Source: a virus. From it: a DNA stretch of 64,000 bases. How positions within the stretch are numbered: the first letter of the stretch is position 1; each line of letters begins with the position of its first letter. The notes under the pieces are model-generated. The model did no database searches. It was not told the DNA's origin and worked only from the letters and a program-made list of their open reading frames with translations. A program made the position numbers and the translations under genes. Below, in pieces: positions 1-64,000 of the stretch. The DNA is taken from positions 14,884-78,883 of the IMG/VR virus record IMGVR_UViG_3300042478_002320, one strand, 5' to 3'.

Positions 1-12
1 TTGCCATTTATA

Positions 13-399
13 TTATTTCTTATCCATTTTTTTTAACAAAGCAGAATAATCTTTAGTCAATGCTTTATAAACTGCTTGAGTTTTTGGATTGTGTTCTAAG
101 CTATCCAAAGCTCTTGAATCTAAAATTGATCTTTCAGTCTCTTCTTCAGGATACTCCATATCTTCAGTAATTATTTCCATTAAACCACTAAATTTTTTTC
201 TGAAATCTTTTCTTTCAGATTCTACTTTAGTACTAATAGGCTTCTCCGCAAATTTTTTTGGGGAAGGGCTACTATGATTCTCAGAAATACTTTTAGACTT
301 AGATTCAGTTAATCTTGATTCTAATCTATCAAAATAATAATCTAATTCTTCTCTTATTATTTTTCTAAGTTTTGACTCAATTGAAATTTTATCCATCAT
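13..399 (-). CDS. hypothetical phage protein
   Basis: 128 aa ORF; TATTTATA motif just upstream (409-416). Confidence 0.7.
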   Translation of the reverse strand: MMDKISIESKLRKIIREELDYYFDRLESRLTESKSKSISENHSSPSPKKFAEKPISTKVESERKDFRKKFSGLMEIITEDMEYPEEETERSILDSRALDSLEHNPKTQAVYKALTKDYSALLKKMDKK

Positions 400-422
400 A
401 ACGTTTTATATAAATAGATTAT

Positions 423-2255
423 TTAATTAAATTTTACTTCATTAGTTAATTTTTTTATACTATAATCCAATAATATATCTCCCTTAGAACATTTACTGCT
501 CAATATTAATTGAGATATACATGAATTATCAGCTAATATATCAGGAGTCAGAAGCGAATTATCAGTTATATTATAGTTATTATCAACACTATCATTCAAT
601 AAATACCATCCTCTACAGAATGTGTCATTTCCTATCAATAAAAGTAAATTATAATTTACTTTCTCTGTTATTCCTGTTGCCGAGTTGAATTTATTCGCAG
701 TCATTTTATAAATATATCCTTTACATTCTGCATCTGAATTTACTAACTTAATATTAAAATCTTTCTTATCTAATTTATTAGCATTTGAATCATCTTTACT
801 CGAATCTTCTTTATTAGTAAGTCCATCTCCATCAGATTTTAATACATTTCCGTTAGAATCAACTAATACTCCGCATCCTGACAATGGTAATCCACAATCT
901 ATGTTTATAAATTCAGGCAAGTCTTTATTAGGATCATAATCTAATTCAATATCTTTTGAATTAAGAGTATTTAATAAATTTATGGAGTCTTTTCGAGTTT
1001 GGATACCTGAAGAGTCTTGTCCTCCTACAGATTCGTTGCCACTTCCTCCTCCGTTCGAACCTAATAATCTTCTTGATATAGCATATGGAACTATATTGTT
1101 AATACCAAAATCATGATTATCTAATCTTGGCTCAGGAGGTGGTATAAATGCATTAGGTGGTAGTAACTCAAATCTCATTGATAATATAAAAGTTCTCAAA
1201 ACTTCTAATAAGTTTGTAGCAGGGCCTGTAGGGCCAAATGGCGTAGCAAAAACAGCCATAGCCGATGTTAAGTCTTTTAATTGTTTTGCTAACTCCTGAA
1301 CTCTGTTAACTAATTCATCAAAATCAACATCATGTTCATCTGTAGTTATGTAAAACTTTCTTGCTTCTAATACTACTTTATCTTTCGCTATTACAAATAT
1401 ATTATCTTTTTTAGCATTCAAAACTATTCTTGACGTATCTATTAATATTTGAGGGTTATCAAAATTAGGCACTCCTTTGGTCTCAAATCTTCTTGCCCTA
1501 CCTAATCTAACTTTAGAATATTTTTGACTTACTCCTCCAAATATACCTGTTATATTATTAGATACATTCTCTACTCTATATTTTTGACTTTTAGTATTTT
1601 TAGATTGATTTTTATTTCCCGACATATCGGAAACATCTTCATTTATTGGTCTTTTTTTAGGAGATGCTGATGGTTCTAATGTCATAGCAAACGTAGGATC
1701 TCCTAATTTAGTATCTTTATGATGTTGTGGTTTCTTATAATATTGAGAATCATCTGAAGTTCCTATACCAAGTCTTATAGCGGATCCTCCTCTGTTTTGG
1801 ATGATTAAATCACCTTCATATGGTTGAAGAGGTGCTAAAGGTCTACAGGGGAATGGAAATGTTTTGCCGGGCTCAAAGGGATTGTCCATAACCAAACCAT
1901 TACTTTCCTTAGAAGTAGTTCTCTGAGTTATAGTATGCATTTGATTAATTACCGAATCATCCGTTGAATTCAAAGGATATGGTAAATAATAATACGTTAT
2001 ATTTTTGTGTTTTGGCTGTAACTCATCCTTAGATGGAGCTCTTATTAGCATAACTAATTCTCCATTTAAAGGAGTAAACATATAATTTAATGTGATTGGT
2101 CTTGCATATATATCTTTTAAATTTTCTACATCTGAATTTGCAATTAACCTAACTTTTATACTCCCTATAGGTAGTATATTTCCTTCATTATTTTTTGGAT
2201 TATCATTATATGTTAGTTTACCTGTTTGTACTACCTCTCCTAATATTATTGACAT
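423..2255 (-). CDS. baseplate hub/spike (gp5/gpV-like) structural protein
   Basis: N-terminal OB-fold-like segment; LQPYEGDLIIQNRGGSAIRLG and QILIDTSRIVLNAK beta-repeat motifs typical of large-myovirus spike proteins. Confidence 0.5.
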   Translation of the reverse strand: MSIILGEVVQTGKLTYNDNPKNNEGNILPIGSIKVRLIANSDVENLKDIYARPITLNYMFTPLNGELVMLIRAPSKDELQPKHKNITYYYLPYPLNSTDDSVINQMHTITQRTTSKESNGLVMDNPFEPGKTFPFPCRPLAPLQPYEGDLIIQNRGGSAIRLGIGTSDDSQYYKKPQHHKDTKLGDPTFAMTLEPSASPKKRPINEDVSDMSGNKNQSKNTKSQKYRVENVSNNITGIFGGVSQKYSKVRLGRARRFETKGVPNFDNPQILIDTSRIVLNAKKDNIFVIAKDKVVLEARKFYITTDEHDVDFDELVNRVQELAKQLKDLTSAMAVFATPFGPTGPATNLLEVLRTFILSMRFELLPPNAFIPPPEPRLDNHDFGINNIVPYAISRRLLGSNGGGSGNESVGGQDSSGIQTRKDSINLLNTLNSKDIELDYDPNKDLPEFINIDCGLPLSGCGVLVDSNGNVLKSDGDGLTNKEDSSKDDSNANKLDKKDFNIKLVNSDAECKGYIYKMTANKFNSATGITEKVNYNLLLLIGNDTFCRGWYLLNDSVDNNYNITDNSLLTPDILADNSCISQLILSSKCSKGDILLDYSIKKLTNEVKFN

Positions 2256-2261
2256 TAGTAT

Positions 2262-2609
2262 TTATTTTAAAAAATTATTCGGATGATAATCTACAAGTAA
2301 TTGTTTCTTTTCTTCATCAGAAAGTATATACATTTCTGTAGTCTTTGAAGATTTTTGTGAATTTGCCATGGATCTCTGAACAATACCTGCCATCTTAATC
2401 AAATGATCATCATTCTTTATAGATAAATCAATGTAATCTCTTAGAACAGGCCCTAAAGAAGCAGCATCTTCAGGACTATTAATCATTCCCTCTATGTTAT
2501 CAACCAATTTGGAAATCATTTGATCCTTTGCTTTAGTAGTTATGTAGATATCTTTCATTAAATCTGAAAAAGACATCTTATCAAAAACTAAAGAATCATC
2601 ATTAGACAT
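2262..2609 (-). CDS. hypothetical phage protein
   Basis: 115 aa helical ORF; TATTTATA motif upstream. Confidence 0.7.
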   Translation of the reverse strand: MSNDDSLVFDKMSFSDLMKDIYITTKAKDQMISKLVDNIEGMINSPEDAASLGPVLRDYIDLSIKNDDHLIKMAGIVQRSMANSQKSSKTTEMYILSDEEKKQLLVDYHPNNFLK

Positions 2610-2640
2610 ACTCTACTTTTTATATAAATACAATATAATA

Positions 2641-3324
2641 TTACTTTTTAAAATATTCATTCATAGAATTATTAAAATATCTCTTTAATACATTTATAAC
2701 TTTAGTTATTTTTTGTGTTTTTATACCTGTTCTCTCTCTGACTATAAAATAAATAGCTTTCTTATTGAAAGCATCTATCATATTACGTATCTTAAACAAT
2801 TCTAAAACTGAATCAGCAATTGCTATCTCATCTTCATTTTTAAAAATATTATAGATTTTTAAGTACATATCATCTACCCACCTATCTACGAAAATGTTTA
2901 AGTCCTCTCTATAGTCATCTCTATAGACTTCCGAGATGACATCCCTCTCTTCATCTACGTCATCTAAATCTACTATCTGTTTTATCTGCTTTCTATTTCT
3001 ATAGTTTTTAGTATTTAAAGCAATTAGATAATTCCTACCTGCAACTGTGTAATAGGAATATGCTTTACCCGCTGATTGAGAAAAATTTGGTAGCTTCTCT
3101 GTAATAAAAGATACCAAATCATTCTTCAAATCATCAAATTCTAAATCTATGTAAGGACATTTATATGTATTGATTAAGTTTTCAGCTAACTTATCTAAAG
3201 ATGGATATATTTCTTTACTATATATAAAGTTTCTTTCTTTTATATTTTCTGATAAATTATATCTTATTATAGCATTATCTACATCTAAAGTAAAATAATC
3301 TTTATTCGAGTTCTTCTTCGGCAT
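2641..3324 (-). CDS. phage sigma factor (gp55-like late sigma, region 2-like)
   Basis: YFT...AIIRYN, KLAENLINTYK and EKLPNFSQSAGKAYSYYTVAGRNYLI resemble region 2 of T4-like late sigma factors. Confidence 0.6.
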   Translation of the reverse strand: MPKKNSNKDYFTLDVDNAIIRYNLSENIKERNFIYSKEIYPSLDKLAENLINTYKCPYIDLEFDDLKNDLVSFITEKLPNFSQSAGKAYSYYTVAGRNYLIALNTKNYRNRKQIKQIVDLDDVDEERDVISEVYRDDYREDLNIFVDRWVDDMYLKIYNIFKNEDEIAIADSVLELFKIRNMIDAFNKKAIYFIVRERTGIKTQKITKVINVLKRYFNNSMNEYFKK

Positions 3325-3634
3325 TATCTTCTATTGTGTTCAAAAATTCATTTACAATTTTGTAAGAATCTTCAATAATACCTTTAATTGTATTGAACAC
3401 AAAACCAACTTCATCATCAGACTCGAAAGAACCTCTTCGATCTATTTCTTTTAAGTGACTGAAATCTGTATGAAGTCTAACATTTAAACTACTAATAAAA
3501 TTTATTAACTTTTCATTATCCTCATCTAACTTAGCTAAAGCTTCTTCTAAATTACTTAATTTTTTTGAATTTAGAATAATTAGATAAATGCATATTAAAA
3601 TTATACAAATACATATTAACAACAAAATAAACAT
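3302..3634 (-). CDS. membrane-anchored coiled-coil protein
   Basis: N-terminal hydrophobic helix followed by coiled coil. Confidence 0.65.
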   Translation of the reverse strand: MFILLLICICIILICIYLIILNSKKLSNLEEALAKLDEDNEKLINFISSLNVRLHTDFSHLKEIDRRGSFESDDEVGFVFNTIKGIIEDSYKIVNEFLNTIEDNAEEELE

Positions 3635-3639
3635 AACTG

Positions 3640-4371
3640 TTATTTTTTAGGATTATCAAACATTTGTTTAAAATCATTTAAAGCACTATCAGATTCTTTT
3701 TTAATTTCATTTATAGTATTAATTTTATTTTTTGAATTTTTCCAAATTTTATACTCCTGTTTAGAAGCCATTAAATCTGCCATATGGATTATGTAAGCTA
3801 AATTTGTTCTTAGAGAAGCTGATTCAGATCTTGCTATATAATATGGTTTATTACCATCCTCATATAATCCATCATGTATTTTAATTGCTATAAACTCTTC
3901 CCAAGAAATTTTAACACTAAATTTCTGTAGAGTATATATGCTCAAATCAGGAACTAATGCGAAAGGTATATTATCATTAGTCTTGTATACTTTTCCCATA
4001 TTCTTTCTGTGCCATTCGCTATCATTAGGAATATACTTATCATTACCTTCCCCAATAAATCCTAACTTACCTAAATCATGGTGCATAGCAACAAATACTA
4101 AATTAGATTTAGTAAATCCTGAAAGATCCATGTTCATCTGTTCGTAAAATTCATACAATTTAATGGATGTATCAATAACTCTAAGCACATGATCAATATA
4201 ACCGCCTACAAAAGCATTATGATAATAATCAATAGAACTTGCAGGTGCTAAAACCAATCTATTTCCAAATGAATCGTACATGTTTTTCAACTCTACTTTT
4301 CTATCAGAAAGATAAACTTCAATATAGTTTAAAAATTCACCATACTGTTTTTCAAGAACGCTAACTTCCAT
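3640..4371 (-). CDS. HD-domain hydrolase (YhaM-like 3'-5' exoribonuclease)
   Basis: APAS..YYHNAFVGGYIDH, HHDLGK, IHDG and HMAD motifs. Confidence 0.8.
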   Translation of the reverse strand: MEVSVLEKQYGEFLNYIEVYLSDRKVELKNMYDSFGNRLVLAPASSIDYYHNAFVGGYIDHVLRVIDTSIKLYEFYEQMNMDLSGFTKSNLVFVAMHHDLGKLGFIGEGNDKYIPNDSEWHRKNMGKVYKTNDNIPFALVPDLSIYTLQKFSVKISWEEFIAIKIHDGLYEDGNKPYYIARSESASLRTNLAYIIHMADLMASKQEYKIWKNSKNKINTINEIKKESDSALNDFKQMFDNPKK

Positions 4372-4374
4372 AAC

Positions 4375-4677
4375 TTATAATTTTGTTTTTGTTTTATTAT
4401 ACCAATCCTTTATCTCCTCATCAGTCATACTACTGAACTCATCAGGAGTTAATAACGCATAACCTTGCTTATTGTTTCCTGTATCTATAGAATTATAATA
4501 AATAGGTTCCACAACTAACTCTTCAACATTCTCTTTTGTTAATACTTTATTTCCATTATCAACTATTTTAAAAATAGGTTTAGGCTTTGTTACAACAGAT
4601 ATTTTATAATTTTTTATATTAGGATCTTGATCAATAAAGTCATTTTGCACAATAAAGTTATTAGGTTTATTGTGCAA
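4375..4677 (-). CDS. hypothetical protein
   Basis: 100 aa ORF in the operon; start uncertain. Confidence 0.5.
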   Translation of the reverse strand: MHNKPNNFIVQNDFIDQDPNIKNYKISVVTKPKPIFKIVDNGNKVLTKENVEELVVEPIYYNSIDTGNNKQGYALLTPDEFSSMTDEEIKDWYNKTKTKL

Positions 4678-4685
4678 TTTACGGT

Positions 4686-5678
4686 TTACTGTGTTTTTTT
4701 TTTGGGTTCGGAATCTTTAGAAGCTTTTGGCTTTCTTCCCATAATTTTACTGCCTTTTTTCGTTTTATTATCTAAAACAACTTGATCGTAGGTATCGCTT
4801 ATATCCGTAGGTTCATCTTTTAATAAGTCTAATACATCTGAATTTTTCTTAATAAAATCTTCCTTTTTAGTTGATTTGGATATGTTATTAACTAAATAAC
4901 TTACGGTAATAACTAAAGTTATGGCAAGAGGATCAAATACGAATATTATCATAAGAATAAAATAATTCATTAGATTATCCATAGGTACTTCAGTAACTTT
5001 ACTTAGATAAATTATCGGCCCTAACTCTGCTGCTGCATCATTGTTAGATTCCATTGATAATACTTCTATTTTATAGTTATCTATACTTGAAGATATGTTT
5101 TCTATATCATTTGATACTTTATCTCTTCTTTCTACAGCATCTTTTAATTGATATTCTAATGATTTTCGAGTTTCTGAAGATGATGATACTATCTTCTCCC
5201 CCGATTTTTTATCAATAGTAGATGTCATTGTTCCATTAGATAACCCATTTCTAAGTTCAGCTATATCTTTAACTATAGATTGTTTCTCCTCTTGCAAGGA
5301 TTTTAACCTATCTGATAGATTATCAGATTTGGCTCTAACAATATTTATTTTATTTTCTGCTATATTGTTTCTATTAGATGTTATCTGATAAGCATTAGAT
5401 AAAAATCCATAAATACCTGCTGAAGTTATCAACATCAGAACTACTATAGCTACCGATAAGTAAATCTTTAATGAATTTGGCAATACATCTTTATTCTGAT
5501 GCAATGAATATGCTGCTACTAACTTAGATCCTTCTAATACAGAAGCCATTATTATAACAGATATACCTGCTCCCGCAAATACTTTACTCAATCCGTAAAC
5601 TGAGAAAAAAGCTGCGGAAGCAGATAATAATAGAGCTGATAAAGCTACTAAGAATAATACGAATTTTTCCTTTACCAT
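4686..5678 (-). CDS. multi-pass membrane protein with coiled coil
   Basis: three N-terminal TM helices, long coiled coil, C-terminal TM (IIFVFDPLAI). Confidence 0.75.
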   Translation of the reverse strand: MVKEKFVLFLVALSALLLSASAAFFSVYGLSKVFAGAGISVIIMASVLEGSKLVAAYSLHQNKDVLPNSLKIYLSVAIVVLMLITSAGIYGFLSNAYQITSNRNNIAENKINIVRAKSDNLSDRLKSLQEEKQSIVKDIAELRNGLSNGTMTSTIDKKSGEKIVSSSSETRKSLEYQLKDAVERRDKVSNDIENISSSIDNYKIEVLSMESNNDAAAELGPIIYLSKVTEVPMDNLMNYFILMIIFVFDPLAITLVITVSYLVNNISKSTKKEDFIKKNSDVLDLLKDEPTDISDTYDQVVLDNKTKKGSKIMGRKPKASKDSEPKKKTQ

Positions 5679-5851
5679 AATGACATAAAAAATAATGATT
5701 GTTTTAAGTCCTTTTCCATAGTTTCTAATAACTCTAATAACTTGGACTCATTCATTTGCTTGTTATGAATACTTCTTTTGATGTTAGAAATCATATCTGA
5801 AACTTCAAGTATTTTAGCTTCAGCATTTCCTTTATAAGTTTCCTTAATCAT
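5672..5851 (-). CDS. small hypothetical protein (59 aa, not in ORF track)
   Basis: MIKETYKGNAEAKILEVSDM...FFMSLW; overlaps the start of the next gene; TATTTATA motif upstream. Confidence 0.55.
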   Translation of the reverse strand: MIKETYKGNAEAKILEVSDMISNIKRSIHNKQMNESKLLELLETMEKDLKQSLFFMSLW

Positions 5852-5952
5852 ATTAAAAAATATTTAAACTCATATATAATACATTTTATTTTTGTAATTG
5901 TTTCTAATACTCTATAAATATATTTCAGTAATATTATATAAAATTATACTAT

Positions 5953-6633
5953 CTATGCTTTTTTAGATTCTTCAGCATCATTAGGAGTCATTTTCGTGAT
6001 ATTCTTACTATTCATATAACCAAGTACTCTACGTATTTTTTTACCATACTCACTATTCCTATGCCACACTTTAACTGCATCTTCAATAGTCATCATAGTA
6101 ACCTTAGTTACAAATGAACCTATCTCAGGGTCATCAAAATCTTTCATATTTTCAATCGTAATTGGCTGTTCTTGATTTAATTCATTGTCATTCGCAGGTA
6201 TCCATTTACCTTTTACTATGTCCCAAACTGAAAATTCAGTTCTTTTTATTGTAGGGATATCTCTATTATAATTTACGACAATTTTTGATTTAATAATAGA
6301 ACCTCCAACTACTTCTTTATATTCTTTTGAAAATGGTATCTTAGTTCTAATATCTCCTCCTGAATATAGAAATGCTTGTAAATCAAGATTAGGTTCATAA
6401 TCCATACTTGCAGTTATGCCATAAATCTCAAATGGGTTTTTAGTTATACCCAATTTAGCAAGTAGATTTTTAAGTAATTTTCCTTGCTGACTTGAACCTT
6501 TCATACGAGATACTATATCATCTAAAAATCCTTCATTTATATTCTCAGAAGATTTTACATATTTACCTTCTTTGATAATTCCTGCCAATTTTTGAATTCT
6601 TAGAATTTCCTCATTTACTAATTTCTTTTTCAT
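5953..6633 (-). CDS. hypothetical protein, putative virion internal protein
   Basis: N-terminal 'EEILRIQKLAGIIKE...INE' leader; TATTTATA motif upstream. Confidence 0.65.
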   Translation of the reverse strand: MKKKLVNEEILRIQKLAGIIKEGKYVKSSENINEGFLDDIVSRMKGSSQQGKLLKNLLAKLGITKNPFEIYGITASMDYEPNLDLQAFLYSGGDIRTKIPFSKEYKEVVGGSIIKSKIVVNYNRDIPTIKRTEFSVWDIVKGKWIPANDNELNQEQPITIENMKDFDDPEIGSFVTKVTMMTIEDAVKVWHRNSEYGKKIRRVLGYMNSKNITKMTPNDAEESKKA

Positions 6634-6646
6634 AATTTTTATTTAT

Positions 6647-6755
6647 TATTTATATATAAATATAGTATAGTATTATATTATTATATATTATATATTATAT
6701 ATTATATATTATTTTTTATATTATATAGTATTATATATTTATATATATATATATT
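6647..6755. repeat. AT-only low-complexity (TATATTA)n tract
   Basis: near-pure A/T tandem units between divergent genes. Confidence 0.7.
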
Positions 6756-6821
6756 TTCAAAGTTACAGATTTTTTTTCTAAAAACAATACTTTTTATAAA
6801 ACATTAACAAAACATTAACAT

Positions 6822-7097
6822 ATGAGAGTGATATTCAATAATCCTATAACAAAAATATATGAAGTTGGTATAATTGTAAAAAAATATACCATAAACAAAA
6901 GACAAAAGTTTGATGTTATTTCAGAAAAAGGATCCATGTATTTAGCATTATCTACAAATGTACAAAAAAGTGGTCATATAAATGAAACTTTATCAAAAAA
7001 GTTTGCAGACAGCATCAATACAAACTTAACCAAACTAAATCAGTCTAATTATAGAAATCCTGAATATATACCTAATATTTTAAAAGTAAATATATAA
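6822..7097 (+). CDS. hypothetical protein
   Basis: 91 aa ORF. Confidence 0.6.
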   Translation: MRVIFNNPITKIYEVGIIVKKYTINKRQKFDVISEKGSMYLALSTNVQKSGHINETLSKKFADSINTNLTKLNQSNYRNPEYIPNILKVNI

Positions 7098-7098
7098 T

Positions 7099-7587
7099 AT
7101 GGAAAAATCTGAGGATTACAATAGAATCTTAGAATATTATAAGCAACTAACAAAAGAATCAAAGTTAGATTTTACTAATACTCTTTTCAACATAGGATTA
7201 GATAAAGTAAATGTAATATTAGAAGATTCTTTAATGTCTGATGATGATTATGATTTGTTTTCAGAAAATATTAGTCACATATCGGATGAATTAGATGAGG
7301 ATGATTTCATTGAATATTCACCTGATGATGCTGATAGTATCTTAGACTTGAAGAGAGTAGATGATGATGTAAACAATGATATGTATGTCGTAATAGACAT
7401 AGATAATAATATAATTCATATATACTCTAATGATTTAAAAGATATTGAAAACTACAAATATGAAAATATATTTTTAAGAGGTATGTTTTTTGTAATAGAT
7501 AAGGAATACATAAATAATAAAGAATACAAATATTATGAGTGTGCTAAAATAATTGGTCAATTGGAACAAGATATTTGTTACAATTAG
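7099..7587 (+). CDS. acidic hypothetical protein
   Basis: 162 aa D/E-rich ORF. Confidence 0.65.
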   Translation: MEKSEDYNRILEYYKQLTKESKLDFTNTLFNIGLDKVNVILEDSLMSDDDYDLFSENISHISDELDEDDFIEYSPDDADSILDLKRVDDDVNNDMYVVIDIDNNIIHIYSNDLKDIENYKYENIFLRGMFFVIDKEYINNKEYKYYECAKIIGQLEQDICYN

Positions 7588-7612
7588 ATATATTTATATA
7601 TAAAAACAAATT

Positions 7613-7966
7613 ATGAGTAAAGAACTTCGAGAAATGATTGACAGAGTACGAAACTATAAAAAGTCTGTTAATGAATCCTATGATTTGGTTTCTCAATTTA
7701 AAGGAAATCATCATGGAAATCCAATGCCAAAAAATAAATATTTAAATTCATTAGGTTTAGATGAAGAAGGTATAGAAACTATTCAAATATGGATTAATCT
7801 TATGCAAGATGATAAATCTTGGTTTAGTAAAACATATCCGAAAGGTTCGGCAGATTATGTGGACTTAATTTCATATATTTCAGAAAAAGTAAAAGATTTA
7901 AAATCATTTGTTAAAAAATACAAATCAGTAAATCCTATAAAAGTCGTTAATTTTTTGAAGGACTAA
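7613..7966 (+). CDS. hypothetical protein, putative virion internal protein
   Basis: MSKELREMIDRV...VNE leader; TATTTATA at 7591-7598. Confidence 0.65.
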   Translation: MSKELREMIDRVRNYKKSVNESYDLVSQFKGNHHGNPMPKNKYLNSLGLDEEGIETIQIWINLMQDDKSWFSKTYPKGSADYVDLISYISEKVKDLKSFVKKYKSVNPIKVVNFLKD

Positions 7967-8074
7967 ATTATTATAAATAGTATTTAGTAATTATAGATTA
8001 GTATACTTATAGTATATAATGATAGCCGAGCATTTTTATAACCGCCATCTTAGGAGGCACAAAACTAAAACAAA

Positions 8075-8497
8075 ATGATTAGAAAAGTTAATGAAATTCC
8101 ATACAGCTCTATGGATGTCTTTTTAAAAAACTATTTTGATTCTAAAGATGATTTCTTTTCTGTAAAAGACAGTAAGATAAACTATCCTTTAGATTTAATC
8201 CAATCAGATGATGGATTATTATTGCAAATAGCTTGTGTTGGTGCTGATCTTCAGGATATAAGCATAACAACAACTCTTGATACTCTCAGGATTAAATATG
8301 ATAGACCTAAATTAGATGATAACTACAATTATTTGATAAAATCAATAACACAAAAATCATTTGATTTGGGATATAAGGTTTCAGCTAAATATGATTTAGA
8401 GAAAATAGAAGCAAAACTATCAAAAGGATTGCTAACTATTATGATACATTATAAAGAAAGTCAACAACCCAAATCAATAAATATTATTTCAGAATAA
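8075..8497 (+). CDS. small heat shock protein (Hsp20/alpha-crystallin)
   Basis: NYPLDL, IACVG..DI, AKLSKGLLTI alpha-crystallin motifs. Confidence 0.85.
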   Translation: MIRKVNEIPYSSMDVFLKNYFDSKDDFFSVKDSKINYPLDLIQSDDGLLLQIACVGADLQDISITTTLDTLRIKYDRPKLDDNYNYLIKSITQKSFDLGYKVSAKYDLEKIEAKLSKGLLTIMIHYKESQQPKSINIISE

Positions 8498-8519
8498 ACT
8501 AAAAGCTCGGCTATCTATT

Positions 8520-10553
8520 ATGAAAACAAATACATTTATATTAAAATGCATTCAAAATGCTATACTTTCAGAAAAGTTAAACAAAACATCTAAAATTATA
8601 AAATTAATAGAAATATCTGAAAATCCTGAAAATAATATTAGTCCTAAAAAGAAATTTTGGATTAATACTCTATTAAGAATAGTGGCAGATGAATCTTATT
8701 ATAAAGACATAAAAATAACTAATATTAAGTGGGATGATGTTTTTAAATTGTATGATGATGATTATTCTCCACAAGAAGCATCAGCTATGTTAATACAAAT
8801 GGATGAATCTATAAAATCAAAATCTAAAAATATGTTAAATGAAAAAGATACGAATGAATACGAACCTATTGATATATCTTTTGACCTTAGCAAATTAAAT
8901 ACTAAAAGATATACTGACTTTGAATTTTCTGATTTAATAGATTCTATAAACAGTACACGTGGTCTTAGTAAGAATATAGAAAAAAGATCAGATGGTACTT
9001 ATGGATTTGTAGATATGATTCATAAAAATAGTAAAGATGAGGAACTAAGAATACCTCGTATGCTATTGACACCTGATGCTACAAAGAGAAAAGATAGGGA
9101 AGGTGTTAATTTTGAACCATCAAAATGGGATATAGTTATAGGTAGTAATATATTCAATACTAAAGCAGCTGCCGAAGATGCTCGTTCTAAAGCAATACTA
9201 AAAAGAAAAGACATTGCTCCTTATATTCATAATGATACAATTAAAAGTATTTCTGTATATGATGAGAAAGGTAATTTAATGAATGGAGAAATACTTGATG
9301 CAAGTGGTACTCCTTATAATTTAGATAAATTAAGGTCTTTAATTATGAAAAGACCTGAAACATTGTTAAGTTTTAATGAGAAGTCAGAACATTCTACAGG
9401 AGGTACTGAGAAAGTATTTAACTTAGGTTTACCTGCTTTGACAGGTTTGATTGTTGATGAGAGTGATCCTGAAAAGTCTTTCCATATCGTAAATACATGC
9501 CCAATGGCAGGAAGTTGTAAAGCTCACTGTTTTGCGATGAAAGGAGGTTATGTTCAGTTTGAATCACCTGCATTAAAGATGGTTCAGAAACTTAATTTTC
9601 TTATGAATGATCCTAAAGGTTTTCAAGCTAAATTAGTTAGTGAAATAAAATCTGAATACACCAAAATGAAATCAGATTTTAAAGATTCCACATGGCATTT
9701 ATTGGTTAGATTTCATGATTCAGGAGATTTTTTCAGTGATGATTATTCTAATTTAGCTTTAAATGTTTGTAGAATTTTTAGGGAAGGTACCTATAAAGAA
9801 AATCCTGTGTTATTCTATGCTTATACAAAACAATTAGATGCTAAAGGTAAATTAGAAAAAGAGCCTAACTTTGTTATAAATTTCTCATTAGGTTCAAAAC
9901 AAGGTTCTAAGATTGACCCTAAAATCACAAAATTAGCAGCTGTAGTAGATGATTTACGATTGAATAAGATTACTCCTGATTTAAAAAATAAAATTGTATC
10001 ATTTCTAAAAGATAATCCAAAAACAAGTAAGTATGTTATAGATTATATGAAAAATACTGCTAAATTACCTGATAAAGATAGAGTATCTAAGATTACAACA
10101 TTATTAAATTCTATTAAGAGTAAAGATGCTAAAAGTTTAAAGAAATTATATGAAAGAGAAGTTGTTAATGTAAAAGATACTGCTTGGTTAAAATATGTTA
10201 AAAGGGTAAAGACAGGTAATTTAATTAAACAGTATGAAAAGAAAGATGGTAAGAAAGTGAAAGATAGTCAAGGAAATTATATTTCCAATATGGTAGATGA
10301 ATACAAATGGGAATTTATTTCAGATAGAGCTTGGAAACTCTTCCAAGACAGACTATATAATAGTTATAAAGATACATATGGTATAACTAAAGATAGTATC
10401 ATAAAGTATTCAGATTGGGTTGAATTACCGAGAAGTGAATGGGCAGGGAAAGAGAATGTTGGTGTTTGGAACGTTGTCATCTTGCCCGGAATTGATGGTG
10501 ACTTAGCTGCATCAAGAAGTGATGTACATATATCATTTTTATTAGTACATTAA
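8520..10553 (+). CDS. GP88-like (radical-SAM-like CxxxxxCxxxC) protein with N-terminal extension
   Basis: NTCPMAGSCKAHCFAMKGGY, VRFHDSGDFFS and FYAYTK motifs of the Gene product 88 family. Confidence 0.75.
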   Translation: MKTNTFILKCIQNAILSEKLNKTSKIIKLIEISENPENNISPKKKFWINTLLRIVADESYYKDIKITNIKWDDVFKLYDDDYSPQEASAMLIQMDESIKSKSKNMLNEKDTNEYEPIDISFDLSKLNTKRYTDFEFSDLIDSINSTRGLSKNIEKRSDGTYGFVDMIHKNSKDEELRIPRMLLTPDATKRKDREGVNFEPSKWDIVIGSNIFNTKAAAEDARSKAILKRKDIAPYIHNDTIKSISVYDEKGNLMNGEILDASGTPYNLDKLRSLIMKRPETLLSFNEKSEHSTGGTEKVFNLGLPALTGLIVDESDPEKSFHIVNTCPMAGSCKAHCFAMKGGYVQFESPALKMVQKLNFLMNDPKGFQAKLVSEIKSEYTKMKSDFKDSTWHLLVRFHDSGDFFSDDYSNLALNVCRIFREGTYKENPVLFYAYTKQLDAKGKLEKEPNFVINFSLGSKQGSKIDPKITKLAAVVDDLRLNKITPDLKNKIVSFLKDNPKTSKYVIDYMKNTAKLPDKDRVSKITTLLNSIKSKDAKSLKKLYEREVVNVKDTAWLKYVKRVKTGNLIKQYEKKDGKKVKDSQGNYISNMVDEYKWEFISDRAWKLFQDRLYNSYKDTYGITKDSIIKYSDWVELPRSEWAGKENVGVWNVVILPGIDGDLAASRSDVHISFLLVH

Positions 10554-10642
10554 TATTGCTATATTAAACATAAATTCTATATCTTTAATAAATACACATA
10601 AAATAATTAATTAATTTTTAGTATCTTTACTAAAAAATTAAT

Positions 10643-11515
10643 ATGGCAATCGTATACGAACATTTAAGAAATGATACCAATGAGGTGTTTTATGTAGGTA
10701 TTGGAAAAAATGACAAGAGAGCATATTCTAAATGTAATAGAAATCTGTATTGGCATAACACTGTAAATAAACATGGTTATACTATTAATATAATTCACAG
10801 AGATATCTCTTGGGAAGATGCTTGTGAAATAGAAAAAGAATTAATAGCAAAATATGGAAGAAAAAACTTAGGATTAGGCAATCTTGTTAATCGTACTGAT
10901 GGGGGGGATGGTATTTTGGGTCTTGTACATTCAGAAGAAACAAAACAGAAAATGAGTGAAGCAAAAAAGGGTGAAAAAAATTATTTGTTTGGTAAAACTC
11001 ATTCAGAAGAAACAAGACAGAAAATAAGTGAAGCACAAAAAGGTGATAAACATCATATGTTTGGTAAAACTCATTCAGAAGAAACAAGAAAGAAGTTAAG
11101 TGAAGCAAAAAAGGGTGAAAAACATTATATGTTTGGTAAAACTCGTTCAGAAGAAACAAGACAGAAAATAAGTGAATCACTAAAGGGTAAAACTCATTCA
11201 GAAGAAACAAAACAGAAAATGAGTGAAGCAAAAAAGGGTGAAAAAAATTATTTGTTTGGTAAAAATCTTTCAGAAGAAACAAGACAGAAAATAAGTGAAT
11301 CACTAAAGGGTAAAATTCATTCAGAAGAATCAATACAGAGAATGAGTGAAGCAAGAAAGGGTGAAAAAAATCATATGTTTGGTAAAACTCATTCAGAAGG
11401 AACAAGACAGAGAATGAGTGAAGCAAGAATAAAATTTTTAGGACAAAAAAGATATACCTCGGCTCTTGCAAAACCGAAGAAGAAGCAGCTAAAGCATACC
11501 AAGATGCAAAATTGA
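10643..11515 (+). CDS. GIY-YIG-like homing endonuclease with tandem NUMOD3 repeats
   Basis: VYEH..FYVGIG..KRA, E..LI..YG, LVN.TDGGDG, followed by about 9 HSEETKQKMSEA/GKTH repeats. Confidence 0.9.
   Translation: MAIVYEHLRNDTNEVFYVGIGKNDKRAYSKCNRNLYWHNTVNKHGYTINIIHRDISWEDACEIEKELIAKYGRKNLGLGNLVNRTDGGDGILGLVHSEETKQKMSEAKKGEKNYLFGKTHSEETRQKISEAQKGDKHHMFGKTHSEETRKKLSEAKKGEKHYMFGKTRSEETRQKISESLKGKTHSEETKQKMSEAKKGEKNYLFGKNLSEETRQKISESLKGKIHSEESIQRMSEARKGEKNHMFGKTHSEGTRQRMSEARIKFLGQKRYTSALAKPKKKQLKHTKMQN
10926..11430 (+). repeat. NUMOD3-coding tandem repeats
   Basis: repeated ttcagaagaaacaa(a/g)acagaaaat..gtgaa units. Confidence 0.85.
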
Positions 11516-11549
11516 TATATCATAAATAAATTGTATTATTTTTTGAAAG

Positions 11550-12098
11550 CTATAAATTCTTTACTTTACGTAAAGCACGATACAATTCTTTAGGATTATT
11601 TATATCCATTAAAACATTGTCATCATATTCATCACCAATTAATTCTCTTTTAAGAACATTTAATTCATCATCTCCCAAGTATATAAAAGTTCCAACAAAT
11701 TTATCATTTGTTTTTACATTCCAAACATAAGCACCTCCCCAATCAGCATTATTAGAAAATGGTTCTTTTTTTAAATGTTTAGATATAACTCTCATTAATT
11801 TATCTCTATTATATAATAAGTCTTCATCATCTTCAAACTCATCATATAATAATTTATTACCATTATTATCAAAAGTAGAATCATCGTTACTTAACAACCA
11901 ATTTTCTAAATCTTTGTCAATAGTATTAGTGCTTTTTTGTTTTAGATATATGTTCTCATCAGGAGTTAGACTTTGTTTACCACTCTTGGTAATTTTATCT
12001 AATAAGGTATCAACTAATTCATTATTTTCTTTTAAAATATTATGTTTTATAAAAAATTCATTTATAACTTTTTTATGTATTTGATTATAATATTTCAT
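11550..12098 (-). CDS. hypothetical protein
   Basis: 182 aa; VDTLLDKITKSGKQSLTPDE motif. Confidence 0.65.
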   Translation of the reverse strand: MKYYNQIHKKVINEFFIKHNILKENNELVDTLLDKITKSGKQSLTPDENIYLKQKSTNTIDKDLENWLLSNDDSTFDNNGNKLLYDEFEDDEDLLYNRDKLMRVISKHLKKEPFSNNADWGGAYVWNVKTNDKFVGTFIYLGDDELNVLKRELIGDEYDDNVLMDINNPKELYRALRKVKNL

Positions 12099-12123
12099 AT
12101 TAGTATATGTTTTTCATAATTAC

Positions 12124-13014
12124 CTAAACATTCCTTAGCATCTCCACCATCTTTGGATGCGGATAAATATCTGATTTATCTTTTCTCACATTAGTATGAG
12201 TTAGCATACCTCTAATTTTACCTTCCACAGCATCATTAAAGAAATCAAAAGCTATAGCGGGATCAAACTTTTTTAAAGTTTCTTTAATACCTTTAGTAAT
12301 ATCTATATTATCTCTTTCTTGAATATATTTTATTAATCTTCTACAAGATTCTATCTGTGCATCTGAATAACTGTGGTAGTATCTTGTTCCTCTAAAATTA
12401 TATCCTAAATCTGTTACATACTTAGGATCTACTTTACCACCATATACTGTAAAGAAGTCATTTCCTTTTTTTGTAAGAAATCCATAATTACATATTTCAA
12501 TACCTACAGAATGACTTTGCATAAATCTGTTTACATTTCCTAAATGAAATGCCCAATTACCTTCAGGATATGCTTGAACTATCTCTCCATTATATTTAGT
12601 ATCTCCTGTCAGAGATACTCCTCCTATGACAAATTCTGTGGCTATTCTACCTCTATCATCCCTACTCCATATATCTATAGTGTTGTATGGATTATGGGAA
12701 CCCGCTGTATGATGTAGGAAAAGATATTTCTTTTCAGTTATTTGATTTACGTATTGTTTTTTAGGAATCCAAAACTTTATGATATTTAAATCATCATTTC
12801 TATTTTCTCTTAAATCTGTGCTATAGTCATCATCCAACAATTTATTAAATAAATCAGGAGTTACTACTCCATCAGGATGCATACCTACTTTAATTTGATA
12901 GTTTTTTACAGCAGCTTCTGTCATTCTACCATAGATCCCATCTACAGGGGTTAGGTCTAATGCAATTTGTATTTTTCTTACCTCATCTCCTTTTGATCCA
13001 AAACGATAGTACAT
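12124..13014 (-). CDS. N-acetylmuramoyl-L-alanine amidase with peptidoglycan-binding domain (endolysin)
   Basis: N-terminal DGIYG..T..AVK.YQ...DGVV PG-binding domain; LHHTAG, GIEICN, LTH..VR.DKSD Amidase_2 motifs. Confidence 0.9.
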   Translation of the reverse strand: MYYRFGSKGDEVRKIQIALDLTPVDGIYGRMTEAAVKNYQIKVGMHPDGVVTPDLFNKLLDDDYSTDLRENRNDDLNIIKFWIPKKQYVNQITEKKYLFLHHTAGSHNPYNTIDIWSRDDRGRIATEFVIGGVSLTGDTKYNGEIVQAYPEGNWAFHLGNVNRFMQSHSVGIEICNYGFLTKKGNDFFTVYGGKVDPKYVTDLGYNFRGTRYYHSYSDAQIESCRRLIKYIQERDNIDITKGIKETLKKFDPAIAFDFFNDAVEGKIRGMLTHTNVRKDKSDIYPHPKMVEMLRNV

Positions 13015-13038
13015 AGTTATTGTTTTTTATTATAAATA

Positions 13039-13848
13039 TTAGAACTTACCTAAAAATTCATTACTTAGATTATTTACAGCTCCCAAAACTTTTTGATCTG
13101 CATCACTTGAAGGATTTCTTAAATCTATATTTCTAAAATCAACTCCATAAATATTGGGTATGCTATTAGCCATATCAAATAAATCAGGAGTCAGTATGGA
13201 TGAGTAGGTATCGGAATATGCATCTATCATAAAGTTTAGCATAGACGAATCTCCTTGATATACTATTGCACTCATTAAACTTATTTGTGATTTTATGACA
13301 CTGTTTAGAGAGTTCATAAAAGATGCAGCATTTATTCCTGAGTCCAAACTTTTGAATAAAAATCCTGACCATGGGGTTACTAAATAAGGTGGAGTTTTAC
13401 TTATTCGTATTCCTATTACGGTTGTTTTTTGTAGATACATGGATAGTGAAACGGCATCTACCCAAACTCTTGCTCCGTATCCAAAATTTGGGAAGAAGAA
13501 TATATTCGTCCATATACCGGGAAAGACAGTCACAATCGTAGCCAAAGGACTATCAATCACTCTCCCTGTCCAAAACAAAGTATGATCAATCGCCAATTGA
13601 CTTGACAACAAATTACTCTCCGCATTAAAATTAAATCTATTCTGTGATGAGAATACAACAGATACAGCTTCGAAGATTTTTGGAATATCAGGTCTACCAA
13701 TCAATCTACCTCCCGAAGATATATCAAAATGTAACTTGTATAAATTCTCAGCATATCTACCATGCCTACCTACTTTAACTAAATCAGCAAAATTATAAGT
13801 AGTTGGAGTATACTCAGCAATTAATTGTGCTTTGAATAAATTCCACAT
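13039..13848 (-). CDS. hypothetical protein
   Basis: 269 aa ORF. Confidence 0.65.
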   Translation of the reverse strand: MWNLFKAQLIAEYTPTTYNFADLVKVGRHGRYAENLYKLHFDISSGGRLIGRPDIPKIFEAVSVVFSSQNRFNFNAESNLLSSQLAIDHTLFWTGRVIDSPLATIVTVFPGIWTNIFFFPNFGYGARVWVDAVSLSMYLQKTTVIGIRISKTPPYLVTPWSGFLFKSLDSGINAASFMNSLNSVIKSQISLMSAIVYQGDSSMLNFMIDAYSDTYSSILTPDLFDMANSIPNIYGVDFRNIDLRNPSSDADQKVLGAVNNLSNEFLGKF

Positions 13849-13850
13849 TA

Positions 13851-14420
13851 TTAAATTTTACGAGTAACAAATTCTAACAGTTTATTTACAATTTTAATTC
13901 TATCAGATTTATCAGCTTCAAATATAACCTTTTCAAAAGCTTCTTTCATTTTAGCTTTCTTAGCTTTACTTATTTCAATAGCAGCTAATTGTTTAAGTGC
14001 TTTATCTTTAGTATCATGTGTACCCAAAACTTCATCACCTGATGAACTTAGCACTACCCAATTATTACCTTTCTTTTGTATTTTTTCAGAGATAGTCATA
14101 ATTTTATTAGTAGTCGTAAAATTAGGTTTTTTTATAATTGTCTTTGCCGTAACTCCTTTTATCTTAGTACGTGTATCTGCCATAAATGGAACATGAATAT
14201 TAGATTTTTTATCTCTTACAACTATCTCAAAGTATTTCTTTAGAAAATCTAAGAATACATTCTTTTTTTCTCCTAATTTATCAAAAAAGGTAATAATTTC
14301 ATCTTCATCTATACCTCTTTCTTTAGCTTGATCAAAGAAATGTTTTTCCATAGAAACATTAATAGGATCTAAATCTTCAGATGCTTTGTTCTTAATATTA
14401 TTTTTATTTAATTCAGCCAT
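13851..14420 (-). CDS. hypothetical protein
   Basis: 189 aa; VLGTHDTKDKALKQLAAIEISK phage motif; TATTTATA motif upstream. Confidence 0.7.
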   Translation of the reverse strand: MAELNKNNIKNKASEDLDPINVSMEKHFFDQAKERGIDEDEIITFFDKLGEKKNVFLDFLKKYFEIVVRDKKSNIHVPFMADTRTKIKGVTAKTIIKKPNFTTTNKIMTISEKIQKKGNNWVVLSSSGDEVLGTHDTKDKALKQLAAIEISKAKKAKMKEAFEKVIFEADKSDRIKIVNKLLEFVTRKI

Positions 14421-14457
14421 GGTATTTTATATATAAATAGTTTTAAATATTATTATT

Positions 14458-15114
14458 TTAAGAATGATAGGAGAAGTAGTTAGCATCTCCAAATCTTTTT
14501 GAATCTTCGTGAGTAGTCCTTGATGGATTATCTAAATCATTATATACTCTTAACCAATTTGCAGGTTCCAATTCAGATGGACTCAAGCTACTATCAATCC
14601 ACTTTATCTTATTGTTAGGAGCACAACATAAAACTCCTGTAACTTCATCAAAGAAGTAATTCTTAGTCTTATGCTCATTCCATACTTCAGATTGTGAGTA
14701 GTTTATATTCTGATTAAAATTTTGAGGATCACAAGTCCATAGATAAGTTCCTGATAGTAATTTTCCACTTCTATTAGTCATTTCTACTTTTATGTTTTTA
14801 ATAACATTGAAAGTAATTAATTGCCAATCATTACCAATACAATCCCACCAAGCTACATCAGATTGTTTTATCTCTTCAAAATCGCTATATTTGAAATCTA
14901 AGGAAGGTTTATTAAAAATGGCACATTGGTCTATCTTATCGTAAACAGCTCCCACAGAGGGGATATATGCTATGTACAGAGGGCTTCTATGAGATATAAA
15001 TCTAATTCCTATTAATACTCCAAAAATCAAATCATCTTTAGAATTATATACAGGATCTCCTGATAAATGTGATTTCCTAATATATACTTCCGTATATGGT
15101 GTATTTACTATCAT
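14458..15114 (-). CDS. hypothetical phage protein
   Basis: 218 aa ORF; WWDC and CAPNNKIKW motifs. Confidence 0.7.
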   Translation of the reverse strand: MIVNTPYTEVYIRKSHLSGDPVYNSKDDLIFGVLIGIRFISHRSPLYIAYIPSVGAVYDKIDQCAIFNKPSLDFKYSDFEEIKQSDVAWWDCIGNDWQLITFNVIKNIKVEMTNRSGKLLSGTYLWTCDPQNFNQNINYSQSEVWNEHKTKNYFFDEVTGVLCCAPNNKIKWIDSSLSPSELEPANWLRVYNDLDNPSRTTHEDSKRFGDANYFSYHS

Positions 15115-15123
15115 TTATTCTGT

Positions 15124-15840
15124 TTAGTTTAATTCAGTGTATCTAAAATTTCGAATAGTCATAGTACCTTCGTATATCTTATGGAGGATATGTTTATTGT
15201 ATAAACTATTATTAATTATGACATTCATCTTATGATTTTCAAATTTAGATAGAGTTAATTCATCATCCATAACTCGTATTAATGTATCATTTATATAGAA
15301 TTTTATGCTATCATATAGCCAAACTACTGAATATTTGTTGAAATCTGTTATTGGGTTATTAGTAATAACATTAGGTATTCTTAGGGCATTGTCTAACTTT
15401 ACTCCATTATTTCTAATATGTACATTAGTTTCTAATCTGTGTCTCTGTCCTTTTATAATTCTATTCCATAATGAAGTATTATACTTACCGTTAGCATCTG
15501 AATATCCTTCGAATACGTCTATTTCGGGAGGCCAATCAGACCAAGACCACATCCAAAATGCAGGCCAACTATATGGTAAGTCAGGTAGTTTTACTTCTAA
15601 ATCAAATTTACCATAACCAAATTGATGGGTACAGGATATTAGTCCTATACCCATCTGAGATTCTTCATCTAACTCTTCAAAATACTTAGGAGAATACTTA
15701 CTTAGTAATACTACTTCGTTATCATTGTTTTGAACTACGCAAGTTTTATCATACCAAACATAAAATTTTTCAGGATGAACAGCTCCCCACCTTTCTTCAG
15801 TAATCCATTCATATCCGCAAAATTTTATATTTTCCATCAA
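15124..15840 (-). CDS. glycoside hydrolase family 16 protein
   Basis: FGYGKF, WPAFW and EIDVFE catalytic motif. Confidence 0.88.
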   Translation of the reverse strand: MMENIKFCGYEWITEERWGAVHPEKFYVWYDKTCVVQNNDNEVVLLSKYSPKYFEELDEESQMGIGLISCTHQFGYGKFDLEVKLPDLPYSWPAFWMWSWSDWPPEIDVFEGYSDANGKYNTSLWNRIIKGQRHRLETNVHIRNNGVKLDNALRIPNVITNNPITDFNKYSVVWLYDSIKFYINDTLIRVMDDELTLSKFENHKMNVIINNSLYNKHILHKIYEGTMTIRNFRYTELN

Positions 15841-16094
15841 TCTACAAATTCTTTAGCAAAATATTGTTTTAACTCCTCTAAATCTTTTAATTTATTACGC
15901 CATTGAGCGTCTTGTGTCGAGTATGTACCATCAGAATTCTTAACTACATTATCACTTTTTCTCCATTTATCAAAATCTTTTTGAATTTTAGGTGTCCATT
16001 TTTTTATATCCTTAACCTCAGTCAGAATACCTGCTAATTGCTGCATTCGTCTAACCTCGTTTAAGGTTACTTGTAATTTTTGTATTTTTTTCAT
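15837..16094 (-). CDS. hypothetical protein, putative virion internal protein
   Basis: LNEVRRMQQLAGILTE leader; TATTTATA motif upstream. Confidence 0.65.
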   Translation of the reverse strand: MKKIQKLQVTLNEVRRMQQLAGILTEVKDIKKWTPKIQKDFDKWRKSDNVVKNSDGTYSTQDAQWRNKLKDLEELKQYFAKEFVD

Positions 16095-16122
16095 AATATT
16101 TTTGTTTTATATAAATAGTTTA

Positions 16123-16599
16123 TTAATTATAAATAATGTTATCAAATTCAGAATTTGTTGGTTTTTCATAGCTATCTATAAAGCTATCTACAACATGTAG
16201 TGGAATACTTTTACCTGTTTCCACTTCTCTCTTTTTCAATCTACGTAATAATTCAGGTTTTGGAACATTGAATACTACGGCATTCTTTGTATATACATTA
16301 GGTATTTTACTTAATATCATAGATCTTGAACGTCTATTCATATTAGTCATATCAACTACTATATCTTTATAGGATTGTATTGATTTAGCTATATGATTAT
16401 TAAGTGCTACATTTACTTTTTTTTGTAACTCTGAGTTTGCAAATGATTCTGAATAGGATAGATTATACTCTTTACGCATATCGTCTAATATGTTATCTCT
16501 TGAGATTACTATTTCATCTCCCACATTTTTTGAAACCCATGTACTCTTACCCGATGCAGGTGGGCCAACAAGGAATGTTATGGTTGGTCTTAAATTCAT
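16123..16599 (-). CDS. P-loop kinase (AAA_33, polynucleotide kinase-like)
   Basis: GPPASGKST Walker A, ISRD, VVDMTN..R. Confidence 0.85.
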   Translation of the reverse strand: MNLRPTITFLVGPPASGKSTWVSKNVGDEIVISRDNILDDMRKEYNLSYSESFANSELQKKVNVALNNHIAKSIQSYKDIVVDMTNMNRRSRSMILSKIPNVYTKNAVVFNVPKPELLRRLKKREVETGKSIPLHVVDSFIDSYEKPTNSEFDNIIYN

Positions 16600-16605
16600 A
16601 ATTAA

Positions 16606-17244
16606 TTAACTGTAATAATTTTTAAATACATCCGTTGTCAAACCATAGTCTATAATAGCTAATTGTTCTTTACCATTTACTTTGATTAATCCGTATGAGT
16701 TTATGCGTCTCATATCACTTGATGGTATATCAAAGTTTGCTATATAATCATAAACTCCACTTGTAAATTCGTTGTTCATAACTTCTTCTACTAAGTCTTG
16801 GTCAACTTTAAATTGAGGGCCTTTATTTCGATATGTTGAATCAGCTGATGTTAATACTTCTCCAAAGTCATCGAAGTCAATTCCTGTAATACGTTTAAAA
16901 TCAGATTTTTTAACTTTTTTAGCTAAAGCCATTTCTAACCAAAGGAAATTCTCATGATAATCATATACAGGAGCTACAATATCAGTTAACATATAATCAT
17001 CGCTATAATCAATTTCTACTTCATTTTGAGCTAATCCTTTCTTATTTTTTGCAAGTTTTAATACTTTTTCATTGTCTATGAAATATACAATCCTCGATGA
17101 GCCTTGTGCTATTTTTTTAAGATGTTCATCGCAGTACTTTTTCCTACTTGCAAATGATTGTAATGTTTTAAAAAATTTCATATCAAAAGATTGTGGATAA
17201 TCCTCAGATACTACACTTTCATAAATATTGGTTAATTTAATCAT
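16606..17244 (-). CDS. protein kinase-like fold protein
   Basis: IAQGSSRIVY, VLKLA..GLAQNEVE, IIDYGL. Confidence 0.6.
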   Translation of the reverse strand: MIKLTNIYESVVSEDYPQSFDMKFFKTLQSFASRKKYCDEHLKKIAQGSSRIVYFIDNEKVLKLAKNKKGLAQNEVEIDYSDDYMLTDIVAPVYDYHENFLWLEMALAKKVKKSDFKRITGIDFDDFGEVLTSADSTYRNKGPQFKVDQDLVEEVMNNEFTSGVYDYIANFDIPSSDMRRINSYGLIKVNGKEQLAIIDYGLTTDVFKNYYS

Positions 17245-17247
17245 ATG

Positions 17248-17613
17248 CTATACATTCAATCTATCTGATTCCTTTGATATTATAGAATTGCTTATAATGG
17301 AGTATAATTCTTTAAATACTTTAACTTTGTTATTATTAGGAATTTCATTTAGATACTCAGGATATTTATTAGATACTAATACTCTTCTTATCCATTTTTT
17401 TAATGGTTTTTCGTATTCTCCTGTATAAGCATCATTGTCTAATACTATTTCAGAATAAGCTTCATCTGATAGGCTATCTAAGTTTGTTTGTTTTTCTCTG
17501 AAGTCATCTCCTACTAAATATAGTTCTAAATATTTAGTTACGTCAAACCAATCTTTTCTTATATCTATTTTTTCTAAAATAAGTTTCTTAGCTAATGTAT
17601 TTAACTTAATCAT
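17248..17613 (-). CDS. hypothetical protein
   Basis: 121 aa; MIKL..ILE leader. Confidence 0.65.
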   Translation of the reverse strand: MIKLNTLAKKLILEKIDIRKDWFDVTKYLELYLVGDDFREKQTNLDSLSDEAYSEIVLDNDAYTGEYEKPLKKWIRRVLVSNKYPEYLNEIPNNNKVKVFKELYSIISNSIISKESDRLNV

Positions 17614-17866
17614 GTTCTACTCCTTTAAAATAATCATTTACTGTTGTAATATAATCAGCTGCCAAAGTTATTTTGGATTGAACCCAAGATGGTAGTTCGT
17701 CAGTGCTTTGTAGTTTTTTATAGATCTCATATGAGTTTTGTACTACACTCTTGATTTGAGATTTTGCCATTTCGGATTCGTAGTCATCTTCCAAAAAATT
17801 TGAAACATCTTCGGTATCTGTATAGAAGTTTTTTAAGTTTGAAAGTATATACTCTTCTAATTTCAT
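17606..17866 (-). CDS. hypothetical phage protein
   Basis: ESEMAKSQ...ELPSWVQSKITLAADYI motif seen in T4-like phage proteins. Confidence 0.7.
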   Translation of the reverse strand: MKLEEYILSNLKNFYTDTEDVSNFLEDDYESEMAKSQIKSVVQNSYEIYKKLQSTDELPSWVQSKITLAADYITTVNDYFKGVEHD

Positions 17867-18420
17867 ATTGTTTGTTTTTTTAATAGTTTTCTATTCTTTA
17901 AAAGTTTTAATAAATTCAATAATATAGAAATTATAGTAACAGCAGTAACTACATATTGAGCTATACCTCCTGTAAATTGCTCATCAGCTGCATTTGATGC
18001 TAAATCTTGTAAATATTGTTTTATTACATATTTTACAATTGTCATAACTTTAGTATTTCTAATACCTAATAGAAATACTACTTTATATATAACTTTATCA
18101 AGAATGTTATTAGCTTCTAAAAGCTCTATCTCATTTATATCAATATCAATGTCTTTTAATAAGTCACTTGATATTTTCTCTATCTTGCTAAAATCAATCT
18201 TGTTACTTGATAGTTCTTCATCTAACGATATTACTTTACCGAATTTACTATTTAACTTGGAAACAATATTAGGTTCATTTTGTAACAAATCATATGCAAG
18301 ACCTATAAATTTCTTATCATTTAATAGATTGTCCGTTAATTTTTCCAAACCACTCTGAACATCTGAATCTATCTTAATATTTTCAGATAATATTATTTTT
18401 GCAATATTAGATAGTTTCAT
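17863..18420 (-). CDS. hypothetical protein with C-terminal TM
   Basis: 185 aa ORF. Confidence 0.65.
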   Translation of the reverse strand: MKLSNIAKIILSENIKIDSDVQSGLEKLTDNLLNDKKFIGLAYDLLQNEPNIVSKLNSKFGKVISLDEELSSNKIDFSKIEKISSDLLKDIDIDINEIELLEANNILDKVIYKVVFLLGIRNTKVMTIVKYVIKQYLQDLASNAADEQFTGGIAQYVVTAVTIISILLNLLKLLKNRKLLKKQTI

Positions 18421-18431
18421 ATATTCAGTAT

Positions 18432-18917
18432 TTATAAAACTTTAAAAGATTTACCATTCAACATAGTATTTATGCTAATTTTAGAATTTGGATTAATTTC
18501 TTTAACTATTGAAAGCAGCAGCATTACACCACTTTTATCAGTACCTACAAATTCATAATCAGTATCTTTCCAATTATATGGATCCAAAGTATAATAATCA
18601 TTTTTGAAACTATAGACAAAAGCTCTAACCTCAGATATGTATATTGGTTTTGTTCTTAGAGATACTACTAAATCACCTTTAGGATCTAAATATAATGCTC
18701 CTACTTTATGAATTACTTTTTCATTTTCTAAAGTTTGTTTAGATCTATTTGGTCTTAATCTATTTGTTTTTATGTTGAAGTATAGATTTATTTCATCTCC
18801 CAAAAATTTATATAATTTCTTCTTAACTTCATCCTTGGTTACATTTTCTACAATACGATTGTATCCTAAGTTATTCTTAATATTTTGTAATACTGTTGTT
18901 ATAATTTTGTTGTTCAT
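18432..18917 (-). CDS. hypothetical protein
   Basis: 161 aa ORF. Confidence 0.65.
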   Translation of the reverse strand: MNNKIITTVLQNIKNNLGYNRIVENVTKDEVKKKLYKFLGDEINLYFNIKTNRLRPNRSKQTLENEKVIHKVGALYLDPKGDLVVSLRTKPIYISEVRAFVYSFKNDYYTLDPYNWKDTDYEFVGTDKSGVMLLLSIVKEINPNSKISINTMLNGKSFKVL

Positions 18918-18926
18918 ATATTTGTT

Positions 18927-19694
18927 TTAATTTTTTAATCTACCTCGTAAAGATCTACCAATACTTTTCAATCTACTTCTAAAAGATGATATTGCTTTAG
19001 CAACTCCTGATTTAGGTTTTGACGTTTGTGTAGGTTCTATTATTTTTTTAGCACTCGAAGATAATCTAAATTTAGATTCTTTTTCTTTCTTAATACTTTC
19101 TGATGTAAATGTTTTTTTCTTTTTAAGTTCTTTTATAGCTTTTTCTTTTCGTTCGTCTGAAATCTTTTTTAAGTCTATTCTTTGCTGTTCTTTCAATCTC
19201 TCTTCACGTTTCAATTCAAAAATAGTTTTAGAGTTTTCCGCAACTGACTTCGGAGTTATGAATAGAAGAGTTCTTACAAAGGTATCATCAGGGCCACCTC
19301 CATTATACTTAGGAATTGACAATGAGAAATTCTTATCTTTTAATACTTTTATGTCTCTCATCCTACTCAACATAAAAGTTCTCCAACCATGCTTCGAGAA
19401 TCCTTTTCTTGATACAGATGGTGGTTCAACATGTATTCTTATGAGTAAGTTACCTCTTTTGGATATACCTATGGCAACAGGCTTCCCTTTTACTCTTTTA
19501 CCTGCTTTAACAGGTTCTCTAACATAAGGTCTATCTGTTGGATTCCTACCTGTTCTTGGAGGAATAGTGCTGTACTTTTTAGGCCCTGAGTATAGAAATT
19601 CTATAATATTCAGATTCTGAATTGCGTCTATTATCGGAATAGCTTGTTTTGTTTTAAGTAACAACGGATCTAAACCTTTTCTATTGATAGCCAT
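18927..19694 (-). CDS. WYL-like domain protein with basic tail
   Basis: R...PVAIG, GWRTFMLSRMRDIKV. Confidence 0.6.
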   Translation of the reverse strand: MAINRKGLDPLLLKTKQAIPIIDAIQNLNIIEFLYSGPKKYSTIPPRTGRNPTDRPYVREPVKAGKRVKGKPVAIGISKRGNLLIRIHVEPPSVSRKGFSKHGWRTFMLSRMRDIKVLKDKNFSLSIPKYNGGGPDDTFVRTLLFITPKSVAENSKTIFELKREERLKEQQRIDLKKISDERKEKAIKELKKKKTFTSESIKKEKESKFRLSSSAKKIIEPTQTSKPKSGVAKAISSFRSRLKSIGRSLRGRLKN

Positions 19695-19816
19695 ATTATA
19701 TAGTATGCATTTTATAATAAATAGATATAATTTACTTAAATAAACTACATTTTATAGTAAGTAAGTAAATAATTTTAAAGGTTTTATAATAACTATCAAA
19801 AAAAATACAAGAATAA

Positions 19817-19848
19817 TTTGGATTTGTAAAAGTGTTGTATTAGTTTTG
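19817..19848 (+). promoter_or_regulatory. Bacteroidetes sigma-A promoter
   Basis: TTTG-N20-TAGTTTTG. Confidence 0.6.
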
Positions 19849-20015
19849 TATAAAATTACAGTTATATGATACAGGATAGATTGGATAGTTATAATCAAGA
19901 TCATTGTTGGCAGTATGATATTAGATTAAATAACTTTGATGATGACTTAAAAACATGTGGATTAACTAAAGACTATATCCAAAAAAAAGAGGTTCTTAAT
20001 TAAAATAAATAAACT

Positions 20016-20273
20016 ATGTTTGATTACAATGATTTAACACCAAAGCCTATATCAATTGATAGTCTAAATGATTCTTATATAGGTAAGAAAGTATTTTATA
20101 AAACCGATTGGAAAACTATAGGTGTTCCTTATGAGAAAGGCATTATAACATCTTTTAACTCAAAGTATGTATTTGTTGATTTCACAGGTAATGGACATGG
20201 AGTGGCTTGTAGAGCTCAAGATCTATTGCTAACTCCAAAAGCTCAAGATTTTGATTTACCCCAAAAACATTAA
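20016..20273 (+). CDS. small SH3-like hypothetical protein
   Basis: IGKKVFY..EKGIITSFNSKYVFVDF. Confidence 0.6.
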   Translation: MFDYNDLTPKPISIDSLNDSYIGKKVFYKTDWKTIGVPYEKGIITSFNSKYVFVDFTGNGHGVACRAQDLLLTPKAQDFDLPQKH

Positions 20274-20325
20274 CAAATTATTAACATTAGTATGTTTGTA
20301 ATGTTTGTATTATTTATTAATTTTG
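20270..20325 (+). promoter_or_regulatory. TTAACA direct-repeat operator plus Bacteroidetes promoter
   Basis: TTAACA at 20270 and 20281; TAATTTTG at 20318. Confidence 0.6.
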
Positions 20326-20347
20326 TTTTATTAAATTTCAAAAAGTT

Positions 20348-21127
20348 ATGGAAAGTTTATTTAGTTCGTATAAACAAGCATTAAAACTTAAAGAATTAGG
20401 TTTTGATGAACCTTGTCTATATCAATATGTTAGAGATGCTGATAATAATGGGGAATTGATACCTATTATATCAGAAACAAATTACCCTATTGTTAGAGAT
20501 AATAATCAAGTTTTTATTTGTAGCGGAGGAGATTGTTTTGCAGCACCACTAAACTCACAAGCTTTTAGTTGGATTAGAGAGAACTATGGATTGTGTCATT
20601 TTATTAATTTTAGTGGAAAGAATTACTGTAGTGGGTGGGAAGATAGAGATTTCAATGAGTTTGGATATAAAATCTATAATACATATCAAGAAGCAGAATC
20701 TCAATGTTTAACTAAGTTACTAAAATTTGTGAAGAAGATTCAAAAAGAATCTTCAAAAAATATTGACATTGCAGATTCTGAAGATTTAGATTTTAATAAA
20801 CTAAATAGTACAGATAAGAATATTATTATTGATTCTAAACTTACCAAAAAGATAGATTTGACTAAAGATGAATTTCAATATCTATCAAATGATAAGAAAG
20901 CTGAGTATATTAATGACTTTTCTAAATCAGGATTTCATATGCAAAAGTGGTTGTGGAACCAAGCATCAGATAGTCAAAAATCTATGTATATACAATGTAG
21001 AATTGATAAGCAATACAAACTACAAGATTACGAATTCTATTACGCCTCAGAATCTCAGAAAGATACTTATATAGGTAATAGAATTAAGAATGGGTATAAT
21101 TGGAAGGAATCTTCTCAAACAATTTAG
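20348..21127 (+). CDS. phage protein of the 'ALELKELGFDEPC' family with C-terminal extension
   Basis: paralog of 22960-23301. Confidence 0.7.
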   Translation: MESLFSSYKQALKLKELGFDEPCLYQYVRDADNNGELIPIISETNYPIVRDNNQVFICSGGDCFAAPLNSQAFSWIRENYGLCHFINFSGKNYCSGWEDRDFNEFGYKIYNTYQEAESQCLTKLLKFVKKIQKESSKNIDIADSEDLDFNKLNSTDKNIIIDSKLTKKIDLTKDEFQYLSNDKKAEYINDFSKSGFHMQKWLWNQASDSQKSMYIQCRIDKQYKLQDYEFYYASESQKDTYIGNRIKNGYNWKESSQTI

Positions 21128-21135
21128 TACGGAAC

Positions 21136-21259
21136 AGTCAGGTGGTGGAATGGAAGACACTGAAAAACTGTAATGAGGTTTGCCAATCCTCACGTTAAAC
21201 AAAAAAGGTATCAGCGCAGAAGTGCGGAAGCATTGCAGGTTCAAATCCTGTCCTGACTA
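21136..21259 (+). ncRNA. tRNA-like RNA with expanded anticodon domain (possible intron-containing tRNA)
   Basis: acceptor AGTCAGG/CCTGACT, D-arm TGGTGGAATGGAAGACAC, T-arm GCAGG-TTCAAAT-CCTGT; about 50 nt insert where the anticodon loop should be. Confidence 0.75.
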
Positions 21260-21270
21260 CTAAAAACATA

Positions 21271-21302
21271 TTTGGAATTCTAAAAACTTTGTTCTATATT
21301 TG
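21271..21302 (+). promoter_or_regulatory. Bacteroidetes sigma-A promoter
   Basis: TTTG-N20-TATATTTG. Confidence 0.7.
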
Positions 21303-21334
21303 TAATATAGTTAACAGCAAAAAAAAACAAAAGT

Positions 21335-21721
21335 ATGGAAAATATTTTTAAAATTGCAAAATATGAAGCTACGGAAATCGGCTTCAACCATATTGGTTAT
21401 GACGATTACAAAATCACATATCATAAAGGTAAAAAATCACATCAAATCAGAATAGTTGTTGATGGTTTTATAACAAATCGAGTTATAAATTTAATTGATG
21501 GTAATTCGGGTTATAGAAATCAAATACTATCAGCAATTAGTGATGTCAAAAATGCTAAAATCGATTTAACGCAAAAACAATCCGAAAAAAATAAAGTAAC
21601 ATTACGTTACATTGAAACATTTTATAATAAACTAATTGTTAACAATGTTAAGAGCTATTTAATAGGAATTAGCAAAGAGGAAAGCAGAGACATACTAACG
21701 ATACATAAATTAATATCTTAA
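21335..21721 (+). CDS. hypothetical protein
   Basis: 128 aa ORF after a promoter. Confidence 0.7.
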   Translation: MENIFKIAKYEATEIGFNHIGYDDYKITYHKGKKSHQIRIVVDGFITNRVINLIDGNSGYRNQILSAISDVKNAKIDLTQKQSEKNKVTLRYIETFYNKLIVNNVKSYLIGISKEESRDILTIHKLIS

Positions 21722-21750
21722 AAAAAGCTACTAACAAAATTATATAAAAA

Positions 21751-22074
21751 ATGGTATTTCAAAAACTAAAAAGAGTGTGGTCTCATAATGATATGAACTA
21801 CATACCTAAATTCAGTGAAACTTTTCCTGAGTTAAACAAATTATCATACGAAGAAATGTGTGAGAGGTGGAAATCACTTGGAATTAAGTTTTACTCAGAA
21901 GAGAAAACAGAAATTAGTGTATGGATAAGATTTACATTACCTTTTGCATTTATCCTTTTTTTACTAATGTTTTTCTCTTTACCTTTAGTATTTATGATCA
22001 GAGGAAAATGGAGCTATCCTCATGGCAAAAATAATTTAATACTAAATTGGTTTCGTTCTTTAGGATTAGAGTGA
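21751..22074 (+). CDS. membrane protein
   Basis: 107 aa; one TM segment. Confidence 0.7.
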   Translation: MVFQKLKRVWSHNDMNYIPKFSETFPELNKLSYEEMCERWKSLGIKFYSEEKTEISVWIRFTLPFAFILFLLMFFSLPLVFMIRGKWSYPHGKNNLILNWFRSLGLE

Positions 22075-22090
22075 GTTGAAAATAATATAT

Positions 22091-22167
22091 GGTCAGGTGG
22101 GCGTAATGAGGAACGGTTCCGAGTCCATTTAATGGTTGCTTATCAGGTTCGAATCCTGCCCTGACTA
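22091..22167 (+). ncRNA. tRNA-like RNA with aberrant anticodon arm
   Basis: acceptor GGTCAGG/CCTGACT, T-arm CAGG-TTCGAAT-CCTG; central CCAT-TTA-ATGG hairpin is non-canonical. Confidence 0.7.
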
Positions 22168-22260
22168 CAAATGTGTTGTTCCCTTGAGAAAGGAATCTCG
22201 TAAGTTCAAAAAAAAAGTCCGTAATGTAACTCAACACAGAGGGGTTCTCTCCCTCAAAAT

Positions 22261-22375
22261 AGTCAGGTGGCGGAATGGTAACGCAGGGGAAACCCGAGGG
22301 GATGTCACAGATGAGTGTTAAGATGAGTTTGAATCTCAGCTTCTCCTATTACAGGTTCGAATCCTGTCCTGACTA
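22261..22375 (+). ncRNA. tRNA-like RNA with multi-hairpin insert replacing the anticodon loop
   Basis: acceptor AGTCAGG/CCTGACT, D-arm TGGCGGAATGGTAACGC, stem AGGGGAA/TTCTCCT enclosing hairpins, T-arm ACAGG-TTCGAAT-CCTGT. Confidence 0.75.
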
Positions 22376-22438
22376 CGCAAAAAACATAAGATGGAGTTTC
22401 CTTGCCTTGTAAAAGGTGGGTTTTAAAAATCTAAAGAC

Positions 22439-22511
22439 AGTCAGGTAGCTCAATGGTAGAGCGGGTGCGTAATAGTAGTTGCCGTAGCAGGTTCGATTCC
22501 TGTCCTGACCA
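22439..22511 (+). ncRNA. tRNA-like RNA with degenerate anticodon arm
   Basis: AGTCAGG/CCTGACC acceptor, canonical D-arm TAGCTCAATGGTAGAGC, T-arm GCAGG-TTCGATT-CCTGT; no clean 5 bp stem/7 nt loop anticodon arm. Confidence 0.75.
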
Positions 22512-22532
22512 CTAAACTAAAAACCAAAAATA

Positions 22533-22769
22533 ATGTTAGGAAAATTAATCATTGTTACACTTTATGTCTATGTATGTATTCCTCTTTCAAATGGAGGTAA
22601 GGAAGAGTATATAGAAAGGGCAGGAAGAGCCTCTTTTGAAGTACGAGGTACATTCACTAATACTGACTCTCTAATAATGGAGACTGTCAAAAAGTATGGA
22701 GTTGATCTCCAATATAACTCAGTTAAGACTGAGATAGAGACATTAAGGATTAAATGTGAATGTAATTAA
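22533..22769 (+). CDS. hypothetical protein
   Basis: 78 aa; hydrophobic N-terminus. Confidence 0.55.
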   Translation: MLGKLIIVTLYVYVCIPLSNGGKEEYIERAGRASFEVRGTFTNTDSLIMETVKKYGVDLQYNSVKTEIETLRIKCECN

Positions 22770-22786
22770 AAGTAATTATATTGTAT

Positions 22787-22914
22787 GGCAAGGTGGCGTG
22801 GCGGGAGGACGCAGGAGCACTATACGTTGGGTCGAGACTAACCTACTGAAAAGTAGTAATTTAAGAGATAAAAATGGGTTCTGTCTGTGGGTTCGAATCC
22901 CACCCTTGCTGCCA
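22787..22914 (+). ncRNA. tRNA-like RNA with multi-hairpin insert and encoded CCA
   Basis: GGCAAGG/CCTTGCT acceptor + GCCA, T-arm GTGGG-TTCGAAT-CCCAC; inserted hairpins GTTGGGTC-GA-GACTAAC and CTACT-GAAA-AGTAG. Confidence 0.75.
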
Positions 22915-22959
22915 TATAGTAATCAAAATCAAAATAAATGAACAAAAAAACATTAAATC

Positions 22960-23301
22960 ATGAAAAATGAATTCATTCCATACGAACAAGCGTTGGAACT
23001 AAAAGAACTTGGATTTGATGAACCCTGTTTTGGTAAATTTTACTATAGTCATTTAGAAATTGGAGGAAATTGGCGTAATGATGATTTTAAAGAAGACCCT
23101 GATATTTTTATTTCGGCACCACTATACCAACAAGTTTTTCGTTGGTTTAGAGAGAAGTATGGTGTTTATTTTCACCCACAAAAATTCGATGAAAGTAGAT
23201 GGTGGATTCAATGGGGTTATTGGAATAGTTCTGTTTTCGAAACCTATGAAGAGGCTGAACTTGAATGTGTTAACAAATTAATAGAAATAGCGAAACTATG
23301 A
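22960..23301 (+). CDS. phage protein of the 'ALELKELGFDEPC' family
   Basis: FIPYEQALELKELGFDEPC..APLYQQVFRWFREKY..TYEEAELEC. Confidence 0.75.
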   Translation: MKNEFIPYEQALELKELGFDEPCFGKFYYSHLEIGGNWRNDDFKEDPDIFISAPLYQQVFRWFREKYGVYFHPQKFDESRWWIQWGYWNSSVFETYEEAELECVNKLIEIAKL

Positions 23302-23509
23302 ACATAGAAATAAGTTGGAATCATTTAGGAGGCAGTTGGTGGTTTGAATTAGGCATAGGTTGTCAGACAACAGAATATCATCCCAATAAGAAAATGGTAT
23401 TTACGATATCTTTAGGTATTGCTACTATTTATGTTAGATGGTAAAATCACAACATATTTGAATAACGGTGATAATCACTGTAGAATACTAAAATTTCAGA
23501 CAAAAAACA

Positions 23510-23566
23510 TTAACATAACATTAACAAAATTAAAATTGACTATTTATAAAAAATAGATCATCTTTG
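23510..23566 (+). promoter_or_regulatory. TTAACA repeat operator plus Bacteroidetes-type promoter driving the DUF6745 operon
   Basis: TTAACA at 23510 and 23521; TTG at 23536; CATCTTTG at 23559. Confidence 0.6.
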
Positions 23567-23601
23567 CAGAGTCAAATTTTTTGAGTTACAAATCAACAAA
23601 C

Positions 23602-24555
23602 ATGAGTAAAATTGAAAAACTAACTCCTGAACAGGAGTCCAAATTAGAGTCTCACAGAGATAAGTGGTTGAGCAAGGTATTTAATTACGAATACTATAAT
23701 AACCATGATGCTGCTAAAACAGAAGTTTCTATTAAGAAACTTTACAAATTCTGCGGGTTGTCAGAACCTGAAGTAATGCTTTTAGACAGCCCGATGGCTT
23801 GTCAAGTAAAAGTCAATGAGTTATTAGGAAATGAAACTATGGTTTACGAACCGTTCTCATCCTACATCAACGTTGATGACATTTCTTGGCTATCCTTTTA
23901 CAGCTTTTTTATGGACAATTTTGATATCTTAGATGAGTTCAAAAAAGATTTCAACTTAATATCAGAATGTGTTGAGAACAGTTACCTTCAAATCCAAATG
24001 GATACTGTATGTTTAGTGTCTAAATATCCAAAGATAATAAACAGAAATGCCAACAAAGATTTACATTGTACAACAGGATACGCAATTGAGTTTGCAGATG
24101 GATATGGACAACACTATGTAAACGGAAGATTTATTGAAGAGTCTGTATTCAATGAATGTATGACCTTAGAGAATGCTACGATTTTATTTCATACTCAGAC
24201 TAATGAAGACATCAAAGCAGGAATTATTACAATAATCAAAGAGAATTTCGGTAACGAAGGTTTACTCAAGATGTTAGATGCTACTTTAGTTGATGAGAAG
24301 ACTATTAAGCATGAAAATGACTACGAGGAGATTGTTAGAATTTATAAGAGTAATAAATCTTATTCATTCTTACAGAATAGTAAAGGAGAGATGGATCAGC
24401 CATATGCATGGATTGAATTCACTTGTCCGAGTACTAAATCTACTTATCTTATTGACACCTGCCCAACTTTTTCGGATGCAGTAGAATGTGCCAAATGGCA
24501 TAGACCAAACAATGTACCAAGTAGCCTTAGTTATATTTGGAGTTCAGCAAATTAA
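23602..24555 (+). CDS. DUF6745-like protein lacking the internal QVW repeat region
   Basis: KLTPEQE...RDKW, LY..CGL..P..LDSP, SWLSFYSFF, LHC..GYAIEFADGY...NG, N.D/E motif, CPST..YL...P...AVE..W; ATG at 23602 preferred to the track's TTG. Confidence 0.75.
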   Translation: MSKIEKLTPEQESKLESHRDKWLSKVFNYEYYNNHDAAKTEVSIKKLYKFCGLSEPEVMLLDSPMACQVKVNELLGNETMVYEPFSSYINVDDISWLSFYSFFMDNFDILDEFKKDFNLISECVENSYLQIQMDTVCLVSKYPKIINRNANKDLHCTTGYAIEFADGYGQHYVNGRFIEESVFNECMTLENATILFHTQTNEDIKAGIITIIKENFGNEGLLKMLDATLVDEKTIKHENDYEEIVRIYKSNKSYSFLQNSKGEMDQPYAWIEFTCPSTKSTYLIDTCPTFSDAVECAKWHRPNNVPSSLSYIWSSAN

Positions 24556-24569
24556 AATTAAAAAAAATT

Positions 24570-24959
24570 ATGAAAAGTAAGTTAAATTTCGACAAGAAGT
24601 CCTTTCACCAAGGAGATGTTCAATTTTTCCAATTGAATAAACTACCGAAAGGCATTAAGAAGATTGAGAAGCAATTTATTGCTGCATCGGAAAGATCAGG
24701 AAGCTTTCATGCCCTATTCGGAAATTATGACATCTACGAATTTGAGGATGGAGGATTCGTAATCGATGCTCACGAAGAATGCATCTTGAATCATTCATTA
24801 CAATCAGAGCTAAGGGGTTTAGGCGTTAGTTTAGACAAAGCTATGATTACAGCTAAAAAAGACCATAGGCACACTGTTGTCCCTCCGGGTAAATACTTCG
24901 TTGGTATTCAAACAAGGTTTGATCCTTTAGAGAATGCAAAGAAGAATGTAACTGACTAA
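24570..24959 (+). CDS. conserved 'QGDV...H' phage protein, usual neighbour of DUF6745 genes
   Basis: HQGDV, ASERSGSFH, DHRHTVVPPGKY.V..Q.RFDP...VTD. Confidence 0.75.
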   Translation: MKSKLNFDKKSFHQGDVQFFQLNKLPKGIKKIEKQFIAASERSGSFHALFGNYDIYEFEDGGFVIDAHEECILNHSLQSELRGLGVSLDKAMITAKKDHRHTVVPPGKYFVGIQTRFDPLENAKKNVTD

Positions 24960-24986
24960 ATTTTAATTTGTTTGTTGTAAGTGTAA

Positions 24987-25018
24987 GGGGCATATATTGT
25001 ATTAACATATATGCTCCT
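24987..25018 (+). terminator. hairpin between the DUF6745 pair and the small-ORF array (attenuator or processing site)
   Basis: GGGGCATATAT/ATATATGCTCC stem without a strong U-tract. Confidence 0.4.
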
Positions 25019-25038
25019 TCACATAAAAGCACATAGTT

Positions 25039-25257
25039 ATGGAAAATATAAATGATATTCTATTATCGCATATTCATAAAGTTAGAGATAAGCTATATGT
25101 TATAATAGGCACTCCTCAATCAGATGGAAATTATTTTAATGATACCATTGAAACAGATTTAGATATAAATTCTGATAATTTTGATACTATGAGTAATCAA
25201 TTATGGGGAGATGTTGGTGATAATCTTAGGAGGTCTTTTCTCAAAAATACTAAATAG
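25039..25257 (+). CDS. array small ORF (divergent QVW-family)
   Basis: MENI...NQLWGDV. Confidence 0.6.
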   Translation: MENINDILLSHIHKVRDKLYVIIGTPQSDGNYFNDTIETDLDINSDNFDTMSNQLWGDVGDNLRRSFLKNTK

Positions 25258-25259
25258 TT

Positions 25260-25460
25260 ATGAAAAATTTGCGAGAGGACATTCACGAAATCTTAGTCTA
25301 CACCATTTTAAAAGAAATGTGGGAAGAATCTAATACTAAAATAGTATTCTTTAAGATAGTAGAAGTTGAATATCATATCAAAGATAAAGTATCAGATCAA
25401 TTATATCATAATATAGCTCTAAACCTAAGTGATGAAATCGATAAAAGATATAATCTTTAA
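25260..25460 (+). CDS. array small ORF
   Basis: MKNL...KVSDQL. Confidence 0.65.
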   Translation: MKNLREDIHEILVYTILKEMWEESNTKIVFFKIVEVEYHIKDKVSDQLYHNIALNLSDEIDKRYNL

Positions 25461-25680
25461 AAAATTAAGGAGTGGTATTATAGAGAATATTGATAATTCA
25501 TTGAATACAGATATTCTATCAGGAAGTGTAAAAGTTATCGTAATCATTACACTAATGCATAAAATTAAGGATGAGATGTGGATACACTATAGTATAGAAA
25601 TCCAAATTAATTCAGCATTAAATCGTGTTTTATATCCTCAAGGAAATCTTTTTAATCAATATCTACGAAAACCTGTATGA
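25429..25680 (+). CDS. array small ORF
   Basis: MKSI start; coupled to the next ORF via ATGA. Confidence 0.6.
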   Translation: MMKSIKDIIFKKLRSGIIENIDNSLNTDILSGSVKVIVIITLMHKIKDEMWIHYSIEIQINSALNRVLYPQGNLFNQYLRKPV

Positions 25681-25862
25681 ATAAAATAGAAGACTACAGT
25701 GATATTATATGTAAAAAATTTACTAATCCTATGAATGAGGCTTTAGTTAGTAGAGTATCAATTAAAGCTCAATCTTTAATTAGTTTCTATACATCTAAAC
25801 CTACTATGAATCAGATTTGGAGTCAACTGTTTTTTACGGTTAAGCAGAATGTAAAACTATGA
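25677..25862 (+). CDS. array small ORF
   Basis: NQIWSQL...VKQNVKL end. Confidence 0.7.
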   Translation: MNKIEDYSDIICKKFTNPMNEALVSRVSIKAQSLISFYTSKPTMNQIWSQLFFTVKQNVKL

Positions 25863-25866
25863 AAAT

Positions 25867-26094
25867 ATGAAAAACATAAGTAGTAGAATTAGAATTAGAT
25901 GTTATGAATCACTTCATAGTCTTATAAAAAAAATTGATAATAATGTAAAATCAAAAGCAAAAGACAAAGTGACTGATGATGTAGAGGTAGAAATTAACTC
26001 TCAGATATGGGAAAAATTGCTTGATGGATCTTTTCATGGAATAGCTAATGATTCCTATACTTTAAATCACAAAGTAAAAATTGACAATGACTAA
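25867..26094 (+). CDS. array small ORF
   Basis: MKNI...SQIWEK. Confidence 0.65.
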   Translation: MKNISSRIRIRCYESLHSLIKKIDNNVKSKAKDKVTDDVEVEINSQIWEKLLDGSFHGIANDSYTLNHKVKIDND

Positions 26095-26281
26095 AATTAT
26101 AAACGTTTCAAGTAAACTAAGTGAATTTACAAATAAAGTAATTCGAGACAAAGGAACAATACCTATCCGAAACAATGTTGCTTTACGTACATATGATAGA
26201 ACCTTAGTATATATGTGGGGTTATGTAAATTTCAATATGTCTGTAAGAAATAATATTAGGTGGTTTATAAACAAAGAATGA
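26087..26281 (+). CDS. array small ORF
   Basis: MTKIINV...MWGYV. Confidence 0.6.
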   Translation: MTKIINVSSKLSEFTNKVIRDKGTIPIRNNVALRTYDRTLVYMWGYVNFNMSVRNNIRWFINKE

Positions 26282-26285
26282 AGTT

Positions 26286-26489
26286 ATGAAAAATATAGGC
26301 GCACAATTAGCAAGTCACATAGATAGCAAAACTTATTCTTCACTTATTCATAATAAATTGAAGAATCATTCGAGTTCTATAATATGGGTACATATTTGGA
26401 ATGCTATAAGGAGTCCTATAGATAATGAAATATCATTAAGGATATGTGCAGAAATATTTCATAGAATACGAAAAGATATAGATTTATGA
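26286..26489 (+). CDS. array small ORF
   Basis: MKNI...IWVHIWN. Confidence 0.65.
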   Translation: MKNIGAQLASHIDSKTYSSLIHNKLKNHSSSIIWVHIWNAIRSPIDNEISLRICAEIFHRIRKDIDL

Positions 26490-26650
26490 TAAATATAGAG
26501 CATATCCTATGGGATAAAATACTTGAACATTTCTCAGATAACATACTTAATCAAGTACATTCTGAAGTTCAGACTTATATACAGAATGAGATAGGAAATC
26601 CATTGTGGACTCAAATAGATGATAGAATAGGAATAATTATGAAGTCATGA
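26486..26650 (+). CDS. array small ORF (54 aa, not in ORF track)
   Basis: MINIEHILWDKIL...NQVHSEV...LWTQI; ATGA overlaps at both ends. Confidence 0.7.
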   Translation: MINIEHILWDKILEHFSDNILNQVHSEVQTYIQNEIGNPLWTQIDDRIGIIMKS

Positions 26651-26847
26651 AAAGCGTAAGTAACAAGATATTAGATAGATTGTCTGAGATTGAACTAACT
26701 ACATTTTGGAATAAATCAGTTGAAATGACAAATTCTAAGGTATGGCATCAAGTGAGGATGAACCTAAAATCTCCTGTACAAAATGAACTAAATATTCAGC
26801 TATGGACTCAAATAGAACGTGCAGTAAAGAGAAAAGTTAGTTTATGA
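26647..26847 (+). CDS. array small ORF
   Basis: KVWHQV...QLWTQI. Confidence 0.7.
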   Translation: MKSVSNKILDRLSEIELTTFWNKSVEMTNSKVWHQVRMNLKSPVQNELNIQLWTQIERAVKRKVSL

Positions 26848-27029
26848 AAAATATTAGAGGTTATTTACGGATTCGTATATGGTATAAGAGGAACAACTTT
26901 AGTTCCATAGCACAAATTAAAGTCTTGAATACAGAAGAGAATGTAATAGGTCGTATTCTATGGGATCCTATAGTAGATCAAGTAGAGAGCCGGGTAAGTA
27001 GTCCATTAGAAATAAATATGAAATTATGA
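26844..27029 (+). CDS. array small ORF
   Basis: LWDPIVDQV...INMKL. Confidence 0.7.
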   Translation: MKNIRGYLRIRIWYKRNNFSSIAQIKVLNTEENVIGRILWDPIVDQVESRVSSPLEINMKL

Positions 27030-27032
27030 GTT

Positions 27033-27257
27033 ATGAATAGTGTAGATACTACAGTAATGCGTATAGTAAAAAATCAACTATTGTATAAGATACTTGATGC
27101 AGTAAAATATCGAGTAGATTATCAAGTAAAGAATGATGTAAAAGATGAGACAGTTAATAAAATATGGGATCAGATAGATAGTACATTATATTTTGAAGTA
27201 AAGGAACAATTAGGAAAACAAGTATACTTACATAATTCTGTAAAACAAAATATATAG
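27033..27257 (+). CDS. array small ORF
   Basis: KIWDQI...VKQNI. Confidence 0.7.
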   Translation: MNSVDTTVMRIVKNQLLYKILDAVKYRVDYQVKNDVKDETVNKIWDQIDSTLYFEVKEQLGKQVYLHNSVKQNI

Positions 27258-27259
27258 TT

Positions 27260-27445
27260 ATGAAAAATATTGAAAATGAGTTAGTAAAATTTGATCGTGA
27301 TACAATGTGGTTTATATTATATGGTAATTTACATTTTCGTATAATTAATCAAGTAACTAATCAAATTTTACATCCTATAGGAAATACTCAAAGACATATG
27401 TCTCCTGTCACAGATGTTATTAAAATGAAAATATCGTTTAAATAG
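27260..27445 (+). CDS. array small ORF
   Basis: MKNI...NQVTNQI. Confidence 0.65.
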   Translation: MKNIENELVKFDRDTMWFILYGNLHFRIINQVTNQILHPIGNTQRHMSPVTDVIKMKISFK

Positions 27446-27480
27446 CCGATACGTAACAGAACTCAAACAATCATTAAATT

Positions 27481-27690
27481 ATGAAAACTACTAACTTAAT
27501 AAATATCGATACATTGATGAGTAACCATATAATAGATAACTATAGTATGCTATTATATAAAAAATTAAAGGTATCTATGGATATGAGTTTCAAAAATCTC
27601 GATAAACTATGGAGACTCGAAGAGGAAATTGGCGCACAGCTCATAGTTCAGATACGGGATAGAGTTGTTGTAAATTTAAAAATAAAATAA
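27481..27690 (+). CDS. array small ORF
   Basis: KLW...QIRDRV..NLKI. Confidence 0.65.
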   Translation: MKTTNLINIDTLMSNHIIDNYSMLLYKKLKVSMDMSFKNLDKLWRLEEEIGAQLIVQIRDRVVVNLKIK

Positions 27691-27692
27691 AG

Positions 27693-27923
27693 ATGAATAA
27701 TGTAAGAGCTATAATACGAGATAAGATACCTCAAAAATTTAATTTAGAAACTATAACATCTAAATTTAGCACATCGGTAACTTCTACTGTAGAAGATTTT
27801 ACAATTATTCCAATATTTGGAAAATTAACTTTTAGAGTAAGTGTTACAGTAAAGACTGTATTACTCGATACTGTGGGTGGGAAAATAGTTGGGGAGCTGC
27901 TCCCAAAATTTTTTAAAGCATAA
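27693..27923 (+). CDS. array small ORF (divergent)
   Basis: MNNV start; V/I periodicity. Confidence 0.6.
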   Translation: MNNVRAIIRDKIPQKFNLETITSKFSTSVTSTVEDFTIIPIFGKLTFRVSVTVKTVLLDTVGGKIVGELLPKFFKA

Positions 27924-27935
27924 AAAACTAAAACT

Positions 27936-28133
27936 ATGCATAACGTAAAAGAAACTTTTAAGTCTAAAACAAAATTCTTCTACGAAAGGTTAAGTAAAAC
28001 TCTAAGACATAAAGCATCTGTTATTACGAGATTAACTGTAAAAATAAAATTTATTGATCTCATTTCTTCACCTGTATCTAAATTAAGTTCTGATACTGCT
28101 TTAAACTTAGAAAAAACTAATATAAAAGAATAG
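27936..28133 (+). CDS. array small ORF (divergent)
   Basis: MHNV...TNIKE. Confidence 0.6.
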   Translation: MHNVKETFKSKTKFFYERLSKTLRHKASVITRLTVKIKFIDLISSPVSKLSSDTALNLEKTNIKE

Positions 28134-28137
28134 TAAT

Positions 28138-28854
28138 ATGAATTCAGATATTATTAAAATACTTCTATCTGAAGAAGAGATTAAGTATATACTATCAAAA
28201 TCTATGTGTAGTATAAATATATCTCAATATAATCCTCTGAGATATAGAAAACCTATAACTCAATTAGATAGTTTATTTAGAGGATACTTAGGAGAATATG
28301 CTTTTTTTAAATATATGCTTGAAAAGGATATTACATTCTCTAAGATTAACTATAAAAAAGATGGAGAAAAGATAGATATGGACTTGTGTTACAAAGGTCT
28401 TAATGTCGAAATAAAAACATCTATGATTCCTGATATAGATGACTGTATGTATAAAACTATTAATACAAGAGACATAAAACTTATTAGAAGAGAGAATAGC
28501 AGTATCGAAGATTTGCAAGGAGATATTCATATACAGATATTATTTAATACAAAAAGACATGAACATGATGAATGGATTTTGAGTAAAGATTTCAATATAT
28601 CAAATCATGATGTAAACTCTTTGTATAAATTTCTAAACGCTGAAATGTATAGAGATTGCATAAATTTTGTGGGTTGGGTAGATAAGAAAACTTTAGTTCA
28701 GCATATAAACAAACTACCTGAAGAGGATAGATGTTGGTCATTCAGGAATTCAAAACATTCTATTTTTGAAAACTCAAAAAGATATTTTTGGAATTTTAAA
28801 ATAAAGGATTCCCATAAACCCTCTCTAATCATACCCTATTTAAAAAGTTTGTAA
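28138..28854 (+). CDS. PD-(D/E)xK restriction-endonuclease-like protein
   Basis: GYLGEYAF helix, DMDL, VEIKT catalytic motif, FVGWV. Confidence 0.6.
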   Translation: MNSDIIKILLSEEEIKYILSKSMCSINISQYNPLRYRKPITQLDSLFRGYLGEYAFFKYMLEKDITFSKINYKKDGEKIDMDLCYKGLNVEIKTSMIPDIDDCMYKTINTRDIKLIRRENSSIEDLQGDIHIQILFNTKRHEHDEWILSKDFNISNHDVNSLYKFLNAEMYRDCINFVGWVDKKTLVQHINKLPEEDRCWSFRNSKHSIFENSKRYFWNFKIKDSHKPSLIIPYLKSL

Positions 28855-28857
28855 ACA

Positions 28858-28913
28858 TTAACATAATTTTAACAAACACCTATTGATTTGCAAGAGAAGT
28901 ATTATTATCTTTG
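28858..28913 (+). promoter_or_regulatory. TTAACA repeat operator plus Bacteroidetes promoter (mid-array)
   Basis: TTAACA at 28858 and 28869; TTG at 28883; TATCTTTG at 28906. Confidence 0.7.
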
Positions 28914-28950
28914 CGATGTTAATTATTCTAAACCACATAATCACATTGCC

Positions 28951-29418
28951 ATGATTAATATCCTATCTTCAGTTTACAATCTTACTAAGACCAATAATGG
29001 TATGTTCAAATCTGAGAAACAAGCTAATTTCTTGATTTCTCAATTTAAAGCATATGATGACTTTGTAGGCTTCTCTCCAAACGGAAAACCTATATTCGTA
29101 GAATACGATGATAAGGGTATTATAAAGATGTACAAAGATTTAGCATCAAACAAAACTGATATTGTATTTGAAAGAGTCGTTGAAGGATCTCTCAACTCTG
29201 TTGAGTTGAAGACTCTTAAATGGTATAAAAGTAAGGTTAAGAAAATTCAAAAGAATTTAGATGAATCTATTGCATTCGCAGAAAAAAAAGGATTATCTAA
29301 CTATTCTGAATTTGAATTGGAGGTATATCACAGAAGTAGAGAAAGTGATAGAACTCGTATAGCCGAGCTTATGGAGTTAATCGATGGTTTAGAAAGTAAA
29401 ACAAACAAATTATTATGA
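28951..29418 (+). CDS. hypothetical protein
   Basis: ATG at 28951 lies downstream of the promoter; the track's start overlaps the promoter. Confidence 0.65.
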   Translation: MINILSSVYNLTKTNNGMFKSEKQANFLISQFKAYDDFVGFSPNGKPIFVEYDDKGIIKMYKDLASNKTDIVFERVVEGSLNSVELKTLKWYKSKVKKIQKNLDESIAFAEKKGLSNYSEFELEVYHRSRESDRTRIAELMELIDGLESKTNKLL

Positions 29419-29576
29419 TAAAGTATAAGATTGTAGATTGGATGAGTAATCATCTGTTCATTGATAAAGTATTTGACTCCTTTGAGGAGGGGTGGGATTT
29501 CCTGTATGAGCAGTTTCCTGATGAGGATAATTTTGATGACTATTATGTGGTACCTATTGAAAATGACGTATTATGA
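29415..29576 (+). CDS. small acidic protein (53 aa, not in ORF track)
   Basis: MIKYKIVDWMSNHLF..FDSFEEGWDFLYE; ATGA-coupled at both ends. Confidence 0.6.
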   Translation: MIKYKIVDWMSNHLFIDKVFDSFEEGWDFLYEQFPDEDNFDDYYVVPIENDVL

Positions 29577-29818
29577 AGGAAGTAGTAAATAATATAGTAA
29601 GTAGTCAAGTGGGTGAAGAAGTGTGGGATCAATTATATTACCAAGTAATCTTTCAGGTAGATGTTAAAGTATGGAATACAGTGAAGAGTCAAGTAGATAA
29701 TCAAATACTTAATTTAGTAAATCCTCAAATAGGGAGGCAAGTACGCATTCGGTTACAGGATAAACTAATGGAGCAATTAGCGAATCAAGTAGAAAATAAT
29801 TTAGAACAAAATATGTAG
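29573..29818 (+). CDS. array small ORF (QVW repeat)
   Basis: EVWDQL..QV..QV..KVWN. Confidence 0.75.
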   Translation: MKEVVNNIVSSQVGEEVWDQLYYQVIFQVDVKVWNTVKSQVDNQILNLVNPQIGRQVRIRLQDKLMEQLANQVENNLEQNM

Positions 29819-29821
29819 TCT

Positions 29822-30028
29822 ATGAATAACATAGGAAGTGACACAGGAAAGATAGTATGCGAACAAGTAGATACCGCAGTAAGATTTAAAATTCGTAATG
29901 GCATAGTTAATAGCCCTGTTTTCTATAAACTATGTGGTCTACTAAGTAGTAAACTGAGTATCGAATTATGGAATCAAACAACAAGTAGAGTAGTGAGTCA
30001 ATTAAGGATTTCAGTAAGAAACTTATAA
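29822..30028 (+). CDS. array small ORF
   Basis: ELWNQ...VRNL. Confidence 0.7.
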   Translation: MNNIGSDTGKIVCEQVDTAVRFKIRNGIVNSPVFYKLCGLLSSKLSIELWNQTTSRVVSQLRISVRNL

Positions 30029-30032
30029 ATTT

Positions 30033-30221
30033 ATGAAGAATATAGATAAGATGGTAGGAGATGTATTATACGATCAAGTTAGAGATGAGCTGAGAGTAAA
30101 CCAAAATAGTAAAGTAGATGTTAGGTTAAGTTTTCATCTGAGTGATAAACTATGGAATGCTACAAGAGGTCAGGTAATTTTGCAATTAAACAATATGCTT
30201 AAACGGAACTTAAAATTATGA
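30033..30221 (+). CDS. array small ORF
   Basis: DQVRD..KLWN..RNLKL. Confidence 0.7.
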   Translation: MKNIDKMVGDVLYDQVRDELRVNQNSKVDVRLSFHLSDKLWNATRGQVILQLNNMLKRNLKL

Positions 30222-30412
30222 GTAATGTAAATATGCATCAAGTAAAAGATAAAATATGGATTGAAATACATTATACATTACGTAATCAACTACGGAGAGA
30301 TGTAATGAATGTAGTTAAAAGTCATACTATATGGATTTATATATTGCATCAAGTACAGGATATAGTATGGGATCAAGTAAGAGATCGTATAGGACAAAAC
30401 TTTAAATTATAA
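30218..30412 (+). CDS. array small ORF
   Basis: IVWDQVRDRIGQNFKL. Confidence 0.75.
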   Translation: MSNVNMHQVKDKIWIEIHYTLRNQLRRDVMNVVKSHTIWIYILHQVQDIVWDQVRDRIGQNFKL

Positions 30413-30420
30413 AGAATATT

Positions 30421-30618
30421 ATGGTTGACCTGAGTAAGAAAATAAATGATGCAGTAAATCATATACCTAATAAATCTTATGATATATTATTTTTTAAAAT
30501 GAAAGAAGAAGTATTAGTAAATACATGGAATATACTAAGAGTTCAAACAAGAGATCAATTACGAATTAAAATGAGACTTCGGATAACTTTTGAAGTATTT
30601 AAAAACATAAAAGTATGA
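30421..30618 (+). CDS. array small ORF
   Basis: NTWN..RDQL..KNIKV. Confidence 0.65.
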   Translation: MVDLSKKINDAVNHIPNKSYDILFFKMKEEVLVNTWNILRVQTRDQLRIKMRLRITFEVFKNIKV

Positions 30619-30785
30619 GAAATATAACTGAAAGAATAAATTACAGACTAAAATATTTGGGAGATGGATTTCTTATGGATTTATGGGAATTAATATCCAA
30701 TAGATCATCAGATGACGTAAGGTTTAAGGTAAGAACTAAAGTATGTAATGTATACATAGATCAAGTAAAAAAGAATATGAAATGA
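30615..30785 (+). CDS. array small ORF (56 aa, not in ORF track)
   Basis: MRNITER...DLWE...DQVKKNMK; ATGA-coupled. Confidence 0.65.
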   Translation: MRNITERINYRLKYLGDGFLMDLWELISNRSSDDVRFKVRTKVCNVYIDQVKKNMK

Positions 30786-30919
30786 AAGGAGTTACTATTC
30801 ATATATGGAGTAGAGTATTAGATTTACGTAATAATTTACGAAAACCTATAGAAGATGAATTAAATGATCAGCTAAGTGCTCAGGTAGGAGTTCAACTTAG
30901 AAATTCCATAGTAGAATGA
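30782..30919 (+). CDS. array small ORF (45 aa, not in ORF track)
   Basis: MKGVTIHIWSRV...DQLSAQVGVQL; ATGA-coupled. Confidence 0.65.
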   Translation: MKGVTIHIWSRVLDLRNNLRKPIEDELNDQLSAQVGVQLRNSIVE

Positions 30920-31104
30920 AGAATTTGAATATAAAAATTGATGTTAAAGTTTGGGATCGAGTATATAGTGAAATAGAAAATGAAACAAACTATAAAGTAT
31001 CAGGTCAAGTATGCAAACAAGTAGGTGACCAAATAACTTTTCCAATACTAAATCAAGTACGGTTTCAAGTACGGAATCAAGTATCACAAAACGTAGAATT
31101 ATGA
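30916..31104 (+). CDS. array small ORF
   Basis: KVWDRV...QVRNQVSQNVEL. Confidence 0.75.
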   Translation: MKNLNIKIDVKVWDRVYSEIENETNYKVSGQVCKQVGDQITFPILNQVRFQVRNQVSQNVEL

Positions 31105-31289
31105 AAAGAGTACAAAGTATTATGAATACTGAAACTATAAGTAAATTTTGGATTATTATAGAGCTTTCAGTATGTGAACAAGCAAGTAACGAAGTAAAGG
31201 TCAGAACGAGTGGTGAATTAATTGATCCTATAAATAATGAATTAGGCACTCAATTGTGGAGTCAAATAAAACAAAACGTAAAGTTATGA
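31101..31289 (+). CDS. array small ORF
   Basis: QLWSQIKQNVKL. Confidence 0.75.
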   Translation: MKRVQSIMNTETISKFWIIIELSVCEQASNEVKVRTSGELIDPINNELGTQLWSQIKQNVKL

Positions 31290-31477
31290 AGAGTGTAAGA
31301 AATGTAGTAAGTAGTAGAATAAGAATCAAAGTAAAAGGTAAGATATGGAGTACTATAGGCATTCAAGCAAGGGACTTAGTAGAAGCTAAAATAGGAAGTA
31401 GTGTAAGAGGACAAATATTTGATTCATTGTATATTGATGTGCAAGAAAACATAGACTATGAATATACTAAAAAATAG
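31286..31477 (+). CDS. array small ORF
   Basis: MKSVRNVV...KIWST; start at the junction motif. Confidence 0.7.
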   Translation: MKSVRNVVSSRIRIKVKGKIWSTIGIQARDLVEAKIGSSVRGQIFDSLYIDVQENIDYEYTKK

Positions 31478-31646
31478 AGTAAATACTCAAGTATGTATTC
31501 AGGTAGGGGATAACTGTAAGACACAGGCATCTCAAAAATTATGGGATCAAGTAAGTAGTCGAGTATGGGGTTGTGTAAAAAGAGAAGTGTGGGGTTGTGT
31601 AAGTAGAGAAGTACGAATGCAGGTAAAACAAAACATAAAGTTATGA
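31458..31646 (+). CDS. array small ORF
   Basis: LWDQV..RVWGCV..VKQNIKL. Confidence 0.75.
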   Translation: MNILKNRVNTQVCIQVGDNCKTQASQKLWDQVSSRVWGCVKREVWGCVSREVRMQVKQNIKL

Positions 31647-31867
31647 AGAGCGTAAGTGAAGAAGTAAGCACTAAAGTGAATGATCAGATAACTGATGTAG
31701 TAAGCATTAAAGTAAGAAATAATCTATGGGGTCAAGAGGTGATTCATGTAGGTTTTGAAATACGCAATGAAGTATGGCATCAAGTTGGAAATAAAATACA
31801 CAGTCAAGTACGCATTCAGGTATGTAATAGAGTAATGGTTCAATTACAACAAAACATAAAGTTATGA
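31643..31867 (+). CDS. array small ORF
   Basis: EVWHQV...QQNIKL. Confidence 0.75.
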   Translation: MKSVSEEVSTKVNDQITDVVSIKVRNNLWGQEVIHVGFEIRNEVWHQVGNKIHSQVRIQVCNRVMVQLQQNIKL

Positions 31868-32088
31868 ATAATATAGAAAAAAAAGTATGGGATCAAGTAA
31901 GTAATCAAGTAAGGAATCAGGTAAGTAATCAAGTAAGTGAGCAAACAACTATTTCAATATGGAATGAAATAAATAATCAAGTAAGTGGTCAAATATGGAA
32001 TCAAGTAAATAATCAAGTAAGTGAAAAAGTGATAGATCAACTATGGAATGAATTTTTAAATAGATTTAAACAAAACATAAAGTTATGA
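31864..32088 (+). CDS. array small ORF (strong QV repeat)
   Basis: KVWDQVSNQVRNQVSNQV...KQNIKL. Confidence 0.8.
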   Translation: MNNIEKKVWDQVSNQVRNQVSNQVSEQTTISIWNEINNQVSGQIWNQVNNQVSEKVIDQLWNEFLNRFKQNIKL

Positions 32089-32279
32089 ATAATGTTAGTT
32101 ATAAGGTTGGACAGAAACAAGGACATGAAGTACTCAGTGGAGTAGGTGGAAAAATTTGGGAAGCTGATAAAGTATCAAAATCAGTAGTAGTTAAACTATA
32201 TGTTCAAATAAATCAACAATTAGTAACTGAGATGGGAGAGAAATTTGTGAGGCAACTATTACGAAACCTAAAGTTATGA
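32085..32279 (+). CDS. array small ORF
   Basis: KIWE...RNLKL. Confidence 0.7.
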   Translation: MNNVSYKVGQKQGHEVLSGVGGKIWEADKVSKSVVVKLYVQINQQLVTEMGEKFVRQLLRNLKL

Positions 32280-32443
32280 AGAGTGTAAAAGGTGGGGTAG
32301 AAGATAAAATACAAAAACAATTACTATACCTAATGCAAGACAGAATAGGAAATCAAGCATGGAGTCAAACGAGGCAGCATCTAAGTATTCAGGTGACGAT
32401 GCAATTGAGATGGAATCGAGTAGAACAAAACATAAAGTTATGA
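32276..32443 (+). CDS. array small ORF (55 aa, not in ORF track)
   Basis: MKSVKGGV...NQAWSQTRQHL...VEQNIKL. Confidence 0.7.
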   Translation: MKSVKGGVEDKIQKQLLYLMQDRIGNQAWSQTRQHLSIQVTMQLRWNRVEQNIKL

Positions 32444-32721
32444 AGAATATACAGAAACAAGTATCATTTCCATGTGATCAAGTATGGGTTAATTTAAGAG
32501 TTCGCATTCGAAGTACGTCAGGGAATGGAATAGAAAGAAAAGTGAGTGATGTAGTAAGTCATCAAGTGGTTAATTTAGTGACTAATAGAATGGTAGATCA
32601 TGTACGGTATCATGTACGGGATCATGTACGGTATCATGTACGGTATCATGTACGGGATTATGTACGGGATCATGTACGGGATTATGTACGGGATCATGTA
32701 GCACAAAATACTAATTTATGA
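32440..32721 (+). CDS. array small ORF with (D/Y)HVR repeats
   Basis: start at the junction motif (32440), not the track's 32359. Confidence 0.75.
   Translation: MKNIQKQVSFPCDQVWVNLRVRIRSTSGNGIERKVSDVVSHQVVNLVTNRMVDHVRYHVRDHVRYHVRYHVRDYVRDHVRDYVRDHVAQNTNL
32596..32700 (+). repeat. 12-nt tandem repeat (g/t)at(c/t)atgtacgg, about 8.75 copies
   Basis: directly visible. Confidence 0.9.
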
Positions 32722-32909
32722 AGAGTGTGAGGAGTCATATATGTAATCAAGTGGCTGATAAACTATGTAGTCAAACAAGTACTCAAGTAAGGTTTCATGT
32801 ATCTAAAAAATTATGGGATCAAACAAGACAGTATTTAAGTACTCAAGTGAGAATGCAAGTACGGGTTTACATACGTATGGAAATACCTATGCAGATAAAA
32901 AAAATATAA
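32718..32909 (+). CDS. array small ORF
   Basis: KLWDQTRQYL..QVRMQV. Confidence 0.75.
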   Translation: MKSVRSHICNQVADKLCSQTSTQVRFHVSKKLWDQTRQYLSTQVRMQVRVYIRMEIPMQIKKI

Positions 32910-32913
32910 AGTT

Positions 32914-33090
32914 ATGAAGAATGTTAGGTACGAAGTATGGAGTAGATTATGGGGTAAAGTGGTAAGTCGCTTATGGAGTGAAAAAAATGGTATGGTGTAT
33001 AATCAAGTATGGAATCAAGTTGGAGAGAGTATACATGAACAATTATCAAATCAAATTTCGGAACGAGTATCACAAAACATAAAGTTATGA
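32914..33090 (+). CDS. array small ORF (58 aa, not in ORF track)
   Basis: MKNVRYEVWSRLWG...NQVWNQV...VSQNIKL. Confidence 0.75.
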   Translation: MKNVRYEVWSRLWGKVVSRLWSEKNGMVYNQVWNQVGESIHEQLSNQISERVSQNIKL

Positions 33091-33305
33091 AGGATATGAG
33101 AAGTAAAGTAAGGGAGCAGATAGGAATTAGAATAGTGGATATAGTAGAAGTTAAAGTGTGGAATCAAGTATGGAGTACTATAGGCAATCAAGTATGGAAC
33201 CAAGTAGTGAGGCAAGTACTGACTCAAGCAAGAAATCAATTGAAACCTCAAGTAATTAACGATGTAAAACAAAATGTAAAATTATCAAAATTAAATTCAC
33301 TTTAA
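33087..33305 (+). CDS. array small ORF
   Basis: KVWNQVWST.GNQVWNQV...KQNVKL. Confidence 0.75.
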   Translation: MKDMRSKVREQIGIRIVDIVEVKVWNQVWSTIGNQVWNQVVRQVLTQARNQLKPQVINDVKQNVKLSKLNSL

Positions 33306-33471
33306 TGTATTTTGTAAAACCATAGTTATGAAAGACCTGTACCCTTGAGAAACTCGTATTAGATATCATAAGTTAGGTATTGAGATAAGCAGGTCATCTC
33401 CGATATAAAAGGGTATTAGAATAAGGAGATATTTTATAATAAAGTAATTAAAAAAATTTTGGGAGCAGAAC

Positions 33472-33502
33472 TTGACATTTCCAACATAACTCAGTATATT
33501 TG
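33472..33502 (+). promoter_or_regulatory. Bacteroidetes sigma-A promoter
   Basis: TTG-N20-TATATTTG. Confidence 0.7.
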
Positions 33503-33519
33503 CAAAAACAAAAAAACAT

Positions 33520-34017
33520 ATGTCAAACATACCCACCTCCCCACAATCCTTAATCAGGTCATTACCTGATTCTCTAAAAGAATTACTGTTTAAGCAATGG
33601 AATGCTAAACAGAATCCAACATGGCATCCTGAAGGAAATACCTTAAAGCATATCATTGTAGTTTTGAAGAGAGCATACCACAAGTATACAGATGATCCTA
33701 ATATGATTATGGCAGCATTGTTCCATGACTTAGGTAAGATGGATACTTATGCTATAAATCCTAAAACAGGACAACCTACTGCATATGGACATGAGCATAA
33801 GTCAGCTGATTATGTTATTCAGTATCAAGATTGGATTTTAGCTTATGATGGAACTGACATAGAAACTATACACTTTATAGTTAAGAATCATATGTTGGTG
33901 AAATATCCTAATGCAATAATTGAATCTATGAGACTATCTAAGCGTATACCTATAGAGAATCATAAATCATTTGATAAACTAATATTCTTTTCTACGATTG
34001 ATAAGGGTGGTATATAA
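33520..34017 (+). CDS. HD-domain phosphohydrolase (resembles the HD domain of CCA-adding enzymes)
   Basis: QNPTWHPEGNTLKH, ALFHDLGK, GHE..SA, KNHM. Confidence 0.85.
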   Translation: MSNIPTSPQSLIRSLPDSLKELLFKQWNAKQNPTWHPEGNTLKHIIVVLKRAYHKYTDDPNMIMAALFHDLGKMDTYAINPKTGQPTAYGHEHKSADYVIQYQDWILAYDGTDIETIHFIVKNHMLVKYPNAIIESMRLSKRIPIENHKSFDKLIFFSTIDKGGI

Positions 34018-34042
34018 GTGTTAAAAACTAAAACATAAAGTT

Positions 34043-34195
34043 ATGAAGAATGTAGGCAAACAAGTATGGAAGCAATTAAGTAATCAAGTAAGGAATCAGG
34101 TAAGTAATCAAGTATGGAGTCAAGTGAGGAATCAAGTATGGGATCGAGTATGGGAGCAAGTAGAGAATCAAGTAAAACAAAATATAAAGTTATGA
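34043..34195 (+). CDS. array small ORF, near-pure QV repeat (50 aa, not in ORF track)
   Basis: MKNVGKQVWKQLSNQVRNQVSNQVWSQVRNQVWDRVWEQVENQVKQNIKL. Confidence 0.8.
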   Translation: MKNVGKQVWKQLSNQVRNQVSNQVWSQVRNQVWDRVWEQVENQVKQNIKL

Positions 34196-34392
34196 AGGAT
34201 GTAAGTGAAAAAATAAGTGATAAAATAGGTGGTAAAATAAGTAGTAAAGTATGGAAAGATGTATGGAACCAAGTATCGAAGGAAGTACAGAGTCAAGTAA
34301 AAGATAAAGTACGTATTCTATTAGGGGAGCAAGTAGAGAATCAAGTATGGGATCAAATAAGTACTATAGTAAGTAATAATGTAATGTTATGA
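34192..34392 (+). CDS. array small ORF
   Basis: MKDVSEK...KVWKDVWNQV; start at the junction motif. Confidence 0.75.
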   Translation: MKDVSEKISDKIGGKISSKVWKDVWNQVSKEVQSQVKDKVRILLGEQVENQVWDQISTIVSNNVML

Positions 34393-34631
34393 AAAATGTA
34401 AAAGGACAAGTATGGAATCAATTAACTGATCAAGTATATAATCAAGTACAGAATCAAGTATGGAACCAAGTAGTGAGGCAAGTATGGTATCAAGTAGAAA
34501 TTCAAGTATGGGATCAAGTAAGTAATCAAGTAGATGATCAAGTAAGTGATCAAGTAGAGATTCAAGTAGATGATCAAGTATGGGCACAAATAAGTGATGA
34601 AGTACGTAACCAACTAAAACAAACATATTAA
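34389..34631 (+). CDS. array small ORF, near-pure QV repeat
   Basis: QVWNQLTDQVYNQVQNQVWNQV... Confidence 0.8.
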   Translation: MKNVKGQVWNQLTDQVYNQVQNQVWNQVVRQVWYQVEIQVWDQVSNQVDDQVSDQVEIQVDDQVWAQISDEVRNQLKQTY

Positions 34632-34632
34632 T

Positions 34633-34905
34633 ATGAAATCACTAAATAACCAAGTACGTGACCAACTATTAAATCAAATACGTGGTCAATTAAATAAACA
34701 TGTATTTGATAACGTAATTGTTCATCTACATCTTCAAATAAGTAATAAATTATGGGCACAAATAAGTGATGAGGTAAATGTTCAATTAAAACGTAATATT
34801 ACTGACCAATTACGTGTTAATTTACATGAACAAATATGGAATCGAGTAAGTGGTCAAGTGATTAATCAAGTATATAATCAAGTAAAACAAAACATAAAGT
34901 TATGA
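34633..34905 (+). CDS. array small ORF
   Basis: KLWAQISDEV...QVKQNIKL. Confidence 0.75.
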   Translation: MKSLNNQVRDQLLNQIRGQLNKHVFDNVIVHLHLQISNKLWAQISDEVNVQLKRNITDQLRVNLHEQIWNRVSGQVINQVYNQVKQNIKL

Positions 34906-35123
34906 AAAACGAAAACACCGATATAAGGTCTATTGTACGCAATGACATCATAGATTGTTTATGGGAAACTTTAGGAGAACGAATGGATGCAGATGATTCA
35001 GACAAAGCTTCCTTAACTATAGTTAACAATGAACGTATGCGTATGAGGTTTGATCAATTGAAAAATTCTATTAGTTTTCAAATTAACCTTAAAATATCTG
35101 AAAGCAAATCAAAAATTCAGTAA
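34902..35123 (+). CDS. array small ORF (divergent)
   Basis: coupled via the junction motif; CLWE. Confidence 0.6.
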   Translation: MKNENTDIRSIVRNDIIDCLWETLGERMDADDSDKASLTIVNNERMRMRFDQLKNSISFQINLKISESKSKIQ

Positions 35124-35141
35124 ACAACAAAACATAAAGTT

Positions 35142-35405
35142 ATGAAAAATCAAAATCAGGTAGGATCCATTTACCTAAACGGTACAGTAGACGTAGCTGT
35201 AGACATTGACAACAGTTATATCAAAATTCATATTGTAAACAATAAAACTAAAGAACTTATTGAAGGCTGCCACTTTCACTATAGTTCAGATAAGCTGAAT
35301 AGGGATCTAAAAAACGATATAAGGAAATACCTTATCGACACAACTTCGAGTAATAGCTATGCTGATACTATTATACATAATATAGTAAATCAGCTTAAAA
35401 AATAA
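35142..35405 (+). CDS. hypothetical protein
   Basis: 87 aa; non-repeat but preceded by the array junction motif. Confidence 0.65.
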   Translation: MKNQNQVGSIYLNGTVDVAVDIDNSYIKIHIVNNKTKELIEGCHFHYSSDKLNRDLKNDIRKYLIDTTSSNSYADTIIHNIVNQLKK

Positions 35406-35427
35406 TTATATCATCGGTTTTCTTAGG

Positions 35428-35456
35428 GTGGGGGAGTCAGCTTCCCCACTTTTTTT
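35428..35456 (+). terminator. intrinsic terminator ending the + strand array
   Basis: GTGGGGGAG-TCAG-CTTCCCCAC followed by a T-tract, at a convergent junction. Confidence 0.8.
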
Positions 35457-35522
35457 ATTTATTATTTGAGTATTCCGTATAAATCAACAAGTTTTATTTT
35501 TATCCCTATACACAAATATAAA

Positions 35523-36065
35523 TTAATATGGGTCATATTTAATTTCTTCAATAGTTATAGAATCATCATTAAATAATATATAATCATTTACACTACTTTT
35601 TAACCCATCTATACCATTATTAAATAAAAATGAAGATGCTTTTTTATCACTACCTAAAATTCTTGATAAAGTTTTATAAAATATAAAACCCGTATAAGAA
35701 AATTCAACAACTTCATCAGATTTTTTATTATAGTCATTAAGTGCTTCTACAATTTTATTAACTATATATTCTTCAACAGGTTCCTTTAGATCTAATAAAA
35801 AGTATTCTTTTTTATTATTAAAAAGTTTTACTTTATATATGTAATCACCATACTGTTTATTTGGTATATTTTCTGAAAAATAAAGTCCATATCCATATCT
35901 TTGCCTATTACCATCAGCACTAATATTTGATATATTAAACTTATTAAACATTTTTGGACTTCTATGATAAGCTATTATTTCTTCCGTAAATTGATTGGTT
36001 TTCTCATTCAAATATTCTCGGATTGTTTCATTTGTAATTGTTTCAAGAATGGTTTTGAGTTTCAT
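35523..36065 (-). CDS. ADP-ribosyltransferase-like protein (ART-PolyVal-like)
   Basis: AYHRS..FNKF...YGYGLYFSE, YG.YIYKV, GIDG...YILF. Confidence 0.6.
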   Translation of the reverse strand: MKLKTILETITNETIREYLNEKTNQFTEEIIAYHRSPKMFNKFNISNISADGNRQRYGYGLYFSENIPNKQYGDYIYKVKLFNNKKEYFLLDLKEPVEEYIVNKIVEALNDYNKKSDEVVEFSYTGFIFYKTLSRILGSDKKASSFLFNNGIDGLKSSVNDYILFNDDSITIEEIKYDPY

Positions 36066-36096
36066 ATAGAGGTATATATACTTTAATAATCTAAAA

Positions 36097-36405
36097 CTAC
36101 TTCATTGTAGTTGTTTTCTTACTAAAATCTGTCTTGTATATAGTATTTAAAATATCATCAATATCTAATTTATTTTCTCCCGATAAATATTTTACACTTA
36201 TGTCCCTCTTATTATACTTGTATTTGAATGGAGCATCTTTCGTAGATTTAATAGAAACGTCAGATGTGAGCCCTCCTGATCCCATATCATAGTCCATAGA
36301 AGGTTTAGATATATTGATATCTATAAATTTCTTAAAAGTTTCAAAATCATATTCTGATAACTTTCTCTCTGTTAACACACTTGCTAATCCTGCTAATCTT
36401 ATCAT
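36097..36405 (-). CDS. hypothetical protein, putative virion internal protein
   Basis: MIRLAGLASVLTE leader; TATTTATA at 36420-36427. Confidence 0.6.
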   Translation of the reverse strand: MIRLAGLASVLTERKLSEYDFETFKKFIDINISKPSMDYDMGSGGLTSDVSIKSTKDAPFKYKYNKRDISVKYLSGENKLDIDDILNTIYKTDFSKKTTTMK

Positions 36406-36754
36406 TTTTTTTGTTTTACTATAAATATCAAATTATATAATAAAAAGTTAAGTATGCTGAACATTTATGCATAATTAAAATATAAAGAATATAATTGCAA
36501 ATCAGGAGAAGGTAGAGATGGGATGGAGGAAATGAGGAGGGGGGAGGGTAGGCTTAACATACTTTTGAAAGTGTCTGTCTAACACCCTAATCCCCCAATA
36601 AAAAAAATTGACCTCGATATGAAAACGTATCTGCCCAAGATCCGGCCCTGCCCCCCTCCCTATAACCACGAAACCCCCCTACCTCCCCCTATTTTTAAAC
36701 GTCGGATCCCTTGCTGCCATTGAGTCCTATCGTTTAAAAATTAAATCTGTATTT

Positions 36755-36855
36755 TTAAATATTGGTATATTTAAATATTGATTTCTTAAATATTGAATTC
36801 TTAAATATTCATTTTTTAAATATAGCATTCTTAAATATTGTATTTTTAAATATTG
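36755..36855. repeat. 15-bp-period repeats with TTAAATAT(T/A)(G/C) core, 7 copies
   Basis: copies at 36755, 36771, 36786, 36801, 36816, 36831 and 36846. Confidence 0.85.
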
Positions 36856-36903
36856 GTAATTTCATAGTTAGGACAGACAGATATACTCAAGGTGTAATTT
36901 GTC

Positions 36904-37060
36904 CCATATTTTGATTCTAACGAATGATTAAGTCCTGACTAATGTTGTACCCTACTTTATAATAAAAGTCTCTCAGATTCAAAATATGGACTTTGTATGG
37001 TATTGTATGGACATAAAAAAAGGTAACCTTTTGGGTTACCTTTATTCTCCGGGTAGTGGT
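36904..37060. repeat. cassette spacer repeat A, copy 1 (about 85-nt imperfect palindrome plus terminator)
   Basis: ATATTTTGATTCTAACGA...TCTCAGATTCAAAATAT, then AAAAAAAGGTAACCTTTTGGGTTACCTT. Confidence 0.85.
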
Positions 37061-37066
37061 GGTAGA

Positions 37067-37594
37067 TTAATAAAATAGTTCTTCTTCAAGTCTACGTTTC
37101 TCACTATAAACAGAACAATACTTGTCAATCATATGTACTTTAAGAACATCAGCACCTAATTCTAATACCTGTGCTACTGATTCTAAAGGATACGCATCAT
37201 TTCTGTAATGTTCTCTCCAATGTTTCATAATATTTACCTTACCTTTGAAATCATAGGATAGTTTTCTACTACCCTCTTCTAAAGAAAGTTTAAACCAAAT
37301 AGTTATACTCGCCCTCCCGTGGCCGAAATAATAACTACAATCTATTCCCTTTGTGTTTCTAAAATATGTAAGTTGAGTTTTAATAGATGGCTGATTTTGT
37401 ATAAGACCTAATTCTTTTATGTAAGAATTCAACTTAGTTTCGTAATCTAATACTAAATCTCTGAATTTGAAGTAAACTTTATAGTTATACTCCTCGATGT
37501 CTGCGGATTCATTATTTGATTCGCTAATTATCTTCTTTAGATAATCGAATTTAGATAAATCTACGTTTCCGTCGTTTGCTCTGATAGTGTACAT
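37067..37594 (-). CDS. hypothetical early protein (cassette)
   Basis: own promoter (37632-37663) and own terminator. Confidence 0.7.
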   Translation of the reverse strand: MYTIRANDGNVDLSKFDYLKKIISESNNESADIEEYNYKVYFKFRDLVLDYETKLNSYIKELGLIQNQPSIKTQLTYFRNTKGIDCSYYFGHGRASITIWFKLSLEEGSRKLSYDFKGKVNIMKHWREHYRNDAYPLESVAQVLELGADVLKVHMIDKYCSVYSEKRRLEEELFY

Positions 37595-37631
37595 AATATT
37601 TAGTAGTTTAGTGGTTAAAAAAAGTTCGCTG

Positions 37632-37663
37632 CAAAGATAATAACATTGTTTTCAAAAAGTCAA
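37632..37663 (-). promoter_or_regulatory. Bacteroidetes sigma-A promoter
   Basis: TTG-N21-TATCTTTG on the minus strand. Confidence 0.75.
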
Positions 37664-37697
37664 GTCCTTTCCCAAAATTTTTTTAAAATATTTTTTA

Positions 37698-37856
37698 GCC
37701 ATATATTTTGATTCTAACGAATGATTAAGTCCTGACCAATGTCCAATACCAAAAATATATAAAAGTCTCTCAGATTCAAAATATAGGCTTTATACGGTTA
37801 GTATAGGCACAAAAAAAAGGTAACCTTTTGGGTTACCTTTATTCTCCGGGTAGTGG
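37698..37856. repeat. cassette spacer repeat A, copy 2
   Basis: same palindrome plus terminator. Confidence 0.85.
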
Positions 37857-38174
37857 TTAGTTAGTTCCTATTTCTCTCAAAAGATAATCTATATCAACTA
37901 TATCCGAGAATTCATAACTATATTCATCGTAATCAATTGGATTATGGATTTCAAAATGTATGTCCATACCCTCAGGGGAAAACACAATGCATCCATATAT
38001 ATCATCGTCTTTATCAAAAATATCATTTCTCATAGACAAATCATACATATCTAAAGTTTCCTTTATGAGATATGCCGTTCTGTCTTGATTGACTGAAATT
38101 GTGTTTCCATTCAGAACAAAGTTTATATTACAGTAAACATTGTCTTTAACTTGAAAATTTAATAGTGCTAACAT
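37857..38174 (-). CDS. hypothetical early protein
   Basis: 105 aa acidic ORF. Confidence 0.65.
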   Translation of the reverse strand: MLALLNFQVKDNVYCNINFVLNGNTISVNQDRTAYLIKETLDMYDLSMRNDIFDKDDDIYGCIVFSPEGMDIHFEIHNPIDYDEYSYEFSDIVDIDYLLREIGTN

Positions 38175-38195
38175 ATTTTTTTGATTTAGTGGTTT

Positions 38196-38513
38196 TTAAT
38201 TACCGCTTAATAAATATTCTAATACACTATCAGCAAAGTGTATTTCCTCTCCTTCTATAATATCTAAAATAACTCTCAAAAGTAAATCTATTGGAATATA
38301 ATTCCAATTTAGATGAATATCTTTTAGGGTTATCACCTTTCCGCTATAGGTTACAGTTACGTTTTTTTTGTTTATCAACTTGAAAAAGTTTTCTTCATCA
38401 ACTTGTTCACCGTTTGATGACTCAAGGTAGTTAATAACATCCCTTGAATAGGATAGTAAATTAGATACTACTTGATTTTTTTCTTTTCTGTTCATTGAGA
38501 TATCTATTCTCAT
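38196..38513 (-). CDS. hypothetical early protein
   Basis: 105 aa; promoter at 38540-38571. Confidence 0.65.
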   Translation of the reverse strand: MRIDISMNRKEKNQVVSNLLSYSRDVINYLESSNGEQVDEENFFKLINKKNVTVTYSGKVITLKDIHLNWNYIPIDLLLRVILDIIEGEEIHFADSVLEYLLSGN

Positions 38514-38539
38514 AATTGTTTAGTGGTTTTGATTCGCTG

Positions 38540-38571
38540 CAAAGATAACAACATTATTTTGATATATGCAA
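38540..38571 (-). promoter_or_regulatory. Bacteroidetes sigma-A promoter
   Basis: TTG-N21-TATCTTTG. Confidence 0.75.
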
Positions 38572-38596
38572 GTCATTTCCCAAACTTTTTTTTTAT

Positions 38597-38741
38597 CCGT
38601 ATATTTCGATTCTAACGAATGATTATATTCTGACTAATGTCTGATACTATAAGTATATAAAAGTCTCTCAGATTCAAAATATGAGCTTTTTATGGTATTG
38701 TATGGACATAAAAAAAGGTAACCTTTTGGGTTACCTTTATT
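38597..38741. repeat. cassette spacer repeat A, copy 3
   Basis: same palindrome plus terminator. Confidence 0.85.
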
Positions 38742-38760
38742 TGTGGTGATGGGGGGGGGA

Positions 38761-39021
38761 CTATTTGTTAAATATTATATCAGACATACGCTTTCGATTA
38801 TTGATTTCGTCTGATGCAATAGCATCTATCAATTGTCCAAGTAGTTCAACAGTTCTAAAACTATATATATTTTTATCGGATTCCCTATGGTTTGCAACAC
38901 AATGGTTTGCAACACATCTTAATGAATCCAAAATACAAGGATTTCCCCCGTGTAACTTTACTGATGCAATTGCAAAATCTAAAAAATTAGATGTTTCGTT
39001 TTCTAAAGAATCTACTGTCAT
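38761..39021 (-). CDS. hypothetical early protein
   Basis: 86 aa; internal CVANH duplication; promoter at 39047-39078. Confidence 0.6.
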   Translation of the reverse strand: MTVDSLENETSNFLDFAIASVKLHGGNPCILDSLRCVANHCVANHRESDKNIYSFRTVELLGQLIDAIASDEINNRKRMSDIIFNK

Positions 39022-39046
39022 TTTTTTGTGGTTTTAATAATTTTAG

Positions 39047-39105
39047 CAAAGATAACAACATTGTTCTGAGAAAATCAATATTCTCTTTAGTTAAAATTTT
39101 GTTAA
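39047..39105 (-). promoter_or_regulatory. Bacteroidetes promoter plus TTAAC repeat operator
   Basis: TATCTTTG box; GTTAA repeats at 39089 and 39100. Confidence 0.7.
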
Positions 39106-39198
39106 GGTATTGTGGAATTTCCTATACCTAACTTTAGGTATGAGGGTAGTACCTAAGATCAGGTAGGGATCCATAGGCCGGATCCGCAGCAGCAACCA

Positions 39199-39283
39199 CA
39201 ACACGCAATTATCTCATTTGTGGAAATACCTTATAGGTAATAAAAAAAGGTAACCTTTTGGGTTACCTTTATTCTCCGGGTAT
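39199..39283. repeat. cassette spacer repeat B, copy 1, plus terminator
   Basis: AACACGCAATTATCTCATTT..TACCTTATAGGTA, then GGTAACC hairpin. Confidence 0.8.
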
Positions 39284-39295
39284 GTGGGCAGACTT

Positions 39296-39703
39296 TTAAC
39301 CGTATACCACCTTACCAAAAAATACAGTTTGCAAAATAACATCTCCTGTAACTGCATCATCTTCTTCATTTATCATTTGCAGAAGATATTCAGAAGGTGA
39401 GTGCTGAACCTTTTTATGGATATCTTCTAAGGTTATAACTAATATTACAGAATCTTCTACCTCACTACAATCTTCTTCAATCGTTATGATATTACCATCT
39501 TTGAGAATCTGCAATAGTACATCTTCATAGCATACACTTGTATCTTTTAATTTTGATTTAGCACTCTCATAATCGTCTGTATGGTATCCTATTGATAATC
39601 CATAACTCGTACATATGTATGTTAGAGAGTTGCATAAAGCATTGAAGAATATCTCCTCACTTAGTTCAGGAGTTAATGAGATTTGTAAACCTTGCTTGTT
39701 CAT
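39296..39703 (-). CDS. hypothetical early protein
   Basis: 135 aa; DAVTGDVILQ..FFGKVVYG. Confidence 0.7.
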   Translation of the reverse strand: MNKQGLQISLTPELSEEIFFNALCNSLTYICTSYGLSIGYHTDDYESAKSKLKDTSVCYEDVLLQILKDGNIITIEEDCSEVEDSVILVITLEDIHKKVQHSPSEYLLQMINEEDDAVTGDVILQTVFFGKVVYG

Positions 39704-39734
39704 AATATTATTAGTTTATGTGGTTTAATGGTGA

Positions 39735-40025
39735 TTACTTTTTTACAAAAACACTATATGTATATCTATTCCTATGATTATTGGCAACATAGGGAGTTTC
39801 ATAAACACATTGGGTTTCCTCATCCCATTCCTGAAATCCGAAATCATAGTTCAGATTGAACTCTTCGAATAGGTTTAGGACAGACATAAGCCTATCTTCT
39901 TCCCACATATAAAAGTACATATCTGTTTCTACTTGAGGTGGTTTTGCGCTATCATCACATTTGATGTAATAACCGAATTTTAAATCTAATTTGGACTCTA
40001 AGGTCTCTACGAATTCTTTTGTCAT
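39735..40025 (-). CDS. hypothetical early protein
   Basis: likely start MTKEF at 40025, downstream of the promoter. Confidence 0.6.
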   Translation of the reverse strand: MTKEFVETLESKLDLKFGYYIKCDDSAKPPQVETDMYFYMWEEDRLMSVLNLFEEFNLNYDFGFQEWDEETQCVYETPYVANNHRNRYTYSVFVKK

Positions 40026-40053
40026 AATAATATGGTTTAGTTTAAGTTCGCTG

Positions 40054-40134
40054 CAAAGATAACAACATTGTTCTGAGAAAATCAATACCCTGTTTAGTTA
40101 AAATTTTGTTAAGGATCCGTTAAGGGTTTGTTAA
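40054..40134 (-). promoter_or_regulatory. Bacteroidetes promoter plus four 11-bp-period TTAAC repeats
   Basis: CAAAGATA at 40054; NGTTAA at 40096, 40107, 40118 and 40129. Confidence 0.75.
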
Positions 40135-40158
40135 CGGTCTTGGGGGGGGGTGCCCCCC

Positions 40159-40260
40159 TCTTAGGGATCTAAATGCAGCAGTTACTGTAACACGCAATTA
40201 TCTCATTTGTCCAAGTACCTTATAGGTAAATTACAAAAGGCAGCCTTTTAGACTGCCTTC
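40159..40260. repeat. cassette spacer repeat B, copy 2, plus terminator
   Basis: TCTTAGGGATCTAAATGCAGCAGTTACTGTAACACGCAATTATCTCATTT..TACCTTATAGGTA; AAGGCAG/CTGCCTT hairpin. Confidence 0.8.
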
Positions 40261-40291
40261 CTTAGTTATGCGATTGGGTTCACCCGATTTT

Positions 40292-40855
40292 TTAGTTTTT
40301 GTGGTGAATATCAAATTTGTCTAATCTTATTTCAGTTATTGACTGTATCTTTGGGCAGATGACTTTTACATCGTGTTCAATACCCGCCAATTTTTGCTTG
40401 AGAGATTCACCCTTTGGTGGTAGTATTGAAACTATGTCCTTGTAGGCTATCTCTACATCGTTTACATAGTACTTAGTTTCTATAGTACTATTTTTTGAGA
40501 ATGTGAATTGTGCGTAATGTAAACCTGTAGGTGGGTAGTATTTAACAATGTCGCTGATCCGTACAGCACCTTTCCACAATGGTGATGACTGCCAAGTAGA
40601 GAAATCTAATCCCTCTTTACGCATAGTGGTCTCAATCGCTTTAAGGTAACTCCTATTTGCACAGAAGATATAATTTGCTACTTTTACAAGTTTACCCCCT
40701 AAAAGAGCTTGTGCTTTTTTGGATAGTTTCACCTCAGTCTTTAAGGTAACACCTGTAAATGGCATTCCTTGGATACTTTTTAGATAATTTACTAATTGGT
40801 CTTCATTCATTACGATGACCTTTCTCTCAATGATGGTAGTAGTGGTAGTATTCAT
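40292..40855 (-). CDS. hypothetical early phage protein
   Basis: 187 aa; own promoter (about 40882-40912). Confidence 0.7.
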   Translation of the reverse strand: MNTTTTTIIERKVIVMNEDQLVNYLKSIQGMPFTGVTLKTEVKLSKKAQALLGGKLVKVANYIFCANRSYLKAIETTMRKEGLDFSTWQSSPLWKGAVRISDIVKYYPPTGLHYAQFTFSKNSTIETKYYVNDVEIAYKDIVSILPPKGESLKQKLAGIEHDVKVICPKIQSITEIRLDKFDIHHKN

Positions 40856-40977
40856 ATGGTTGTTTTGATTTTAATTCTCTGCAAATATCTATACTATTCT
40901 ATTCAAATGCAAATGTACTTATGTTAAGATTATGTTAATGTTTAGATCCACCCCACCGGGGGGGGGGCAGGGCCGGA

Positions 40978-41078
40978 TCTTAGGGATCTAAATGCAGCAG
41001 TTACTGTAACACGCAATTATCTCATTTCATCAAGTACCTTATAGGTAAATCAAAAATGGGAGACTAAGAGCCTCCCAT
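40978..41078. repeat. cassette spacer repeat B, copy 3, plus terminator
   Basis: near-identical to copy 2; TGGGAG/CTCCCA hairpin. Confidence 0.8.
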
Positions 41079-41158
41079 CAAACTAAACCACTAAGTAATC
41101 AATCATATCTTTGGGGGATGATGAGTTCACCAATCCCCCCTACGTAACTATATATAGA

Positions 41159-42007
41159 CTATAACAGTATCTCTGCTTCCTCAAACAACCTTCTGTTGAT
41201 TGTCTGTAACTTGGTCATATCCTGTAGTTTCTTAGCCTTACGGAATCTGATTCCATCTTCAGTACTTCTGTGGCTAAGGAATCCTCCCTCTACTACCTTC
41301 TCCTGAACTACATTTAATACAGTCCATAAGTTGATACCTTCGTCCTCTCTTCTCTTAGTCCATAGCATGGAATCTAAAGTGAGGGATTCTACACTACCTA
41401 TGTAATCTGCAACACCCTCTTCAGGTATGTTATTTCTGATGGCTAATGCCTTTGCTGCGAATGTCCTTGCCTCGGTGATGGTTAGAACCTTGTTCTGCAT
41501 CTTGTGAATAGGCTCCAAGGAATCAACAATCTTAGACACCAACTTGAACATGGTCTCTCTCAAAGACTCCATGGTATAGTCAGTATGCTTAATCCTGAAG
41601 CCATCTGAGAATGACTCATTATTAATTTTTACAGGTACAGACAGTCCGTTCTCACATACTAAGCGGAATAGACCCGCATAGAACCTGAAGGATGACTTTC
41701 CATCGTGTGAGTTGATGAATGTTACCTGTGGGTATATTACGTCATCTCTCATTCCCTCCTCTGTAGCTTTCTTAATAACGATAGGTTTGTTAATCCTGAA
41801 CTCTACCTTATGCTGCCCGTATGGGTTAGTGGTCTTAGACCTCTTCTGCTTTGCAGCTACAGGTGTCCAACCCAACTGAATCATATCCTCTATTACTTGC
41901 ATAGAAGATATGAATGTGTATCTTTTAGATACTGTAGATACGGCTCCCGCACTTTTGATGGCAGGTGCTAATGAGATTAAATTCTGTAAGTTTAGTTCGT
42001 TAATCAT
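41159..42007 (-). CDS. DUF932/DUF945-family protein
   Basis: SKRYTFISS..VI, INSHDGKSSF.F.AG.FRLVC.NGL, LWT.LNVVQE. Confidence 0.85.
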   Translation of the reverse strand: MINELNLQNLISLAPAIKSAGAVSTVSKRYTFISSMQVIEDMIQLGWTPVAAKQKRSKTTNPYGQHKVEFRINKPIVIKKATEEGMRDDVIYPQVTFINSHDGKSSFRFYAGLFRLVCENGLSVPVKINNESFSDGFRIKHTDYTMESLRETMFKLVSKIVDSLEPIHKMQNKVLTITEARTFAAKALAIRNNIPEEGVADYIGSVESLTLDSMLWTKRREDEGINLWTVLNVVQEKVVEGGFLSHRSTEDGIRFRKAKKLQDMTKLQTINRRLFEEAEILL

Positions 42008-42038
42008 AACAATGTTTTTTTTTGGTTGATTGTTGATG

Positions 42039-42096
42039 CAAATCTACAACATTAGTTTGCACAATTGCAAGTACCCATATGTTAAGATTATGTTAA
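42039..42096 (-). promoter_or_regulatory. Bacteroidetes promoter plus TTAACA repeat operator
   Basis: TAGATTTG box; TGTTAA at 42080 and 42091. Confidence 0.7.
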
Positions 42097-42166
42097 TGTT
42101 TAGATCCACCCCACCGGGGAGGGGGGAGGGGAGGGGAGGATCCACTCCGAAAGTGTGCAAAGATTA

Positions 42167-42239
42167 AACACGCAATTATATCATTTCATCAAGTACCTTA
42201 TAGGTAAATCAAAAATGGAGGATCATAAAGACCCTCCAT
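42167..42239. repeat. cassette spacer repeat B, copy 4, plus terminator
   Basis: AACACGCAATTATATCATTT..TACCTTATAGGTA; TGGAGG/CCTCCA hairpin. Confidence 0.8.
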
Positions 42240-42273
42240 CAACACAATGACAACGAAAAAGCAAAGCACACAC

Positions 42274-42597
42274 TTAAACCACAAAAACATGTATATCGTA
42301 AAAGTCTAAACAATCTTTATCATTTATACTCCTCTTATTCTTTTGATATAGATCCCTCCCTATGATGTTAAGGAAGTATGCCTGATCATTTAAATACTCT
42401 AAATATTTTATACCATCAACCTTGGAAGATAATTTAAAAATAGAATCAGATTCATGATCATCCATATATTTTAAATTATCATTTTTAATTATACTTTTTA
42501 AAATATTAAAATCATTTTCATTTTTAATTTTATATTTTATTTCAAAGTAATTGTATTTTAAATTAACAGACTTGTTGTCAGTAAAGGGTTTCATCAT
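42274..42597 (-). CDS. hypothetical protein
   Basis: 107 aa ORF. Confidence 0.55.
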   Translation of the reverse strand: MMKPFTDNKSVNLKYNYFEIKYKIKNENDFNILKSIIKNDNLKYMDDHESDSIFKLSSKVDGIKYLEYLNDQAYFLNIIGRDLYQKNKRSINDKDCLDFYDIHVFVV

Positions 42598-42741
42598 TTA
42601 AAATTTAAAATTTAAAAATAGATTTCCTGTGAAAAAAAAGGGAGGGCGGGATGAAAACAGGGCAGATACACTCATTTTTTTCCATTGACATCCCCCTCCC
42701 TTAACACACACTTACAAGCATCAACCAAATAAACCTAAAAG

Positions 42742-42774
42742 TTATCCACATAGTTATCCACATAGTTATCCACA
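42742..42774 (+). promoter_or_regulatory. three tandem DnaA boxes (TTATCCACA, 12-bp period)
   Basis: perfect R-box consensus at 42742, 42754 and 42766 in non-coding DNA. Confidence 0.7.
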
Positions 42775-42993
42775 TAATGTTAATAACATAACAAATACGT
42801 TAGTTATCAATTGTTTTGAGTTAATCCCCTCCCTCCTCACTACCCTCAGTATCTTAGACTCATATAATTTATTTGACACCACGATTAGTTTAATACACAC
42901 TTTACTCTTTATACTCTTCATATTACTATATGGTTAAGTTTCCAATAAGCCCCCTCCCTTTGGTGGGGAGGGTGCTATACGATCTTAGTTTGT

Positions 42994-43269
42994 TTATTTC
43001 TTTATGTAGCAGATAGGGAATCCGTTCTGTGTTCTATGTGGATACTCTATTACGTTATTCTCTATAAGTACCTGTAGTATCCCTTCATTCTCTGAGTAGT
43101 CTTTTATAGCTACCTCTCCCTCCTGAAGATTCTCTATATACACTGTTGCCTTTGCTATAGGTGTATTGTCTTCTACATCTCTTAGTAGTATAGATTGTTT
43201 AGTACTGTCTGCTACATAGGTACTCATCTCTACCTTACAGCTGAATGATTTGAATTGGATTGGGTTCAT
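42994..43269 (-). CDS. phage protein (DUF4313-like)
   Basis: PIAKATV...VAIKDYSENEGIL..LIEN. Confidence 0.55.
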   Translation of the reverse strand: MNPIQFKSFSCKVEMSTYVADSTKQSILLRDVEDNTPIAKATVYIENLQEGEVAIKDYSENEGILQVLIENNVIEYPHRTQNGFPICYIKK

Positions 43270-43291
43270 CTCCGCAACTTTTTTTTGGTTT

Positions 43292-43507
43292 TTAATATAA
43301 CTTGTTTCGTATCTTCTTTACCATATCGGAAAGTACTACATACAACATAGCAATTAATCCTAATACTATGAATATTCCGAATCTTATTAAGAGTGGTGAT
43401 AGTACCCACCACCATGACCAATCAATGGTATCAGTTAGTTTAAGTACTACAAATACTATGGTTAATACTATGATATAGTCTAACCCTTTTCCTGCATCTT
43501 TGTCCAT
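43292..43507 (-). CDS. small phage membrane protein
   Basis: LTIVFVVLKL...IDWSWWWVLSPL. Confidence 0.75.
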   Translation of the reverse strand: MDKDAGKGLDYIIVLTIVFVVLKLTDTIDWSWWWVLSPLLIRFGIFIVLGLIAMLYVVLSDMVKKIRNKLY

Positions 43508-43544
43508 ATTTTGTTTTGTGATCAGTGATTATTTATAACAACAG

Positions 43545-43575
43545 CAAATATAATACAGTTTATTTAAAAAAACAA
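43545..43575 (-). promoter_or_regulatory. Bacteroidetes sigma-A promoter
   Basis: TTG-N20-TATATTTG. Confidence 0.65.
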
Positions 43576-43598
43576 GTTTTTTAAAAAAAAATATAAAA

Positions 43599-43976
43599 TT
43601 ATTTACTACGCCTTACCATAGACTCTTTACTCCTGAAGTCTCTATCCCTCCCCTTGTTTGGTTTGAATCCAAAGGATCTATAGAACTTGTTTAGTTTATT
43701 CACATTACCTCCATAGGCTGCATCAGGTGTTACGAATAAGTCTTTATTATTCGTTTCACTATACTTTACTAACTCACTCATTACTACACTTCCTATACCT
43801 CTATTCCTATGTTCTTTAGGTACCACTATCTTCTTCAGTTCTATGTAGTCTTCATACTCATCTACTTCTACATCTATATTATATTTCTGAGAGAGGCTGC
43901 TCCCCAAGTTTTCTGTGATGAAGTTCTTTAGAATGTTTACTAAAGAAGTATTCTCAGATATACTGTTTTGTTTCAT
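43599..43976 (-). CDS. GNAT acetyltransferase
   Basis: IVVPKEHRNRGIGS motif A; L.KFYRSFGF. Confidence 0.85.
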   Translation of the reverse strand: MKQNSISENTSLVNILKNFITENLGSSLSQKYNIDVEVDEYEDYIELKKIVVPKEHRNRGIGSVVMSELVKYSETNNKDLFVTPDAAYGGNVNKLNKFYRSFGFKPNKGRDRDFRSKESMVRRSK

Positions 43977-43977
43977 A

Positions 43978-44979
43978 CTAATACTTTTTTAAATATTTTT
44001 TTATATACTCTTCATCAGAATACTTATTTAAGTTTTTCATTTTGAAAAGTTCTAATTTTAATGTAGAATCATCTTCTAACTCATCTATATAATTTACAGC
44101 CTTATCATAATCGGAAGCTAAAACATTCACTAAGTTTTTAGGATATTTAGATGCATATGTAAAGTTATAATGTAATTTCATAAGATACATTAACCATTCA
44201 TCTAAACTGTTCCTACCCTCCGTTAAATCATATTCTTTACATAATTCAAAGAACTTATCTTCTATATTAAGTTCAAATGATTTTATCAAGGCAACTAAAA
44301 TTATAAATGTATCTAAACTTTCAATGTTTATTATAAATTTAGGATTAATTTTATAATTATACCTCGCTGCGAAAAGTAAAAGTCTTGAAGTAGTTCTTGG
44401 ATCGATTTCTAAAGCATTACTAATATTGTAACTACCATCAGAATACACATCTTTATATGATGATAACTTTGGATTTATCACTTTCTTAGATATATCTCTC
44501 AGAGCTCTCCGAGAGAATATGAGTGCATCAGGTCTAAGCAAAACTTCATTAGCTGTAAAGTCTCTACTTGTAAGATACGATTCTATAGAACTAACTATTT
44601 CCATTCTATCCTCATAGGAATTATAAATCCAAAAATCTCTAACTTCTTTATAATCATCTCCATAATCTTTAGATATATACACATAATCCTTATCTCTTAC
44701 AACCTCATACTTATACTCTATTTTATTATCATATAGTTGTAATGCTAATCTCGCAGCACCTCCTTTAGCATATATACCTTTAAACTTATATATGGGATCT
44801 TTAAGTTCAGAATCTAAATTTTTATTCTGTTTTCTTAAACTATCTACGACATCCTTTCCAAGACTAACAATCTTACTGTATTGATTATCTTCAGATACTA
44901 CAAAAGTATCTGAAAGTTTACTAATACTATTTGCCATCTCAGATAGTGATACTTTTTTAGAGGTACTGTTTTGTTTCAT
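43978..44979 (-). CDS. class II nucleotidyltransferase (poly(A) polymerase/CCA-adding-like)
   Basis: KGGAAR, RDKD, RDFTANE motifs; likely start MKQNS at 44979. Confidence 0.6.
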   Translation of the reverse strand: MKQNSTSKKVSLSEMANSISKLSDTFVVSEDNQYSKIVSLGKDVVDSLRKQNKNLDSELKDPIYKFKGIYAKGGAARLALQLYDNKIEYKYEVVRDKDYVYISKDYGDDYKEVRDFWIYNSYEDRMEIVSSIESYLTSRDFTANEVLLRPDALIFSRRALRDISKKVINPKLSSYKDVYSDGSYNISNALEIDPRTTSRLLLFAARYNYKINPKFIINIESLDTFIILVALIKSFELNIEDKFFELCKEYDLTEGRNSLDEWLMYLMKLHYNFTYASKYPKNLVNVLASDYDKAVNYIDELEDDSTLKLELFKMKNLNKYSDEEYIKKYLKKY

Positions 44980-44984
44980 ATTAT

Positions 44985-45287
44985 TTAATTTACTATTCTT
45001 ACTACTTTCATACGTTGTGCAAGAACCCAAGTACCTCCCTGACTTTCAGGTCTATTATACAATTCATAATCCTCTACATCTACTTCTATCCAAACTCTAT
45101 TCTTCTTGGATAGGTGAGGTGCTTCCATAACTAATGTACAGTGCCATCCCTTCCTCTCTTTGAATCCTTTTGTTTTATGATTCTCTGCTTCTAACCATAT
45201 ACCTTTAGGTAGTCTTAGTTTCTTGTTTATAAATAGTGGAGATATGCTATTATCTTTTAGCCTTCTTACTAACTTATATGCTTTCAT
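44985..45287 (-). CDS. hypothetical phage protein
   Basis: R.GWHC...APHL..RP.SQGG.W.LA. Confidence 0.7.
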   Translation of the reverse strand: MKAYKLVRRLKDNSISPLFINKKLRLPKGIWLEAENHKTKGFKERKGWHCTLVMEAPHLSKKNRVWIEVDVEDYELYNRPESQGGTWVLAQRMKVVRIVN

Positions 45288-45541
45288 TTGCTCCGCTTCC
45301 CAAAATTTTTATCTAAAATTTCAGTTTTTAGATCCTCGTAATAAGTTATGATTCCATAATTACCATAGATTTCTAATAATGATAGAATCTCATCAATAGC
45401 TATAACAGCACATTCTTTAGCAGCTAAAAAATCTATCGTGTTCCCAAATATACAGGGATTGCCATCATCTAAACAACCTATGGTACTTACTTGCACATCT
45501 GTAAATTTATTAACAAATTGTTCAGCACGTTCTTTTATCAT
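45284..45541 (-). CDS. hypothetical phage protein
   Basis: AKECAVIAIDEIL motif. Confidence 0.7.
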   Translation of the reverse strand: MIKERAEQFVNKFTDVQVSTIGCLDDGNPCIFGNTIDFLAAKECAVIAIDEILSLLEIYGNYGIITYYEDLKTEILDKNFGKRSK

Positions 45542-45552
45542 AATTTTAGTTT

Positions 45553-45729
45553 TTAATTGATTAATTCTAATTGACTTTCGTTAAAGATATGTAACAATCC
45601 GTAGTTGTCCATCTCAGCCACAACTCTAATATCACCTTTAGTAGTTTTAAATACTGAAATGATAGTGCATGGAAATGCATAACCTTTAGGTTTAAATGCC
45701 TTATCTCCAACTTTAAAATTACTCTCCAT
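45553..45729 (-). CDS. small SH3-fold protein, R67/DfrB-like pattern (58 aa, not in ORF track)
   Basis: FKVGDKAFKPKGYAFPCTIISVFKT..RVVAE..GLLHIFNESQLELIN. Confidence 0.6.
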   Translation of the reverse strand: MESNFKVGDKAFKPKGYAFPCTIISVFKTTKGDIRVVAEMDNYGLLHIFNESQLELIN

Positions 45730-45734
45730 AGTTA

Positions 45735-45974
45735 TTATTTTTGTTTGTTTATAAAAGTATCATAAGATTCCCAACTAACTTTACCATCATCGTCTCTCAA
45801 TCCTACTAAGCATCTGCCATCTACATCTTTGGCTAATGCAACAAATCCAAATCCCTCACATATCATAGACTTATAGTATCCAATAGATAAGGTGTCGAAC
45901 TCTTCTAAAATATCGAAGTCTCCCTCGAAACCCATATTATTCATTTCACAATATTGTTTGCTAAATTCTGCCAT
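45735..45974 (-). CDS. hypothetical phage protein
   Basis: MAEFSKQYC...ICEGFG. Confidence 0.7.
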   Translation of the reverse strand: MAEFSKQYCEMNNMGFEGDFDILEEFDTLSIGYYKSMICEGFGFVALAKDVDGRCLVGLRDDDGKVSWESYDTFINKQK

Positions 45975-45983
45975 TGTTGTAAC

Positions 45984-46607
45984 TTATTTTAATGTTGAAC
46001 GTAATACCTCATAACACAACTCTTCAGGGATCATACTTCTATCATAAGAATCCTTTCTCCCTTGAGTACCTGTCTTAGAACCTCTTGGGGCAGGTGTATG
46101 ATGACAATCCTTATTCCCATTATGACATATAGGCCTTGGAATCCAATTATTTGAATTTGTCCATATATCTGTAGGTTTAGCTCTATCATCTCCATATCTG
46201 CAATACCATACAGTATGTCTTTTAAACTCCTGCATCCAAGGCATTTTGCGTAACATACCTCTTGGATTTTCAATAAAGAATATCATATTTGGATTTATAT
46301 CTAACCAACTTTTTATTAAAGATATAAAATGCTGATTAGTTATATCACATTGATTGGCATATTCACTTTTAGGATAAACACCATTTCTATGTTTCGATAT
46401 CGCTGCTATTGTATATGTTGTACAATCAGGAGATGCCCAAACTACGTCAGGAATAAAAGGAATATCTTCAATTGCTAAATTAGAAACATCCTTACATAAG
46501 TCAATGTTCTCATATTTTTCCCAATCTACAGAAAACACATTCATTCCTAACTTGTTTCCAACTTTTCCTATTGATCTGCTTCCCGCAAATAATTCAAGCA
46601 AGTTCAT
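45984..46607 (-). CDS. short C5 cytosine DNA methyltransferase-like protein
   Basis: LELFAG (motif I), ASPDC (IV), IENP (VI), KPTDIW. Confidence 0.8.
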   Translation of the reverse strand: MNLLELFAGSRSIGKVGNKLGMNVFSVDWEKYENIDLCKDVSNLAIEDIPFIPDVVWASPDCTTYTIAAISKHRNGVYPKSEYANQCDITNQHFISLIKSWLDINPNMIFFIENPRGMLRKMPWMQEFKRHTVWYCRYGDDRAKPTDIWTNSNNWIPRPICHNGNKDCHHTPAPRGSKTGTQGRKDSYDRSMIPEELCYEVLRSTLK

Positions 46608-47521
46608 ATATTATTTTTAAGTTCTTTAAAAATATGTGCAATAACATCTACTGTCCAACCGTTACCAATCAATTTTTTTGCTCTTGATTCTGAAACATTG
46701 TTAGTAAACCCTTCAGGAATTGTTTGAAGTCTTTCGTACTCTACTAATGAATAATACCTAAATGATAATTTATCTTTAAAGACATTTGCATATCTCCCAA
46801 TGGGGAGGGAAGTTAAAACATTATCTTTATCAACTGTTGTTAGACAATTACTCTTATCTATATTACTTGCTCTAACTTCTAAACATTGCGTATATGGGAT
46901 TTTAGTGTTATAATCTTGCCTAACCCCAAACTCATTTAGCCTTCTACCAAGAATAGTTGCTTTATTTAATTGTCTTCCTCTAAATGCTGCGGGGTTACCG
47001 TTAAGATTAATTTCTAATATGCTATCAAGAGTTATTCCCCTATCATCAGGAAGATTAACACCCGGAATATTAGTCCAATATAACCTAACCCTATTCTGTG
47101 CTGATACCAATGCACTATTTATTTTTATAGGCTCAACTCCCAAACTTTTTGAGATTATATCTTGATATTCTTTCTTCATAACGACATTCTCCAATAAAAA
47201 ATATTTAGGTTTACATTCATTTAGTATCCTAACAAATTCAAAAAAAAGTTTACTCCTTGGATCATTGAAATTAAGTTGTTTTCCTGCAAAGGAAAACCCT
47301 TGACAAGGACTCCCACCAATCAATAAGTCAATCTTTGGTAAAGCACTAACATCAATTTTTGTCACATCACCCAATTGAATTGTGTTGGGGTAATTATGCA
47401 TAGTAACTTGTATAGCATACTTGTCAATTTCAGATGCATAATAATTATCATATTGTATACCAACCCTATTCAATGCAATCTGACCGCAACTAATACCATC
47501 AAATAAACTTAATATGTTCAT
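46604..47521 (-). CDS. C5 cytosine DNA methyltransferase (paralog 5)
   Basis: SLFDG, GGSPCQ, LENV, Q.R.R.YW, GNGW. Confidence 0.95.
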   Translation of the reverse strand: MNILSLFDGISCGQIALNRVGIQYDNYYASEIDKYAIQVTMHNYPNTIQLGDVTKIDVSALPKIDLLIGGSPCQGFSFAGKQLNFNDPRSKLFFEFVRILNECKPKYFLLENVVMKKEYQDIISKSLGVEPIKINSALVSAQNRVRLYWTNIPGVNLPDDRGITLDSILEINLNGNPAAFRGRQLNKATILGRRLNEFGVRQDYNTKIPYTQCLEVRASNIDKSNCLTTVDKDNVLTSLPIGRYANVFKDKLSFRYYSLVEYERLQTIPEGFTNNVSESRAKKLIGNGWTVDVIAHIFKELKNNI

Positions 47522-48774
47522 AATTCAATATTTTTTAGTATATGAGCAATAACATCAACTGTCCAGCCATTCCCAAGCATTTTATACCTTTGAGTATTTG
47601 AAACCCCTTCTGTGTAATTGTCAGGAACTGTTTGTAATCTTTCACACTCAATGGGAGTTAATCTGCGTATAAAATTTTTATTTATAATTTTAAAACCATT
47701 AGTTAAACTACTCCTACTCATATGTTGAGTTATAGTACCAATCTTTTTATTATCTATAACTCTACAACTATAACCATCAATTATTTTAAAATCATCATTT
47801 TCAGAATTTAAATAAGTGTTGATATTATCTCTTACTTTTATTTCTCTAATACTATTATGATATACTAAATTGTCTTTATTTGGAGATGTTGTTAATGTAT
47901 TCATTTTTTCAAAATCCAATCCTACAATTTCTTTTTTCTGAAATGGTGTATAATCCTTACCGTTCTTCATATTCTCTCTTCTGATTTGTTTAGCCTCTTC
48001 AGTTCTACCGTATCTGATTGATGCATATTTATAATCAATACTAAAATTATCTGTAAATACATTATCATTTTCTTTATGAATCTGATTATTCTTGTTTAAG
48101 TAGTTTAATATTTTATTACTTACATAGTATTTTTCATCTACATTATCATCCAAAATATCTTTTAATAAAATACCTTTATCTTGAGGCTGCTGAATAACAC
48201 TTTCAAAATTTCCAAATAATCCAATAGGTTTAATTCCTATATTTGTCCAATATAGTCTTCTTCTATTTTGAGCACTTACTAATGAACTATTAATCATTAT
48301 AGGCTTAACACCTATTGCTTTATTTAATACCTCTTCCCAACTTTTTTTCATTTTAACATTCTCAAGTAAGAATTTAACGTTTCGATTAATAGTTCTAAGC
48401 TCATCTAAAATTCTCATATATTCCCAAAATAAATATGATTGTCCATCAAATTGGTATTCTTCTTCTTTAAGTTTTAAATATTGATCTAAATTATGTATTT
48501 CTATATTACTTTTAGTAGACATACCTTTCATTTTTCCTGCAAAGGAAAACCCTTGACAAGGACTCCCACCAATCAACAAATCAATCTTTGGTAAAGTAGT
48601 AGCATCTAATTTTGTCACATCACCCAGTTGTTGGGTATTTGGATAATTTTTTTGTGCTGTCTGTATAGCATATTTATCAATTTCACAAGCAAAATAATTA
48701 TTATACTTAATTCCCAATTTATTCAAGGCAATTTGACCACAAGACATCCCATCAAATAAACTTAATACATTCAT
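47518..48774 (-). CDS. C5 cytosine DNA methyltransferase (paralog 4)
   Basis: same motifs; long TRD. Confidence 0.95.
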   Translation of the reverse strand: MNVLSLFDGMSCGQIALNKLGIKYNNYFACEIDKYAIQTAQKNYPNTQQLGDVTKLDATTLPKIDLLIGGSPCQGFSFAGKMKGMSTKSNIEIHNLDQYLKLKEEEYQFDGQSYLFWEYMRILDELRTINRNVKFLLENVKMKKSWEEVLNKAIGVKPIMINSSLVSAQNRRRLYWTNIGIKPIGLFGNFESVIQQPQDKGILLKDILDDNVDEKYYVSNKILNYLNKNNQIHKENDNVFTDNFSIDYKYASIRYGRTEEAKQIRRENMKNGKDYTPFQKKEIVGLDFEKMNTLTTSPNKDNLVYHNSIREIKVRDNINTYLNSENDDFKIIDGYSCRVIDNKKIGTITQHMSRSSLTNGFKIINKNFIRRLTPIECERLQTVPDNYTEGVSNTQRYKMLGNGWTVDVIAHILKNIEL

Positions 48775-49841
48775 ATTTCAATATTTTTAAATATATGTGC
48801 AATAACATCTACTGTCCACCCATTCCCAAGCATTTTATACCTTTGAGTATTTGATACACTATCAGTATATCCAATAGGCACAGTTTGCAATCTCTCACAA
48901 TGTTCTGATGTTAAAAAAAACATTTCATTTCCATCTGTAATTGTTTTTTTCTGCCCATAACCTGTACTTGTTGTAAGTGTTGGATGCTTTCCATCAATAT
49001 GATAAATTCGTTTTGCCATATCAAATGTATTGTTTTTTATTTCAAATTCTGTAACTGCCTTATCATATTTGCAATCTTCAATACCCAAACATTCTTTTAG
49101 TTTCTCCCAATATTCAACATCAGGTATTGAAAAACTACCATCAGTTCTAAACCAATGTTCTACCATAGTTTTTGGGGCATCACAAAAATTTGCTATTTCA
49201 TTTATGGTTTTTGTTTTATGTTTTCTTAAAAACAAACCAAGTTCTTTTTTATCAATGTAGTTTTTCCTTACACTAACTTTAAAATTTGATTTACTCATCA
49301 ATATTTTATTTTTACGGTCATTTACAATCGGTAGTCCTAAAACATCTGCAATAACTTCATTTGAGTTTGGTAATTCATTCTGAAAGGGAATATTTGTCCA
49401 ATACAATCGTTTTCTCTGCTGTGCTGAAAATAATGAACTGCAAATCTCAATAGGTTTTAAACCCAACTCATTTGATATTATATCTTGCCACTCTTGTTTC
49501 ATTTTAACATTCTCCAAAAGAAAATATTTTGGTTTTGTTTCCTTTAATACTCTAACATATTCCCAAAATAATTTACTCTTCCCATCAAATCCATTTCTTA
49601 AACCTGCGTTGCTGAAACTTTGACAAGGGCTACCCCCAATCAATAAGTCAATCTTTGGTAATGTACTAACATCAATTTTTGTTATATCACCTAACTGAAT
49701 TGTTTTTGGATAATTATGCATAGTAACTTGTATAGCATACTTATCTATTTCAGATGCAAAGTAATTGTCATATTGAATATTAGCTTTATTCAATGCAATT
49801 TGCCCACAACTTATCCCATCAAACAAACTTAATACATTCAT
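48771..49841 (-). CDS. C5 cytosine DNA methyltransferase (paralog 3, HTH-like insert in TRD)
   Basis: same motifs. Confidence 0.95.
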   Translation of the reverse strand: MNVLSLFDGISCGQIALNKANIQYDNYFASEIDKYAIQVTMHNYPKTIQLGDITKIDVSTLPKIDLLIGGSPCQSFSNAGLRNGFDGKSKLFWEYVRVLKETKPKYFLLENVKMKQEWQDIISNELGLKPIEICSSLFSAQQRKRLYWTNIPFQNELPNSNEVIADVLGLPIVNDRKNKILMSKSNFKVSVRKNYIDKKELGLFLRKHKTKTINEIANFCDAPKTMVEHWFRTDGSFSIPDVEYWEKLKECLGIEDCKYDKAVTEFEIKNNTFDMAKRIYHIDGKHPTLTTSTGYGQKKTITDGNEMFFLTSEHCERLQTVPIGYTDSVSNTQRYKMLGNGWTVDVIAHIFKNIEI

Positions 49842-51028
49842 ATTTCAATATTTTTAAATATGTGAGCAATAACATCAACAGTCCAACCGTTACCAAGCAT
49901 CTTATATCTTTGAGTATTTGATACACCTTCTGTGTAATTGTCAGGAACTGTTTGTAATCTCTCACACTCGATTGGAGTTAATTTTCTAATCTTGTACTTA
50001 TCATTTATGTCATCTGTTATTAAAGAATTACCAACCCCGGCACTACCCCCACCATTTGAAGATAAACAAGGTGATTTTCCATCAATTGAATAAATCCTCT
50101 CTCCTTGGGAGAAATTTCTTTGTAAGTTCTTTCCATTATCAAGCCATTTTTTATTATTGCCTAATGCACCAACACATTTTAATTCAGATTCTGAATTATG
50201 TTTATCAATTGTTATAACATAAGGCATAAATGATGGTGTAACTGCAACGAATTTACCCTCATCCAAATAAATCCTATCTTGTAATGATGGTTGTAAATTT
50301 GCAATTCCATTTCTACCTCCTTTTGAATTAATACAGATAGGAATATCTCTAATGTATTGCTGATCTCTTCCTCCCATTTTATAATATCCTGCATGTATTG
50401 TTCCTGACTTATCAGGAATATCACCATCTCTTGTTACTTTATTATTATGTCTAATTAATTTTTCAAATGCTATATTTGATATATAATATTTGCTATCTAC
50501 AGTAGTTTCCAATATATCTTTTAAATATATGTTCTTATCTTTGCATTGTTGAATATTTTTAATATTTGTCCAATATAATCTTACTCTGTTTTGTGCTGAT
50601 ACCAATGCACTATTTATTTTTATAGGCTCAACTCCCAAACTTTTTGAGATTATATCGGAGAATTCTTTTTTCATTTTAACATTTTCAAGTAAAAATTTAA
50701 CGTTTGGATTAATATTTCTAATCTCATTTAGTATTCTAAGAAATTCAAAAAAAAGTTTACTCCTTGGATCATTGAAATTAAGTTGTTTTCCTGCAAAGGA
50801 AAACCCTTGACAAGGGCTACCCCCAATCAATAAGTCAATCTTTGGTAAATTAAATCCATTTATTTTCGTAACATCACCTAATTGAATTGTGTTAGGGTAG
50901 TTTTTATTTGTTACTTCCATAGCATGTTTATCAATCTCACAAGCGAAGTAGTTATTGTAATTAATACCTAATCTATTTAAAGCAATTTGCCCACAAGACA
51001 TTCCATCAAATAAACTTAATATGTTCAT
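49838..51028 (-). CDS. C5 cytosine DNA methyltransferase (paralog 2, possibly multispecific)
   Basis: same motifs; TRD with several repeated sub-modules. Confidence 0.95.
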   Translation of the reverse strand: MNILSLFDGMSCGQIALNRLGINYNNYFACEIDKHAMEVTNKNYPNTIQLGDVTKINGFNLPKIDLLIGGSPCQGFSFAGKQLNFNDPRSKLFFEFLRILNEIRNINPNVKFLLENVKMKKEFSDIISKSLGVEPIKINSALVSAQNRVRLYWTNIKNIQQCKDKNIYLKDILETTVDSKYYISNIAFEKLIRHNNKVTRDGDIPDKSGTIHAGYYKMGGRDQQYIRDIPICINSKGGRNGIANLQPSLQDRIYLDEGKFVAVTPSFMPYVITIDKHNSESELKCVGALGNNKKWLDNGKNLQRNFSQGERIYSIDGKSPCLSSNGGGSAGVGNSLITDDINDKYKIRKLTPIECERLQTVPDNYTEGVSNTQRYKMLGNGWTVDVIAHIFKNIEI

Positions 51029-51840
51029 AATTCAATATTTTTTAATATATGTGCAATAACATCAACTGTCCAACCGTTACCCAACATCTTATATCTTTGA
51101 GTGTTTGATGCACTTTTTGTATAACCAATAGGTACAGTTTGTAGTTTTTCGCATTCTGTAGGAGAAAGCATTCTATGAGCTTCTCTATCATTGTCTAAAA
51201 AACTTTCTCTAATACTAATTGTAGGTCTACCGCTACCTCGTATACCTTTATAATAGGTAGCTGTTAATGTATTAAATATATCTCTACGTTTGAAAAATCT
51301 ATTTATTCCACAAGATGTTGGAAATCCTTCGCCATCTATAAAGTCATATATATTATAATTTTTTTGTTCAGGTTGTTCTACATTTGGTATATTTGTCCAA
51401 TACAATCGTCTTCTTGCTTGAGGTACAAACTTAGCACTCGAAATTTCAATTGGTTTAACATTTAATGATTCAGTAATTATATCCTCCCATTCTTTTTTCA
51501 TAATTACATTTTCAAGTAGAAAATAAGTAGGTTGTATGTTTTTCAAAACTTTTACATATTCCCAAAACAAACCACTTTTACCATCAAAACCACTGTTATC
51601 TCCTGCTTTGCTAAAACTTTGACAAGGACTACCTCCCATCAGTAAATCAATTTTTGGTAATGTTGATAAATCTATTTTTGTAATATCACCTAATTGAATT
51701 GTTTTAGGATAATTATCTTGTGTTACATCCATAGCATGTTTATCTATTTCTGATGCAAAGTAATTATTATACTGTATACCCACCTTATTCAAGGCAATTT
51801 GACCGCAACTCATACCATCAAATAAACTTAATACGTTCAT
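51025..51840 (-). CDS. C5 cytosine DNA methyltransferase (paralog 1, short TRD)
   Basis: same motifs. Confidence 0.95.
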   Translation of the reverse strand: MNVLSLFDGMSCGQIALNKVGIQYNNYFASEIDKHAMDVTQDNYPKTIQLGDITKIDLSTLPKIDLLMGGSPCQSFSKAGDNSGFDGKSGLFWEYVKVLKNIQPTYFLLENVIMKKEWEDIITESLNVKPIEISSAKFVPQARRRLYWTNIPNVEQPEQKNYNIYDFIDGEGFPTSCGINRFFKRRDIFNTLTATYYKGIRGSGRPTISIRESFLDNDREAHRMLSPTECEKLQTVPIGYTKSASNTQRYKMLGNGWTVDVIAHILKNIEL

Positions 51841-51864
51841 ATGTTTTTATTATTTGAATATAAC

Positions 51865-53004
51865 TTAATGTGAATCTCCTACATTATGTTTCTCACTGAA
51901 GATAAGATATTCAGGATTTATTATCTTCGCTACTCTATCTCTTGATCCGCTTATACATTTAACAACAATACCTTCATGAGGAATCTTCTTACCCTTCGGA
52001 AGATTTTCAATATAATTGTTTAAGATAAATGTCTTACATATGTCTTCTAAATATAAACCCTCATACAATACTTCAACAGTTGGTAAATCTACTTCATTAC
52101 AGAATTCAGATACGAAATCTGATCCTACATAATTATTTCCAATCATAATATCAAACACAGCGAATCTTACATCATTCAGTCCATAGTCATAACCTTTTTG
52201 GATACCCATTCCGTAGATCTCCCCATATATAGTAATGCCCTCCCCAAATGTATCTTCTACTGAAAGATACTTAAAGCTATTAACATAGTTAATGAGTTTA
52301 TTCTTAATATCATATTTATTAGCTATATCATACCAAACATTGGTATCGTAAAATCCCTGAGAGTCAGATCCCTTTTCTACATTGTGAGATCCTACTACAA
52401 ATTCATATCCTGCTAATTTAAATCCAAAGAATTTCTTAATTCTATCTAAGATGCTTAACTTAGATTTTCTAACAACTCCGAACCTTGCATTTGTTCCATG
52501 AATTTTTCTCGTTATTTGAACTAAGCTATCCTCATCAAACATGTTTGGAACATTTTTGAAATTTGGAAATTTGTAATATATTTTAAAGTTCGGATTTACA
52601 TCGTATTTAAAAGTCTTTCCATTAGATAATCTAATCATCTTAGCAGGTGGCTCATACTTCTGTATGTTTAGTATATCCATACAATCATCCCCATCTTTTA
52701 AATTGTGATCAGATACAAAATTTATAGGAATTATTAAACATTCAGAATATACACCTTTGAGTTTTACAGTCCTTACTCTATTTCCGTTTCTTAGATAGTT
52801 TTGTATTCCTAACTCAGTTGCTAATTCTGTAGGGATTACTGCATCTGTAGTGGCACATACTACTAAATCTCCTACTGTATGTAATCCTTTTTTAGTAACA
52901 CAACTCCACCCTTGAATCATAACTTGCTCAATGTTGTCGGCTCCCTCGATTTTTTTAATCTCAGTAACTTTTGAGATATAACAAACACTATTAATGTTTT
53001 TCAT
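51865..53004 (-). CDS. RNA ligase, DRB0094 family
   Basis: N-terminal IEGADNIE OB-like domain; KIHGTN (motif I), YGEIYG, FAVFDI, EGIVVK, KIIN. Confidence 0.9.
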   Translation of the reverse strand: MKNINSVCYISKVTEIKKIEGADNIEQVMIQGWSCVTKKGLHTVGDLVVCATTDAVIPTELATELGIQNYLRNGNRVRTVKLKGVYSECLIIPINFVSDHNLKDGDDCMDILNIQKYEPPAKMIRLSNGKTFKYDVNPNFKIYYKFPNFKNVPNMFDEDSLVQITRKIHGTNARFGVVRKSKLSILDRIKKFFGFKLAGYEFVVGSHNVEKGSDSQGFYDTNVWYDIANKYDIKNKLINYVNSFKYLSVEDTFGEGITIYGEIYGMGIQKGYDYGLNDVRFAVFDIMIGNNYVGSDFVSEFCNEVDLPTVEVLYEGLYLEDICKTFILNNYIENLPKGKKIPHEGIVVKCISGSRDRVAKIINPEYLIFSEKHNVGDSH

Positions 53005-53031
53005 AATTAAAACTTTTTTGTGGTTAAAAAT

Positions 53032-53271
53032 TTATTGTTCTGCAAAGATATCTAATTTTTTCTTATTGTGGTAATAATTCCTACTATATTCTTTAAGTTT
53101 TTCTTTATTCTCTTGATAATACTGCTTCTGCTTGTTTCCTATCTCAACTTTTTGCTTAATAGGTAACTTATGATATCTTTCTAAAGACTTACGACTACGT
53201 TCAACTCTTCGATCTTCTGTTAGATTTTGATACCAACGTTTTAAATATTCTTGTCTGCTAATAGTTTCCAT
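53032..53271 (-). CDS. small basic helical protein
   Basis: KQYYQENKEKLKEYSRNYY-type repeats. Confidence 0.55.
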   Translation of the reverse strand: METISRQEYLKRWYQNLTEDRRVERSRKSLERYHKLPIKQKVEIGNKQKQYYQENKEKLKEYSRNYYHNKKKLDIFAEQ

Positions 53272-53272
53272 A

Positions 53273-53830
53273 TTAGTAAGCTTCTAAATGTGGGTTAATC
53301 AAATTTTCTAATTTGGTTAATTCATCATTTATCTCTTGAGTGAAATATCCGTAAACTCTCAGTGTACCATACTTTATTTTTATGTCAGTTATTAATAATC
53401 CTCCTGTAAGATATCTAAGAGCAGCCGACAAGTGCATGTCTCTACATCTTACTATTGAATTATCATTAGCAAATAAATGGAGAAGATTCAAAACAAATGC
53501 AGGACACCACCATGGTTTAGCTTTCTTTGCGACAAACTTTATAAAGTCTTCTAAGTATCCATGTAAATCAGTACCCTCTTTAAACACATTCCAAGAAATA
53601 CCTAAGTAGTGATACTTCTCTTCTCTGTGGTTGGAGAAGCATAATAGGATATCTTTGAAAGAAATAGGAGGAAACCTGTACCGTTGGCTCTTGCTTGACA
53701 TCGAACCATACTTCTTTTCCAATTGATATAATCCTATTTTATAAGATATGTATGATTTAATGTAATGGAACAGTATTATTGCAGGGATATATCCAATTAC
53801 GATAATTAATAAAATAGTTAAAATGTACAT
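53273..53830 (-). CDS. hypothetical protein with N-terminal TM
   Basis: 185 aa; DIKIKYGTLRVY. Confidence 0.65.
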   Translation of the reverse strand: MYILTILLIIVIGYIPAIILFHYIKSYISYKIGLYQLEKKYGSMSSKSQRYRFPPISFKDILLCFSNHREEKYHYLGISWNVFKEGTDLHGYLEDFIKFVAKKAKPWWCPAFVLNLLHLFANDNSIVRCRDMHLSAALRYLTGGLLITDIKIKYGTLRVYGYFTQEINDELTKLENLINPHLEAY

Positions 53831-53923
53831 AACAGTGAATTTAGGTTTGTGAATTTATTATAATATTTTACTTTTAATACAGTATCACATAACCATTGGT
53901 TAGGTAAAATTGTTTTATTTAAA

Positions 53924-54556
53924 TTAAAAAGCCAACGAACTCTGCAAATTTTTTAAATTTGTAAAAGATTTTGACCATTGATCTGCCATAGCATCTGCCA
54001 TTCCTTGAAATGTCTTACTTCTCATTTTGCTTTTATCAGCATTCTTTAATTTGTAGCTATCGTAATGCCATTTGCTTAATCTATCTCCCGCAGGTGTTAT
54101 TATCAATTCAGGCTCTACAATATTTGTAGGTAAGAGTAATGGCAAATTTTTCAGCCATAAGCAAGTAGTTTTTCTTTCAGCATCTCCAAACATATATGGC
54201 TGTATAATTTGGTCGGGCTTTCTATAAACTCTACTCATTATACAAATAGGGTTTTCAACTGCAATTCTTTCAATAGGTGCATTTATCATTGCCATAAAAA
54301 AATCGATAGCTTCCTGTTGCCTACCATCTTCTATCTTTTGTTTAAAATGTCTTGCCCCACTAACTGCAATATGCGTACAAGGTGGATGTGCTATCATCAT
54401 ATCCCAACCATCATTTATAATATCAAAAACACTTCCTTGATAATGTTTGCCAATTGTTCTACTTGGTTGTAAATCGCAACTCATTGCATCGTGTCCTAAT
54501 TTTGTAAAAGCATCTCTTACTGTTCCACTTTCTTCACAAGCTATTAATATTTTCAT
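53924..54556 (-). CDS. phage DNA cytosine methyltransferase-like protein
   Basis: ILIACEESG, AHPPCT, VENP, K.TCLW, RSKTF.G.A.AMA.QW. Confidence 0.8.
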   Translation of the reverse strand: MKILIACEESGTVRDAFTKLGHDAMSCDLQPSRTIGKHYQGSVFDIINDGWDMMIAHPPCTHIAVSGARHFKQKIEDGRQQEAIDFFMAMINAPIERIAVENPICIMSRVYRKPDQIIQPYMFGDAERKTTCLWLKNLPLLLPTNIVEPELIITPAGDRLSKWHYDSYKLKNADKSKMRSKTFQGMADAMADQWSKSFTNLKNLQSSLAF

Positions 54557-54586
54557 AATTATATTTTTCTAAATGTTTATACGAGT

Positions 54587-54901
54587 TTAAAGTTTATTTT
54601 TACACTCCTCAAGCAATTCTAATATAACATCTCCATGACATGCGTAAGGTTTACACCAACATCCTAATGTTTTACCTTTCAAGTTATCTAAATGATCTAA
54701 AAGATATTTCCCCTCCCCATTAGTAATCCACTCTCTATAAGCTTCTACAGCTTCTTCTCTCGTATCTACTACATACTTAGCAAGTGTTTTCCCATCTTTT
54801 ATGTGAGTGAAGGGATTACCCCATTTACTCGGTCTTCCAATGTACACATCGTATATTTCTTTTTTACAATGTACTACTTTAAGTTCAGATTTTAATATCA
54901 T
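54587..54901 (-). CDS. DUF4326 family protein
   Basis: DVYIGRPSKWGNPF...LGCWCKP..CHGD. Confidence 0.85.
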   Translation of the reverse strand: MILKSELKVVHCKKEIYDVYIGRPSKWGNPFTHIKDGKTLAKYVVDTREEAVEAYREWITNGEGKYLLDHLDNLKGKTLGCWCKPYACHGDVILELLEECKNKL

Positions 54902-55137
54902 TGCTTATCTATATTTCGTACTGCCTTTATAATATTATCCACTTGCTCTAAAGTGCTATATCTAATAGGCTTCTCACAATCTAAAAAAGAAACAGACCAT
55001 TCTCCATCAACAACTTCATCGCTACACTCATTTGTTATCAATGTAACGCAGTCTACAATATCACAAACATAATAATGGGCATTATCATCGGTAAATTCTT
55101 TTTCAAATCCCAATGCTTCAAAATCTTGTTCTTTCAT
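54898..55137 (-). CDS. hypothetical protein
   Basis: 79 aa ORF. Confidence 0.65.
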   Translation of the reverse strand: MKEQDFEALGFEKEFTDDNAHYYVCDIVDCVTLITNECSDEVVDGEWSVSFLDCEKPIRYSTLEQVDNIIKAVRNIDKQ

Positions 55138-55147
55138 AATTTTTTAT

Positions 55148-55879
55148 TTAGTTTATTGTTTGAACTGATAATTTACCATCTTCTAATATGATATACTCTT
55201 TACTGCTTTGTAGAGTGTCTACATAGTAGTATCTACCTCCCGTAGTTGTTCCTGATACATCTATATTCTTATGCTGTGTGTGACCAACTATTTGTATATA
55301 CTGATTTTTTAGAGAATGTTTATTTACCCTCTGCAAAGATTTTGGTCTAATCCAAATAGGAGAAGATTCCTCGCTATCTCCGTAAGGATCATAGCCTGTA
55401 AATCTGAATGAATGTGGTTTATATTTCCAAATATCATTTACAATAACATCTACATTATCATAATCTGTTAATACTTTATTATGTATTTTATTATAGAAAT
55501 GAGATAACCATGTTATACTGACTCCTGCATGACTCATTAGATACTCATCAATTCTATAACACATTGATAAATGATTTATATTATCCATAAGTACATTCTG
55601 AATAGTAAAGTGATTACTTGACTGATGACCTGAATAATACTCTTGAGTGAAAGACATATAATGAAAGTCATGATTTCCTATTAACAGAATAACATCCTTA
55701 CCACTTGATTTCTTAAACTCTAAGATATCTAAAAAGTTGGTAAGCTGATTCTCAAACTTTATATCAAATGAATCAAAATAATCTCCAACAAAAACTACTC
55801 TGTCAGGATTTGATTGATTTACTATATCTTTCCATAAACTAAGACCATGAATGTCTCCTATTACAACTGTCTTTACCAT
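55148..55879 (-). CDS. calcineurin-like metallophosphoesterase
   Basis: GDIHG, GDYFD, GNHD, SHAG, GHT. Confidence 0.9.
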   Translation of the reverse strand: MVKTVVIGDIHGLSLWKDIVNQSNPDRVVFVGDYFDSFDIKFENQLTNFLDILEFKKSSGKDVILLIGNHDFHYMSFTQEYYSGHQSSNHFTIQNVLMDNINHLSMCYRIDEYLMSHAGVSITWLSHFYNKIHNKVLTDYDNVDVIVNDIWKYKPHSFRFTGYDPYGDSEESSPIWIRPKSLQRVNKHSLKNQYIQIVGHTQHKNIDVSGTTTGGRYYYVDTLQSSKEYIILEDGKLSVQTIN

Positions 55880-56064
55880 TCTCTTCTTATTAATACTGAA
55901 TCAAATTTCAGTGATTTGCAAATTGACTTTACCAAATTATCAAAATACTGACTATTGTTATGTCGTATCTGTATCTTAATATTGTACAAACTATCTTCTC
56001 TGTTAAAGTCCTCTTCCCCAAATTTTTTTAACATATATTTTATAATTTTTTTATTTGTGAACAC
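55873..56064 (-). CDS. hypothetical protein
   Basis: 63 aa ORF in the operon. Confidence 0.55.
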   Translation of the reverse strand: MFTNKKIIKYMLKKFGEEDFNREDSLYNIKIQIRHNNSQYFDNLVKSICKSLKFDSVLIRREW

Positions 56065-56348
56065 TTATTTTCTATATATTCCCACAATGATTTCACATCG
56101 TAACACATTGGATTTTTGTTCTCATCCCATGCTCTAATTCCCTTACCTCCAAAATCACATTCATAGCAAAAAAATTCAATCCAATCACATCCTTCTGCTC
56201 CATAAATAGTTCTAAATAAATCAAAGATTATATTAGAATATCTTGATATAAATTCATGCAAATCTATTCCATGTTTATGAATACTATGTTCAGTTTCAGA
56301 AATATATTTTAATTCTAAAATAATGTTTTCAAATTTTTCGTAATCCAT
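56040..56348 (-). CDS. hypothetical phage protein
   Basis: DWIEFFCYECDFG. Confidence 0.7.
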   Translation of the reverse strand: MDYEKFENIILELKYISETEHSIHKHGIDLHEFISRYSNIIFDLFRTIYGAEGCDWIEFFCYECDFGGKGIRAWDENKNPMCYDVKSLWEYIENKCSQIKKL

Positions 56349-56351
56349 TTT

Positions 56352-57509
56352 TTAGTTATTTATAGGTGCTTTAATAGTTGGATGTGAAATATAATTTCGT
56401 AGTTGAATATCTTCATCTAACAAACATTCACAAAAACTAATATCTTTAAATGAATTAAATACTGCCTCTGCATCAATATCGCCAACTCCACACTCTCCTG
56501 ACAATGTTTGCCAAAACTCAGTGTTTATGGTAAGTGTAGGCAACTCATAAGGTGTTCTATGAGCTTGTTCTTCAGCTTGTTTAATGTGATTCATATATAA
56601 ATGAGTATCTCCTAAATTACCAATTAACTCATCAGGCATCATATTTACAGATTTAGCTATTAATTCTAACAATAAAGCATAGGAAGCAATGTTAAACGGT
56701 AATCCTAAGAAGGTATCAACAGAACGTTGATTCCACATTAAAGATATTGCTCTCTTAGGTACAGGATATAATTCATCAATCTCTAAATGATCAACTCTAA
56801 CAAAATCCGATGGCTCAAAGGTTCTGTATTTTTTAGATGCTAATCGTAGTCTTTCTTCAATACTCAGTTCTCTTGTATATACTTGAAAACCATAATGACA
56901 TGGTGGTAAAACCATTCTATCCAAATCACTTACATTCCATGCATTAACCATCAATCTTCTGCTGTCAGGATTATCTTTAATATCTTTGATTAGGTTTTGA
57001 ATTTGGTCTATAAGTTCTATATTTTCAATCTTAAATGGAGGTATTAAGTTTTCATCCCAAACCTCGTCAACTTTTTTCCATCTTCTCCACTGAGCTCCAT
57101 ATATTCTACCTAAGTCTCCCCATTCTTCAGCAAATCCATTGTCGGTTTTGATTTTATTAATAAATTCATCCTGAGTGAGGATATCTATTCCCTGATTAAT
57201 TTGGAAATTGTGTCTTAACTTATATGCTTTATAAGCATCTCCATTCCAAATGTTACAATTATAGTTTAATAGAAATTTGATATTAGTATCACCTCTGAGG
57301 AACCAAAGTAATTCTATGATAATTGATTTCCATGCCATTTTCTTAGTAGTCAATAGCGGAAACCCATCACTCATCTTATGACGTATTTGTCTACCAAACA
57401 CAGATAAAGTACCCACTCCTGTTCTATCTTTCTTAACTTGTCCTGAAGATATTATATCAAGAAGCAAGTTATTATACTGTTCATCTATTGTCAAATGTTT
57501 ACTATTCAT
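56352..57509 (-). CDS. thyA: thymidylate synthase
   Basis: DRTGVGT, FPLLTTK, ELLWFL, YGAQWR, LPPCH, QRSVD.FLG.PFN, GDTHLY. Confidence 0.97.
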   Translation of the reverse strand: MNSKHLTIDEQYNNLLLDIISSGQVKKDRTGVGTLSVFGRQIRHKMSDGFPLLTTKKMAWKSIIIELLWFLRGDTNIKFLLNYNCNIWNGDAYKAYKLRHNFQINQGIDILTQDEFINKIKTDNGFAEEWGDLGRIYGAQWRRWKKVDEVWDENLIPPFKIENIELIDQIQNLIKDIKDNPDSRRLMVNAWNVSDLDRMVLPPCHYGFQVYTRELSIEERLRLASKKYRTFEPSDFVRVDHLEIDELYPVPKRAISLMWNQRSVDTFLGLPFNIASYALLLELIAKSVNMMPDELIGNLGDTHLYMNHIKQAEEQAHRTPYELPTLTINTEFWQTLSGECGVGDIDAEAVFNSFKDISFCECLLDEDIQLRNYISHPTIKAPINN

Positions 57510-57541
57510 AATATAGTGATATGTTTTAGTACTTAATAATA

Positions 57542-58426
57542 TTAATGAGATTCGTTATGTTTTGGGAAATGTTTACCTTTTATATCCCAAAATTCTGCCA
57601 TAAGAGATGCCCTAAACTTATAATCAGAATCAGTGTGGTATCCATTTTCATAGATACATCTACATATAGATTCATACACTCTCATTTTAGATAGTTTATA
57701 GTTAGGTTTCTTACATCTCTTATATCTATTAGAATTAAGTACATCTGCCCAAATTTTTATACCTTCTTCAGTATCGTCAGATGAAAAGAATTTAGCTTTA
57801 ATATACTTATTCCTACCTCGTATAACCTCTCTTGTCTTAAACGTGACGAAACCATGTCCTTTTAAAGACTTTATTCCCCCTGCATTAGAATGAACTCTCC
57901 AAAGATCTGTCTCTATTCCTTTGTTAGTTGCCTCAATAATAAAAAAAGAGTAGATCATAGATACGGGAAAATCAGTCATAAGATGAACATTCATAAGCAT
58001 GGATTCATATTTGTAAGCTACCCATACTCGTCTCATCTTATATAGATCTACTTTATCTAAATTTCTGAATCCTTTATTTTGTAAAAATTTTCTAAATTCA
58101 GAAACATTAAGCTTACGTATTTCATATCCATAAGATCTTGAACTGTAAGCGTATTCATCTATTTCAGGGATTTTTATTTTTTTAGATACGTCAATCACTT
58201 TGTCAATATACACAGTTTCTATCTCAGTGTTAGTAACAACTGATAGTTTTGTATATGGACTTTCAGGTGGTGAGTATATCAATCCTAAAAAGAAAGCTGT
58301 AGATAACGATACAGCTGCTATTTCAGTTAAATATTTTTTTTCAGGAACTAAAGTCTGAATTGGTTCTTTCTTCATTATTTGTAACTTTGTTAAATTTGAA
58401 AATAGTATGTTATCAATATATAACAC
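57542..58426 (-). CDS. glucosaminidase-domain (FlgJ-like) peptidoglycan hydrolase
   Basis: TM, IIEA..N.GGIK, T.E, GYHTD..Y. Confidence 0.65.
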   Translation of the reverse strand: MLYIDNILFSNLTKLQIMKKEPIQTLVPEKKYLTEIAAVSLSTAFFLGLIYSPPESPYTKLSVVTNTEIETVYIDKVIDVSKKIKIPEIDEYAYSSRSYGYEIRKLNVSEFRKFLQNKGFRNLDKVDLYKMRRVWVAYKYESMLMNVHLMTDFPVSMIYSFFIIEATNKGIETDLWRVHSNAGGIKSLKGHGFVTFKTREVIRGRNKYIKAKFFSSDDTEEGIKIWADVLNSNRYKRCKKPNYKLSKMRVYESICRCIYENGYHTDSDYKFRASLMAEFWDIKGKHFPKHNESH

Positions 58427-58607
58427 TATCTATTAAGAAGTACAAAAACATACTACAAGTTAGTAGCGAGTATATTGCAGCATCAAGAGCTATTCTTTGA
58501 GTAAACATATCTTTATAATGTATAGACATATTGTAATCTCTTACATTTAGCGTAGATCTCCAAAACGTAAGGACAAACAAAATGGAAAATATAACTGAAT
58601 CTAACAT
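58413..58607 (-). CDS. small membrane protein
   Basis: two hydrophobic segments. Confidence 0.55.
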   Translation of the reverse strand: MLDSVIFSILFVLTFWRSTLNVRDYNMSIHYKDMFTQRIALDAAIYSLLTCSMFLYFLIDSVIY

Positions 58608-58633
58608 GGTGACTATTTATTTGAAGTTTTCTG

Positions 58634-58942
58634 TTACTTATCTTTTACAAAAAGACCATTAATGGTTTTCCCTGTTCTCTTAGAGATTTTATTGTAAGCC
58701 TCATTCAAACATTCTTCAGGAGATAGTCCTACTTGTCTCGCTAATATAATCAGAGTAACAAAACCATCCCCAATCTCATCTCGTATTTTATCTATATTCT
58801 GAGATTGAATTGCATCTACTATTTCCAATACCTCTTCCCTTACTTTTTTAATTTGACTGAATTCATTTCCTTTTACAATCAAATTTTTCTGTTGTGCCCA
58901 TTCAAATACAAGTTGGGCTGACTCATCAAATGTTGGTATCAT
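58634..58942 (-). CDS. MazG-like nucleotide pyrophosphohydrolase
   Basis: EEVLE...DEIGD..VTLIILA..CL..AYNKI..R.GK..NG.FVK. Confidence 0.88.
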   Translation of the reverse strand: MIPTFDESAQLVFEWAQQKNLIVKGNEFSQIKKVREEVLEIVDAIQSQNIDKIRDEIGDGFVTLIILARQVGLSPEECLNEAYNKISKRTGKTINGLFVKDK

Positions 58943-58959
58943 AACCTTATTGTTTTAGT

Positions 58960-59541
58960 TTATTTTAAAAAATTTGTAAGAATCTCTAACTTATCTAAAG
59001 TTCTCTTAGCTTTAGCAGCATTTTCATATATTTCGATAGAAACGTAGTACTCAAGTGCTTTGTTTAAAAACTTATTGTAATTATTGAAATTTATAGATAA
59101 TGGATATGGGAGACCCAATATCTCAGCATAACAAAAAACAATATCTATATTTGAATAATCTCCAAAGTTTTTAACAAAGTCTCTGTTTAACATAGAAGAC
59201 TTGATAAAATGAATTCTGCCTTTATCTACTGCTGATTCATCATTATCGTATATAGCTTTTATAAAAAGCTTTTCTTCATCATCATGAAATTCTATAAAGT
59301 TTGAAAAATCTGTATTGGCTATTTCTTTCAAGTCAGAGATACAACTTATCATAGAATCGTAATATTTTAGATAAGCTTCATCATCTAATTTTCTATCAAG
59401 TATCATTTTGTCAATCTGTATATCTACAAAATGTAAACAATTATCTACGAACTCTACTTGATCTTGAAATAGATCAAAAGAAGTTACATTATCTATATCT
59501 GTAACTTTAGAAATGAATGTAGGTAACTTCTCCATAATCAT
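58960..59541 (-). CDS. hypothetical protein with C-terminal UVR-like motif
   Basis: ALEYYVSIEIYENAAK. Confidence 0.6.
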   Translation of the reverse strand: MIMEKLPTFISKVTDIDNVTSFDLFQDQVEFVDNCLHFVDIQIDKMILDRKLDDEAYLKYYDSMISCISDLKEIANTDFSNFIEFHDDEEKLFIKAIYDNDESAVDKGRIHFIKSSMLNRDFVKNFGDYSNIDIVFCYAEILGLPYPLSINFNNYNKFLNKALEYYVSIEIYENAAKAKRTLDKLEILTNFLK

Positions 59542-59777
59542 TTTCTACGTTTAGGTATTGATATATTGAAATTACTATTCATATACTTTGTCCTTAACAG
59601 AATACTATTATTAGTTCCTGTTCTGTTTGACGTTGTATTCAGAATTACCTTATTATTCAACATTGGTAATCTAAATGAATTGGTATATCCGTACTGTATG
59701 GATCCGCATGAGAAACTACTTACACATAACACAATACTAACCCAATAGTAAATTTTCATTTTTCTTAGAACTTTCAT
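59538..59777 (-). CDS. small putative lipoprotein/secreted protein
   Basis: hydrophobic signal followed by SSFSC. Confidence 0.5.
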   Translation of the reverse strand: MKVLRKMKIYYWVSIVLCVSSFSCGSIQYGYTNSFRLPMLNNKVILNTTSNRTGTNNSILLRTKYMNSNFNISIPKRRK

Positions 59778-59934
59778 TTGTTTCTTTTACTTCTCCCAAC
59801 ATTTCTAATGAGGGATACTGTTTTTTAAGGTGACTAAATAATACTTTTGCTTGATCTAAATTCTCTGCAACTATGTTAGGGCCGAACTCATGATCTTCAT
59901 TTGCATTCTTTTTGAATCTTGTCTTATACACCAT
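59737..59934 (-). CDS. hypothetical protein
   Basis: 65 aa; GPNIVAE. Confidence 0.55.
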   Translation of the reverse strand: MVYKTRFKKNANEDHEFGPNIVAENLDQAKVLFSHLKKQYPSLEMLGEVKETNESSKKNENLLLG

Positions 59935-59948
59935 ACATAACGTTTTTG

Positions 59949-60680
59949 TTACAAAATTATTTCATACTTATCTAACAAATATAATCTATATTTAATAATT
60001 ATACTTCTTAAACTTGATTTATAAGCATCTGATGTGGCATATCCTCCCTTATCTAAAGCATCTATCCAATTAGACCAACTGCTATCATCATTAACATACT
60101 TCATATAATGACTTGGGTTATCCTCAGTACCGACCATAAATAAACTGTGATATCTAAAAGAATGCCAAATACTTTTAAATTTTATATATCTACAAGATCT
60201 ATTAGCACATGTAGAATACAATTTAATTATATCTTTGGATAACGCATAATTATTCCAATTTAGTATCCTATTAGGAATGTCATCTCCGAAATATCTAATA
60301 CCAAAAGGATTGTTATTCTCAATGACTAATTTAGATCCATTTGGATTGTTAATGTTAAATCCTCCCTCCAATAAAAACTGCGCTATCTTCACCGATGCAG
60401 GGAAGTTGTATTTAGTATTCTCATTAATAGCAATATATGCATATTTCTCTATATACTCAGCCTGTACGGAATCTCTTAACTTTGCTAAACTTATAATGGT
60501 ATCTAAATCATTATGGAGATTGACAGTTCCTACCAAAGTAGAATCTCTTGACTCTATAATTAGTTTTTGGTTCTTTGAGTTCTCTTGCAAGTTTTTAGAG
60601 TATATGTAAATAGCATTAGTACCCATCCCTAAGATGTATACTAATACTATGAATATTACCCTAATACTATTACGTATCAT
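59949..60680 (-). CDS. mannosyl-glycoprotein endo-beta-N-acetylglucosaminidase-like peptidoglycan hydrolase
   Basis: PASVKIAQFLLEG, NNPFGI, GYATSDAY. Confidence 0.85.
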   Translation of the reverse strand: MIRNSIRVIFIVLVYILGMGTNAIYIYSKNLQENSKNQKLIIESRDSTLVGTVNLHNDLDTIISLAKLRDSVQAEYIEKYAYIAINENTKYNFPASVKIAQFLLEGGFNINNPNGSKLVIENNNPFGIRYFGDDIPNRILNWNNYALSKDIIKLYSTCANRSCRYIKFKSIWHSFRYHSLFMVGTEDNPSHYMKYVNDDSSWSNWIDALDKGGYATSDAYKSSLRSIIIKYRLYLLDKYEIIL

Positions 60681-60704
60681 AAATTATAATTTTATAATCA
60701 AATG

Positions 60705-60736
60705 CAAATATATATTGCTTATGTATTAAAAGCAAA
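60705..60736 (-). promoter_or_regulatory. Bacteroidetes sigma-A promoter
   Basis: TTTG-N20-TATATTTG. Confidence 0.65.
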
Positions 60737-60743
60737 TATTTTA

Positions 60744-61694
60744 CTAACTTTTTTTGAAAAAACTTTTAATATGACAGAATAAACACTTTTTGGGTTTAGT
60801 CTGTGGTTTATTAATAATGATATCAGTTCCTGTAATACTCTTAAATGGATTCACTATACCATATCCTGATTTAACATCTAAATTAGGTTTTTCGATGTCT
60901 ATGGTTGATTCTGTTATGCTTTTATAGTTTAAATCAATACCTGATTGTTTCATTAATGCTAAACATCCACTTACGAATGGTGCAGCCATAGATGTACCTG
61001 ATAGAACTGCATAGGATCCTTTGAGATAGGTGCTGAGGATTTCTGCTCCCGGTGCGACTACATCCAATTGTTGACCATACGTAGTAAAATAAGCAACTTT
61101 CATACTCTCATCAATAGCTCCTACAGCTATACAACAATCATATGAAGCAGGGTAGAAGTTCTCTTGCATTCCGCTATTACCACTTGCTACAACTACTGAT
61201 ATTCCTTTTGATTGTGCCTTCTTGCAAAGTTTTTCTAAACCACTTACCTCAGATGGTGTACCTAAAGACATATTAATAATATCCATATCATCATCTATTG
61301 CTGCTTTTAAAGCATCTATAACACCTTTTATAGTTCCGCTCGATCCATCTAATGCTTTATATATATGGATTTCAGCATCGGGAGCTACTCCTAAAATTCC
61401 ATAATTATTTCCTTGTGCTGCAATTATACCTGCTACATGTGTTCCATGACCTGACGTATCTTCGGCACTGTTAGATTCTGTAAAGTTTTTAAAACTTTGT
61501 ATCTTTAAATCAGGATGACTTAAATCACATCCTGAATCTATGATTCCAATTTTAACTCCTTTACCTGTAAAACCTTTTTGATGTAGATCTAAGATGTTTA
61601 ACTTTTGAATTCCCCATCCTATTGTCTGACTAAGAGTCATGATAGGATTCAAATCGTTTACGATGTGTGGAGGTACAATTACATTTTTTGCCAT
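60744..61694 (-). CDS. subtilisin-like serine protease (S8)
   Basis: IIDSG, HGTHVAG, GTSMAAP catalytic triad. Confidence 0.95.
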   Translation of the reverse strand: MAKNVIVPPHIVNDLNPIMTLSQTIGWGIQKLNILDLHQKGFTGKGVKIGIIDSGCDLSHPDLKIQSFKNFTESNSAEDTSGHGTHVAGIIAAQGNNYGILGVAPDAEIHIYKALDGSSGTIKGVIDALKAAIDDDMDIINMSLGTPSEVSGLEKLCKKAQSKGISVVVASGNSGMQENFYPASYDCCIAVGAIDESMKVAYFTTYGQQLDVVAPGAEILSTYLKGSYAVLSGTSMAAPFVSGCLALMKQSGIDLNYKSITESTIDIEKPNLDVKSGYGIVNPFKSITGTDIIINKPQTKPKKCLFCHIKSFFKKS

Positions 61695-61756
61695 ATTAAG
61701 TTGTTTTTGTGTCTACCTATAAATATGGTAAAATTATTCAATTGTTTAGTATGTAC

Positions 61757-61790
61757 AAAATAAAAGTGAACTCTCATAGGAGAGTCCACT
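61757..61790 (-). terminator. intrinsic terminator
   Basis: AGTGAACTCTC/GAGAGTCCACT stem flanked by A-tracts. Confidence 0.6.
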
Positions 61791-61810
61791 CAAAAAAAAT
61801 ATGATATTTA

Positions 61811-61978
61811 CTATTTTGTTTTGTAAGGAAATGCTTTATTTAACGCTTCCTTCCTTTTGTTACATCCGCAGTCTTCAGCACCCATTGCTTTTGCTACGCC
61901 TTCTGCTACTTTGTCGATACCTGTAGCTTTTGTTATTTTAGCTATGGTATCTCCTAAACCTTTTGATTTCTGATTCAT
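61811..61978 (-). CDS. small conserved phage protein (55 aa, not in ORF track)
   Basis: SKGLGDTIAKITKATGIDKV...DCGCNKRKEALNK.FPY. Confidence 0.75.
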   Translation of the reverse strand: MNQKSKGLGDTIAKITKATGIDKVAEGVAKAMGAEDCGCNKRKEALNKAFPYKTK

Positions 61979-61989
61979 ATGTTAAAATT

Positions 61990-62355
61990 TTAGATTTTCC
62001 ATTTTGTTGCATATCCTAACTCAACGAGATGTGCATTAACATCAAGACCTGACTCTAAGTATATAGTTGCTAACGATCTTCCAAAAGAATCTACAGTCTT
62101 AGAATGTATATAAAAATTTCCATTAGATTTTTCCATATCCATAATTTCAGTAAGAGCCTGTGTTGATAGTTTACCGAGAACTTTCTCTTCTAAATTTAAA
62201 GTTTTAACTTCAGGGGCATCTATATCTATTAGACGTAGAGTAGCTTTCTTCCAAACATCAAATCCTAAATCAATAGTACATTCTAAAGTATCACCATCAA
62301 TTATTCTTAATAACTTGCATTTATAATGATGTAGACAATATTTTGGGTGAATCAT
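61990..62355 (-). CDS. thermonuclease (SNase-like)
   Basis: IIDGDT, LRL.DIDAPE, DSFGRSLA, N..LV..GYA. Confidence 0.9.
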   Translation of the reverse strand: MIHPKYCLHHYKCKLLRIIDGDTLECTIDLGFDVWKKATLRLIDIDAPEVKTLNLEEKVLGKLSTQALTEIMDMEKSNGNFYIHSKTVDSFGRSLATIYLESGLDVNAHLVELGYATKWKI

Positions 62356-62361
62356 TTTATA

Positions 62362-62670
62362 TTATTTTGATAATCTTTTATTCTCTTTTTCTAAATACTC
62401 TAATCTAACTTTGTATTCGGCTAATTGAGTTTTAAGTTCAGTTATTTGTTTCTGTAACTCCTCCTTCTCTAACTCTTTCTCAGTCAATTTCTTTTCTAAA
62501 TTATATACTCGTTCTCTAAGATCTTCTCTGAAGAGTGTATTTTCTTTAGTACTATGCTCGTTTAACTTATAGTTTAATTTTAATCTTGATTCATAAAATT
62601 TCCAAGCACCCGCAGATCCTGCCATGGTGATTAGAGTTATTATTACCGTTGTCATATTTTCGCTAATCAT
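62362..62670 (-). CDS. TM plus coiled-coil protein (holin/spanin-like candidate)
   Basis: N-terminal TM, long coiled coil. Confidence 0.55.
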   Translation of the reverse strand: MISENMTTVIITLITMAGSAGAWKFYESRLKLNYKLNEHSTKENTLFREDLRERVYNLEKKLTEKELEKEELQKQITELKTQLAEYKVRLEYLEKENKRLSK

Positions 62671-63069
62671 TTAATATTTGTGTTTTATCAGTTTCATTAA
62701 TTTCGAAACCTCCTCCCTACTGCATCTCCAAGTAATCCAAAATAACGCTATTAATTCTGAAACGAATATTAAATGCATTTGAATATTATATATGTTGTTT
62801 GCTATAGATAGAACAAATATGCTCAATACTACTATAAATGATATATTAGCACTCCACTTCCGTATAGATATAGAATTTAGAATATTACCCAAAAACAATC
62901 CAAAGGAAGATGCTATGCCAATGTAATAATAATTATCATTTATTTCTATATTAGACATACAAAAAATAGAATAAGATGGATAACATAACTGTGAAATCAT
63001 TATAAAACTTAATATAATCTCTAATGGTTCACTATCACCATACATTATTATTTCTCTTAATTTTACCAT
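62671..63069 (-). CDS. multi-pass membrane protein (holin-like candidate)
   Basis: four hydrophobic segments. Confidence 0.55.
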   Translation of the reverse strand: MVKLREIIMYGDSEPLEIILSFIMISQLCYPSYSIFCMSNIEINDNYYYIGIASSFGLFLGNILNSISIRKWSANISFIVVLSIFVLSIANNIYNIQMHLIFVSELIALFWITWRCSREEVSKLMKLIKHKY

Positions 63070-63070
63070 A

Positions 63071-63931
63071 CTATTTAAATTCTTTTGATATTGATTTTTT
63101 ATAAGAACTCCATATATCTCTGCTCCTATTCAATTTTTTTATTTTTTCAGGATCTTTTGTTCTTGTTAGGGTTCCATCTAATCTATTAATCATAAATTGA
63201 GCTGCTCTAATCTTATGAGCATTATTATCTAATTTATCGAGTCTTTGTATACTGTTGTTTGATTCTATTGAATCTTTAAAACCTATATCTATACTCTCAT
63301 CATCAGGAGGATTTCTGTACAAGTCCATTTGCTTAGACGTTAAATCCTCATCTGATTCGACATCATAATCAGTTTTAACCTCGTCAGCTTCGGGAACTTC
63401 TAAAAATTGAAATACTCTTTCCATATCAAATGTCTTACCCAATACGTTACCCATATCTTTCCTATTGGAATCTGATAGATTTATAACTAAGCAAGGGCCT
63501 ATCAATCCATTATTCTGAATAATATCTATCGCAGCTATTGTCACGTCTTCTAAATCAAATGGAAAATACTTATTCTTGTATTGCATTATATATGCAGGTC
63601 TCAGATTAGGACTATTGGATAAGGCATCTACCGCACTTTTTTTAACTATCTTTTTTGGTGGATATAAATTTGACATTCTAACATGTCTTCGCTCTCCTCT
63701 TGACGTAAAGTAAGGTTCAACCTTCTCTCTCCTGCCTTTTATATTATATTTATTTTTTAAATGTTTTTTAAGAGCTAACCATGAATCTACATGTATTTGA
63801 CTCCATTCATGAGGGATCGATTTGAAACCTTTAGGCATATTGTCTAATCGGATAGTATCTGTAGGTATTTTACTAATATTCTTTTCGAATACATCCTTAT
63901 CATTTACATCCTCTTCTATTCTATATTCCAT
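63071..63931 (-). CDS. hypothetical protein
   Basis: 286 aa; TATTTATA at 63949-63956. Confidence 0.65.
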   Translation of the reverse strand: MEYRIEEDVNDKDVFEKNISKIPTDTIRLDNMPKGFKSIPHEWSQIHVDSWLALKKHLKNKYNIKGRREKVEPYFTSRGERRHVRMSNLYPPKKIVKKSAVDALSNSPNLRPAYIMQYKNKYFPFDLEDVTIAAIDIIQNNGLIGPCLVINLSDSNRKDMGNVLGKTFDMERVFQFLEVPEADEVKTDYDVESDEDLTSKQMDLYRNPPDDESIDIGFKDSIESNNSIQRLDKLDNNAHKIRAAQFMINRLDGTLTRTKDPEKIKKLNRSRDIWSSYKKSISKEFK

Positions 63932-64000
63932 ATACTATTAATTACAACTATAAATATAATATTTATTATTTATAACTACTTATTATTTGAATTTTTTTCA

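What the first reader, a model, noticed from the sequence alone, without database searches (positions are those of the whole stretch)
21136..22914. Family of five tRNA-shaped RNAs with shared acceptor stem but no canonical anticodon
Seen: five elements with intact acceptor and T-arms (GGTTC(G/A)A(A/T)TCC) and D-arm-like segments. Four share essentially the same acceptor (A/G)GTCAGG/CCTGAC(T/C) with discriminator A. The anticodon domain is either degenerate (22091, 22439) or replaced by 50-70 nt multi-hairpin inserts that differ in each copy (21136, 22261, 22787). Only the last encodes CCA. Inference: these are not ordinary decoding tRNAs. Options are tRNA mimics/decoys (against anticodon nucleases or uncharged-tRNA sensors), tRNA scaffolds presenting variable RNA cargo, RNase P/Z punctuation signals, or intron-containing tRNAs.
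Basis: partly seen in the sequence, partly recalled or inferred. Interest (0 to 1): 0.82.

Follow-up and report, generated by a model that had tools for sequence, protein, structure and literature searches.

The report
Phage tRNA-shaped RNAs with swappable inserts
This lake phage carries five genes for RNAs that keep the upper body of a leucine tRNA but have no codon-reading loop; they belong to a very large, phage-only family whose middle parts are exchanged like cassettes and whose job is still unknown.

Summary
Five tRNA-shaped elements lie at 21136-21259, 22091-22167, 22261-22375, 22439-22511 and 22787-22914, all on the + strand. Four share the acceptor AGUCAGG/CCUGACU-A and one T arm. None has a 5-bp/7-nt anticodon arm.

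They are not decaying pseudogenes. The same 22-nt T-arm/acceptor motif occurs in at least 120 IMG/VR phage contigs, up to eight times per contig. It occurs in only 36 MAG contigs among 185,579 prokaryote species, and in no cultured phage.

The constant part matches a host-type tRNA-Leu: D arm, T arm, A15/U48, G18G19 and A73. That is the part reported to suffice for E. coli LeuRS. Where this shell varies, it covaries.

The middle is hypervariable (155 sequence clusters among 179 elements) and uncoupled from its surroundings. Near-identical flanks carry unrelated inserts, and identical inserts sit in unrelated flanks.

Best reading: stable, non-decoding RNAs that are cut out like tRNAs, with a constant chassis carrying exchangeable payloads. 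Their excision would also cut early transcripts. Processing, charging and payload function are all inferred.

The closest known relatives are the phage T5 RNA1/RNA2 "tRNA-like stable RNAs", whose function is unknown. This scan had already met the same family on other DNA (e1-5339362, e1-5802566, e1-5963717, e1-5668738).

The parts
21136..21259 (+). E1. tRNA-Leu-type shell with a ~72-nt A-rich insert. The insert holds a 5-bp hairpin with a 9-nt loop and a CGCA-GAAG-UGCG hairpin.
   Evidence: R1 60.5 bits and Rfam tRNA 32.8 bits with 61 nt skipped. A14, A15, G18G19, U48 and A73 are all present. It starts 8 nt after the stop of ORF 20348-21127. The shell-constrained fold is -23.0 kcal/mol, against -33.6 for an alternative fold that pairs the D-arm region with the insert.
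22091..22167 (+). E2. A 77-nt member of a conserved non-cloverleaf subclass. It has the family acceptor and T arm, but the D arm is replaced by GUAAUGA + hairpin GGN-AYGGU-N'CC.
   Evidence: R1 48.9 bits. Eight members are known (window, L139, L061, L084, L107, L101, L028, L013). They covary in the small hairpin (A-U/G-C/C-G), the T stem and the acceptor (L101).
22261..22375 (+). E3. tRNA-Leu-type shell, then a GGG-GAAA-CCC mini-hairpin and a ~50-nt arm, giving a 5-way junction.
   Evidence: R1 65.1 bits. The unconstrained MFE is already the cloverleaf-like shell. All five LeuRS determinants are present. In a near-identical strain (run X16, contig spanning 21450-22374) the insert at 22294-22342 is replaced.
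22439..22511 (+). E4. A 73-nt element with the family acceptor (A1.C72 mismatch), a class-I 4-bp D arm and the T arm. One bulged 8-bp hairpin with an AGUA tetraloop stands in place of the anticodon and variable region.
   Evidence: Rfam tRNA 40.9 bits and ARAGORN 'tRNA-???'. R1 51.7 bits. Fold. A lake variant changes U35 to C, turning a U.G pair of that hairpin into C-G (position 22473).
22787..22914 (+). E5. A tRNA-shaped element with its own shell (GGCAAGG/CCUUGCU, G73, encoded CCA), a class-II-type 3-bp D stem and a ~70-nt insert.
   Evidence: R1 27.0 bits, E 1.4e-4. Its 3' motif otherwise matches mostly ordinary tRNAs of unrelated phages, so it is not part of the big shared-shell family. 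Lake variants at 22839 and 22880 each turn a predicted G.U into G-C.
20295..20325 (+). Bacteroidota-type promoter motif (TTTG-N17-21-TAnnTTTG) ahead of ORF 20348-21127 and E1.
   Evidence: Pattern search: 11 matches in the window against 3.6 expected. No + strand terminator-like site lies between 19700 and 23700.
21271..21302 (+). Bacteroidota-type promoter motif just after E1. It probably starts the unit ORF128-ORF107-E2-spacer-E3-spacer-E4-ORF78-E5-ORF113.
22168..22260 (+). Spacer between E2 and E3. It is a separate conserved RNA motif with constant ends and a variable middle. Processing of the flanking elements would release it.
   Evidence: 15 copies in 14 sources (13 fetched loci plus the window) share GUUGUUCCCUUGAGAAAGG...CAACAC-AGAGGnnUUCUCnnCCUC. 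They usually sit directly between tRNA-like elements.

Best explanation
E1-E4, and by analogy E5, are genes for stable, non-decoding small RNAs built on a constant tRNA chassis.

Shown:
- The chassis is the acceptor/T-arm minihelix plus a D arm that forms the tRNA elbow. In most members it is specifically the upper body of a host-type tRNA-Leu.
- The anticodon and variable arms are replaced by unrelated inserts of about 20-130 nt.
- The inserts behave as exchangeable modules.

Inferred:
- The elements are co-transcribed with the neighbouring early genes from Bacteroidota-type promoters.
- Host RNase P cuts at position 1.
- The 3' end is trimmed after A73 and CCA is added. This is the route expected for the ordinary tRNA genes of these phages and hosts, which have the same N73-C-A/U-A trailers.
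- The product is a tRNA-shaped RNA of 70-180 nt. The same cuts split the polycistronic early transcript into separate mRNAs.
- Because the shell keeps every determinant that E. coli LeuRS needs, and the anticodon and variable arms are dispensable for that enzyme, many members are probably leucylated and then bound by EF-Tu. They cannot decode.
- The insert projects from the core as a payload whose partner is unknown. Recombination across the 25-28-nt constant halves moves payloads between phages.
For: Family and shell:
- The 22-nt motif is in at least 120 viral contigs, with 2-8 copies in many.
- Model R1 gives 230 hits in 100 loci.
- Variant shells carry fully compensatory acceptor and T-stem changes. 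96.5% of cells are paired, 14 of 15 pairs change on both sides, 0 of 500 shuffles reach this, and slid controls give 32-43%.

Not decoders. E4 has a tetraloop hairpin in place of the anticodon arm.

tRNA-Leu origin:
- The D arm is the same type as in canonical tRNA-Leu genes of the same contigs.
- A Chitinophagales host tRNA-Leu(GAG) shares the Leu-type D arm, A73 and the CUAA trailer. Its T arm is identical to E4's over 17 nt.
- Per-position conservation is A14 156/179, A15 157, G18G19 166, U48 145 and A73 161. All five are present in 111 of 179, including E1 and E3.
- Review PMC9976931 states that for E. coli LeuRS A73, A15-U48, G18G19 and A20a are the determinants, and that variants lacking the anticodon arm and long variable arm remain active.

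Same 3' context as real tRNA genes.

Modularity:
- There are 155 insert clusters among 179 elements.
- 8 of 12 syntenic pairs (both flanks at least 85% identical, L012/L041 99-100%) carry unrelated inserts.
- 20 of 27 pairs with the same insert have no alignable flank.
- E3's insert is replaced in a sister strain.

Payload constraint: recurrent classes keep loop sequences while their stems covary.

Context:
- 31% of elements start within 30 nt of an upstream same-strand stop, against 10% for ordinary tRNAs.
- Promoters are present and no terminators.

Precedent: T5 RNA1 and RNA2 have the same build and are annotated as stable RNAs.
Against: Nothing shows the RNAs themselves.
- The two RNA libraries hold only assembled contigs. 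These carry family shells together with flanking sequence, and show no ends and no CCA.
- As a set, the inserts are barely more structured than random genomic segments (mean z -0.61 against -0.28).
- They show no excess of a closing helix or of paired bases over shuffles, and they share no motif. So 'structured cargo' is shown only for recurrent classes.
- The shortest members, E4 included, carry essentially no payload, which points to a function in the shell itself.
- No conserved partner protein lies nearby.
- No complementarity was found to the window or to three Bacteroidota genomes.
- E1's tRNA-like fold is 10 kcal/mol less stable than an alternative fold.
- LeuRS rules come from E. coli, not Bacteroidota. 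E2 and E4 lack U48.
Confidence: 0.5

Rival explanations
1. Punctuation only. The elements matter as RNase P / 3'-processing sites that cut the early polycistronic transcripts and set mRNA ends, as tRNAs do in mitochondria. The excised RNAs and their inserts have no function of their own.
For: The elements sit tightly between same-strand ORFs. 31% lie within 30 nt of an upstream stop and 34% within 30 nt of a downstream start, against 10% and 8% for ordinary tRNAs. In the window they follow stops by 8, 16 and 17 nt. No terminator-like sites lie on the + strand. As a set the inserts are not more structured than shuffles.
Against: Punctuation needs no 20-130-nt insert and no tRNA-Leu tertiary core. 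Identical inserts persist in unrelated flanks (20 of 27 pairs). Recurrent classes keep loop sequences while stems covary. Many elements sit inside pure tRNA arrays, where extra cut sites add nothing.
Confidence: 0.2
2. Shell-centred decoy or sponge. The constant upper body is the active part. It titrates or diverts a host factor that reads tRNA acceptor/elbow shape, such as LeuRS, EF-Tu, a tRNA-targeting defence nuclease or an acceptor-end-modifying toxin. The middle only has to stay out of the way.
For: Both strands of the acceptor and T stems are almost invariant in sequence across hundreds of contigs. The LeuRS determinants are retained. Minimal members such as E4 are a shell with a capped hairpin. 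There are several copies per genome.
Against: The shell is not a copy of any host tRNA. The exact motif appears in 36 contigs among 185,579 species, all of them MAG contigs; most carry the same insert-bearing elements (probably phage DNA binned with bacterial genomes) and a few are chance matches such as an ordinary tRNA-Phe. The first three acceptor pairs differ from the host tRNA-Leu. This reading does not explain long conserved payload classes. No defence or toxin partner was identified.
Confidence: 0.15
3. Recombination modules. The identical 25-28-nt halves persist mainly because they are crossover sites that shuffle inserts and neighbouring gene cassettes between co-infecting phages. On this view the RNAs are by-products or selfish passengers.
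For: Insert and flanks are uncoupled in both directions. GIY-YIG and T5orf172 endonuclease genes and ERF recombinase genes recur near the elements. An earlier first-reader note, e1-5802593, made the same suggestion.
Against: Both halves are kept complementary. Variants are G.U or fully compensatory, which is selection on RNA pairing and not on DNA sites. The tRNA tertiary positions (A14, A15, G18G19, U48) are conserved.
Confidence: 0.1
4. They are working tRNAs after all, with unconventional or intron-interrupted anticodon domains.
For: A few family members are canonical. tRNA-Lys(UUU) on the family acceptor/T arm occurs in L020, L050 and L080, with a compensatory change in the anticodon stem. 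Leu anticodons are over-represented among ARAGORN calls (8 against about 1.6 in shuffles). ARAGORN's intron mode can force models on E1, E3, E4 and E5.
Against: None of the five window elements has a 7-nt loop on a 5-bp stem at the right place. The intron models have mismatched stems and odd intron positions, and give a tRNA-Leu without its long variable arm. There is no group I intron signal. About half of all ARAGORN calls are expected by chance given the shell.
Confidence: 0.05

Closest known systems
Phage T5 RNA1 (144 nt) and RNA2 (125 nt), annotated 'tRNA-like stable RNA with unknown functions' (NC_005859 30501-30644 and 32959-33083)
   Same: They lie in a phage tRNA region interleaved with small ORFs and homing-endonuclease genes. 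RNA1 has acceptor and T arms closing a molecule with a tRNA-Leu-type D arm, plus long extra arms where the anticodon and variable arms should be. RNA2 has the same T arm as this family (GCAGG-UUCGAAU-CCUGU) and an internal second T-arm-like hairpin, as some family inserts have.
   Different: There is no sequence homology beyond tRNA-like parts. R1 gives 27 bits on part of RNA2 and 10.6 bits on RNA1. T5 has single copies with their own acceptor stems. It does not have a near-invariant shell reused with hundreds of inserts. The host phylum differs, and no cassette exchange is described.
Phage T4 species 1 and 2 RNAs (rnaC, rnaD) of the tRNA cluster (from my own knowledge; not checked here)
   Same: Small stable RNAs co-transcribed and processed with phage tRNAs. 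Their function has been unknown for decades.
   Different: As far as I recall they are not built on a shared constant shell.
Minimal tRNA-Leu substrates of E. coli LeuRS (Larkin et al. 2002, as reviewed in PMC9976931)
   Same: They have an acceptor, D and T arms with A73, A15-U48 and G18G19 but no anticodon or variable arm, and they are still aminoacylated. The shell here keeps the same set.
   Different: Those are laboratory constructs. Here the missing arms are replaced by natural inserts, and charging is untested.
Engineered 'tRNA scaffold' for recombinant RNA (for example PMC3753655)
   Same: Cargo RNA is inserted in place of the anticodon stem, so the cell processes and stabilises it like a tRNA. 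This is the same design logic.
   Different: It is man-made. Its anticodon stem is kept as the closing helix, whereas family inserts show no general closing helix.
tmRNA tRNA-like domain, and YrlA (Rfam RF02553)
   Same: Non-decoding RNAs that keep a tRNA acceptor/T-arm/elbow module. tmRNA is charged and binds EF-Tu.
   Different: tmRNA has G3:U70 alanine identity, pseudoknots and a tag ORF. YrlA is circularly permuted and partners with Ro. Here the YrlA model scores 34 bits against a threshold of 69, and only by bridging two neighbouring elements. No TROVE gene is present in the record.

Membership tests
Canonical decoding tRNA (cloverleaf, Rfam RF00005) | 7-bp acceptor stem with discriminator, and a T arm with a GTTCRAnnC-type loop | tested here: met
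   All five elements. Covariation is seen across the family.
Canonical decoding tRNA (cloverleaf, Rfam RF00005) | 5-bp anticodon stem with a 7-nt loop (U33, purine 37) at positions 27-43 | tested here: not met
   ARAGORN finds none, apart from a 2-nt 'anticodon' for E4. The folds show a tetraloop hairpin (E4) or multi-arm inserts. Family-wide calls are about twice the shuffle level, and 1 of 112 for elements of 95 nt or more.
Canonical decoding tRNA (cloverleaf, Rfam RF00005) | Score above the Rfam gathering threshold over the full model | tested here: inconclusive
   E4 scores 40.9 and E1 32.8 bits, above 29, but only by skipping the whole middle. E2, E3 and E5 fall below threshold.
Bacterial tRNA-Leu as LeuRS substrate | Discriminator A73 | tested here: met
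   E1-E4 have A73, as do 161 of 179 family members. E5 has G73.
Bacterial tRNA-Leu as LeuRS substrate | Class-II D arm with A14, A15, G18G19 and A20a, and U48 to pair with A15 | tested here: met
   E1 and E3 have all of these, as do 111 of 179 family members. E4 lacks U48 and E2 has a different core. The D arm type equals that of canonical phage and host tRNA-Leu.
Bacterial tRNA-Leu as LeuRS substrate | Actually aminoacylated with leucine | not testable with these tools
   This needs an in vitro LeuRS assay or charged-tRNA sequencing.
Phage tRNA-like stable RNAs (T5 RNA1/RNA2 type) | Encoded among phage tRNA or early small genes, with acceptor, T arm and D-like arm closing long extra arms | tested here: met
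   Annotation and folds of T5 RNA1 and RNA2, compared with the window folds.
Phage tRNA-like stable RNAs (T5 RNA1/RNA2 type) | Accumulates as a discrete stable RNA during infection | not testable with these tools
   Only assembled contigs of two metatranscriptomes were available. They hold family shells but show no ends.
Phage tRNA-like stable RNAs (T5 RNA1/RNA2 type) | Sequence homology to T5 RNA1/RNA2 | tested here: not met
   R1 gives 27.3 bits on the 3' part of RNA2 and 10.6 bits on RNA1. The resemblance is architectural only.
YrlA / bacterial Y RNA (RF02553) | Permuted tRNA-like module with a Ro-binding stem, a score above threshold, and a Ro (TROVE) gene | tested here: not met
   34 bits against 69, with the hit spanning E3's 3' half and E4's 5' half. 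No TROVE match in the record.
Intron-containing bacterial tRNA (group I intron in the anticodon loop) | A group I intron fold, with exons that restore a canonical anticodon arm | tested here: not met
   No Intron_gpI hit in the window. The inserts are 20-75 nt. ARAGORN's intron models are non-canonical.

The most novel reading that the evidence does not exclude
These phages run an 'RNA display' system. A constant leucine-tRNA chassis is processed, CCA-tailed and charged by host enzymes whatever it carries. It presents a library of exchangeable RNA payloads that act on host targets, for example as RNA decoys against defence systems. The 25-28-nt chassis halves let phage populations trade payloads by recombination. 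The neighbouring constant-ends/variable-middle spacer RNA would be a second frame of the same kind.
Probability: 0.15. Interest if true: 0.9.

Novelty: new variant of a known kind. Interest (0 to 1): 0.7.

Why it matters
Phage 'tRNA-like stable RNAs' have been annotated in T5, and by my recollection in T4, for decades without a function.

This family supplies hundreds of natural variants on one fixed chassis, in abundant lake phages of Bacteroidota. That turns the old question into a comparative and testable one: which parts are constant, which are free, and which payloads spread.

If the chassis is charged by LeuRS, these would be a new class of aminoacylated non-decoding RNAs in bacteria besides tmRNA.

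If the payloads act on the host, they would be a large unexplored reservoir of phage regulatory or anti-defence RNAs, and a natural counterpart of the engineered tRNA scaffold.

On the practical side, standard tRNA finders either miss these genes or mislabel them with spurious anticodons. That distorts phage tRNA and codon-usage surveys.

Tried and rejected
- **RNA evidence.** Two metatranscriptome runs (X19, X20) held only small shares, as assembled contigs. They show family shells with other inserts and pieces of ORFs 21320-21579 and 21854-22085. They show no RNA ends, no CCA and no splice joints specific to RNA, so they give no verdict on processing. Many 'joints' in the DNA runs come from other family members sharing the 20-25-nt shell halves, and I did not read them as deletions.
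- **Partner protein.** All-against-all clustering of 2,967 ORFs from 157 loci found no family in more than 25 loci. The recurrent ones are ordinary phage genes: terminase, DUF932, GIY-YIG, T5orf172, ERF and VRR-NUC. The window's neighbours have unknown function.
- **tRNA-related enzymes.** The 78.9-kb record (about 42% complete) has no CCA-adding enzyme, RtcB or Ro gene.
- **Known RNA families in the inserts.** There are none at Rfam gathering thresholds in 20 multi-copy loci, and none in the window at E up to 10.
- **Shared insert motif.** There is none beyond shuffles.
- **General structure of the inserts.** They show only a weak thermodynamic signal and no general closing helix.
- **Antisense targets.** The longest matches of the five inserts to the window are no longer than for shuffled inserts. 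There are no payload-specific hits in three Bacteroidota genomes.
- **Relatives through ORF 20348-21127.** None were confirmed.
- **E5's 3' motif.** It mostly matches ordinary tRNAs of unrelated phages.
- **Weak sixth R1 hit in the record** (C1:11947-12024). It is not tRNA-like.
- **Cultured phages.** None has the shell.
- **Literature.** Six full-text searches found no description of the family.
- **tmRNA.** ARAGORN calls it only at very relaxed settings, and I rejected those calls.
Full report
**What is there**

The window is part of a 78.9-kb IMG/VR virus record. Its completeness is estimated at 42% and its G+C is about 29%.

Four of them share the string CAGGTTCRAWTCCTGYCCTGAC, which covers the T arm and the 3' acceptor strand. 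That is four matches against 0.00 expected.

Default ARAGORN reports only 22439-22512, as a tRNA with an undetermined 2-nt anticodon. Rfam's tRNA model passes its threshold for E4 (40.9 bits) and for E1 (32.8 bits). In both cases it does so by skipping the whole middle.

A YrlA hit of 34 bits (threshold 69) is an artefact. It bridges the 3' half of E3 and the 5' half of E4.

**The elements are members of a very large family**

Many hold 2-8 copies.
- The elements are 66-178 nt long.
- They read AGUCAGG-UG-GCGGAAU(U)GGUAGACGC, then a variable stretch, then U-ACAGGUUCGAAUCCUGU-CCUGACU-A.
- The same scan over one genome from each of 185,579 prokaryote species gave 36 hits, all on MAG contigs and many binned to Bacteroidota. 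Most carry the same insert-bearing elements, so they are probably phage DNA binned with bacterial genomes. A few are chance matches such as an ordinary tRNA-Phe.
- No cultured phage in the GenBank collection has the shell.
- In one lake metagenome the shell's 3' half reaches a summed depth of about 10,600. The rest of this phage sits at about 100.

**The shell is an RNA structure under selection**

I built a covariance model, R1, from 73 elements. It finds all five window elements at 65, 60, 52, 49 and 27 bits. It gives 230 hits in the first 100 loci.

Lower-scoring hits include long-insert elements with quite different but fully complementary acceptor and T stems. Examples are AGUUGUG/CACAACU, AGCCAAG/CUUGGCU and AGUUAGA/UCUAACU. 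Single changes are G.U wobbles.

On 63 aligned sequences:
- 96.5% of cells pair;
- 14 of 15 pairs change on both sides;
- no shuffle out of 500 reaches this;
- slid controls pair at 32-43%.

Two caveats apply. The alignment was fitted to the model, and it includes a few ordinary tRNAs.

**The shell is the upper body of a tRNA-Leu**

- Its D arm is a 3-bp stem with loop AAU(U)GGUAGA. That is the type seen in the canonical tRNA-Leu genes of the same contigs, and it differs from their tRNA-Ser and tRNA-Tyr.
- A Chitinophagales chromosome has a tRNA-Leu(GAG) with the same D-arm type, A73 and a CUAA trailer. Its T arm, GCAGGUUCGAUUCCUGU, is identical to E4's. Only the first three acceptor pairs differ from the shell.
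- The base just before the T stem is U in 145 of 179 elements, although it borders the hypervariable part.
- A14, A15, G18G19 and A73 are present in 156, 157, 166 and 161 of 179. All five positions are present in 111, including E1 and E3.
- According to review PMC9976931, these are the determinants of E. coli LeuRS. The same review states that variants lacking the anticodon arm and long variable arm are still charged, unless A73 or the D/T-loop contacts are destroyed.
- The 'ACAA/ACUA' tails are not special. Ordinary tRNA genes of these contigs and of the host end the same way.

**The middle is not an anticodon domain**

- ARAGORN of 179 elements, against 12-22 when the middles are shuffled. 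It calls only 1 of the 112 elements of 95 nt or more.
- A minority are real tRNAs on the same acceptor/T arm. tRNA-Lys(UUU) occurs in three contigs, with a compensatory change in its anticodon stem.
- In the window, E3 folds without constraints into acceptor, D arm, a GAAA-capped mini-hairpin, a 50-nt arm and the T arm.
- E4 has one bulged 8-bp hairpin with a tetraloop.
- Lake variants change U.G to C-G in that E4 hairpin. They also change two predicted G.U pairs to G-C in E5.
- E2 is not degenerate. It belongs to an eight-member subclass in which a small hairpin, GGN-AYGGU-N'CC, replaces the D arm. That hairpin covaries as A-U, G-C and C-G, and so do the T stem and, in one member, the whole acceptor.
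- The intron hypothesis fails. There is no group I signal, and ARAGORN's intron models are ad hoc.

**The inserts behave as modules**

- The 179 unique elements fall into 155 insert clusters. They share no k-mer beyond chance.
- Twelve inter-contig pairs have both 150-nt flanks at least 85% identical. Eight of these carry unrelated inserts. One such pair has flanks that are 99-100% identical.
- Conversely, 27 pairs share an insert at 80% similarity or more. Twenty of them have no alignable flank.
- A near-identical strain of this very phage has another insert in E3.
- Recurrent classes keep loop sequences while their stems covary.

Taken as a set, however, the inserts are only marginally more stable than random genomic segments. 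They show no general closing helix. They are purine-rich, at A 33% and G 24%.

**Context**

- Bacteroidota-type promoter motifs lie at 20295-20325 and 21271-21302. No terminator-like site is on the + strand.
- E1, E2 and E5 begin 8, 16 and 17 nt after a stop codon.
- Family-wide, 31% of elements start within 30 nt of an upstream same-strand stop, against 10% for ordinary tRNAs.
- Excision like a tRNA would therefore also cut the early transcripts.
- No conserved partner protein was found.
- No antisense target was found either.

**Comparison with what is known**

The T5 record annotates RNA1 and RNA2 as 'tRNA-like stable RNA with unknown functions'. They lie in a tRNA region interleaved with small ORFs and HNH endonucleases.

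Their sequences and folds show the same build as the window elements. RNA1 even has a Leu-type D arm, and RNA2 has this family's T arm. There is no real sequence homology.

I found no paper describing the family.

Earlier agents of this scan met the same family on other genomes and reached similar descriptions. I re-derived the points I use.

**Verdict**

These are real, selected, non-decoding tRNA-shaped RNA genes, and they are a new, modular variant of a known but unexplained kind.

The most likely mechanism has three parts. The RNA is excised like a tRNA and becomes a stable RNA. Its leucine-tRNA chassis is probably charged. It carries an exchangeable payload. All of this is inferred from anatomy and from E. 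coli rules. The RNA itself, its ends, its charging and any payload partner remain to be shown.

Noticed in passing
window 22172-22255; also L013, L019, L028, L032, L039, L053, L061, L075, L079, L097, L100, L136, L185: The spacer between E2 and E3 is a separate conserved RNA. It has constant ends (GUGUUG-UUCCCUUGAGAAAGGAA ... CAACAC-AGAGGnnUUCUCnnCCUC) and a variable middle, with 15 copies found. Its invariant GAGAA and UUCUC loops could kiss. It usually lies directly between two tRNA-like elements, so their processing would release it. This is a second 'constant frame, variable middle' design in the same phages.
   Followed up: partly
window 22376-22438: The spacer between E3 and E4 is 93% identical over 57 nt to L139 336-392. 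In L139 it is followed by a family element with a different insert.
   Followed up: partly
window 21136-21259: E1's insert contains a stretch partly complementary to its own D-arm region. The alternative fold is about 10 kcal/mol more stable than the tRNA-like fold. It could be a conformational switch or a coincidence.
   Followed up: partly
window 20348-21127 and 22960-23301: The ORFs flanking the array are paralogues (phrog_25117-like, unknown function). Homologues sit next to family elements in 11 loci, and L039 has three in tandem just upstream of its elements.
   Followed up: partly
window 51865-53004 (-), 49838-51840 (-): An RNA-ligase-family gene (PF09414 with a PHA02142 OB fold) lies next to two C5 cytosine DNA methylase genes, about 30 kb from the array. 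It is a possible RNA-repair function, and no link to the elements was shown.
   Followed up: partly
L140 3789-3927 (Chitinophagales chromosome OZ244113.1); L014 587-742; L062 12256-12431: A subfamily has U1-A72, G73 (UGUCAGG.../CCUGACA-G), a Leu-type D arm and inserts of about 100 nt. One copy lies in a complete bacterial chromosome. I did not determine whether that copy is in a prophage or is native.
   Followed up: no
L011 7609-8193 (-): A viral contig carries a tmRNA hit (49 bits) abutting a group I intron hit (98 bits), next to family elements.
   Followed up: no
L039 3721-3808, L134, L135, L027, L047, L130; T5 RNA2: Several inserts contain a complete second T-arm-like hairpin (GGUUCGAnUCC loop), as T5 RNA2 does. 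They may be relics of recombination between tRNA genes, or a second elbow module.
   Followed up: no

Follow-up and report, generated by a model that had tools for sequence, protein, structure and literature searches.

Background

Orphan toxin and immunity cassettes lie downstream of cdiA and rhs; they have no starts of their own and are recombined in via a shared region of homology. Simple-sequence contingency loci are repeat tracts within genes that vary by slippage. Closest to the locus described here are phage proteins of the DUF6745 family (PF20530; phrog_31813) that carry an internal tract of four-residue repeats, or tetrads (P0019–P0026, for example). No member of this family has an assigned function or a solved structure, and we found no paper that mentions the DUF6745 core or its partner protein. 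Cultured but distant examples are gene 38 of the Mycobacterium prophage prophiGD102-1 and hypothetical proteins of the Microcystis phages Ma-LMM01 and MaMV-DC.

Our window, a stretch of 64,000 nucleotides from the IMG/VR virus record IMGVR_UViG_3300042478_002320, holds a DUF6745 core that has no tract and, downstream of it, about 36–40 small, back-to-back and diversified mini-genes. We read these as a split, library-type form of a hypervariable module and put the odds that it acts in trans on the core at roughly 50%. The features of the locus are as follows.

23602–24555, plus strand: repeat-less core ('scaffold') of the DUF6745 family, 317 aa, assigned by homology to PF20530 carriers
24570–24959, plus strand: conserved, all-beta 'HQGD' partner, 129 aa, following the core gene
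24985–25019, plus strand: stable hairpin without a U-tail, between the partner gene and the first mini-gene
25039–28133, plus strand: array block 1, 15 mini-genes of 54–82 aa, the copies being the most degenerate of the three blocks
28138–29576, plus strand: three interrupting genes (238, 176 and 53 aa), unrelated to the mini-genes
29573–33305, plus strand: array block 2, 19 mini-genes of 45–93 aa, many with ATGA coupling
33520–34017, plus strand: HD-domain gene, 165 aa, between blocks 2 and 3
34043–35123, plus strand: array block 3, 5 mini-genes of 50–90 aa with the most canonical QVxx copies
35142–35405, plus strand: last small ORF, 87 aa, a doubtful member, preceded by the junction motif at 35136
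35425–35452, plus strand: intrinsic terminator, a 12-pair stem then a U-tract, closing the co-oriented unit

The DUF6745 core and its partner

The initial annotation called the gene at 23602–24555 DUF6745-like. Searched directly, it scores only 18.9 bits against PF20530 (E 9.8e-4, residues 132–232), short of the gathering cut-off of 27 bits, and matches phrog_31813 at E 1.8e-5. The assignment nevertheless holds through full-length homology to proteins that do carry PF20530: P0002, P0003, P0004, P0007 and P0008 are 73–79% identical to the core (E 1e-159 to 1e-174), and the distant homologs P0092–P0099 carry the domain likewise. The Pfam model is a poor fit to this phage subfamily. We found 99 homologs, with which the core aligns at the motifs DSP, WLSFY, LH, DGY and NG. 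The interval from DSP to WLSFY, described at first as about 30 residues free of repeat, is 31 aa long and has no tract.

The partner's homologs number 448, with identity of at least 62% among the 120 listed. Residues H13, Q14, G15, D16, E41, H47, H75, D98, H99 and H101 are invariant, and the His/Asp/Glu cluster is a candidate metal site. A QGDV/His-rich protein had been named as the usual companion of DUF6745. The partner gene lies 20–42 nt downstream of DUF6745 in loci L002–L013 and L017, and QGD-type ORFs come after distant cores as well, whether these are fused (tract-bearing) or bare (tract-less). In P0092, the partner is fused to a DUF6745 (hhalign 90.7%, E 1.2e-6). This fusion, along with adjacency in fused and bare loci, links the two proteins and suggests that the partner works with the core. 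AlphaFold2 models have a pLDDT of 92 for the core, with no PDB neighbor, and 79 for the partner, with a best structural Z of 3.5; neither protein resembles a solved fold or named family.

An array of mini-genes

Downstream of the partner, 40 co-oriented plus-strand ATG ORFs of 45–93 aa occupy 25039–35405, where about 39 in three blocks had been claimed; our count is 15, 19 and 5, plus the doubtful last one. Of the region, 95.7% lies within ORFs of this kind (plus-strand, ATG, 45 aa or longer). The figure is 8.9% on the minus strand and averages 3.8% in 100 shuffles of the same sequence (maximum 10.8%). The genome is 29% G+C, and open frames take up 96% of these 10.4 kb. Each unit starts at an ATG and ends at a stop codon of its own. 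At 20 of the 39 junctions, neighboring units overlap by the 4 nt ATGA. Three of the mini-ORFs are concealed within longer, upstream-extended frames of the ORF list. At the head of the array, 24960–25038 folds at −23.5 kcal/mol (z −4.3), which none of 200 shuffles equaled. At its foot, the terminator folds at −17.8 kcal/mol (z −3.5), and the genes past it are on the minus strand.

The array encodes a family. A profile built from 18 members recruits 17 more array ORFs at E ≤ 0.005 (35 of 40 in total), and the first non-array ORF appears in the ranking at E 0.025. Outside its recruitment are the ORFs at 25039, 26087 and 27936 in block 1, of which it recruits 11 of 15 at the same threshold, and the ORF at 35142–35405 (E 1.5; lag-4 z 2.5). 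The four-residue Q-V periodicity noted at the outset is real: lag-4 hydrophobic periodicity exceeds z = 2 in 33 of the 40 mini-ORFs, most of block 1 among them, compared with 1 of 55 control small ORFs. So are the shared ends, with the start motif M-[KN]-[NS]-[VI] present in strict form in 20 ORFs and in looser form in 28, and a C-terminal QN[IV]KL in nine. At the DNA level, the junction sequence AAAGTTATGAA occurs 12 times, in blocks 2 and 3 only, and 12-bp tandem repeats lie within block 2, inside 31864–32088 and 32440–32721 (8.8 copies, 91% matches).

The mini-genes evolve faster than the core. Their pooled dN/dS among close relatives is 0.47, which is below 1 yet 12 times the core's 0.04. 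In relatives whose core synonymous sites are saturated, the frames, start motif and periodicity persist and the protein termini are conserved, with middles about 30% identical. No copy is more than 60% identical to the reference copy. There are no near-identical pairs, and the array is therefore not a recent expansion. One mini-gene, 34192–34392, differs from a copy in L005 by 0.07 at synonymous sites, compared with 0.84 for the respective cores; to judge from these values, single mini-genes look to have passed from phage to phage without the core. We regard the mini-genes as real, translationally coupled genes that are presumably translated.

Two interruptions break the array. The trio at 28138–29576 matched no Pfam, PHROG, NCBIfam or PADLOC family and has no homolog among the related loci L002–L097; it is probably a lineage-specific insertion. 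The product of 33520–34017 reaches 19.8 bits against Pfam HD (under the cut-off), E 1.9e-8 against phrog_6931 and 24.6 bits against the NCBIfam HDIG domain. Its ortholog in L002 and L004 (77% identity) sits outside the array, so the HD gene is no fixed array part.

Kinship with the DUF6745 tract

The initial annotation stated that DUF6745 proteins typically carry an internal QVxx repeat. By matches to the mini-gene profile, 28 of the 99 core homologs do and the remainder do not. Every tract inserts at a single site, profile position 80, and the matches fall between DSP and WLSFY wherever both motifs can be located. The mini-gene profile does match this internal repeat, and in a direction-specific way: QV-type tracts score 146–199 bits forward and 9–16 bits reversed. 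Non-QV tracts (P0036, P0089 and P0090) score about the same in both directions, so they have only periodicity in common with the mini-genes. The likeness between mini-gene and tract is a low-complexity similarity, though direction-specific. Among 1.84 billion protein representatives, the profile hits 1685 at E ≤ 1e-3, and 141 of its 149 best hits are DUF6745-positive. The tract is hypervariable: cores that are 97–100% identical differ by 12–100 tract residues.

Where do free mini-genes occur? At viral loci seeded with the scaffold, they accompany 11 of 11 bare cores and none of five fused ones. Whole-contig searches found no stand-alone copies in the fused complete genomes G011, G012, G014 and G015, and 71, 8, 12, 21 and 24 in the bare genomes G016–G020, respectively. 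The 10 fused metagenome loci have none, and on array-bearing contigs where a core was found, it is always bare. Raw locus counts are 24 bare with an array, one bare without and 10 fused without; for motif-seeded loci, the way in which they were found partly presupposes the link between bare core and array. Of the fused/bare contrasts that are informative on arrays, only three to four are phylogenetically independent (p 0.25 in a sign test). Across the core tree, the fused and bare states have switched at least 10–15 times, and bare-core arrays occur in at least three core lineages from large uncultured phages. The expected synteny of bare DUF6745 with arrays appears at 24 loci and fails in the lineage L140/L141, where the partner adjoins a bare core and no mini-genes lie within 8–10 kb on either side. 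There are also distant bare DUF6745 proteins (P0095, P0096 and P0099, for example), so a core probably does not need a tract to function.

The initial annotation had the repeat externalised and working in trans. Externalisation into separate genes is well supported by the match of profile to tract, the 141 of 149 DUF6745 hits, the fixed insertion site and the mutually exclusive states of whole genomes. Action in trans is a further step, inferred from the distribution and one complex model that passes its controls.

How the mini-proteins may act

That model pairs the core with the 50-aa product of 34043–34195. ESMFold2 gives the complex a score of 0.66 (runs of 0.81, 0.66 and 0.47), compared with a best of 0.00 for three controls; of 80 solved complexes, 58 attain the 0.66 mark, as do 2 of 110 mismatched pairs. 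The modeled interface takes in core residues 3–27, 64–68 and 80–120 and mini-protein residues 1–6 and 31–50, so that the conserved mini-protein termini fall within it. Mini-protein pLDDT is at least 71 across runs. Contact agreement between runs is at least 17% and, because they share as few contacts as that, the register and orientation of the modeled helix are unsettled. The model covers one of the 40 mini-proteins, and long amphipathic helices dock easily. Binding of mini-protein to core is accordingly put forward as a prediction of the modeling.

We picture the system as follows. The mini-genes would descend from the hypervariable tetrad tract found inside other phages' DUF6745, between the DSP and WLSFY helices, and their products would be small amphipathic helical proteins with V, I or L at every fourth residue. 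In the window's lineage, the core would have lost its tract, the job of which would be taken over in trans. The hydrophobic stripe and conserved ends of a mini-protein (MK[NS]V at the start, KQNIKL at the end) could fit a groove of the core at helices 9–27 and 91–106, leaving the variable face exposed, and the core would act together with its HQGD partner. The phage would thus make some 36–40 versions of one complex simultaneously; tract-bearing relatives would have a single version per genome, varied by 12-bp slippage. Our guess is that the variable face recognizes a variable target in the host or a rival, in an arms race. A fuller picture, which we offer tentatively, is of a repertoire system: core and partner, possibly a metal-dependent enzyme, would load any of dozens of interchangeable hypervariable helical adaptors (40 in the window, 71 in one relative). 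A single phage would thereby keep a ready stock of surfaces for recognizing variable host or rival-phage targets, a genome-encoded counterpart of slippage variation.

Arrays do not keep a constant place relative to the core. They are upstream in L002, L004 and L005 and downstream in the window, and some are far away. These placements, the bare core of L140/L141 with no array nearby and the exchange of 34192–34392 apart from its core would suit mini-proteins that derive from the tract and act independently. Such free helices might serve as decoys or inhibitors, or bind targets in the host or a rival phage, and the core would be their evolutionary source and neighbor only. We consider this rather unlikely, though a serious rival. 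It leaves unexplained the lack of free copies in complete genomes with a tract-bearing core and the consistently bare cores of array-bearing contigs, and it sits badly with a complex model that passes its controls and places the conserved termini in the interface.

Groove binding as modeled fits equally well with mini-proteins that antagonize or regulate DUF6745, filling the tract groove to titrate or switch the core of their own phage, or as a poison for the tract-bearing DUF6745 of rival phages and prophages. With so many diverged copies, many rivals could be targeted, and the family does occur in prophages such as prophiGD102-1. The groove of a tract-bearing protein would already be occupied in cis, however, and we think this role improbable.

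The array might instead store silent cassettes for recombination into the core gene, in the manner of antigenic variation or of CDI/Rhs orphan modules, given that many units have a conserved DNA junction at their flank and some have moved from one phage to another. It is very improbable when no unit lacks an ATG or a stop and half are coupled by ATGA, when the core gene has no junction-like sequence (best match 18/31, background 16–21), when the core's 25 nearest homologs on the tree all lack a tract and when the contig carries no reverse transcriptase. Decaying or selfish tandem DNA without function would account for a dN/dS so far above the core's, a degenerate block 1 and four ORFs that escape the profile, and has hardly any claim on us beside the tiling of open frames at 29% G+C, the upkeep of frames, start motif and periodicity in relatives with synonymously saturated cores, and the lack of near-identical copies.

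Significance

If the mini-proteins load onto the core, they would represent a new viral route to protein diversification, in which the variable module leaves its gene and is kept as a library of subunits, each with a gene of its own. Diversity-generating retroelements and slippage, by contrast, mutate one gene, and CDI/Rhs systems and shufflons swap cassettes. Among large uncultured phages the system is widespread; it occupies 10–15 kb of genome and numbers 8–71 copies per genome in those bare-core contigs that were searched in full. Its arrays give a testable handle on DUF6745 and its partner, and some 40 natural, short, helical, putative binders of one groove should be of interest to protein engineers.

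Comparison with known systems

Diversity-generating retroelements share with this locus the diversification of a protein surface by a phage-encoded system. They differ in that the window has no template/variable repeat pair and its variation is among gene copies rather than in one targeted region. We rejected such an element: no PF00078 reverse transcriptase is present on the 78.9-kb contig, which is 42% complete. CDI/Rhs orphan arrays also set alternative variable modules beside a conserved main gene. Here, the units are complete, coupled genes and the core shares no junction sequence with them, and a cassette array of the CDI/Rhs type was rejected on those grounds (ATG and stop in all units, 20 of them ATGA-coupled).

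Contingency loci come nearer. The fused relatives behave like them, with near-identical cores and variable tracts, and 12-bp tandem repeats persist in some of the window's mini-genes; the difference is that the window keeps many fixed variants in parallel per genome and does no single-gene switching. Nearest of all are the tract-bearing DUF6745 proteins themselves. They have the same core (50–58% identity to P0019–P0024), the same partner gene and the same repeat chemistry, Q-V-x-D/N with period 4, and their tract sits at the site where the modeled mini-protein docks in the window. What sets the window apart is a core without the tract and, in its place, some 36–40 separate, diverged genes.

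Layout of the array

The unit opens with the gene for the core, a 317-aa protein of the DUF6745 (PF20530) family, followed by that for its partner, a 129-aa HQGD protein, and then runs through a long array of mini-genes before closing at a canonical terminator.

Features of the unit (window positions)
23602-24555 (+): core gene, first in the unit
24570-24959 (+): partner gene, second in the unit
3' of the partner gene: hairpin with a stable fold (z -4.3)
25039-28133 (+): array block 1, 15 mini-ORFs
28138-29576: three unrelated genes, between blocks 1 and 2
29573-33305 (+): array block 2, 19 mini-ORFs
33520-34017: HD-domain gene, between blocks 2 and 3
34043-35123 (+): array block 3, 5 mini-ORFs
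35142-35405 (+): doubtful last ORF after block 3, missed by the mini-ORF profile
35425-35452: canonical terminator, closing the whole unit

The initial annotation had described a three-block array of about 39 small co-oriented ORFs, and this was borne out: there are 40 ATG-initiated plus-strand ORFs of 45-93 aa between 25039 and 35405 (15, 19 and 5, plus the doubtful one). Counting ORFs of 45 aa or more, 95.7% of this interval is covered on the plus strand, against 8.9% on the minus strand and a mean of 3.8% (maximum 10.8%) in 100 shuffled sequences. Stop and start codons overlap by 4 nt (ATGA) at 20 of the 39 mini-ORF junctions. The long minus-strand ORFs (34387-34626, 30944-31249 and 33051-33272), with their LLD, YLI and similar repeats, were rejected as genes; they are by-products of the repeats, arising opposite the periodic mini-gene codons.

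The three genes that split the array at 28138-29576 may be a mobile insertion. They match no family and have no homolog in the related loci; a D...E-x-K-like motif can be picked out by eye in the first of them. Sigma-70-type promoter matches are rarer in the region than in shuffles, the best (11/12) lying at 33472-33500, in the gap of 214 nt upstream of the HD-domain gene, where a TAnnTTTG motif at 33495 overlaps it.

The mini-ORFs form a family. A profile built from 18 of them recruits 17 more at E <= 0.005, the best ORF from elsewhere in the window reaching E 0.025; those at 25039, 26087, 27936 and 35142 are not recruited. Significant four-residue hydrophobic periodicity (z > 2) is seen in 33 of the 40, against one of 55 control small ORFs. 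The shared periodicity of the initial annotation thus stands, as does the common start (in the looser form M-K/N-x-V/I, in 28); the QN(I/V)KL end is found in 9. At the DNA level, the junction AAAGTTATGAA occurs 12 times, in blocks 2 and 3 only, and 12-bp tandem repeats persist within several mini-genes (for example, 8.8 copies with 91% matches at 32596-32700).

The core gene and its tract site

That the upstream gene is DUF6745-like holds by way of its relatives: the core itself scores 18.9 bits against the Pfam model, under the 27-bit cut-off, but many of its 99 homologs, at 73-79% identity, carry PF20530. A 97%-identical relative (P0001) is among the homologs. In homologs of 354-550 aa a run of Q-V-x-D/N tetrads, the tract, lies between a DSP-x-A-C-Q helix and a WLSFY helix, and when 123 cores were aligned to one profile it fell at profile position 80 in every case. 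The window core has 31 repeat-free residues at this site, much as first described. The accompanying statement, that DUF6745 proteins typically carry the internal repeat, is right for about 30% of the family.

Where present, the tract is hypervariable: cores of 97-100% identity have tracts differing by 12-100 residues. Four such pairs (P0019/P0020, P0023/P0024, P0088/P0089 and P0044/P0045) differ in tract length by 40-100 residues; in the first, cores of 99.1% identity carry tracts of 130 and 30 residues. These differences come from metagenome assemblies, which can collapse repeats, so they reflect either contingency-like slippage or assembly collapse.

The structure model of the core (pLDDT 92) is helical towards the N-terminus and beta towards the C-terminus. 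Against the PDB, Foldseek returned nothing below E 0.08 and VIA-align no usable neighbour, its best match (Z 5.3) being limited to 72 residues in the beta part; the ESM Atlas had nothing for the core. Profile searches of PDB sequences gave nothing under E 0.17, and PADLOC and NCBIfam chance-level matches only. Residues H155, Y168 and E202 of the core may form an H-Y-E-like pattern. In the literature searched, no paper naming 'DUF6745' or 'PF20530' was found, and a broader word search likewise brought up nothing relevant.

Mini-genes as probable copies of the tract

Most likely the mini-genes represent the DUF6745 tract in detached form, multiplied in number and diversified in sequence. As the initial annotation had predicted, a profile of the array ORFs matches the internal repeat: it hits 28 of the 99 core homologs, between DSP and WLSFY wherever both motifs can be located. 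On QV-type tracts it scores 146-199 bits forward against 9-16 bits reversed, and therefore it is the sequence that is matched, not the period alone; on tracts of other tetrads it scores alike in both directions. In a search of 1.84 billion representative proteins it gave 1685 matches at E <= 1e-3, and 141 of the best 149 of these are DUF6745-positive.

Distribution of tract and arrays

If tract and array are alternatives, arrays should accompany bare cores, those lacking the tract. A sample of viral loci found by the core is blind to arrays. In this sample, mini-genes number 10-37 within 10 kb of each of eight bare orthologs (L002-L009) and 1-7 at three loci belonging to a second bare subfamily (L014-L016); the five fused loci, in which the core bears the tract, have none. 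Loci found by the repeat motif, a sample biased towards arrays beside bare cores, comprise fourteen fused cores with 0-1 mini-genes and seventeen arrays with a bare core (281-369 aa) as neighbour. Another ten motif-found arrays have no core in the stretch compared; in five, a core of 293-305 aa lies elsewhere on the contig, and the other five are fragments (12-46% completeness). Scans of whole contigs found no stand-alone copy in four complete fused-core genomes and 71, 8, 12, 21 and 24 copies on bare-core contigs. The largest array of the comparison, 71 matches over about 15.6 kb, accompanies a 76%-identical bare core on the L003 contig (G016:C1:123264-138888).

There is one clear exception to this adjacency. 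In a bare lineage from the metagenome sample (L140:10001-11372 and L141:8143-9514; core 78% identical), the partner is adjacent and the 8-10 kb flanking it on each side hold no mini-gene. In a 114-core tree built with the tract columns omitted, the fused or bare state changes at least 15 times, 10 changes being forced by well-supported branches, and the window core falls in a 25-row all-bare clade adjoining a fused one. Of the phylogenetically independent contrasts, only 3-4 are informative about arrays; all agree in direction, but with a sign-test p of 0.25.

Partner and modelled complex

The partner is modelled as all-beta (pLDDT 79), and its conservation is far above that of the core. Foldseek and VIA-align found no usable PDB neighbour (best Z 3.5), and the ESM Atlas gave unnamed viral clusters only. 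Its invariant residues (H13, Q14, G15, D16, E41, H47, H75, D98, H99 and H101) are, on sequence grounds, a possible metal site. QGD-type ORFs follow fused and bare cores alike in distant lineages, and in P0092, a tract-bearing DUF6745 protein, a partner-like domain is fused at the C-terminal end (hhalign 90.7%, E 1.2e-6).

The scaffold-and-peptide complex proposed initially found a counterpart in modelling, which supports predicted binding of the core to the 50-aa product of 34043-34195. The pair scored 0.66 (runs 0.81, 0.66 and 0.47), against 0.00 for the best of three controls; of 80 solved complexes 58 attain that score, as do 2 of 110 mismatched pairs. Contact agreement between runs was low (at least 17%), mini-protein pLDDT was at least 71, and one copy was modelled, with the register unsettled. 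The modelled interface takes in core residues 3-27, 64-68 and 80-120, including W96-Y100 adjoining the tract site, and, on the mini-protein, residues 1-6 and 31-50 and one face of the stretch between; it therefore includes the conserved termini.

Evolution of the mini-genes

Between L004 and L005, pooled dN/dS is 0.47 over 13 orthologous mini-genes against 0.04 for the core. Relatives with 73-79%-identical cores offer best matches to the window mini-genes that are mostly 25-45% identical, the termini being conserved across the clade. Two units depart from this: 34192-34392 and 31286-31477 are 88% and 79% identical to L005 copies (the two lie at L005:6617-6781 and L005:6939-7136), with synonymous differences of 0.07 and 0.32 against a saturated 0.84 for the cores, which suggests, from the sequences compared, that single mini-genes are exchanged between phages. 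Within the window no two mini-genes form a close pair, and since the highest identity to a reference copy is 60%, the array is an old, diversified one rather than the product of recent expansion. It lies downstream of the core here and upstream in L002, L004 and L005. Analysis of nearest paralog against position was uninformative, the most repeat-rich copies drawing all others.

Genomic setting

The window, bases 14884-78883 of a 78.9-kb IMG/VR virus contig (42% complete by CheckV), has a G+C of about 29% and carries phage genes for a GP88-like protein, an endolysin-like protein, RNA ligase, thymidylate synthase and several C5 DNA methyltransferases. Three successive, overlapping genes at 47518-51028, in a co-oriented run (neighbours 45984-51840), encode C5 cytosine methyltransferases of 418, 356 and 396 aa (Pfam E 1e-42 to 1e-47). 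Neither megablast of the region nor tblastn of core and partner matched anything in 50,697 GenBank phage records, and the relatives compared are metagenomic throughout.

An Rfam scan of 21000-36500 found tRNA-like matches directly upstream of the unit and nothing within it. They lie at 21136-21259 (32.8 bits), 22439-22511 (40.9 bits) and also about 22790-22915. The first holds an insert, since it spans 124 nt against a 71-position model; of the first two, ARAGORN recovers the second alone, its anticodon not nameable. A weak YrlA-like match overlaps 22343-22466.

Readings and known systems

We put at about 0.5 the probability that the mini-proteins act in trans on the bare core. A bare core able to take up any of many mini-proteins would yield many versions of one core-partner complex simultaneously. 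Ways of varying the tract have arisen repeatedly (slippage in the fused forms, libraries here), which suggests, as a guess, a recognition surface in an arms race.

A distinctly weaker candidate is that the mini-proteins act independently of the core, and it is rather unlikely that they are antagonists or regulators. We think it very improbable that the array is a store of silent cassettes for recombination; recombination into the core was dropped because the core gene contains no junction-like sequence. Equally improbable is that the array is junk DNA. A DGR was dropped because no reverse transcriptase is present on the contig (42% complete).

The defining features of CDI/Rhs orphan cassettes and of DGRs were looked for and are lacking. 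The closest known entity is the tract-bearing DUF6745 protein, itself uncharacterised.
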